DNA of 31,549 nucleotides, from NCBI GenBank assembly GCA_051866635.1, contig JBJDXJ010000043.1, positions 1 to 31,549 on the forward strand, read 5' to 3'. This document shows, piece after piece, positions 1 through 31,549 of the stretch (the stretch's first letter is position 1; the number at the start of each line of letters is the position of its first letter). Made by a program: the position numbers and the translations under genes. The notes under the pieces are model-generated. The model made no database searches. It had not been told where the DNA came from and saw only the letters and a list, made by a program, of their open reading frames with translations. This DNA comes from Clostridia bacterium. GTDB taxonomy: Bacteria; Bacillota; Clostridia; UMGS1883.

Positions 1-16
1 GGCATTGCCTTTTTTG

Positions 17-46
17 AACCACGCCACTATGGCGTGGTTTTCGTTT
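17..46 (+). terminator. Rho-independent terminator-like hairpin for a gene upstream of the window
   Basis: AACCACGCCA-cta-TGGCGTGGTT perfect 10-bp stem followed by TTCGTTT. Confidence 0.6.
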
Positions 47-50
47 ACAC

Positions 51-97
51 AAAAAAACAAATCAAAACAGGGGTGATTGCACTTTTGCAATCGCACC
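51..97 (-). terminator. Probable terminator of the HipA-like kinase gene
   Basis: GTGATTGCA/TGCAATCGC stem (73-94) just past the stop at 103, followed on the minus strand by T-rich runs. Confidence 0.5.
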
Positions 98-102
98 TTC
101 AA

Positions 103-1140
103 TTATCTTTCTATTTGCTTATATCCGTTCATAATAAAATTAAGCACAAGATTTGTCTTAACACGCATACCAACTTTTTTGATACCTCTCTTTATTAAAG
201 CTTCATTTACCTCAGGTATATATTCCTTCAATCTTTCATCGTATTCTATCAACTCATTAAAAAGCTTTACGAGTATGTCATCCTTACGATTTTTATTTTT
301 AGGATATCCGCGAGAAATCAGTGCCATATTGTTATCAAAATTTGGTGCCAATCCCATTATCTTTCCACTTGTCACATCTCGAAGCACACCAAAGTTAAAT
401 GTGTGCCTGTCAGGGTTTGCACATATTGTGTCCAAAAACAACATCTTTACATAATCGCCTATGGCATCTGGACATAAATCTTTTAGAGCGTTCAATGTTT
501 CAATATAGTCTTCATTATCCCCCATAAAGCTGAACATCGGTTCAAAGTTAACACTTGCGTTATCCGTAAAGTCCTTCGTTTTAATAACGCCTTTTCCTCG
601 TTCATATTCAGCCATATTAAAGCCAAGCTCTTTACCCAGAAGGCAAATGAAAAGCTCAGAGAACATTTCCTCGTAATTGGCCTTTTTATGCATCCACCAC
701 TTACCATCAGTCACCTTCCAACACTTTTCAAAGCTACCAATATTGGTAAGTTCAGGGGTTTTAGATTGTTTGGAATTTGCAACACGGTTAAAACTGTCAT
801 AGCTACCCGTAAGTGCAAGCGATGCAAAATAGTCATTATCAAAACGAACATCATCGTAAGTAAGGTCAGAGTCAAGAGGCTTTATCCAGTATGAATCCGT
901 AATAGTCACCGCATTCACAGAAACAACGGTGGAAACATCATCCTTCGCTGTAAGTCTCAATGCCTTTTTGAGAAGTCTTACATTAGCCCTGCGAGAATCT
1001 GCAGCCCTGGAAACCAACCACTTTTCAACATCGTTATATTTTCTAAAGTATATCGGCAAAAGGTTATTATTTAATATTTCAAGATTATTATCCTGCCATG
1101 CAGCAACCGCTTCGTCACGACTCATAATATAAAAATCCAT
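103..1140 (-). CDS. HipA-like (HipA C-terminal/CtkA-type) Ser/Thr kinase
   Basis: Gly-loop/Lys segment TNIGSFEKCWK, catalytic loop NPDRHTFNFG, LAPNFDNN. Start taken as ATG 1140 (ORF track 1149). Confidence 0.75.
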   Translation of the reverse strand: MDFYIMSRDEAVAAWQDNNLEILNNNLLPIYFRKYNDVEKWLVSRAADSRRANVRLLKKALRLTAKDDVSTVVSVNAVTITDSYWIKPLDSDLTYDDVRFDNDYFASLALTGSYDSFNRVANSKQSKTPELTNIGSFEKCWKVTDGKWWMHKKANYEEMFSELFICLLGKELGFNMAEYERGKGVIKTKDFTDNASVNFEPMFSFMGDNEDYIETLNALKDLCPDAIGDYVKMLFLDTICANPDRHTFNFGVLRDVTSGKIMGLAPNFDNNMALISRGYPKNKNRKDDILVKLFNELIEYDERLKEYIPEVNEALIKRGIKKVGMRVKTNLVLNFIMNGYKQIER

Positions 1141-1243
1141 ATCGCACATCCCAACACCAATCTATAAGGCTACATTATCATATGGAAACATCTTTTTCAA
1201 CCACAAAACAACAGCAGGGGCAACCTTTCAGTCACCCCATTAA

Positions 1244-2491
1244 TCAATAACAAGCACTAAACGCAGGTCGCATATATTCTATAGCACCCCTACTAAGTCC
1301 ATATTTCACAGCAAGACTTTCCCAGTTTTCTCTAACCGTCTTGGTTATATTATCAGCCACTTTCGTTGCTTCTTCTATCGAAAGTCCAAAATAGTGTGCA
1401 GACTCTATGGCAAGAGGAATTGAAATCGAATTATCATCAGAATTTACATTCAAAGCCAATTCTTCACCATATGGCGTAGGATTCACATCATACAAGGGCG
1501 AAAGTCGCCATCCTGCATCATCTAAAATAAACCCATGGTTTCTCAAATGGTCATCTGTATTCGATATAGCCATGCTAAACACAATGCGCATCCAAAGCTC
1601 TTTTAAATCTTTTCTCGGGGATGCCCCATAAGATTTTAAAAAGCTTACAATATCCAGATAGCTTGAACCATCCGATGACGATGCTCCATCCGTTTTGCCA
1701 AGCATGGTCATGGCAGATGCAAAGTGTATTCGTCTTTCTCCGTCACGGTCAAAGCGTTTTACAAGGAAAGTACTGCCGAGCTTAGAAAAAGTCTCAACCT
1801 TGGATTCGGGCACATTCAAAGTGCACAGTTTAGCCAAATCATGAGCCACCTTTTCCCATGCTCCTGTATTAAATTCATCATTCTTCGATGGAAATTTTGC
1901 AATCCAAAGATTACCATCAGTATCTTGAATTGTTGCTTTTGGTCTTGCCCCACCAAGGGAAGATCCGGGTTTCAATAATTGATTAAGCCACTTTTCATTA
2001 AGTGCATTTTCTTCATTTTCAAAGTTTCGAGATGCTTCCTCCAAAGTTCTCAGTGTTGCCCAAGGCGGAGCCGCTGTTTCTTTATCGTCAGACAAAAATG
2101 CTCCGTTTTCATCGTCTTTGAATCTGATTGCACCCATTCTGGTTTCATCATAAACGCCCAGAAGATAATCACCTGCAGTCAGTTTCCTCGGTTTGCGCCC
2201 CTCTTTCTCTGCATAAATGCGTTCGCGCCGTTGCATCAGAACTCGTCCCCAACGGTCGGGCGAAGAGTCTGCAAATATACCAAAAATATCTTTTCTAACA
2301 GGGTATTGTCTGCCGGAATACATTTGCAAGTCAGGGTCTATCACATATTTCAGGTTTGTTTTTGAAAGCCACTCCCTGTCAAATTCAAAAGAGAAATTCT
2401 CTGTGCCTCTGCCCGCTTCAACATACAATCTTCCCATTAAATCAGGCTCATCAGAATTAAAATTTTCATAAACATAAATAGTTTTTTGCAT
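1244..2491 (-). CDS. hipA: Type II TA toxin, HipA family kinase
   Basis: N-terminal FADSSPDRWGR, GSSLGGARPKA loop, WIAKFPS, FLVKRFDR, NTDDHLRNHGF, LSPLYDVNP; AAGGAGG SD. Confidence 0.93.
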   Translation of the reverse strand: MQKTIYVYENFNSDEPDLMGRLYVEAGRGTENFSFEFDREWLSKTNLKYVIDPDLQMYSGRQYPVRKDIFGIFADSSPDRWGRVLMQRRERIYAEKEGRKPRKLTAGDYLLGVYDETRMGAIRFKDDENGAFLSDDKETAAPPWATLRTLEEASRNFENEENALNEKWLNQLLKPGSSLGGARPKATIQDTDGNLWIAKFPSKNDEFNTGAWEKVAHDLAKLCTLNVPESKVETFSKLGSTFLVKRFDRDGERRIHFASAMTMLGKTDGASSSDGSSYLDIVSFLKSYGASPRKDLKELWMRIVFSMAISNTDDHLRNHGFILDDAGWRLSPLYDVNPTPYGEELALNVNSDDNSISIPLAIESAHYFGLSIEEATKVADNITKTVRENWESLAVKYGLSRGAIEYMRPAFSACY

Positions 2492-2533
2492 TAAGTTAAT
2501 CCTCCTTTAAGCGACTACCGAATAAAATGTGAA

Positions 2534-2857
2534 TTAGTCGGTAGTTGCTTTTGGTGCTCGTTTGCGAACAACCAGTTTTAAATCCTGAAGTGTTCGTCCA
2601 AATGTATCATCTTTTGCAACAAGCAACAAATCTTTATCCATGCCGCCAAGAGCGTGAAGAACTGCCGCATATATTCCGATGGCAACAGTCTTGTCGCCTT
2701 TTTCAACTTTCCATAATGTAGCACGGCTTATATCTGCCCTTTCTGCCACAAGCTCAACAGATAAATTCCTTCTCAGTCTTGCAAGTTTTATCTGTTCACC
2801 CATTTCTTTTAATATATCCTCTGTTCCGGGTAATATCCGGGCAGTCTTCTTTGCCAT
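2534..2857 (-). CDS. hipB: XRE-family HTH antitoxin (HipB-like)
   Basis: GEQIKLARLRRNLSVELVAERADISRATLWKVEKG is an XRE HTH; directly upstream of hipA; AGGAG 8 nt before ATG 2857. Confidence 0.85.
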   Translation of the reverse strand: MAKKTARILPGTEDILKEMGEQIKLARLRRNLSVELVAERADISRATLWKVEKGDKTVAIGIYAAVLHALGGMDKDLLLVAKDDTFGRTLQDLKLVVRKRAPKATTD

Positions 2858-2880
2858 CCCAACCACTCCTAACGTATATT

Positions 2881-2909
2881 ATTATATACATAAATGATGT
2901 TTTTGTCAA
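2881..2909 (-). promoter_or_regulatory. Consensus sigma-A promoter of hipBA
   Basis: Minus strand TTGACA (2909-2904), 17 nt, TATAAT (2886-2881). Confidence 0.85.
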
Positions 2910-2930
2910 TCTTAATAAACATTATCTTAT

Positions 2931-4451
2931 TTATATATTCCAGACAATCTCTACATTCCCATCGTTTTCTATGTAAATCTTGTCAATTAAAACTGATGCA
3001 ACGCCCTTCTTTTCCTCAAAGCTTGCAGTCTGCCACTTTTTCGATAGGTTGATAGCCTTTTTCACATCTACCTCATTTTCCTGCACTTCTTCAATTTTTT
3101 CAAGGATTTCAACCTTTCTTTGTTTCAGTGCAGTCGCTTTTTTACCAAGGATTGTCAAAAGGTCACTGTTTACATCGTCTTTCATAATTATCTCCGTCAG
3201 CTTATCTTCTTCCAGCTCCACAGCCTTTAACTTATTCCTCAGCTCATTTAAAACAGGCGGTATCGCCTTAGGCTTTTTTGTGCCTTTGATTTCCTCAAGC
3301 CTGAGTGCAATTTCATCGTACACCATATCTTCCAGACTTTTAGCATAAACAGTTGAAATTGGACCTCTGCACTTTAACTTATGGCTTCTGCCCGTGCAGT
3401 TAAAATACCGCCGTACCTCGCCACTCGTCACCGCACTTTTTATTGTGGTCATGGTTGAACCGCACTTCTTGCAAACCACAAGCCCGCCAAGCCAGCTTGT
3501 TTTATTTCCCGCCGAACGCCCTATCTGCTTATTTTTAACAATCTTCCTCTGGCACTTAAGCCATGTCTCACTGTCAATTATACCCTCGTGGCTCATAACC
3601 ACAACCTTTATATCCGACCAGTCTATGCTATCAGGATTATGTTTTGATAACCCGTACAACTGCAAACCGTGCACCCCATCAAAACCCTCAGGTTCACCAA
3701 TTATGTTGGCGTTCTTTTTCTGATAATATTCGTAAACATTGCTGTCAGCCCTTACGTATATGGGATTTTTCAAAATTGTTGACAACTTCGCTGTGGTCCA
3801 GTCACCGCCATCTGACGGCAGCATGCCAATTTCAACAAGGTTCTTCTGTAACCTCCTCAAAGTAACATTTTCAACTGCATATGTGTTATATATGTATCTT
3901 AGCTGTTCTACCTCGTCTATCTTTGCTTCAAGCCGCTTCGTCTTTATGTTGTTTATAACAGTCGGCACCAAATCGAACCCATATGGTCTTCTGCCTCCCA
4001 TATAAAACCCAAGACTGCTTCTGTGTTCATAAGCCTGACTAACGCGTTCTATGATAGAATTGCGTTCAAACTCAGCGAATACTGCCAAAATTTTCACTAT
4101 TAGCTCTCCATAAGGGCTTGATGTGTCGAACGCCTCCTGTGCTGAAACGAACTCCACGGAATGTTCTTTAAATGTATTTAATATATTTACAAAGTCTGCC
4201 AAACTTCTGCTTATTCGGTCTAAGCGGTAAACAACTACTTTGTTTATCTTCCCCTTTGTTATCTGCCTCATCATTTTCTTAAAGCCGTCTCGGTCTGTAT
4301 TTCCCCCGGAAAATCCGTTATCAATAAAAGTTACTACTTTCTCCTCTCGTTCTTCAGGTCTTAAGACAGCTTTGCAATACTCTATCTGTGTTTCACAGCT
4401 GATGCTATTCTCACGTTCAATGGATTTTCTGGCATAGATAGCTATCGCCAT
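2931..4451 (-). CDS. Large serine recombinase (resolvase + recombinase + zinc-ribbon domains)
   Basis: IYARKS catalytic Ser, DNGFSGGNTDRDGF, VYRLDRISRS, AEFER, PYGF, ILKNPIY, CKKCG...YFNC...C, C-terminal coiled coil; GGGGTGAGG SD before ATG 4451. Confidence 0.93.
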   Translation of the reverse strand: MAIAIYARKSIERENSISCETQIEYCKAVLRPEEREEKVVTFIDNGFSGGNTDRDGFKKMMRQITKGKINKVVVYRLDRISRSLADFVNILNTFKEHSVEFVSAQEAFDTSSPYGELIVKILAVFAEFERNSIIERVSQAYEHRSSLGFYMGGRRPYGFDLVPTVINNIKTKRLEAKIDEVEQLRYIYNTYAVENVTLRRLQKNLVEIGMLPSDGGDWTTAKLSTILKNPIYVRADSNVYEYYQKKNANIIGEPEGFDGVHGLQLYGLSKHNPDSIDWSDIKVVVMSHEGIIDSETWLKCQRKIVKNKQIGRSAGNKTSWLGGLVVCKKCGSTMTTIKSAVTSGEVRRYFNCTGRSHKLKCRGPISTVYAKSLEDMVYDEIALRLEEIKGTKKPKAIPPVLNELRNKLKAVELEEDKLTEIIMKDDVNSDLLTILGKKATALKQRKVEILEKIEEVQENEVDVKKAINLSKKWQTASFEEKKGVASVLIDKIYIENDGNVEIVWNI

Positions 4452-4495
4452 AAACCTCACCCCCTTTAAGGGAATATTAATTAATGTACCCGTTT

Positions 4496-4540
4496 GCGGT
4501 GCCCGGCAATGGCACATTTCATGTGCCATTTGCCGACCGC
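4496..4540. repeat. GC-rich long hairpin (REP-like or RNA structure) upstream of the recombinase
   Basis: Nested pairs GCGGT/ACCGC, CGGCA/TGCCG and ATGGCACAT-ttc-ATGTGCCAT. Confidence 0.65.
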
Positions 4541-4582
4541 AGCACAACCCTATGCATTCGCTCAATCATCCACCGGATGCGC

Positions 4583-4756
4583 TCATGCTCGGTTCCCTGT
4601 CGCCATCCCTTTTGAGAAAATCCTGTATAGGTCTTCTGCAATCTTATCTTCAAGCTCTCGCTTTTCGCTATCCGTTAAAATCACCTTTTTGTGGTAAACT
4701 TTTTTAGTTTCGTTCTTCAAGTCTGTATACTCTGTGGTTTTAAATAAATCTGTCAT
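4583..4756 (-). CDS. Small hypothetical protein (57 aa) upstream of the recombinase
   Basis: AGGAGG SD before ATG 4756; same orientation as the recombinase. Confidence 0.6.
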   Translation of the reverse strand: MTDLFKTTEYTDLKNETKKVYHKKVILTDSEKRELEDKIAEDLYRIFSKGMATGNRA

Positions 4757-4911
4757 GGAATAACCTCCTATATCGAGCCGCATATGGGTCTCTTATCTAT
4801 TGTTATGCTGTTATCGGTTATAAAAATAACGCTAATAAACTCACCATTTTGCTCTTATTCACATTATCAATTATATTTTTTCCACTATAATCAAAAATAG
4901 TGGAAGAAAGG

Positions 4912-4951
4912 AAATACCCATAGGAGTACTTCGCTCCTATGGGTGTTTTTT
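4912..4951 (-). terminator. Terminator of the res operon (possibly bidirectional)
   Basis: ACCCATAGGAG-tacttcg-CTCCTATGGGT 11-bp stem directly after the res stop, T-rich on both strands. Confidence 0.8.
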
Positions 4952-7900
4952 ACAAACTATTCATAACTTCAAGCAATTTCTGATAGCTATCCACCTCATG
5001 ATATTTCACATTATCCGTTGAAATTTCATTGAACAACCTCTTCGCACATTGAATCTTCGCTGCCTCAATCGGTCTTAAATCAAGACTGCTCATAGAGCCT
5101 TTTGTCTCGGCAATAAAACAAATGTGCTTCACTGTTCCCTCATAGAAAGCAATCGCCCAGTCAGGCGAATAATTTCCTACAGGGGTTGGAATATGAAATC
5201 CTTTCGGAAGTTTAGCGTATACACAAACCTCATCCGCATTATCTAAGTCTTCCGCAAATTGTCGTTCAATGCTAACTTCGGCACTACCGTCTGTAAACAC
5301 ATAATCCTGAATATGCTTCTTAGCCTTAAATGCCTTTGAGAAATCTTTTCCGATTTTTTCCGCAGTAAAGATTGCGTTATTATATGTTCCTTCAATCTGA
5401 TTGTACGAAATATCCGAAACTATCGCTGTAGCTTTTTGTTCACGAATAAGCCTTATAACCTTTGAAATAAATTCTTCAGGGTTATATTTAAACATCATAA
5501 GCTTGTCTTCGCGAATTCCTTTAAGAATAGCCGCCACGGTTTTTCTTGTGAGTGTTGTACCTTCAGCTATTTTTCCTATGAGGTCATACTTAACGCTACT
5601 CATTTCAGAATGTTCAAGTGTGCGAGTTTTTGACTTCTCGGTTTCAAAGGATGCACCTCTCTCAACCTCGTACTGGTTCATCTCATCCTTCTGCTCACCA
5701 ATTGTGGTGGTATATTGCAACTGGGATATAAAGAGCTTTTCATCTATGTGGTCAATAGATTTTTTAATAAGCTCTTCCGAATCAAAGTGTGCCGTATAAG
5801 CATATTTCTTGTTAATCTTATCCCACAATGCCTTAAACTCTTTCTTGCTGAAATTATCATTTAACGGATTATCCTTAACCTTTGTATCGTGGCCGTCTTC
5901 AAACATCTTTTCAAGCACGGAATCATCATATACAGCCTGAATAAGCATCTGGATACCTTCTGTCATAGGCTTCAAGATTTCCGGAAGCGGTGCAATCGTT
6001 CCCATCTGAGCATCCATACGATACTTATCCGTAATCTTTCTGTCCATATCCACATAACCGTTTGCGATAAGATAAAACTCAATAGTGTTCGCCATTTTAT
6101 CGTCAATAAGCGTCGGTACTCCGTCAACTTTAACATATTTGCCTTTGAAATACTCGTTTGTTGCAACTGTCGGTCTGTCGTAAAGAACCTCTTTAATATC
6201 TGCCTGCAAAGCTTTAACAAATTCCTTATAGCTGTCGCTGGCTATAACTGTAAGTTTGTTAATATCGTGTACCTGTTCGCCAAGCGTCTCACTATCCATT
6301 CTGTTACCGGACTGATTCACACATAAACGAAGTCCGCGACCAACTTCCTGTCTCTTCGCAGTTTGGCTGTCAGAATGTTTCAGCGTACAAATCTGGAACA
6401 CATTCGGGTTATCCCAGCCTTCACGGAGAGCCGAATGTGAGAATATAAATCTTGTCGGTTCTTTGAAACTGAGAAGCTGTTCCTTTCTCTTCAAAATCAG
6501 TTCATATGCTGAAATATCATCCGAAAACTCACTGCCACGCTTCAATTGACTGTTAATGCTTCTTCCGGTCTTTTTATCGATACTAAAATATCCATTGTGT
6601 ACCTTTGTTACATCAAAGCAAGTTTTTCGCAAATACTTCTGATACGGCGTGTCTTCCAATGTTGCATATTCGTTTAATACAGAAATGTATTCTTCTTCAA
6701 AAATTTTTCCGTATTCACCTAAAACCTCATCCCCGTTTTCATCATAATCACGATACTTGCAAACCTCGTCAATAAAGAAAAGGGAAAGTGTTTTAATGCC
6801 CATATTAAACAGCATTTCTTCTTTTTCAAAATGTGATGCTATAGTTTCACGGATTTGTATTCTTCTCATGTCCTTTTCAGAAACATCGCCTACAACATTT
6901 CCGGCGTAAATAACCTCACCGTTTACAAATGTTACACTGTTCCGAAGCGGGTCAATTTCAGAAATTGTGTACCCCTCCTTGTACTGCTCCATCTCTTGCG
7001 AAGCATTGTAAAGGTCATCATTTACACCCAATATTCTTGTTTCCCGATTTATGGACTTATTGTACCCAATTTCCAGTTCAATCTTTGCCATAGGCGGCTT
7101 TTTAGGCGAAAGTATAATCTTCTCTAAGAATAAATAACTATCTGTTCCCCTAAAGTTTTTAACCTCAAAACCTTTAACCTGTATCTTCTTTACAAGCTTT
7201 TTGTTAAACGCCTCAAGTGCATCCAATACATAAATAAGATTATTTTGCTTTTTATGCGTTGCAGAATAATTGAGTGCAAACAGCGGATTGAAGTTTTTCA
7301 GTGCCTTCTGTGTAACATCGCCACCCATCTTCTGCGGCTCGTCCAAAATTATAATAGGTCTGTTTGCCTTTATAACATCAATAGGTCGCCTCGACTGAAA
7401 CTCATCACGTTTGGAATAAATAATTCTCGCTTCTTTGCTCTTGCCGTCCTCTTTTAACGACGACGCAAACGCCTGTGTGTTGATAATCATTACGTTAATT
7501 CCGGCACTTGCTGAGAAATTGTCAATCTGATTGAGGTTTGCGCTGTTATAGATAAAGAACCTTGCTTTTTTACCGTAATGCTCCATAAAATGTTCGGCAG
7601 TAATTTCAAAAGTCTTTGCAACGCCCTCACGTATAGCAATGCTCGGCACAACAACAATGAACTTGCTCCATCCGTAACGCTTGTTTAATTCAAACATTGT
7701 CTTTATGTAAACATACGTTTTACCCGTACCTGTTTCCATCTCAATATCAAGACTGCATCTGCCCAAATCCTTAACCAATGCGGATGATAACTTAATATTG
7801 TTTTGGCTTTGTATATCACGAATGTTCTTCAACAGCAAATCATCAGAAAGGTATAGTTCTTCATTCTTATACCCTGTTTCATTTTCAAGGTCAATTATTT

Positions 7901-8072
7901 CACCATACTCGTCTGCCATCTTCATTGTGCTTTGCACAGGTCCCGTCTTCTTAACCTTTCCACGGTCACGGATATAGGATATTCCCTCATAATATCCCTG
8001 CCCTGCAAACACATTACAAACCGCTTCCACAGCATCAGTTTGATATTGTTGTATTTTAAAATTAAATTTCAT
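4950..8072 (-). CDS. res: Type III restriction endonuclease subunit Res
   Basis: IEMETGTGKT (Walker A), ILDEPQ, YSATH, ALREGWDNPNVFQIC, QEVGRGLRL, C-terminal YSPDWAI...IAETKG PD-(D/E)xK nuclease; GAGGA SD before ATG 8072. Confidence 0.95.
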   Translation of the reverse strand: MKFNFKIQQYQTDAVEAVCNVFAGQGYYEGISYIRDRGKVKKTGPVQSTMKMADEYGEIIDLENETGYKNEELYLSDDLLLKNIRDIQSQNNIKLSSALVKDLGRCSLDIEMETGTGKTYVYIKTMFELNKRYGWSKFIVVVPSIAIREGVAKTFEITAEHFMEHYGKKARFFIYNSANLNQIDNFSASAGINVMIINTQAFASSLKEDGKSKEARIIYSKRDEFQSRRPIDVIKANRPIIILDEPQKMGGDVTQKALKNFNPLFALNYSATHKKQNNLIYVLDALEAFNKKLVKKIQVKGFEVKNFRGTDSYLFLEKIILSPKKPPMAKIELEIGYNKSINRETRILGVNDDLYNASQEMEQYKEGYTISEIDPLRNSVTFVNGEVIYAGNVVGDVSEKDMRRIQIRETIASHFEKEEMLFNMGIKTLSLFFIDEVCKYRDYDENGDEVLGEYGKIFEEEYISVLNEYATLEDTPYQKYLRKTCFDVTKVHNGYFSIDKKTGRSINSQLKRGSEFSDDISAYELILKRKEQLLSFKEPTRFIFSHSALREGWDNPNVFQICTLKHSDSQTAKRQEVGRGLRLCVNQSGNRMDSETLGEQVHDINKLTVIASDSYKEFVKALQADIKEVLYDRPTVATNEYFKGKYVKVDGVPTLIDDKMANTIEFYLIANGYVDMDRKITDKYRMDAQMGTIAPLPEILKPMTEGIQMLIQAVYDDSVLEKMFEDGHDTKVKDNPLNDNFSKKEFKALWDKINKKYAYTAHFDSEELIKKSIDHIDEKLFISQLQYTTTIGEQKDEMNQYEVERGASFETEKSKTRTLEHSEMSSVKYDLIGKIAEGTTLTRKTVAAILKGIREDKLMMFKYNPEEFISKVIRLIREQKATAIVSDISYNQIEGTYNNAIFTAEKIGKDFSKAFKAKKHIQDYVFTDGSAEVSIERQFAEDLDNADEVCVYAKLPKGFHIPTPVGNYSPDWAIAFYEGTVKHICFIAETKGSMSSLDLRPIEAAKIQCAKRLFNEISTDNVKYHEVDSYQKLLEVMNSL

Positions 8073-8088
8073 AAGGCTTTCCTCATTT

Positions 8089-8210
8089 CTGCAAGTTACC
8101 GGCAAGTTAAAATTTCTCAACATATTGTGTTAAATCGCCTATACTACCACTTTATCCTGTGTTACACCTTGGCTTTTTCGAGGTTCCTGCAAGTTACCAG
8201 CAAGTTAAAA
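8089..8210. repeat. Two 24-bp direct repeats, each an 11-bp-period tandem of GCAAGTTA
   Basis: CTGCAAGTTACCGGCAAGTTAAAA (8089-8112) and CTGCAAGTTACCAGCAAGTTAAAA (8187-8210), one mismatch. Confidence 0.9.
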
Positions 8211-9656
8211 CTATGCCCATATCGGAATATATTTTGAATGTCTCGGTGCCGTATCCTCTAGCTTTTTCACATATTCTTTTTCGCAAGCTTCTTTGATCAA
8301 TCTCGAAATGCTGGCAGATGAAGAGTCTTCCAATCCAAATCTTTCTCTCAATGAGCTATTAGTCAAAAATTCTCCCTGTATATACTTTATACAAGCGTGC
8401 ATATAACAAGCCCAAAGCTTATCAGCTGGGGTTAAATCAAAGAAATTTGTTTGTGAAAATAACGTGACTTTTGTGTTCTCATCATAAATACGAATATGTG
8501 GCGTAGGAAGTTGCTGTAATTCGCAAGAGATTACAATTTTATCCCAACCCGTACCCAGCTCTTCACACATTCTCAATCTTCGCATCAATGATGCCAATTT
8601 TTCATTTCTTGATTTAGGCGGATTATCAATAATTCTGGCAACATCAACAAGTGGAATTCCCGGATTTGTAATTTCAATCCTATTGCTAAAGATTTCAACG
8701 ACTACGCCCGTACCTGTTATTGAAAAATCTTGATGTATCAGCGCATTCGCGACAGCTTCTCTTAAAGCAATTGTCGGATATGCCTGTTGCTTATGTCGTT
8801 TCGCCCCTTCTATAACTTCCTCTGAAGGCAGTAGTGCCTCTATAAATTTTAATAAACCGCCAAAACCCACAGCATACCCCTTGTTCCCAACATCCTCTTT
8901 TAACATCTCAAGCTTATTTGTTCCTCTATACTGTACAACGCGAACAGCCTTCCTTTCAAGTCTAGGGAAGTCAGAAAGTCGCTTTGCAAACAGAATCGCC
9001 CCCATATTCGTTATTGCATACAACCCATTATCCTGCCGCACCAAAATATCCTCTTGAGTCAGATAATGTACAATTCCTTCTAATTCCGTTGGAGTTGGTT
9101 CACCTTTTGCATCAAAATATACAGAAAAATCTAAAAAACGTACCGCTTCTTCTGCTGTTAAATCCTGTCTTGCAAATTGCTCCTCAAATCGGTTATTCCT
9201 AATTTTGTCCCATAACTGTGCTTGCATCTGCGGATAGTCACTCAATTTTTTGGTATAACTCCCTACTCTTATATAGTCAACCTTCTTAAAAGTAACTGTT
9301 TGATTGGTTGCCTTATATATTATGAGCACAACTACCTTTTTATCATTCATATAAATTGTTTTGAATTCAAATTCTGCATTTTTAGACACCAAAGTTCTTA
9401 GCCAATTTTCCAGTTCTTGGTTTCCCACTTTTAATGTGTATTGATCATACTCTGTTCCTACAATTTCATGGGTTTTATCATTCACTCCCCAAATCATATA
9501 TGCACAAGTTTTCTCTGCATATGTAGCGCCGTTGGCCAGTGCACTAATATCTTGACCAATCATCTCTGGGTCATAATTATTATGTTTAAATTCAAACCAA
9601 TTTGTTTCACTTTTATGTTCTCTCAATTTGTTAACTAACTTTTCCAAATTCTCCAC
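8211..9656 (-). CDS. Schlafen/AlbA_2 domain + HATPase_c_4 (RecG C-terminal-like) + C-terminal HTH protein
   Basis: ETNWFEFK, ISALANG, YMIWGVND, YIRVGS (AlbA_2); YPTIALREAVANALIHQDF, RIEITNPG, SRNEKLA, EELGTGWDKI; C-terminal TNSSLRERFGL wHTH. GTG start 9656 (or 9665). Confidence 0.88.
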   Translation of the reverse strand: MENLEKLVNKLREHKSETNWFEFKHNNYDPEMIGQDISALANGATYAEKTCAYMIWGVNDKTHEIVGTEYDQYTLKVGNQELENWLRTLVSKNAEFEFKTIYMNDKKVVVLIIYKATNQTVTFKKVDYIRVGSYTKKLSDYPQMQAQLWDKIRNNRFEEQFARQDLTAEEAVRFLDFSVYFDAKGEPTPTELEGIVHYLTQEDILVRQDNGLYAITNMGAILFAKRLSDFPRLERKAVRVVQYRGTNKLEMLKEDVGNKGYAVGFGGLLKFIEALLPSEEVIEGAKRHKQQAYPTIALREAVANALIHQDFSITGTGVVVEIFSNRIEITNPGIPLVDVARIIDNPPKSRNEKLASLMRRLRMCEELGTGWDKIVISCELQQLPTPHIRIYDENTKVTLFSQTNFFDLTPADKLWACYMHACIKYIQGEFLTNSSLRERFGLEDSSSASISRLIKEACEKEYVKKLEDTAPRHSKYIPIWA

Positions 9657-9665
9657 AGAAATCAC

Positions 9666-10664
9666 CTACCTTATCGTCGCATTAATTCTCGCAGTCAGCC
9701 TTTTGTACAAATCATCTTGGTCTGCCCACAAAACAGTATTAACCTGCTTCACATCAAGATGACCATCTTTACTAAACTGTTCTTTATTGCAAACCTGTAT
9801 AACTTCTTTGCCAAGTCCAAATGCATAACCGGCTTCATAATATGCACCGTTATTGTGACCTGTCAACTCTGCTATTACAAACCTTGCCTGCCTTATTTCA
9901 TAAAGCATTTCAGGTACAATTTGATGATTATGCTCAATTTCGTCCATAATGCGAGGTTCAAATCCACACTCAACTATCGCTTTTTTTATGATTTCTCGCG
10001 TCTCTTTCATCTCATAAGCAAACGACATCGCGACAAACACAGTCTTTGAGTTTTCAGATGAATTTTTCTGCAACTCATCCACTCTTTTCCAGCCGTTGGG
10101 TTTCATATATATTTTCGTTGTTTCTCCACAATAAGTCTCAAAAAAATCTTGTTCTACCAAATATCCTATAAGTTCATTTATTTGATTTTTTATCACTGCA
10201 TCTTTTAATAAATTTCCTTTTTCGTCGTGCTTTTTTATAAACAATGCACTTGTCAACTGCATAGCTGTAATTTCAAATATATCACCAAAAAACTTTGATT
10301 TCCTTGCAAAACCCAAAAGTATTTTATCAATCCTTTCCGCAAAACTTTTCGGCTGAAAGGCAAGAATCTCTTCTCTTGATACATAAGGAATGTTATCAGG
10401 TTCTTTGCATTCTCTATCGTACAATTCTTTATTTCCTAAGAATGTAGAAAACCTATATGGAACATCCGAAAAGTTTTCATCAGAATGATAATAGAGATAT
10501 GAAGCTATTTCATCCTTTATATCTGACCCCGTCATAAACGGAGATTTCTGATACTCAAACCTTCCGCAAGTAGGGCATTCCACGAACACATGATTATGAT
10601 CCATTCCTGTTTGCGAACTGGTTATACTACCCACACAATAAGGGCATATTTCATAATTACTCAT
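9666..10664 (-). CDS. Zn-ribbon + helical/wHTH + nucleoside 2-deoxyribosyltransferase-like domain protein
   Basis: N-terminal CPYC...CPTCGRF; C-terminal VFVAMSF, EIRQARFVIAELTGHNNGAYYEAGYAFGLGKEVI. ATG overlaps the mod stop (TGATG). Confidence 0.75.
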   Translation of the reverse strand: MSNYEICPYCVGSITSSQTGMDHNHVFVECPTCGRFEYQKSPFMTGSDIKDEIASYLYYHSDENFSDVPYRFSTFLGNKELYDRECKEPDNIPYVSREEILAFQPKSFAERIDKILLGFARKSKFFGDIFEITAMQLTSALFIKKHDEKGNLLKDAVIKNQINELIGYLVEQDFFETYCGETTKIYMKPNGWKRVDELQKNSSENSKTVFVAMSFAYEMKETREIIKKAIVECGFEPRIMDEIEHNHQIVPEMLYEIRQARFVIAELTGHNNGAYYEAGYAFGLGKEVIQVCNKEQFSKDGHLDVKQVNTVLWADQDDLYKRLTARINATIR

Positions 10665-12574
10665 CACAGCACCTTCCTTACCGTTGTGGGGCTATATGTA
10701 TTGAATATCTGCTCAAAGTTTGTTGCGACACTATCGTTTGCCATAGAACTGTCACGCATTACAAAATAATACGGTTTCTGCTTCGCAATTTCTGTTACCA
10801 CTTCTTCTGTAACATCTTTATCAAAGCACGCTATAAGATAATTACCCTCAACGCTGAACACTTTCTTACCGGCAATTGTTGTTTCCTCTATCTTGCCTGA
10901 AAGAAGCACACCTAAATCAAGCATAACCTGGAAAAGTAAATCTTCCGGCGTTCTGTCCTCTTTTATATTATCCACAGAATTTAAAAGCTCGTCCATCGTC
11001 AAAGCCTGTGGGCTGTAATAAACATCTTTCATATTGGAACTGTCGCATTTCAAAACACGGAAACCACCGTCAAATTTAGCGTTAGGATTTTCCTCCGCAA
11101 TCTTTTTAGCCGCACGACGGATACGCTCTTTACCGATTTCGCAAATGTTTTTATATCCAGCCTTATATGCTTCTGATTTCTCGTCTGTTTCTTCGGGCAA
11201 CTGCACCATAATAAACTTACGGTGTCCGCCGTCCTCTGCGTTTAACTGCATAACAGCGTGGGCGGTTGTGGCAGAGCCGGAGAAGAAGTCTAAAATTACA
11301 TCATCATTTCCAAGCACCATGTTTTGAATGTGTTTAATTAACTGAAGCGGCTTTGGATAATCAAAATATTTTCCATCAAACAATTCCATTACCTCTCTCG
11401 TTCCTCTTGCGGAATTAGCACCTTCGATATTAATTAAATTTTGATAAGATAATGTACGCATAATAGGCTTATCTTCATTGTCAACCTTTTCATATTGTTT
11501 AAAATATACAGACCAACTATTTGCTGTTTTTTTCATTACAATAAAGCCATTTTTTATTCCCCATTCAATCTTTGTCTTTGACCATCTCCAGTTCCAATGT
11601 TCTTGTTTTTCTGAGGTGCCACCAGGGTATATAGAAACACCATCAGGCATTTCTATCGAATAATTAAGTGCCTCAGAATAATGGCTTCCTGTCATTCTTC
11701 TATCAAGTTTATTAAGAACATATCCTCCGCGTTTTGAAAAATATTCATCCGTACTTGAATATTTTTTTCTATCTGTTATTTCTACCGTAGAAAATTTGCA
11801 TAACTCGCGATTTTTAGAGTAAAGCAAAATATTTTCTGTAACAATTTTTACATCTTCCCCTGTGTTGGAGCCAGGTGTAGATTGCCAAATTAAATTTGCA
11901 ACAAAATTGTTGTTCCCAAAAATTTCATCAGTAATTTTCCGAAGATTGTATAATTCTTCATCCCCTATCGAAATAAAAATAGCACCATCATCTGCCAATA
12001 AGTCTTTTGCTACTTTTAATCGTGAGTACATCATGTTAAGCCAATCTGTATGAAACCTACCATTGCTATCTATGTTCTTTACTAATCGATTGCCTGACTC
12101 GTCAAATTGTCCACTATTGCCTAAGTATTTTTCCGTGCTTTGCGCAAAGTCATCCTCATACACGAAGTCATTACCTGTATTATACGGTGGATCTATGTAT
12201 ATCATCTTAATTTTACCGAGATACGTTTCCTGCAACAGCTTCAATACTTCAAGATTATCGCCCTCAATATAAAGGTTCTCTGTATTATCAAAGTTAACAC
12301 TTTCATCTTTGCAAGGTCTTAAAGTTTTATTTATAGGAGCATTGGCAAGAAGGATAGACTTCTTCTTATCAGGCCATGTAAACTGATAGCGTTCATCCTT
12401 GCCTTCAACAACCGTTGTCGAAATCTCCTGCATCAACACGTCCTTGTCAATTGCACGAACAACCTCCCCATTTTCATCAATCGTTTCTGTCACGGCATTC
12501 GGGAATAATGCTGCCAACTTTTTAAAATTCTCATCCGCTTTATTCGGTGTGTGCATTTTTAATTCATCACTCAT
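10664..12574 (-). CDS. mod: Type III R-M methyltransferase subunit Mod (N6-adenine)
   Basis: NLYIEGDNLEVLKLL, IYIDPPYNTG, WLNMMYSRL, FDYPKP, ILDFFSGSATTAHAV; central AT-rich variable target-recognition region. Confidence 0.95.
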   Translation of the reverse strand: MSDELKMHTPNKADENFKKLAALFPNAVTETIDENGEVVRAIDKDVLMQEISTTVVEGKDERYQFTWPDKKKSILLANAPINKTLRPCKDESVNFDNTENLYIEGDNLEVLKLLQETYLGKIKMIYIDPPYNTGNDFVYEDDFAQSTEKYLGNSGQFDESGNRLVKNIDSNGRFHTDWLNMMYSRLKVAKDLLADDGAIFISIGDEELYNLRKITDEIFGNNNFVANLIWQSTPGSNTGEDVKIVTENILLYSKNRELCKFSTVEITDRKKYSSTDEYFSKRGGYVLNKLDRRMTGSHYSEALNYSIEMPDGVSIYPGGTSEKQEHWNWRWSKTKIEWGIKNGFIVMKKTANSWSVYFKQYEKVDNEDKPIMRTLSYQNLINIEGANSARGTREVMELFDGKYFDYPKPLQLIKHIQNMVLGNDDVILDFFSGSATTAHAVMQLNAEDGGHRKFIMVQLPEETDEKSEAYKAGYKNICEIGKERIRRAAKKIAEENPNAKFDGGFRVLKCDSSNMKDVYYSPQALTMDELLNSVDNIKEDRTPEDLLFQVMLDLGVLLSGKIEETTIAGKKVFSVEGNYLIACFDKDVTEEVVTEIAKQKPYYFVMRDSSMANDSVATNFEQIFNTYSPTTVRKVL

Positions 12575-13718
12575 TTTCGTTATCCTCTCCGTTTTCTATT
12601 ATATCGGTAATTTGTTCTATAAATATTTTACATAAATTGTTTTTGGATAATTCTAATTTTGTACATAAACCATTTTTTGTGTCTTTTTGAAAATTAAATT
12701 CTTTTTCCTTTTGATCACTTGGCATATAATACGTTTCTGAATTATGATAATAATATATTTTATTTGTGTTATGGTCTATACAAAAGAACTTTCCGTTAGA
12801 AGCACTTTCATTGCAAAAATAAGAAATATTATAAAATGTAGAATATGACCAATATATTGGGATATCATCCAAATCAAGTTGTTTATCGAAAACAATATTA
12901 ATAGCTTCTAAATCTAAGAATTTAGAAGAATCTATCTGAACCATGTTGTTTTTAATTAATTTTGAAAACCCATTGTCTGTAGAAACCGCATCTAAAATTT
13001 TGACGAAATTGGTTAAGTTATAGTTGCTATTATTCAGTCTTAATTTAAAAATATAGTAATGTGCACTTTCCAATAATTCATCTAAAAAATCCACTATATT
13101 GTTATATATAAAATCTTCTCCAAATAAAGGTTCAATATTCCCATAAAGGGAAATATTATATAGACTATCATCTGTAAAATATTTGCCTATATCATCTAAC
13201 TTAATTAATTGTGGGTATAGATAATTATATATTACATCAAATGTGTTAATGAAACAGGCTATTATTTCAGAATATTCGTCATTTGTTTTTAATCCAAAAT
13301 GAGTAATAGCATTGCGTTTTTGTCCAAGAGTTTCTAAGATTTTCTTTACTTTGTTAGGCAATTTGAATTTTTTAATATATTTTTTTACAGCGCAAGAATA
13401 TGTTATGGTTCTAAAACCATCTTCTTCAATCAGGATATCTTCCAATTTGATAGAACTGGTCACTTTTTGCATTGCTTTCAATATAACTTCGTTTTCTGGA
13501 TCTTCGTAAATGCTTGTTGGTTCATCAACTGCCAGTAAAACTTTTAATAATAACTCTACGGAATTTTCTAAAAAAGTTAAAGCAATTTTTATACACTCGT
13601 CATATTCCACGTCTGAAACAACCTTATCATTAACATAATAGAATTTAACGAAGTGTCTTTTTGCAATGAAAAAGGAATTAATTGCATTTTTGCATAATAA
13701 TAATTTAATATTAACCAC
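12567..13718 (-). CDS. Very AT-rich hypothetical protein with an N-terminal HEPN-like RNase motif
   Basis: LENSVELLLK helix followed by the RxxxxH motif RNAITH; 3' end overlaps the mod start by 8 nt; start codon uncertain (GTG 13718 or ATT 13709). Confidence 0.6.
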   Translation of the reverse strand: MVNIKLLLCKNAINSFFIAKRHFVKFYYVNDKVVSDVEYDECIKIALTFLENSVELLLKVLLAVDEPTSIYEDPENEVILKAMQKVTSSIKLEDILIEEDGFRTITYSCAVKKYIKKFKLPNKVKKILETLGQKRNAITHFGLKTNDEYSEIIACFINTFDVIYNYLYPQLIKLDDIGKYFTDDSLYNISLYGNIEPLFGEDFIYNNIVDFLDELLESAHYYIFKLRLNNSNYNLTNFVKILDAVSTDNGFSKLIKNNMVQIDSSKFLDLEAINIVFDKQLDLDDIPIYWSYSTFYNISYFCNESASNGKFFCIDHNTNKIYYYHNSETYYMPSDQKEKEFNFQKDTKNGLCTKLELSKNNLCKIFIEQITDIIENGEDNENE

Positions 13719-13760
13719 TCCTTCTAAATCAATTTTTTAATAAAAATTACAACCGTCTTA

Positions 13761-14363
13761 TTATTCTTTGCTTTCTAAATCTTTCTTTAACTTGTTAACC
13801 TGTTGTACCAACTCAAACTTCTTTTTCGGCTGTTTTTCTGCTCGTGCCTGTTTTTCCAGCTTTTCAATTTCCTTTTGGAGTTTCGCTTTGCGTTCTATCT
13901 GCTCCAAATTTTCGTCAAGGGTTAATTCCTCGCTCCACTCACCGATATCTAAACTCCGTACAATGTTTTCCCAAACCAAATCCATATTAAGCCCTTTTAT
14001 GCTTATTTCAGGCTCATTTTCAAACCACCGGGTCTTATACAGTTTTTTGTGGTATAAAGCTATTTGCGTTTTGTTTTCAAAAGTGAGTATGTACAGCACA
14101 TTGTGCGTATTGTTTTTTGAAATCACTTCAAGGATTTTATAGTTAAAATCCCATTTTTTCAGTTCAATATTCAAAACCAATATTTCTGAAATTGTTTCAC
14201 CCTTGTCAATATGTAAAGTGTCTGCCGAAAGCTTGTTCTGCCAAACAATCTTCTTTATGTCCATAACAAATGAATCTTTAATTGCAGAATTTAGATCAAG
14301 ATTTCTGTAAAAAGCCTCTTTCGGCATTACCTTATTAACTTCAGTTGCTTTCGGAAAGCTCAT
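13761..14363 (-). CDS. DUF4391-like protein
   Basis: N-terminal PKATEVNKVMPKEAFY, EILVLNIELK, C-terminal coiled coil LEKQARAEKQPKKKFEL; usual position between SNF2 helicase and mod. Confidence 0.8.
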   Translation of the reverse strand: MSFPKATEVNKVMPKEAFYRNLDLNSAIKDSFVMDIKKIVWQNKLSADTLHIDKGETISEILVLNIELKKWDFNYKILEVISKNNTHNVLYILTFENKTQIALYHKKLYKTRWFENEPEISIKGLNMDLVWENIVRSLDIGEWSEELTLDENLEQIERKAKLQKEIEKLEKQARAEKQPKKKFELVQQVNKLKKDLESKE

Positions 14364-14380
14364 AATTTTACCACCAAATA

Positions 14381-14650
14381 TTAATCATACCAATAAACTT
14401 CTTCCTCTTCCTTTTTCTTTTTTGCCGTGGAAGGATGTGCCTTCTTTTGTTTTTCTTTAAATTCTTCTTCTCTCAATGCCTTGTAGTTACTGCAATGTGC
14501 ACTACCTACACATTTTCCTGAGCGATAAGAACATCTATCACCTTCATATTGATAGTGCTTGCATCTGCCTTTATATCGTCTGTCGTCACCTTCGGCGCGA
14601 TGCACTCTTTCCTTGTGCCAAGGCGAACCTGTAAGTCTGTTAACTCCCAT
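14381..14650 (-). CDS. Small basic Cys-rich hypothetical protein (89 aa)
   Basis: AGGAGG SD overlapping the helicase stop; four Cys in CKHY...CSY...CVGSAHCSNY. Confidence 0.7.
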   Translation of the reverse strand: MGVNRLTGSPWHKERVHRAEGDDRRYKGRCKHYQYEGDRCSYRSGKCVGSAHCSNYKALREEEFKEKQKKAHPSTAKKKKEEEEVYWYD

Positions 14651-14659
14651 ATTCTCCTC

Positions 14660-17600
14660 CTATCTTACGACTAAGAAACAAATCAATTCAAAGTCATCAA
14701 GACCTTTTATATCATTTTTAAGAACAGTAGTTTCACCGCTTCCAAAGAAGCTGTCTATATCATTTTCTTCCTTCAATTCAATGATTGACGAAATCGCTTG
14801 TCCCAAAAGACGCGACATTTCTGTCATATTTCGTCCGTCTTTTGTTTCTTTGTTAAAAGCACGGTACACTTCGGGGATAGGTTCAGTTTTCCCCTTGCAA
14901 ATATATCGCATTTTGTCAAGCATTGCTTTAGGTGAAAGATGGTCGCATACAATTTCCCCGTCTTTAGATATATATACCATATAAAATGGGTGTAATCTGT
15001 TCTGATTATCAATGTTCACACTGTTGGAGCGATTTTTCAGCACATAAATCACACCTTCAGGTGCCTCGTCACTCTTTTGTGCAACCGCATGGAGACCAAA
15101 CGGTGTTTTGTCAAGGTCAGAATGGTTCTTTACATATTCAAGTAGGTCAAGTCTGAACTCATTGAGCCCCAAATCCATAATGGAAATACCCGAGCTCATT
15201 TCCTCAATGTCAACCACTTCTTCCTGAAGCCTCTTTAGCTGTGCTTTTCTGTACTCCAAATCACCTTTTTCTTCAGGGCTCAAAAGGTTATCGTCACCAG
15301 TGGATGTCATTACAGAAATCTTCATTCTTGTTTCAACTTTTGCCTTTAAGTCTATGTATTCATCAAGTGTAACATCGGGCCAGAAGTTTACAAGCTGAAT
15401 GTATTCATTTTTACTTCCTATACGGTCAATACGACCAAATCTCTGTATAATACGAACAGGGTTCCAGTGAATATCATAATTGATAAGATAGTCACAGTCC
15501 TGCAAATTTTGACCTTCGGATATACAGTCTGTTGCAATCAAAATATCAATGTCATCTTTTGGCATATTTTCAAACAAATCTCTGCCCTTTGATACAGGCG
15601 AGAAGCAAGTGAGAACAGTGTTCAAATCCGTCTTAAGGCGAGGCACCGTGGTTCTGCCGTCAACAGACCCTGTTATAATTGCAGTATTCAACCCAAACTT
15701 TTCTTTTACAAACTTACTTACATTGTCGTACAAGTATCCTGCTGTATCTGCAAAAGCAGTAAATATAATAACCTTTTTATTATCGGGGTTTATGGGGTTT
15801 GCAATCTTATTTGCAATAACATCTAAAAGTGTCTGCAACTTGCAATCGTGTTCGGGAGTTATGTCGCTGACCATAAGGTTTAATAATTCTAGCACATCCC
15901 TGTCTTTTTCAAGGCTTGCCTTCCAGGACTTATAATCCATATCTTCAAGGGATATCTTCACCTTCTTGCCGAAAGTAAATGTATCTTCTTCCTGGTCGTC
16001 CCAATCGTACTCATGAATATTTGTAATTTCATTCAAATCCATTTCTATATCAGACGTTTTAGTGTTTGCAAACTCATCAATGCTTGCAATAGTATCTTCA
16101 ATAAGAGTTCTTATTCTCTGCAAAGTAAGGTTAAAAGAATACACACTGCTTTCCATTCTCTTCATAAGGTTAATGGCAGTAAGCCTCCGTATACCCTGTT
16201 CACGACCTGCCTGAGTAAGGCTCTTATTATCTTCAAACAGCTCAGCGTATTTATCAACCTTGCTCGGGAATATAAAATGTGATGGAGTATAAATAGAAAG
16301 TGAAAGCTGCATAAGCTGTTCAAATATTTGATTATAGTTTATAGCATCCTTTAAATCTGTCAGCTTCGGACTATACGACATAGGCTTTAACCTTGTAGGG
16401 AACTGTCCAATATCCGCAGTATCGTAATACTTTTCAATATGCTTTCTTGAGCGAGCAATAGTAACGCTGTCAAGCACCTCAAAAAAGTCAAAATCAAGCA
16501 TCTTCAAAAGTGCTTCCGTTGTTCTTTTTTCAGGCTCCCATTTGCACCATGTATTAAATGCACGCTGTGCATTTTTAAATATATCATCAATAGAACGCTT
16601 TGTATTAAGCTTATCATCTATGTAAGAGCTTTCACCTTCGTATGCCAAAGCGAGCTGATTTTTTAAATCATTAAATCTGTTATTAACAGGGGTTGCACTC
16701 AGCATTAAAACTTTTGTTTTTACGCCTTTCCTGATTACTTTATTTAAAAGTGTCATGTAGCGGTTTTCTTTTTCGCTTTCTTCACCGGACAGTTTTCCGC
16801 CGTTTCTGAAATTGTGGGATTCGTCAATAACTACAAGATCATAATTCCCCCAGTTTATCTTGTCAAGCTCTATTCCGTTAGATGTTCCGTTTTTTCGATT
16901 TAAGTCAGTATGATAAAGAACATCATAACGAAGCCTATCCGATGCGATAGGATTATTTATATAGTTTGCCTTAAATGTGTTCCAGTTACTGCCAAGCTTT
17001 TTAGGGCATAATACAAGAACAGACTTGTTTCTGTTTTCGTAATACTTGATTACAGAAAGAGCCGTAAATGTTTTACCGAGTCCAACACTGTCAGCTAAGA
17101 TACAGCCGTTAAACTTTTCCAGTTTATTTATAATAGCCAGTGCTGCATCCTTCTGGAAATTGTAAAGCATACTCCAAATTTTACTTTCCTTAAATCCCGT
17201 AGCCTCGTTAGGCAAAACATCCTCACTTATATCCTCAAGAAATTCATTGAAAATATTATAGAGCGTAACAAAGTAAATAAAGTCAGGAGAATTTTCATTA
17301 TATGCTGTTGTTATATTTTCAATAACTTCTTCCGTAACGTCCTGTAATTCGTTAGAGTTATTCCAAAGCGAATTAAAAAGTTCTATATATGCATTTGAGA
17401 ACGGAGCCTCTGTTTTCTGCACCATGTTGTATGCATTGTTGCCTTTCTCACAACCAATATCAACCGTTGTAAAACCGTTTACGGGCATATAGTTTTTGTC
17501 ATCAACATTTATAAAGCCCATCATGTTTTTGTTAGTTGTATTCGATTTAAACGTAACCTTTTCCCTAATCCACTCAGCACACTCTTTCGCAATAGCCTTT

Positions 17601-17890
17601 TGCGTCATTTCGTTACGAAGCTTTACCTCAAATTCTGTTCCGTACAAGCTTCTTTCACGATGTAACCTCGGGATATAGAATTCACGTTTTTCCTTTTTTG
17701 TTTTGTCTGTTGTAAATGTGGGCGATGTGAAAATGAAACGCAATTCGTCTATTCCTTCAAGCTCCTTCTTAAGCTCCTGAAAAGCATAGATAGAAAAGCA
17801 TGCCGCAGCAATGCTTATCTTACTATCCGGCTTTATTTCAACAGATAAATCATCTCTGAGAGTTTCATTTATATTGTCAATAAGTTTCAT
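14660..17890 (-). CDS. SNF2-related SF2 helicase/ATPase
   Basis: YNFQKDA Q-motif, ILADSVGLGKT, IDESHNFRN, LSATPVNN, LIATDCISEGQNLQ, YDIHWNPVRIIQRFGRIDRIGS; GGGAGG SD before ATG 17890. Confidence 0.93.
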   Translation of the reverse strand: MKLIDNINETLRDDLSVEIKPDSKISIAAACFSIYAFQELKKELEGIDELRFIFTSPTFTTDKTKKEKREFYIPRLHRERSLYGTEFEVKLRNEMTQKAIAKECAEWIREKVTFKSNTTNKNMMGFINVDDKNYMPVNGFTTVDIGCEKGNNAYNMVQKTEAPFSNAYIELFNSLWNNSNELQDVTEEVIENITTAYNENSPDFIYFVTLYNIFNEFLEDISEDVLPNEATGFKESKIWSMLYNFQKDAALAIINKLEKFNGCILADSVGLGKTFTALSVIKYYENRNKSVLVLCPKKLGSNWNTFKANYINNPIASDRLRYDVLYHTDLNRKNGTSNGIELDKINWGNYDLVVIDESHNFRNGGKLSGEESEKENRYMTLLNKVIRKGVKTKVLMLSATPVNNRFNDLKNQLALAYEGESSYIDDKLNTKRSIDDIFKNAQRAFNTWCKWEPEKRTTEALLKMLDFDFFEVLDSVTIARSRKHIEKYYDTADIGQFPTRLKPMSYSPKLTDLKDAINYNQIFEQLMQLSLSIYTPSHFIFPSKVDKYAELFEDNKSLTQAGREQGIRRLTAINLMKRMESSVYSFNLTLQRIRTLIEDTIASIDEFANTKTSDIEMDLNEITNIHEYDWDDQEEDTFTFGKKVKISLEDMDYKSWKASLEKDRDVLELLNLMVSDITPEHDCKLQTLLDVIANKIANPINPDNKKVIIFTAFADTAGYLYDNVSKFVKEKFGLNTAIITGSVDGRTTVPRLKTDLNTVLTCFSPVSKGRDLFENMPKDDIDILIATDCISEGQNLQDCDYLINYDIHWNPVRIIQRFGRIDRIGSKNEYIQLVNFWPDVTLDEYIDLKAKVETRMKISVMTSTGDDNLLSPEEKGDLEYRKAQLKRLQEEVVDIEEMSSGISIMDLGLNEFRLDLLEYVKNHSDLDKTPFGLHAVAQKSDEAPEGVIYVLKNRSNSVNIDNQNRLHPFYMVYISKDGEIVCDHLSPKAMLDKMRYICKGKTEPIPEVYRAFNKETKDGRNMTEMSRLLGQAISSIIELKEENDIDSFFGSGETTVLKNDIKGLDDFELICFLVVR

Positions 17891-17993
17891 ATTAACCTCC
17901 CCCACAATTAATAGTAGTTGAATGCCTGTCCAATAAAACGCACACGTACAGCAAATTTCCACTTAATACTTTTGAATATAAGTATACTTATTT

Positions 17994-18021
17994 ATCATAT
18001 CACATTTTTTGCAAATTGCAA
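17994..18021 (-). promoter_or_regulatory. Probable promoter of the helicase-R-M operon
   Basis: TTGCAA, 16 nt, extended -10 TGaTATGAT. Confidence 0.55.
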
Positions 18022-18189
18022 AGGATTTTGTCGTATTTTCCGACATATTGGAAATTGTTCCGGTTTTTCGAAAACAATGTCAATCTTTAAACTGTGCGCT
18101 ATCTGTATCTCGTCCTTCCTTTACCCTGTATATCACCAGATTTTGCCATTTTTATTTCACTTTTTACAAAAAAATAAAACATCAATGAG

Positions 18190-18248
18190 CCCAAGTCTAT
18201 CCGGGAGTTTAAAAGATTTTTTTAAAAGAGTAATTTCGGCGAAGCACT
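18190..18248. repeat. Degenerate direct repeat, copy 1 (copy 2 at ~20458-20514)
   Basis: Core AGATTTTTTTAAAAGAGTAATTTCGGCGAA (18214-18243). Confidence 0.75.
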
Positions 18249-18308
18249 CCGCCGCATCACCGACCTGGGAAAACCTGTAAAAATCAACGGAATGACCTTC
18301 CGCTAAGC

Positions 18309-18404
18309 TTAAACGAGACCGAAATTCGGTCTCGTTGTCTTTTTGTATGTAAGCTTTTCCATATACACCTTCGCTCGCTCTAACATTTCTAATTCTGTTG
18401 TCAT
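18309..18404 (-). pseudogene. Truncated gene remnant (31 aa)
   Basis: GAGGAG SD then MTTELEMLERAKVYMEKL..., resembling the N-terminus of a longer conserved Firmicutes hypothetical protein; runs into a hairpin and stops. Confidence 0.45.
18312..18344. terminator. Perfect inverted repeat / terminator-like hairpin
   Basis: AACGAGACCGAA-a-TTCGGTCTCGTT followed by GTCTTTTT. Confidence 0.6.
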
Positions 18405-18434
18405 TTTTCCATCTCTCCTCTACTATTTCAGTTA

Positions 18435-18770
18435 TTACTCAAAAAGGTCCTCGTAGATTCTTTTCATTCGCTTAACAGTCCTTTTCAACAAAGCATTGGT
18501 TATATCTATATCAAATCTCTTATAGTCCCATATTACTTCTTTATAGAATACATCATAGTAGATTGGAGGCACGCCCGTTTTATCAACCGTTTTTATATAT
18601 TCTGCCCATTCTCCCGCAGAAAATCCCTCTATAATCCCCAATACCGCACCATCTGTAACGTAAGGATAGTGATTTCCCGTTCCTTTTACCATCGGTTTTA
18701 CACAAATAAGCTCAATATCAAAAAACCAGCCTGCACCGTAATCATATTCCAGTTCCATTGTATCGCCCAT
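18435..18770 (-). pseudogene. C-terminal fragment of a plasmid pRiA4b ORF3-like (TnpR-like) protein
   Basis: GDTMELEYDYGAGWFFDIEL...YPYVTDG...GIIE motif at the very start of the ORF; no SD; N-terminal part missing. Confidence 0.6.
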
Positions 18771-18902
18771 TTAAAATAAATTCAACAAAAATACTAGCAG
18801 TAACAGTATCAGTATTATACTCTCAAAGGAGTATTTTTTCAATTTTTTCATAAAGAGAATTGTTATAAAAGTGAAAACTTTTCACTCTTTATGGCAAAAT
18901 TG

Positions 18903-18947
18903 TTGATTTGATTTATATTAAATTGTATAATAAACATATAAATCAAA
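18903..18947 (+). promoter_or_regulatory. Sigma-A promoter with a 12-bp inverted repeat around the -10 box
   Basis: TTGATT (18903), 17 nt, TATAAT (18926); TTTGATTTATAT (18907-18918) / ATATAAATCAAA (18936-18947). Confidence 0.7.
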
Positions 18948-18964
18948 ATCAGGAGGCTGAGATT

Positions 18965-19161
18965 GTGGAAGTTTCAAAACAGGATTGGAAGCTATTCAGA
19001 GCGAAAATTGGTGATTGGCAAGAAACATATATAGAAAAACTTAACAACTAACACATAGAACTTCTTCAAGGTAGCGGCACTCCTTCAGAAAAGTTTTGGG
19101 AATTGGAAAAACGCATCAAAATGACAAAAGACATAAGGGTGTGTTAATGCAGAATAAATAA
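18965..19161 (+). pseudogene. Inactivated small conserved hypothetical gene
   Basis: AGGAGG SD, GTG start, MEVSKQDWKLFRAKIGDWQETYIEKLNN*HIELLQGSGTPSEKFWELEKRIK; in-frame TAA at 19049 and an apparent frameshift near 19120. Confidence 0.65.
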
Positions 19162-19171
19162 GGAGCGGTTT

Positions 19172-19762
19172 ATGATCTTATATGTAACTAAGCAAACTTT
19201 TGAAAGATATAAATTTAAAATGCCCGAGGATTTCAATGATCCTTTTTTAGGCTCGGTTGCAAAGGCTGTTATTGAGCGTGAAAGTGGCGACAGATTATTG
19301 GAATGGGGCGGAAAGTTGTTTTATTTTGATCGAAGAAAGTGCATACAAGTAGTTAATTTTGCAAGCAAATTGACATTTGTGTTAGTGGATATTAAAATGG
19401 ACGACCGTGAACACATCGGTAATATAATAGCCAACTACATGTTCAATCTTTACGAGGGTAACAAGAGAATGATAAACGCACTTGAACGACTTTTTGAGGA
19501 GCACCCTGTGGTATCCTTTGCTCCGCTGAAGGACAAGGGCATTATTGCAACATTAAACCATACGCAGACCGACTATCTTCTTGACGGCTACCGTCTTGCG
19601 GAATATATCAAAGACGGTATTTTACATACGATTAAGTTTAACAATGATATAAACCGCAAATGGTTGTTTACGCAGAAAATTAACGGCAAGACGGAGTATA
19701 TTTATCCGGCAGAACGATTTGAACAGCTTATGTGCGAAAGATATGCGAAGGAAATTTTTTGA
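19172..19762 (+). CDS. DUF6933-like protein (related to the N-terminal domain of pRiA4b ORF3 proteins)
   Basis: AAGGAG SD; MILYVTK...EWGGKLFYFDRRKCIQVVNFASKLTFVL pattern. Confidence 0.65.
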   Translation: MILYVTKQTFERYKFKMPEDFNDPFLGSVAKAVIERESGDRLLEWGGKLFYFDRRKCIQVVNFASKLTFVLVDIKMDDREHIGNIIANYMFNLYEGNKRMINALERLFEEHPVVSFAPLKDKGIIATLNHTQTDYLLDGYRLAEYIKDGILHTIKFNNDINRKWLFTQKINGKTEYIYPAERFEQLMCERYAKEIF

Positions 19763-19805
19763 TAGGTGCTAAGATGAAGAAATATCAATAATTAGGAGAG
19801 CGATC

Positions 19806-20351
19806 ATGAAATTAGAACGAAAAGAAGCGGAGTTGTTTTACAACCTATGGTTTCCGCTGATGAACTTTGTAAACAAACGATACCGTGTATGCCCCGGAAC
19901 TGGAAAGATTGCCATGGGCAAAGGCATTGCACCGCCAGATGCCAAAGCCATAGCAAATTATATTTGGGAGCATACAGAAGTAATCGACGAATATCTTGCA
20001 GGAGCAGATTTGCCTGCGGAACACCGTGAGATCATTGAAGGTTGGAAGATGTTCAGGTCGGGAAAATACATTATGGAACGACATTTGAAAAGAGGTTCTG
20101 TTTTCATTTCTTTAGAGGATAATTCTGTCTATATGGTGCAGGGCCTGTTTTCGAGCTTTGACGAAATGTTTGACGGTTGGCATCTTCCGCTCTTGGTGGA
20201 TGCTGTATTACTCCCATTCCTCGGAAAAGTCATTACCGATGGATTAATGATTCCGCACCGTATTAGTTTTGGTGTAGAATATACTGCGGAATTTAAAAAG
20301 ATTTATATGAACGCAAAAAGAAACGGTGATATTAAGCTTTCGCTGCAATAA
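19806..20351 (+). CDS. Conserved hypothetical protein
   Basis: AGGAG SD, 181-aa ORF, C-terminal VLLPFLGKVITDG. Confidence 0.75.
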   Translation: MKLERKEAELFYNLWFPLMNFVNKRYRVCPGTGKIAMGKGIAPPDAKAIANYIWEHTEVIDEYLAGADLPAEHREIIEGWKMFRSGKYIMERHLKRGSVFISLEDNSVYMVQGLFSSFDEMFDGWHLPLLVDAVLLPFLGKVITDGLMIPHRISFGVEYTAEFKKIYMNAKRNGDIKLSLQ

Positions 20352-20457
20352 TTGCCTCTAAGTCAATAGAGGAGAAAACACTTTGTTACGCCATTTGCGT
20401 TTTCGAGCTTTGCGAGGAAATTCTGAGACAATCCCAAAACCGTTAACATGCCTCAAA

Positions 20458-20519
20458 CCCAGTCTCCGCAGAGCTTTCAGAGATTTTTTTAAAGAGTAAT
20501 TTCGGTGAAACTCTTAAAA
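20458..20519. repeat. Degenerate direct repeat, copy 2, able to form a hairpin
   Basis: Core AGATTTTTTTAAAGAGTAATTTCGGTGAA (20481-20509); AAGAGT...ACTCTT arms. Confidence 0.75.
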
Positions 20520-20642
20520 TTTGACTTTAAAATGTATTCTGTCTTTATTTTCGGGATTTTATCTTCATTTATTGCAAGTATTTATATAAAGACATATCGA
20601 AGAAAAACACACAGACTGAGTTTCTATCCGTGTGTTATTTCC

Positions 20643-21211
20643 TTAAAATATTTCTTTATTCAAAACCACACTGAGCACCTTAATCGCATCTTCATATTTC
20701 AGTGGTTTAAATAAAAGTGCTGATGTAGTTTTTTCATAATCTTCCCGATAAGCCTCTGTTTTCACAATTTCCTTAATCAGCAAATTCATATCCACGTCAT
20801 TCATTGCCGACAAGCAGGTTTTATGCAGTTTTCTTTCCTCGCGGACTATTTTCACAAGAATTCGCAAATCATCGTTAAGCTCAACAACTTCAAGCAATTT
20901 GTATAAATCGTATATGTGTCTTGAATGACCTTTTATTGTCCCTGCCAGATAATAATCGCCTAAGGCAAATAGTTTATCCACAAAAGTCCTGTCAGCCGTT
21001 TGAGCCGCTATTTCAAACGGTGATAAATCAAATTCATCAATTACAGAAATAATATCTTCTTTCAATTTTTTTCCTCATGCTTTCTCCGGGCTTTGTATTC
21101 CCTGCAATATTGAGGTCAATATCCTCCGAAAAGCGGTCTATTAACTTATAGCAGATTTGATGTGTTGTACACAACTTCTTTAAATAACTCTTTATCTTCA
21201 TGTAAGAACAT
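20643..21211 (-). pseudogene. abiEii: AbiEii-family nucleotidyltransferase toxin, internally deleted and frameshifted
   Basis: ATG 21211 MFLHEDKELFKEVV..., then in another frame YKLIDRFSEDIDL, an extra A in an A7 run (21066-21072), then RTFVDKLFALGDYYL...SRHIYDLYKL; the KGGT motif segment is absent. Confidence 0.8.
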
Positions 21212-21818
21212 TTCCAATCTCCATTTCGTATATAGCCTTATACACTTTATCCGGAAACAAAGGCAAATACATATCAAAATCCGCCTTCTTAATCCCGTTA
21301 TTTTTTATATATTCACAGACAAGTGCCTTTGCCTCTTCCGTGCCTATTTCGCAATATGTTTCTATATCCTTCAACAAATCCAGTATCTGTAGGGTTTTAA
21401 CATTTTCTTTTGTGATTTGTGTTCGTGATTTTCTCAAGACGAATTTTCTTCCGTTCAAATCAATTTTCTTCATCGGATTACCCATTTCGTTTGTAACGAT
21501 TTCTGAAACGAAAGGCATCTGTGTTGATATACCTATTTGGTTTGCAAATATATATCCTGAGTAATATCCTTGGGTTTTTCCGTTTCGTAATATATATTTC
21601 CTTTCAATCACAACTTCAGGAGACAAACTGACTTCTCCTCCAAGCCGTGACTTTTTAGGAATATAGTAAACCCCATTTACAAATCTTTTGATTTTTCCGT
21701 TGTCTGTCAAAATTTTAAATTGCTGCCTGCGATTTACCTCGCTCATTTCTATTTCAATATCAGCTGCAATTATCGGTTCCCCGGGATTATAATTTTCTGA
21801 GATATATTCCCACAACAC
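21198..21818 (-). CDS. AbiEi-type antitoxin / DUF6088-like regulator
   Basis: N-terminal wHTH (GEPII...GKIKRFVNGVYYIPK), GYYSGYIFANQIGISTQMP; overlaps the abiEii start. GTG 21818 favoured (ORF track 21833). Confidence 0.8.
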   Translation of the reverse strand: MLWEYISENYNPGEPIIAADIEIEMSEVNRRQQFKILTDNGKIKRFVNGVYYIPKKSRLGGEVSLSPEVVIERKYILRNGKTQGYYSGYIFANQIGISTQMPFVSEIVTNEMGNPMKKIDLNGRKFVLRKSRTQITKENVKTLQILDLLKDIETYCEIGTEEAKALVCEYIKNNGIKKADFDMYLPLFPDKVYKAIYEMEIGNVLT

Positions 21819-21873
21819 TCTTCTCACCTTCATTTTTCACATTTTTAAAATTACCTTTTTCTTTTTCGTTATC

Positions 21874-21903
21874 AGTATATCACATTTTATATTACTTAGT
21901 CAA
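21874..21903 (-). promoter_or_regulatory. Promoter of the abiE operon
   Basis: TTGACT, 18 nt, extended -10 TGaTATACT. Confidence 0.6.
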
Positions 21904-22010
21904 TATTAATTATAACAAATAGAATTATTATATCATTGTATTTTCTCTCAATTTATGCTACTATCTTCCTTGTATATGACTTTTATTGAAATTATATAAG
22001 GAGGCTTATC

Positions 22011-22217
22011 ATGCATACAATAACCTTAGACTTTTCTGATTGCAAATATATTAATGATATTCATACAGTGTTAAAAGACACATTTGAATTTCCCGACTAT
22101 TACGGAATAAATTTAGATGCTTTATGGGACTGCTTGAAGGACTATTCTATCAATTATAATCACGCTTTTACCATTTACCTAAAGGGCTTGAACTCAAAAA
22201 ATCCCGAACTTCAATAA
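22011..22217 (+). CDS. Barstar-family ribonuclease inhibitor, probably C-terminally truncated
   Basis: AAGGAGG SD; IHTVLKDTFEFPDYYGINLDALWDCL barstar signature; only 68 aa. Confidence 0.8.
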   Translation: MHTITLDFSDCKYINDIHTVLKDTFEFPDYYGINLDALWDCLKDYSINYNHAFTIYLKGLNSKNPELQ

Positions 22218-22306
22218 AAAGGAAATCAGACACGCCTTAAAGATTCCCTACTTTCCGTCAGCTTTACAATTGAATTCTGCAAATTCAACTTCACATTTTC
22301 ACTATG

Positions 22307-22366
22307 AAAAAGGCTGTTGCAAGTGAACAATTTTCAAGTTCACTTACAACAGCCTCATATTTTTTT
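22307..22366. terminator. Bidirectional terminator-like long inverted repeat
   Basis: AGGCTGTTGCAAGTGAAC (22311-22328) / GTTCACTTACAACAGCCT (22338-22355), one mismatch, between convergent genes. Confidence 0.7.
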
Positions 22367-22377
22367 ACGGCGTTTCT

Positions 22378-25300
22378 TTACGGCGTATCTATTTCTATTC
22401 TCAAAGCGTACCTGCTCGGAATCATATTACTTACGCCATTCCATTTGAAAACTTTTATGTATTTCATATCCTCGTTGTACGGAATTTCAACTCTGTTTTG
22501 GATTTGCCTTACTTCCACAAGAGCATCATCTAAGTTATATACACCCACAATACAACTATCTGCCGCTTCTATAATCAGATTCGCGTTTTCAACCTTCGCT
22601 GCAGCAAAATCTGAGCCTCCGACAACCTGATAGCGAGTTTCCACACCGTTCTGATCTGTGATAATAATTTCATCACCGGCGTATACCGGCTTATTATCAT
22701 CACCCTGCAAATCCAAAGTAGCAACACCTGTAACAACAAGCTTCTCCTTTACATCCTTTACAGTATCGCCCTTTGTAATTTTTATGGTTTTCAGTGTTTC
22801 ATTTATTGTATATGCACTGCTTGTCAGCTTCCAACCGTAAACTTCTATTTCCCACAAACTAGTTCCTACTGCATTATTCGTTTCTGAGCCTATAGTTTTG
22901 ATGTTGATAAATCTTGCATAATTATTCAACACATCAGACTTAATAGTCTTATACTCACTCTTGTTTACACCCACTAAGGTGTATCCCTGGCCGTCAAGAT
23001 TACGATTCTTGCTCGTATCACTCCAGAATGCTGCACCATTGTTGCCTATAGTTCTGATTTGGTAGATATAGCTTCTCTCGTTTGCTCTGTTGAAGCGCAA
23101 ATCAACTCTTGTTATGTGATAATTATCGCCCAAGTCAATTTCAATCCATTCATTCATCACATAATTTGACGAAAATCCTGACCAACGAGTGTCATAATTT
23201 CCGTCTACGGCATTTTTCGCATAATGACTTCCCTCAGTGTAGGAAGCTTTTACCTGTTTTCCGTATGCCAGATTATTGGTCAAAACAGCAAAATCCTTCC
23301 ATTGCTTACCATCATCAACCATAATGCGAAGCTTCATTCCGTATTTAAGAATTGTACTTCTGTTTGTAATTTCATTTCCGTCTGCATCAAAGAGAGCGTA
23401 TGTCTGTCCGTATGCTGAAGAAATACTATCTAAAAACTCGCCCCAAGTAATACTTCCGTTAATTTTAACATCGTTTTCACCTGCGAGCACTCTGCTGTCA
23501 GAAGAGTCTATCACATAACTATAGACAAAATCTTTCTCTGCAAGCAAATGTGCCTCTTCAGTTTTCAGTATAAATCTCAAAACTCTTTCGGCACTTCTTA
23601 ACACCTGCCATCTCTCAAGAGATCCGGAATTAAGGGCATCATATACATTCTGAGGCCTGGGGCTATCCTCAGGTGCCTTAACATCATTACCCGCCGCTAT
23701 TTCCTGGGAATGGCTGACATTGGCTGTTCTGTAGTCTGTCATAATAAACCCGTCAAATCCCCATTCATTACGGAGTATTTCTGTCAGAATCTGATAGTTA
23801 CCGGAAACCTGTGTTCCGTTTAAGCGGTTGTAGGAACTCATTATGGACCAAGGGTCTCCTTCCTTCACCGCAATTTCATAACCTTTAAGATAAATTTCAC
23901 GTGCCGCACGTTCACTAACACGGCTGTCGTTGCCCCATCTGCCCAATTCCTGGTTGTTAAAGGCAAAATGTTTAAGCTGAGATGCAACCTTTCTGGACTG
24001 CAAACCACGAGTTATGGCTGCAGCCATTTTACCCGATACATACGGATCCTCTGAAAAATATTCAAAGTTTCTGCCGCAAAGGGGGTCTCTGTGGATATTC
24101 ATACCGGGACCTTGCAAAAAGCTCATTCCGAAATGTCTTGCTTCATCACCTATGCCCGCCCCGAGCATTTCTATCAAATCTACATTCCATGTACACGCCT
24201 GCATAGTAGAGCAAGGATAGAATGTAGATGTTGTTTCCCATGTGCTTTGGCTTCCGTTATACTGAATCCCTGCAGGGCCGTTCGAACCGCCGATAACAGG
24301 TACTCCGTAAGCTTCAATTCCGCCGATACCTGTTCTGTGGCCTCTTCCGCTCATAGGCGAAACACAGCCTGTCAGCTTAACTGCCTCCTCATCGGTAAGG
24401 CGGGCAACAAATGCTTCAAGAAGCCTTGTGTCCTCTTCCGATTCTTCACCGTCACAAAATGCACTTGCAAGTTCATTAAAGTTTATAAAATTATCCTCAT
24501 GCTCTGCCGCATTATTGTTTTTATAAACATCCTTATATTTTGCATCCACATCCTCATCGGGATTGTTTGAAACGGGAGCGTTTTCTCTCTGCTCAATATA
24601 TTCAAATGTACCATTGCTCTTAAGACGAACGTTAAAATTATTTGTATCGGGCACCACATGATGCTCCAACTGCTCTACAAGTTCGATTTCATCAAGAACA
24701 AAGCTTTCTATGTAGGGAGCTCTTACGCTGTTACCAACATAAAATTTATATTCGCCCTCTTCCAGGACATATGCTGCCTCGTAAGCTGTTTTTCCCACAT
24801 CATCATAGCTTGCAAGTTCATCAAAGGGGAAAGTAATTGTTACAGTTTCGCTCTCTCCGGGCAAAAGCTCCTCTGTTTTATAAAATCCTGCCAGCTCACG
24901 AGCGGGCTGAGTAAGGTTTGTTTCAGGAGAAGATGCATATACCTGCACAACTTCTTTACCGGGATAGTCACCTGTATTCGTAACTGTGGCAGTAACTGTA
25001 ACAGTCCTGTCTCTGCCCTCTCCCTCTATATCAACCGTCTTATCGGTTGTTTCAAAGTTTGTATATGAAAGCCCGAAACCAAAGGGGAAATTGACTTTTT
25101 CCTTTGCCACGGAAATAGTTTCAAAATATCTGTATCCGACAAAAATATCTTCTTTATATTCAGTATAGCCGGAGTTACCAAAATTGCTTGCTGAAGGATA
25201 ATCAGAATAATTCGATGCCCAGGTATCTACAAGTTTACCCGAAGGATAACTGTCACCTAACAGCACATTTGCCATTGCTTCACCGCCAACCATACCGGGC

Positions 25301-26025
25301 AGAGAAACGAAAAGCACCGCATCAATGGCATCGTGCATAAGCCAGTCAGATTCAATTGCTCCTGTTACATTAAGGATAACAACGACTCTTTCAAATCCGG
25401 CAGACTGAACATAGTTTATCATATCACGTTCTGCACTGTTTAGTCTGAAATCACCATCAGAATCGCTTCTGTCAGTATCCTCACCTGCAGGTCTGCCTAT
25501 GGTAACAATTGCAGTGTCCGCTTCTCTTGCGGCTCTGTTAACATCAGCCTGGCTTATCTGCATTTCGCCCCAATGCTTTAACACTGCACCCTGGGTTGTT
25601 CCGTATGCATAAGTTCTGCCATCTTCTGCCCAGTATCTGTTACAATAATCTTCGTATGCATCCTTGAGTTCTTCATAAAGATAGATATCTCCAGCTTCGT
25701 CTCTTGCCTTTAATGCATCAAACAGACTTATATAATCTACTCTTTCGTTTTTACTGCTAAGATTACATGTTCCGCCGCCGCCGTAAATAAAGTCAATCTG
25801 ATTGACACCGAAAACAGCTATTGTCTCACCTTTATTCAAAGGCAGAGCCCCATTGTTTTTCAGCAACACCATGCCTTCTTCGGCAATAGTTCTGCAAAGT
25901 TCCAGACCGTCCATGTTACCGGTCAGTTCACTCGGTTCAGCGTTATAGGCAAATGTAGGTATCGCCGAACAAATAATACCAAGTGACAAGATTCCCGAAA
26001 CTAATCGTTTAAATATGTCTTTCAT
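22378..26025 (-). CDS. Secreted GH3 beta-glucosidase-like enzyme, permuted domain order (GH3_C, Fn3-like, GH3_N) plus F5/8-type C (CBM32-like) module
   Basis: Signal peptide MKDIFKRL...PTFA; AEEGMVLLKNNGALPL, PSGKLVDTW, FVGYRYF, FPFGFGLSYT, GKEVVQVY come before PGMNIHRDPLCGRNFEYFSEDP, KHFAFNNQE, GFIMTDY; NAVDGNYDTRWS...WIEIDLG. Confidence 0.9.
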   Translation of the reverse strand: MKDIFKRLVSGILSLGIICSAIPTFAYNAEPSELTGNMDGLELCRTIAEEGMVLLKNNGALPLNKGETIAVFGVNQIDFIYGGGGTCNLSSKNERVDYISLFDALKARDEAGDIYLYEELKDAYEDYCNRYWAEDGRTYAYGTTQGAVLKHWGEMQISQADVNRAAREADTAIVTIGRPAGEDTDRSDSDGDFRLNSAERDMINYVQSAGFERVVVILNVTGAIESDWLMHDAIDAVLFVSLPGMVGGEAMANVLLGDSYPSGKLVDTWASNYSDYPSASNFGNSGYTEYKEDIFVGYRYFETISVAKEKVNFPFGFGLSYTNFETTDKTVDIEGEGRDRTVTVTATVTNTGDYPGKEVVQVYASSPETNLTQPARELAGFYKTEELLPGESETVTITFPFDELASYDDVGKTAYEAAYVLEEGEYKFYVGNSVRAPYIESFVLDEIELVEQLEHHVVPDTNNFNVRLKSNGTFEYIEQRENAPVSNNPDEDVDAKYKDVYKNNNAAEHEDNFINFNELASAFCDGEESEEDTRLLEAFVARLTDEEAVKLTGCVSPMSGRGHRTGIGGIEAYGVPVIGGSNGPAGIQYNGSQSTWETTSTFYPCSTMQACTWNVDLIEMLGAGIGDEARHFGMSFLQGPGMNIHRDPLCGRNFEYFSEDPYVSGKMAAAITRGLQSRKVASQLKHFAFNNQELGRWGNDSRVSERAAREIYLKGYEIAVKEGDPWSIMSSYNRLNGTQVSGNYQILTEILRNEWGFDGFIMTDYRTANVSHSQEIAAGNDVKAPEDSPRPQNVYDALNSGSLERWQVLRSAERVLRFILKTEEAHLLAEKDFVYSYVIDSSDSRVLAGENDVKINGSITWGEFLDSISSAYGQTYALFDADGNEITNRSTILKYGMKLRIMVDDGKQWKDFAVLTNNLAYGKQVKASYTEGSHYAKNAVDGNYDTRWSGFSSNYVMNEWIEIDLGDNYHITRVDLRFNRANERSYIYQIRTIGNNGAAFWSDTSKNRNLDGQGYTLVGVNKSEYKTIKSDVLNNYARFINIKTIGSETNNAVGTSLWEIEVYGWKLTSSAYTINETLKTIKITKGDTVKDVKEKLVVTGVATLDLQGDDNKPVYAGDEIIITDQNGVETRYQVVGGSDFAAAKVENANLIIEAADSCIVGVYNLDDALVEVRQIQNRVEIPYNEDMKYIKVFKWNGVSNMIPSRYALRIEIDTP

Positions 26026-26073
26026 TTTAATCCCTCTCTCTTCTACAACTATGCTATCTGCATTATACATCTG

Positions 26074-27453
26074 TTATTCAGCTTCTTTAATTTCATATAA
26101 ACCGAAATCGAAAACTTTTTTGCCTGCTGCCCATGCAAAACTGATGCGGACAAATTCGTCTGATGCTGTAAACACAAGATTATTTTTGCCTGTTACAGAA
26201 TCGTTTCTGCCTATAAGTACATTTGTTGCAATTGTGTTTTCGCTTGTAGGGCCTTCCAAAACTTTTGTCCATTCATTGGCGGCATCAAGAGTAAAGGTTA
26301 AGAAGTATGTTTTGCCAACCTCAACATCCCATGCACGATATAATGTTTGGGGGTCAATGCTGTTGCCACCGTTAACGATTGTGAGAACATTGTCATTAAC
26401 CGTGAAATTGTAAGAAGCCGCATTAGAACCTGAGCCGTTGTACCAACCGTCTAAACCAAAGGCAAAATCTGCATTGGGAATAAGGTTGTCGGAGAGAATG
26501 GTATAACTATTGCCGTCATAAACTAAAGCATCACCATTTTTATATTCACCTGTGTTGTCAGCTTTTTTCATTTCAATTACAGCGGACTCGGAAAGATTTA
26601 CTGCTTCAGCTGTATAAAGATCGCTGCTGCCGTTTGCGGAATAATTGAATGCTGGGAATGCAGCATGGTCGTTTTTCAAAGAATCGTAACGCTTTGTTTC
26701 TGTTTTTACAACAGAACCATCAACTGTATAGGTAGCGGTAACATCAACTGCCGTTGCAGAATTTATGGCAGTTGCGATTGTAAGGTCGGCAAGACCTATG
26801 TGAGTGTAGTTTGTCCACCAGCCATTGCTGCCCACAATGGAACCGAAACCATCAACAGTTCCTGAAAAAGCGGAATCGGTATAAACCTTTTCGCCTGCAA
26901 CATAGTATTCAACAGTGTGTGTTTTGCCATCAGGATTGTTGTAGTAAACAATAGCCATATCGATGTAATTTATGGGGAAACCCATTTTGTGACTGTCTAT
27001 TACAACGGGGAAGTTTTTATCAAGAGTGACAGTTGTAATTTCCGCACCATTTGCATCACGGAATGTGAAAGAATAGTAGTTGTCGGTATGGGGCTGACCC
27101 TTGTGTTTCCATTCAATAATCATAACGTCAGAACCCTTAGTTGCATTCTTTACTGCAGTTGAGGCAGTTACTGTTGCATTAAGGTCTGTTTGATTTGCAC
27201 TGTAAAACTGTAATACGTCGTAACCGTCATATGTTCTTAAATTCGCATAGTAACCGGTGGCATTCCAACCTTGCCAATACGTGGATACGGAAGCATCATA
27301 AAGTCCGCCAACAGTAGGAGCAGACCATACAATCTCACCTGAAAGAGACTCTGTTACAGTTTTTGTTTCTTCCGCACTGACACTTATTGCGGGAACAATA
27401 ACCAAAATCATTGCAAGAGCAATGAAAAGTGCGAGAAAGCGTTTAGTTTTCAT
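26074..27453 (-). CDS. Secreted beta-rich protein with a C-terminal CBM4/9-like module
   Basis: GGAGG SD; signal peptide MKTKRFLALFIALAMILVIVPAISVSA; NLIPNADFAFGLDGW...VEVGKTYFLTF; no catalytic motif recognised. Confidence 0.65.
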   Translation of the reverse strand: MKTKRFLALFIALAMILVIVPAISVSAEETKTVTESLSGEIVWSAPTVGGLYDASVSTYWQGWNATGYYANLRTYDGYDVLQFYSANQTDLNATVTASTAVKNATKGSDVMIIEWKHKGQPHTDNYYSFTFRDANGAEITTVTLDKNFPVVIDSHKMGFPINYIDMAIVYYNNPDGKTHTVEYYVAGEKVYTDSAFSGTVDGFGSIVGSNGWWTNYTHIGLADLTIATAINSATAVDVTATYTVDGSVVKTETKRYDSLKNDHAAFPAFNYSANGSSDLYTAEAVNLSESAVIEMKKADNTGEYKNGDALVYDGNSYTILSDNLIPNADFAFGLDGWYNGSGSNAASYNFTVNDNVLTIVNGGNSIDPQTLYRAWDVEVGKTYFLTFTLDAANEWTKVLEGPTSENTIATNVLIGRNDSVTGKNNLVFTASDEFVRISFAWAAGKKVFDFGLYEIKEAE

Positions 27454-27577
27454 AAAAAACCCTCCAGAAAAAAATTAAATTGAATAAAAGCATTATTCTT
27501 TAGTTTGTCTTATGCTTCTTCTGCAAACAAATTCTATCACAAAAATAAATTGATGTAAACATAAATTCATAAGAATG

Positions 27578-28295
27578 TCAAATTCTTGTAGTTTCTTGTT
27601 TAACGTCTTCAGGAAAGATATTAAGAGAACGCTGCGAAAGATCGGTAAGCATAAGAATGTTTCTCAAATTATAAACAACTCTTTCACCCGTTTCTCCATG
27701 ATAAATACCGTAATCGTAATAATCACCCGTTGTGCCGAACTTATCTTTTACTTTTGTATAGTCCTCGTATTTATTTCCTGTAAATTCCAATTCTGCTCTT
27801 ATATCTGGCGTAAGGGGAATGTTTTGATTTCCGAAACACTGATAGTATTCATACATGGGAAAAATAAGCCACGCTGACCCTGAAAGCCACATTTGTCCCG
27901 GTCGGGAGCCAAAATGTATGAGAGTAGCCGCATCGCCGTCTGTACGGGTAGGAGCCCAAAGAGCATCGTCAATTCCGTAAATCTGCTTTGCGTTCAATTC
28001 CCAGTCTGTTATACACCTGAGCATAACATTCATAAAACCGATGGTTTCTTAACTATTGCATTGTAACTGTCGGCATGGCTGCCCATTTTGTAAAAATCTT
28101 TCATATCTGTAAGTTCTTCAACCGTAACATTCAAGTTTTCAATGTAGATACCGCAAGTTGGCGATGACACATTTGTACCGCTGTACTTATAAACCGTCCA
28201 GCTAACTTCAATCTCATCTTGTGCCATGGAATAAACGCAGGCAATAATGACAATAGCATGGTTATATTTAAAAATACGCTTATAACTTTTTTCAT
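27578..28295 (-). pseudogene. Decayed secreted glycoside hydrolase gene (GH95-like fragment)
   Basis: GGAG SD and ATG 28295 signal peptide MKKVISVFLNITMLLSLLPAF, frameshift to MAQDEIEVSW..., then a fragment NAKQIYGI...MWLSGSAWLIFPMYEYYQCFGN resembling the GH95 barrel; far too short to be functional. Confidence 0.55.
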
Positions 28296-28391
28296 ATTTC
28301 CCACTCCATTCTTCATCTTAATTATACTACGACTTTTTTCAGTAAATACATCCTCACGCCACATCTTTCCTAATTATGGCGTATTATTGCG

Positions 28392-28438
28392 TTGTTTTTC
28401 TTTCACATTGTGATATAATACAGAAAAAAGGGGGGGGG
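28392..28438 (+). promoter_or_regulatory. araC promoter with a G9 homopolymer at the SD
   Basis: Extended -10 TGaTATAAT (28411-28419); A6G9 run ending at 28438, 6 nt before ATG 28445. Confidence 0.55.
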
Positions 28439-28444
28439 CGTGCT

Positions 28445-29239
28445 ATGGCAATCATTGAAGAAGCCAATATGTTGCTGAAATTTGAAAATTTAACTATAAA
28501 AATATTAAAAATAAGTCACGGTGTTTTCTATAAGCCATTTCAAAGGCACCGCCACGGCAAAAACTTTTACGAACTTCACTACACAGTAAGCGGTGGAGGA
28601 ACCCTTGTCACCGATGAGGGAGAATTTGAGCTTGAAAAAGGGATGATATACATGACGGGTCCTCTTGTTTATCATGAACAGCTGACCGATACAGAAAACC
28701 CAACGGAAGAATACTGTATTCAAATGGAAATTATCCCCTCAAAAAAATCTGATGCTCACCCGGCGGCAAATCTTTTAACCGAAACGCATTTTTGGATAGG
28801 CAAAGATTTTCACAATATTCTCCCTTATTTTGAATCTATAAGCGAAGAATGTATGCGTAAACGCATAGGCTATATCCAGTCCACCATAAGCCTTGTATCC
28901 CTTATCCTTGTTTCCCTTGTACGTAACTACTCCCACGACGTTGAACAATCTGTATTTGAAAAAAGTTCTCCCGACTATAAAAAGCTCAATATTGTAGAAG
29001 GTAGCTTTTTCAACGACTACAGAACATTAACTCTTGAGGAATTGAGTCAAAGGCTTAATTTAAGCCCCAGGCAAACTCAACGCTTTCTTGAAAAGAACTA
29101 CTCCAAAAGCTTTTCCGAGTTAAAATCGGAAGCACGGCTTAATATAGCAAAAAAGCTTATCCGTGAGGGTTGGAGCATTCACGATGCCGCCGTAGCTGTA
29201 GGCTACAGCGATGCACGCAGTATTAAGAATAAGCTCTGA
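28445..29239 (+). CDS. AraC-family transcriptional regulator (cupin sensor + HTH)
   Basis: RHRHGKNFYELHYTVSGGG...HEQ cupin; LTLEELSQRLNLSPRQTQRFLEKNYSKSF...ARLNIAKKLI...AAVAVGYSD. Confidence 0.9.
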   Translation: MAIIEEANMLLKFENLTIKILKISHGVFYKPFQRHRHGKNFYELHYTVSGGGTLVTDEGEFELEKGMIYMTGPLVYHEQLTDTENPTEEYCIQMEIIPSKKSDAHPAANLLTETHFWIGKDFHNILPYFESISEECMRKRIGYIQSTISLVSLILVSLVRNYSHDVEQSVFEKSSPDYKKLNIVEGSFFNDYRTLTLEELSQRLNLSPRQTQRFLEKNYSKSFSELKSEARLNIAKKLIREGWSIHDAAVAVGYSDARSIKNKL

Positions 29240-29297
29240 TTAAAGTTTTAGTTTTCCCATCTGGTATTGTTTATAATTAATAAGGAGGCTCTCTTTT

Positions 29298-31301
29298 ATG
29301 AAGAAAGTTATTTCATCGATTATTTCATTACTAATTTTTTCAAGCATTGCATCTGCAATTCATGCAGAAGAGGTAAATTACCCTTCCTTTATGGAATGCT
29401 TTGACCCTATGCCCATAGTTGAAGAATTATCCTCTACAGCATGGGGTTCCGATTTAGTGGGTCCCAGAGACCAATCCAACGGCTTAGAAGATAGAACAAT
29501 GTCAGATTTCGCCTACTGGGATGGAGGCATAATAAAGGACGACGAAACAGGTAAATACTATATGTTTGCCAGCAAATGGGACGAGGCACAAGGTCACAAC
29601 GGCTGGAAAAATTCAGTAGCCGTTTACGCCGTAAGCGATAACTTGTGTGGCCCTTATATTGAACAGGAGGGTCTTTTATGGCCCGACAATAAAAACGGTG
29701 CAGGTCATAATGTTTTTCCCTTTAAACTTAAAGAAAACGACCCTTACGGAAAATATGCCATTATTAACAGCGATAACGGTCGCCCTGGTGATATTTTTGT
29801 GGCAGACGACTTAGACGGACCATGGACTTTCTGCACATCTATCACATCCAACATGAAAGGTTCAGGATTTACTGCGGTCAATGTTGCAGTATTTCTCCGC
29901 CCTGACGGAAAATATGAAGCATTAGGCAGGCACGGCGACATTGCCATTGCCGATGATTTAAAAGGTCCTTGGACTGTTATGGTTGACGCTCTTTGGGAAC
30001 AGATCCCCGGGCTTCCTTACAAGGATGATGACGGTGGCAACCGCTTGGAAGACCCCACAATCTGGTATTCAAACTGCATGTATCACTGTGTGGTAAACCA
30101 TTGGAAACAAAGAAAGGCTTATTATATGACAAGCGAAGATGGCATTACAAACTGGCAGCTTCATTTGGGCAGTGCATATGAACCCGATAGTGACTTTCTC
30201 CATTATACCGATGGTACAGTCAACAACTGGAACAAAATTGAACGCCCCTATGCCTATGTGGAAGACGGACAGCTTAAAGCATTTACCTTTGCGGTAATTG
30301 ACTCACCCAAAGAAGATGACAAAGGCGGCGACACTCACGGTAGCAAAGTAATCGTTGTTCCCTTTAATTCAGAAAAATTAAACAAAGTGCTTGAAGAACC
30401 CTACACCTTGTTTGAAAGAAAAGGTATTGCACCCATAGCTGACAGCAGTATTCAAAGTTGGAGAACGGAAAAGTCCCTCAATTACGGTGGCAATACTCAG
30501 ATGCGTATGCAGGTTAATAATACCGACCCCGCCTACGGTCTTTTCGGTGAAAACATTGAAGGCGGCACGGGCACAGACTGCAAGATAAGCTACCTTACAT
30601 ATGATGTATCTGATTACGACTTGGAAAAAATGGGCAAAGCAACGCTTTCGCTTATCTATAAAAATCAACGTACAGGCAATAGTTCAACCGACTGCATTCG
30701 TGTTTCACTTGCGGAAAACGGGTGGAATGAGGGCGTTGGCAGCGATATTTTAGGAAAGGATGCAGCAAGCGGCGACATTACATGGGCAAATAGACCCTCA
30801 GTTATATATGACCCCGATAATATTAACGGTACTGTTTGCACATCAGACACATTTAACACCTCCGAGCAGTATCAGATAATTGAAATTGATGTTACAAAGC
30901 TCATAAAAAATGCTGATGTAACAGACGGCAAAATAAGCTTTGCTCTTTGCAACACAACCCAAGGCAATACCCTCGCATTTATAACAAAGGAATTCGGCAA
31001 TAAATACAGTGCACTTTTAAACATTGAATATCCCGCATGGCGTAAGGTTGAAACCACAGTAAAAAACATAACAGACACATCCGTTACTATTGAAACCGAA
31101 AGTCAGTATGCAGGCAAATACTTAATGATAGTATCAGCGTATGACAGCAACAATACTTTAACGGATGTTTCAATACAGACTGTTGAAATCCCGGTGGGCA
31201 CACAAGAACACTTTGCAAATATCAACGCAAAAGACAAAAAGATCTCGGTATTCTTCTGGAATATAAGCCTTAATCCCTTTTCAATAAAAGCAGAAAAATA
31301 A
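29298..31301 (+). CDS. Secreted five-bladed beta-propeller glycoside hydrolase (GH43-like clan) with a DNRLRE/CBM96-like module
   Basis: AAGGAGG SD; signal peptide; YWDGGIIKD..GKYYMFAS, LEDPTIWY, SEDGITNW, KIERPY; then IADSSIQ..NYGG..SYLTYDVS..ITWANRPS. Confidence 0.75.
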   Translation: MKKVISSIISLLIFSSIASAIHAEEVNYPSFMECFDPMPIVEELSSTAWGSDLVGPRDQSNGLEDRTMSDFAYWDGGIIKDDETGKYYMFASKWDEAQGHNGWKNSVAVYAVSDNLCGPYIEQEGLLWPDNKNGAGHNVFPFKLKENDPYGKYAIINSDNGRPGDIFVADDLDGPWTFCTSITSNMKGSGFTAVNVAVFLRPDGKYEALGRHGDIAIADDLKGPWTVMVDALWEQIPGLPYKDDDGGNRLEDPTIWYSNCMYHCVVNHWKQRKAYYMTSEDGITNWQLHLGSAYEPDSDFLHYTDGTVNNWNKIERPYAYVEDGQLKAFTFAVIDSPKEDDKGGDTHGSKVIVVPFNSEKLNKVLEEPYTLFERKGIAPIADSSIQSWRTEKSLNYGGNTQMRMQVNNTDPAYGLFGENIEGGTGTDCKISYLTYDVSDYDLEKMGKATLSLIYKNQRTGNSSTDCIRVSLAENGWNEGVGSDILGKDAASGDITWANRPSVIYDPDNINGTVCTSDTFNTSEQYQIIEIDVTKLIKNADVTDGKISFALCNTTQGNTLAFITKEFGNKYSALLNIEYPAWRKVETTVKNITDTSVTIETESQYAGKYLMIVSAYDSNNTLTDVSIQTVEIPVGTQEHFANINAKDKKISVFFWNISLNPFSIKAEK

Positions 31302-31325
31302 ATTCATTATACAGTCCGACAAAAG

Positions 31326-31483
31326 AAGGGCTGTAAAAAAGTCAACACTGAGATAACAAAAAGACCATTTCGGGACTTGATATAATCCCCTTAGAGTAGA
31401 CACTTGAAATAATAAAAATATTTCAAGACTATTCTAAGGGGATTATATCAAAACGATTTAAAAATCATTTTACCACAGCCCTT
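31326..31483. mobile_element. Nested non-autonomous MITE-like palindromic element
   Basis: Inner element 31378-31450 with 18-bp perfect terminal IR TGATATAATCCCCTTAGA (TG...CA ends); outer IR AAGGGCTGT/ACAGCCCTT. Confidence 0.6.
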
Positions 31484-31549
31484 TTTAGTACATTCACGAG
31501 ATTGTAAAATAAAGTGTGTAAGTTAGAAAAAAGCTTGCACACTTTTTGC

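Follow-up and report, generated by a model that had tools for sequence, protein, structure and literature searches.

Organisation of the operon and its surroundings

The window, that is the whole stretch of DNA analysed here, covers 31,549 nucleotides of a Clostridia genome (contig JBJDXJ010000043.1). The operon and its neighbouring features are all found on the minus strand, listed below in the direction of transcription:

17975..18083, minus strand: promoter-like candidates 5' of the helicase gene (promoter scan, within chance level)
14660..17890, minus strand: SNF2 ATPase, core gene, 1076 aa from an SD-preceded ATG (profile match, motifs)
14381..14650, minus strand: ORF89, passenger in slot A, 89-aa Cys-containing basic protein (no family match)
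13761..14363, minus strand: DUF4391 protein, core gene, 200 aa (PF14335, E 1.3e-41)
12567..13718, minus strand: HEPN RNase-like protein X, passenger in slot B, 383 aa, GC 0.258 (fold, motif)
10664..12574, minus strand: type III Mod (m6A methyltransferase), core gene (MTase_III, E 7.6e-224)
9666..10667, minus strand: NDT-fold protein, passenger in slot C1, 333 aa, with an ATG at 10664 (fold, invariant Glu)
8211..9665, minus strand: Schlafen AlbA_2 + HATPase_c_4 protein, passenger in slot C2, 484 aa (PF04326, E 3.6e-16)
8089..8208, minus strand: tandem motif of 11-nt period, two copies 98 nt apart, directly 3' of the Schlafen gene
4950..8069, minus strand: type III Res, core gene, with an SD before the ATG at 8069 (REase_III, E 3.5e-285)
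4916..4944, minus strand: intrinsic-terminator-like hairpin, 11-bp perfect stem
2931..4565, minus strand: large serine recombinase, 3' of the operon, within the surrounding island

As the first-pass annotation had proposed, eight genes lie on one strand, from the helicase ATG at 17890 to the res stop at 4950, in the order SNF2 ATPase, 89-aa ORF, DUF4391, X, Mod, NDT-fold, Schlafen-HATPase and Res, and they are followed by the single terminator that had been claimed, a perfect 11-bp-stem hairpin at 4916-4944. The tight junctions also attributed to the operon hold for four out of seven: the helicase stop codon falls within the SD of the next gene (TAGGAGG), X and mod overlap by 8 nt, mod and the NDT gene overlap via TGATG, and the NDT stop at 9666 is directly beside the GTG of the Schlafen gene at 9665. 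The three others are gaps of 17 nt (ORF89/DUF4391), 42 nt (DUF4391/X) and 141 nt (Schlafen stop 8211 to res ATG 8069), the last of which contains the two tandem-motif copies. Likewise, the domain calls made for three embedded effectors all stand, but the non-core genes number four once the 89-aa ORF is counted. The single upstream promoter could not be upheld, since the scan remained around chance level (59 promoter-like sites vs. 56.3 +/- 8.0 in shuffles, i.e. no excess) and yielded candidates both upstream (18083-18054, 18022-17994 with an extended -10, and 18003-17975) and within the operon (9866-9837, 11/12, about 170 nt 5' of the Schlafen gene). An Rfam search of positions 1-22500 of the window gave no match at E <= 1.

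A type III restriction-modification core of four genes

Type III restriction-modification (R-M) is a textbook two-gene system, whose enzymes hemimethylate an asymmetric site and, with ATP, cleave DNA that carries two inverted sites. Here, mod and res share one strand and one operon, with two passengers separating them. Mod carries DPPY at residue 128 and FFSGS at residue 430 (FxGxA-type, SAM-binding), and Res carries the Walker A motif TGTGKT, DEPQ and a C-terminal PD-x17-ETK nuclease at residue 969, a PD-(D/E)xK-type pattern that, in widened form, is present in 48/49 sequences. Mod motifs, Res motifs and mod-res linkage identify the system as type III R-M, where, going by its family, Mod would mark host DNA and Res would cut unmarked DNA using ATP. 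Regarding the helicase, its best profile is C3a139 'HKD+Snf2' (E 1.5e-127), a model to which its N-terminal region aligns; Walker A and DExH are intact in 49/49 sequences, and the HKD motif (HxKx4D) is absent from all 49 N-termini. The N-terminal nuclease-like domain is probably catalytically dead. A PLD-SNF2 nuclease-helicase was ruled out on the same count (0/49).

Conservation was followed across 80 loci chosen by DUF4391, a set that is uninformative on how frequently such Mod-Res pairs occur without helicase-DUF4391. The helicase is present in 69/71 loci with sufficient upstream DNA, Mod in 67/69 and Res in 56/61, and all four core genes occur together in 51 of the 57 loci having both flanks. 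Exceptions exist in both directions, namely a related Mod-Res without the helicase-DUF4391 module (L216) and a few DUF4391 loci without Mod-Res (e.g. L039, L049 and L076). The linkage is strong and extends across phyla, from Clostridia to E. coli, where the core order is identical and the helicase, Mod and Res share 44-55% identity. Between loci, the helicase, DUF4391 and Res rise and fall together in pairwise identity (Spearman 0.77-0.80, the pairs not being independent). Judging from these sequences, the core moves and evolves as a unit of four genes, and the restriction operon is, as far as its motifs tell, an intact copy of a four-gene design that is common but has received little study. 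No paper dedicated to the core module was found in the openly accessible literature searched for DUF4391 and for type III with SNF2; in the latter search, judged mostly from titles and listings, EcoR22I alone was relevant. Type III R-M thus has a four-gene version, on whose two additional genes that literature yielded no study.

A predicted interface between the helicase tail and DUF4391

A sequence search with DUF4391 found no relative of solved structure. In the structure model of the complex, which was built on purpose-made alignments with helicase residues 1-289 omitted, the helicase C-terminal segment 1044-1057 docks on DUF4391 (0.62 vs. 0.00 for the best control); in the benchmark of such models, the mark was reached by 116/157 solved pairs vs. 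2/215 mismatched pairs. The runs share at least 92% of contacts, with a partner pLDDT of at least 81, and the docking segment is conserved, D1044 being invariant and positions 1048/1049 (F1048/F1049 in the present helicase) being F or L in 46/46 sequences. The model predicts that the SNF2 ATPase binds DUF4391 via this short conserved acidic-aromatic C-terminal segment, which would make a two-protein accessory motor. Such a motor may assist Mod-Res by loading the complex, by displacing DNA-bound proteins or mimics, or by widening the range of cuttable DNA. The predicted interface offers an exact mutational test, for which a passenger-free E. coli copy, such as that of NZ_CP082777.1, is suitable, and the extra motor protein with its small predicted partner is a more interesting question than the trio of effectors.

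Variable slots and their passengers

The variable cargo anticipated at the same slots of related loci was indeed encountered, with 161 passengers of 86 families across the 80 loci, which makes the two slots rich in candidate defence genes. These slots are filled in 55/62 and 54/62 complete loci, and 3/62 loci are without any passenger. An identical passenger set is seen in one out of 1035 locus pairs. The HEPN, NDT and Schlafen genes of the window recur in 0, 2 and 1 of the 80 loci, respectively, never together, no two passengers of the window are found side by side again, and each of the three effector families also occurs away from type III R-M. Elsewhere, passengers include SpbK, Shedu, ThsB and GmrSD-like proteins; PADLOC matched 18/79 passenger representatives, leaving 61/79 without a strong match, and gave no full-length, high-scoring HEC or PDC match for the four passengers of the window. 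At 53/56 junctions between mod and a passenger, the last codons of mod contain an SD-like run, and 49/56 have a gap of 15 nt or less. The tight mod junction is generic, the mod tail supplying a ribosome-binding site for any next gene.

ORF89 has homologues in 2/80 loci (L012 and L072) and is joined to both neighbours in related contigs; all its matches in the Atlas search were below 0.9.

Protein X combines a DUF3644-like helical HEPN domain (residues 1-171, with RNAITH) and a C-terminal beta-meander domain. The HEPN call is borne out by the leading fold matches, which are HEPN toxins (5yep, Z 11.2, rmsd 3.8 over 130 aligned residues; 7ae2, Z 10.2; 8xdj, Z 9.6), and by the invariance of R135, N136 and H140 (n=63); these Z values are moderate for a helical bundle, yet almost every top-ranking row is a HEPN protein. 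The model had no Foldseek match at E <= 0.001 and was placed only by a wider aligner. Many homologues carry PF12358, and the Atlas search returned unnamed clusters as well as DUF3644 at 0.84. With a GC of 0.258 vs. 0.35-0.39 in neighbouring genes, X is most likely a recent, separate arrival. It adjoins core genes in 0/11 metagenome loci (a small, partly redundant sample in which 6/11 contigs are shorter than 4 kb), matches only partially in 2/398 other genomes of the class and weakly on one plasmid. In a related contig, probably from another organism (85% likeness), mod and DUF4391 are joined by 1531 other letters replacing X.

The NDT-fold protein is made of a Zn-ribbon (two invariant CxxC), a middle domain and a C-terminal NDT/N-glycosidase fold. 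That earlier call was confirmed by structure comparison (MilB, Z 14.1, rmsd 2.7 over 125 aligned residues; NDTs, Z 12.9-13.7; best TIR, Z 12.6), by Foldseek, where NDTs are the best matches, and by the invariant E277 (n=69; numbered on the 332-aa ATG form), which by family would act as the nucleophile. Fifteen of 17 contexts of this family lie outside type III and two within. The two closest homologues of known context (57% and 46%) both directly follow mod, and 3/13 more distant ones, genomic or viral, are beside type II-type methylases.

The Schlafen call was equally well founded, with SLFN_AlbA_2, HATPase_c_4 and an intact Ex4ExK motif (ETNWFEFK at residue 20). One homologue is named MloB in a plasmid record, a name for which the literature search returned only unrelated papers. 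Out of 15 plasmid records examined (of 63), six place the gene within or right behind methylase operons: three amid the hsd genes of type I operons, one after a DUF1156 methylase belonging to a restriction-like system, and two after other methylases. A homologue in locus L007 follows a type III mod. No R-M is nearby in the remaining 9/15 plasmid contexts nor around the closest homologue (85%), in whose surrounding 18 kb the core genes were unmatched, and viral contigs yielded no match to the gene. The double tandem motif travels with the Schlafen gene; as a cassette site for all passengers it was ruled out, being seen only in L007 among 104 other loci.

Catalytic residues are invariant across the X and NDT-fold families, and a role as toxic defence effectors is plausible for all three of the HEPN, NDT-fold and Schlafen proteins.

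Comparison with known systems

The operon resembles canonical type III R-M (EcoP15I/StyLTI; PRK15483) in the DPPY of Mod, in the DExx helicase and PD-(D/E)xK of Res and in the mod-res order, but adds a second ATPase and DUF4391 upstream as well as passengers between genes; Res scores 387 bits vs. the cut-off of 564 for NCBIfam PRK15483. EcoR22I, which restricts unmodified lambda, likewise links a type III mod-res to an SNF2-like helicase, but the accessible part of its report describes three genes, with no DUF4391 mentioned, instead of four core genes (Silas et al., 10.1101/2023.04.06.535777). The nuclease residues D1024/D1043 given there lie past the 1023-aa end of the E. coli Res of the present family, so EcoR22I probably represents another Res subfamily. 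According to the same source, Mod-Res of EcoR22I was by itself lethal on Ocr, and mod and res were the only genes hit by suppressor insertions; this backup killing required no embedded effector (10.1101/2023.04.06.535777).

An SNF2 ATPase beside a methylase is also found in DISARM (DrmD) and in the DUF499/DUF3780/DUF1156/PLD system, but the matches are partial and well under cut-off (DrmD, 155/610 bits; PLD anti-phage protein, 121/1100) and the other subunits are absent. DISARM membership was ruled out on this DrmD score together with the lack of DrmB/DrmC and a merely partial DrmA match on the helicase among the scanned window proteins.

Variable passengers amid methylase-helicase core genes are reminiscent of the defence genes that are carried within Hma, BREX, DISARM and type I R-M loci; in the accessible text, many of these work alone, with 7/9 tested being protective, and the host systems examined do not include type III, unlike here (Payne et al., 10.1101/2024.01.29.577857). 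With this published precedent for R-M-like operons that harbour independent defence genes, the embedding seen here is ordinary.

Regarding single effectors, the N-terminal HEPN with Rx4H of X recalls the one-gene DUF3644/DUF4145 defences HEC-08 and Ishtar, as far as these are described in the text consulted. The zinc-finger-like domains of HEC-08 are absent from X, which has no PADLOC match, whereas the five-strand meander with helices in the X model resembles, by described topology only, the Ishtar C-terminal domain, reported in the available portion to have five or seven beta elements and three helices (10.64898/2026.07.06.735840). The Schlafen protein shares Ex4(E/D)xK and a kinase/GHKL-fold fusion, the commonest architecture, with prokaryotic Schlafens; in the part of that survey at hand, 2/7 constructs protected, these being DUF262 and Ig-like fusions, and no activity is documented for the kinase/GHKL-fold architecture (PMC13056530).

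Passengers or guards

As in PrrC-EcoprrI and Ronin, toxic-type genes lie within an R-M operon. With reference to PrrC, the first-pass annotation had proposed that the three effectors are backups guarding the complex. However, PrrC is reported to occur almost solely within R-M loci, and RonA, in the accessible text, to be linked to hsdMS without exception (10.1101/2023.04.06.535777), a near-obligate linkage shared neither by X (0/11) nor by the NDT-fold (2/17 in type III) or Schlafen (9/15 without R-M) proteins. Because slots are swapped freely, no pair recurs, the families occur outside type III, passenger-free operons exist and mod itself supplies the overlap, the guard claim is unsupported.

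We rather consider it probable that the operon is a type III R-M cassette of four genes gained by horizontal transfer, whose internal junctions are capture slots for self-contained defence genes; in our judgement, it is an ordinary case of defence-gene embedding plus type III R-M with two added core genes. The passengers would then be separate one-gene defences, HEPN acting as an RNase, the NDT-fold protein as a nucleotide N-glycosidase and Schlafen as a tRNase, each with its own putative sensor domain. The operon would provide them with expression and linkage, in part through the ribosome-binding site already in place at the end of mod, and the outcome would be a layered defence through co-location rather than wiring to the R-M enzyme.

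The preference of the Schlafen family for methylase operons of several types means that guarding could still apply to that gene. An unlikely alternative is that at least one passenger, likeliest Schlafen-HATPase or the NDT sub-clade, does guard R-M, being held inactive by or sensing the methylase complex and firing on a phage inhibitor like PrrC or RonA, the others being independent. Guarded R-M is known from Ronin and PrrC, as the portion consulted relates (10.1101/2023.04.06.535777), and the position of Schlafen homologues amid hsd genes or behind DUF1156, other methylases and the L007 mod, together with that of the NDT homologues beside methylases, agrees with it; the R-M-free Schlafen contexts, the dissimilar linkage pattern of PrrC and RonA, and the improbability that a single protein binds the methylases of type I, type III and DUF1156 systems speak against it. 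Somewhat more doubtful still, as a joint claim, is an undescribed four-subunit type III class combining effector-capture slots, a remodelling or protecting DUF4391-SNF2 heterodimer, which might e.g. strip DNA-mimic inhibitors off Mod-Res, and a MloB-like Schlafen-HATPase as general guard, which might monitor the methylases of several R-M types and cut tRNA upon their inhibition.

It is quite improbable that the passengers hitch-hike as selfish or decayed genes, serving addiction or as neutral cargo, without a defence role, and that helicase-DUF4391 has a job unrelated to restriction: HATPase_c_4 presumably belongs to the kinase-fold class, to which neither of the two protective Schlafen constructs belonged, and a few DUF4391 loci lack Mod-Res, but invariant catalytic residues, known defence genes in the same slots elsewhere and the strong core linkage across phyla weigh against it. 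Finally, one integrated system in which all three effectors guard a helicase-assisted type III complex, as suggested by the single orientation, tight junctions, one terminator and three intact toxic-type active sites, is very improbable given that the trio occurs in 0/80 related loci without any recurring pair, that X differs in GC and is replaced in a related contig, and that the mod coupling is generic. This particular trio is a one-off and is less important than the first-pass annotation held.

Organisation of the operon

The contig, which is the window in its entirety, belongs to a 2.3-Mb genome with a GC content of 39%, and the closest relatives of its helicase are Clostridia records, which points to that class for the genome. 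As described in the first-pass annotation, the genes from the SNF2 ATPase to Res form a co-oriented operon followed by a terminator:

17890-14660, minus strand, SNF2 ATPase (helicase), first in operon order
between SNF2 ATPase and DUF4391, minus strand, 89-aa ORF (ORF89)
14363-13761, minus strand, DUF4391
13718-12567, minus strand, protein X (HEPN)
12574-10664, minus strand, Mod
10667-9666, minus strand, NDT-like protein (NDT)
9665-8211, minus strand, SLFN_AlbA_2 + HATPase_c_4 protein (Schlafen)
8069-4950, minus strand, Res
after Res, minus strand, terminator with an 11-bp stem

Four junctions overlap or abut as that annotation stated and three are gaps (17, 42 and 141 nt). Promoter-like sites are not enriched (59 vs. 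56.3 in shuffles). The earlier observation is confirmed in part, and its interpretation, namely backup effectors guarding a helicase-assisted type III complex, is supported in part.

A conserved four-gene core

A DUF4391 search, from which the best 80 of 131 relatives were kept, provided the loci for comparison; being picked by DUF4391, this sample does not give the rate of related Mod-Res pairs devoid of the module, of which locus L216 is one. Among these 80, the helicase lies upstream of DUF4391 in 69 of the 71 loci with enough DNA, Mod lies downstream in 67/69, Res is present in 56/61, and all four genes are found in 51 of the 57 loci with both flanks. On gene order, the conserved unit is helicase-DUF4391-Mod-Res, and the window operon is a variant of type III R-M in which the embedding of passengers is ordinary. 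The core order is kept in E. coli, where one copy carries two passengers and a second has nothing ahead of mod but a short ORF on the opposite strand. Searches, with subscription papers and preprint supplements outside their reach, found no paper on this four-gene core.

Across 49 intact loci, window included, the Walker A and DExH motifs of the helicase, the DPPY of Mod and the Walker A of Res occur in all and the Res nuclease motif in 48, the HKD motif being found in none of the helicase N-termini. At the level of motifs, the type III pair of Mod and Res is intact, and so is the ATPase linked to it, apart from a nuclease-like domain that appears dead. The identities of helicase, DUF4391 and Res co-vary (Spearman 0.77-0.80), those of Mod less so with the other core genes (0.49-0.58), the pairs not being independent in either case.

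The helicase (residues 290-1076) was modelled with DUF4391 using 46-row alignments for each and three controls. The complex scored 0.62 vs. 0.00 for the best control, the score mark being met by 116/157 solved vs. 2/215 mismatched pairs, counts that are only rough for the alignments used here. Runs share at least 92% of contacts, with a partner pLDDT of at least 81, and place helicase residues 1044-1057 on the N-terminal half of DUF4391; all sequences keep D1044, and 46/46 have F or L at positions 1048 and 1049, a tail pattern retained in the E. coli helicase. Sequence search found no solved relative of DUF4391. The model supports a predicted binding of the helicase tail to DUF4391.

Besides, 16 of the 80 related helicases (best 80 of 131) bear a C-terminal extension of ~130 aa, which is YAcAr/SLOG in all three scanned (L006, L012, L043), and ASCH domains occur as fusions, three with DUF4391 and one at the helicase N-terminus (L032, L039, L049, L070). 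Such fusions hint that the module may carry nucleotide or modified-base sensors.

Passengers and their identities

The three effector calls of the first-pass annotation (HEPN, NDT-like and Schlafen-like) hold. Protein X, whose gene has a GC content of 0.258, has 109 matches including itself, many tagged DUF3644, which is a HEPN family (PMC3710099); 63 sequences agree without exception on R135, N136 and H140, and the best matches of its structure model (pLDDT 86) are HEPN toxins (Z 11.2), Foldseek alone returning no significant match. In the NDT-like protein, two CxxC pairs and E277 are unchanged across 69 sequences, and the C-terminal domain resembles MilB and deoxyribosyltransferases a little more closely than it does TIR domains. 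The Schlafen protein carries an Ex4ExK motif. By their residues, all three passengers have intact active sites.

Where the four core genes are all present (62 loci), passengers lie between DUF4391 and mod in 55, between mod and res in 54 and between helicase and DUF4391 in 7; three loci are passenger-free. The 161 passengers fall into 86 families (87 clusters counting the singleton X). A Pfam scan of 115 of them matched 47 (among others TIR, ThsB, RES, Abi_C, AbiJ, AbiH, RhuM, GmrSD, Shedu and several HEPN families), and a PADLOC scan of 79 matched 18 (E up to 1e-25), including SpbK, SduA and HEC-05/06. The commonest passenger between DUF4391 and mod, a ~600-aa family in 11 loci (e.g. L007:9493-11289), has no Pfam or PADLOC match in the scanned representatives.

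The cargo at the same slots is variable: for locus pairs with passengers on both sides, 93/1035 have a family in common and one an identical set, and the set is identical in 1/6 of the pairs whose core identity reaches at least 90%. Among contigs of related organisms from three public runs (85% likeness), one joins mod to DUF4391 with 1531 other nucleotides replacing X. The next gene starts within 15 nt of mod at 49/56 mod-passenger junctions; this tightness is not special because the mod tail itself carries an SD-like run in its last codons at most junctions (53/56 mod-passenger and 6/7 mod-res).

Relation of the passengers to R-M

It is probable that the helicase-DUF4391 pair would help restriction and that every passenger would be a one-gene sensor-effector defence drawing on operon expression. 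Payne et al. (10.1101/2024.01.29.577857) showed that genes lodged within Hma, BREX, DISARM and type I R-M often give protection by themselves, HEC-08, a HEPN protein of the DUF3644 type, among them. Ishtar, the architecture of which is similar to that of X when compared by description only, is described as acting alone against a plasmid (10.64898/2026.07.06.735840).

That one passenger would instead be a true guard, watching its R-M partner and firing on inhibition, is unlikely. PrrC is described as almost exclusively embedded (10.1101/2024.01.29.577857) and RonA as always linked (10.1101/2023.04.06.535777); X, NDT and Schlafen all fall below this near-constant R-M linkage. For X, core-matching neighbours occur at 0/11 metagenome loci among the matches listed. 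These loci amount to ~7 contexts that are independent of one another, several of them lying on short contigs; resolvases, KilA-N and other island genes are their neighbours. The closest NDT homologues with known context (57% and 46% identity) both come after a type III mod; the 15 remaining contexts (six genomic, seven viral, two plasmid) do not, three of them adjoining type II-type methylases.

The Schlafen family leans to methylase operons. A 79% homologue comes after mod (L007), and an 85% homologue, with a barnase-barstar-like pair on one side and a TIR gene on the other, has no match to core genes in 18 kb. Fifteen of 63 plasmid records, selected to represent separate lineages, place the family inside type I operons (3), inside a DUF499/DUF3780/DUF1156/PLD system (1), behind other methylases (2) or with no R-M within 4-5 kb in an incomplete gene table (9). 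The boldest reading, a type III class of four subunits in which a Schlafen protein stands guard across R-M types, is unlikely. Kinase-fold fusions are described as the commonest Schlafens, and 2/7 constructs protected, neither being such a fusion (PMC13056530).

Neutral or selfish cargo is very unlikely beside the apparently intact active sites. Even less credible is a single integrated guard made of all three effectors: in the 80 loci (best 80 of 131), X recurs in 0, NDT in 2, Schlafen in 1 and ORF89 in 2, and no pair among them recurs at related loci. A type III pair linked to a SNF2 helicase, as shown by Silas et al. (10.1101/2023.04.06.535777), kills on Ocr via Mod-Res alone, its Res subfamily being probably other than that of the window by residue numbering.

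The surrounding island

The operon shares its island with a serine recombinase, HipA-like genes and AbiE. No long match to the R-M genes was found in nine same-genus genomes, the glycoside-hydrolase region (~22390-31549) has matches in 8/8 searched, and the right edge lies near 22.3 kb. The island also holds an HTH gene with two HipA-like kinase genes (103-2866) and AbiE (20643-21833), of which AbiEi is intact; AbiEii, called at only 140 aa and matching the C-terminal half of the model, may therefore be broken or mis-started. A pRiA4b ORF3-like fragment (18208-18772) has a 93%-identical copy on another contig, C38, where a partial Schlafen-HATPase relative also lies. A hairpin-bearing non-coding stretch (~4487-4605) precedes the serine recombinase; numerous copies of it are dispersed through related genomes, and it has no Rfam match.

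Directly after the Schlafen gene (8089-8208) stand two copies of a tandem motif of 11-nt period, which recurs twice, 86-100 nt apart, after this gene in four genomes, in or out of R-M (the window, L007, L122, L141). Of 401 class genomes, 6 contain the motif, against 0 for the reversed control, and 48 viral stretches have it too. It is mostly intergenic, with tyrosine integrases or serine recombinases sometimes near (11/63 neighbours scanned), and may be a site for a regulator or an arm-type site for a recombinase.
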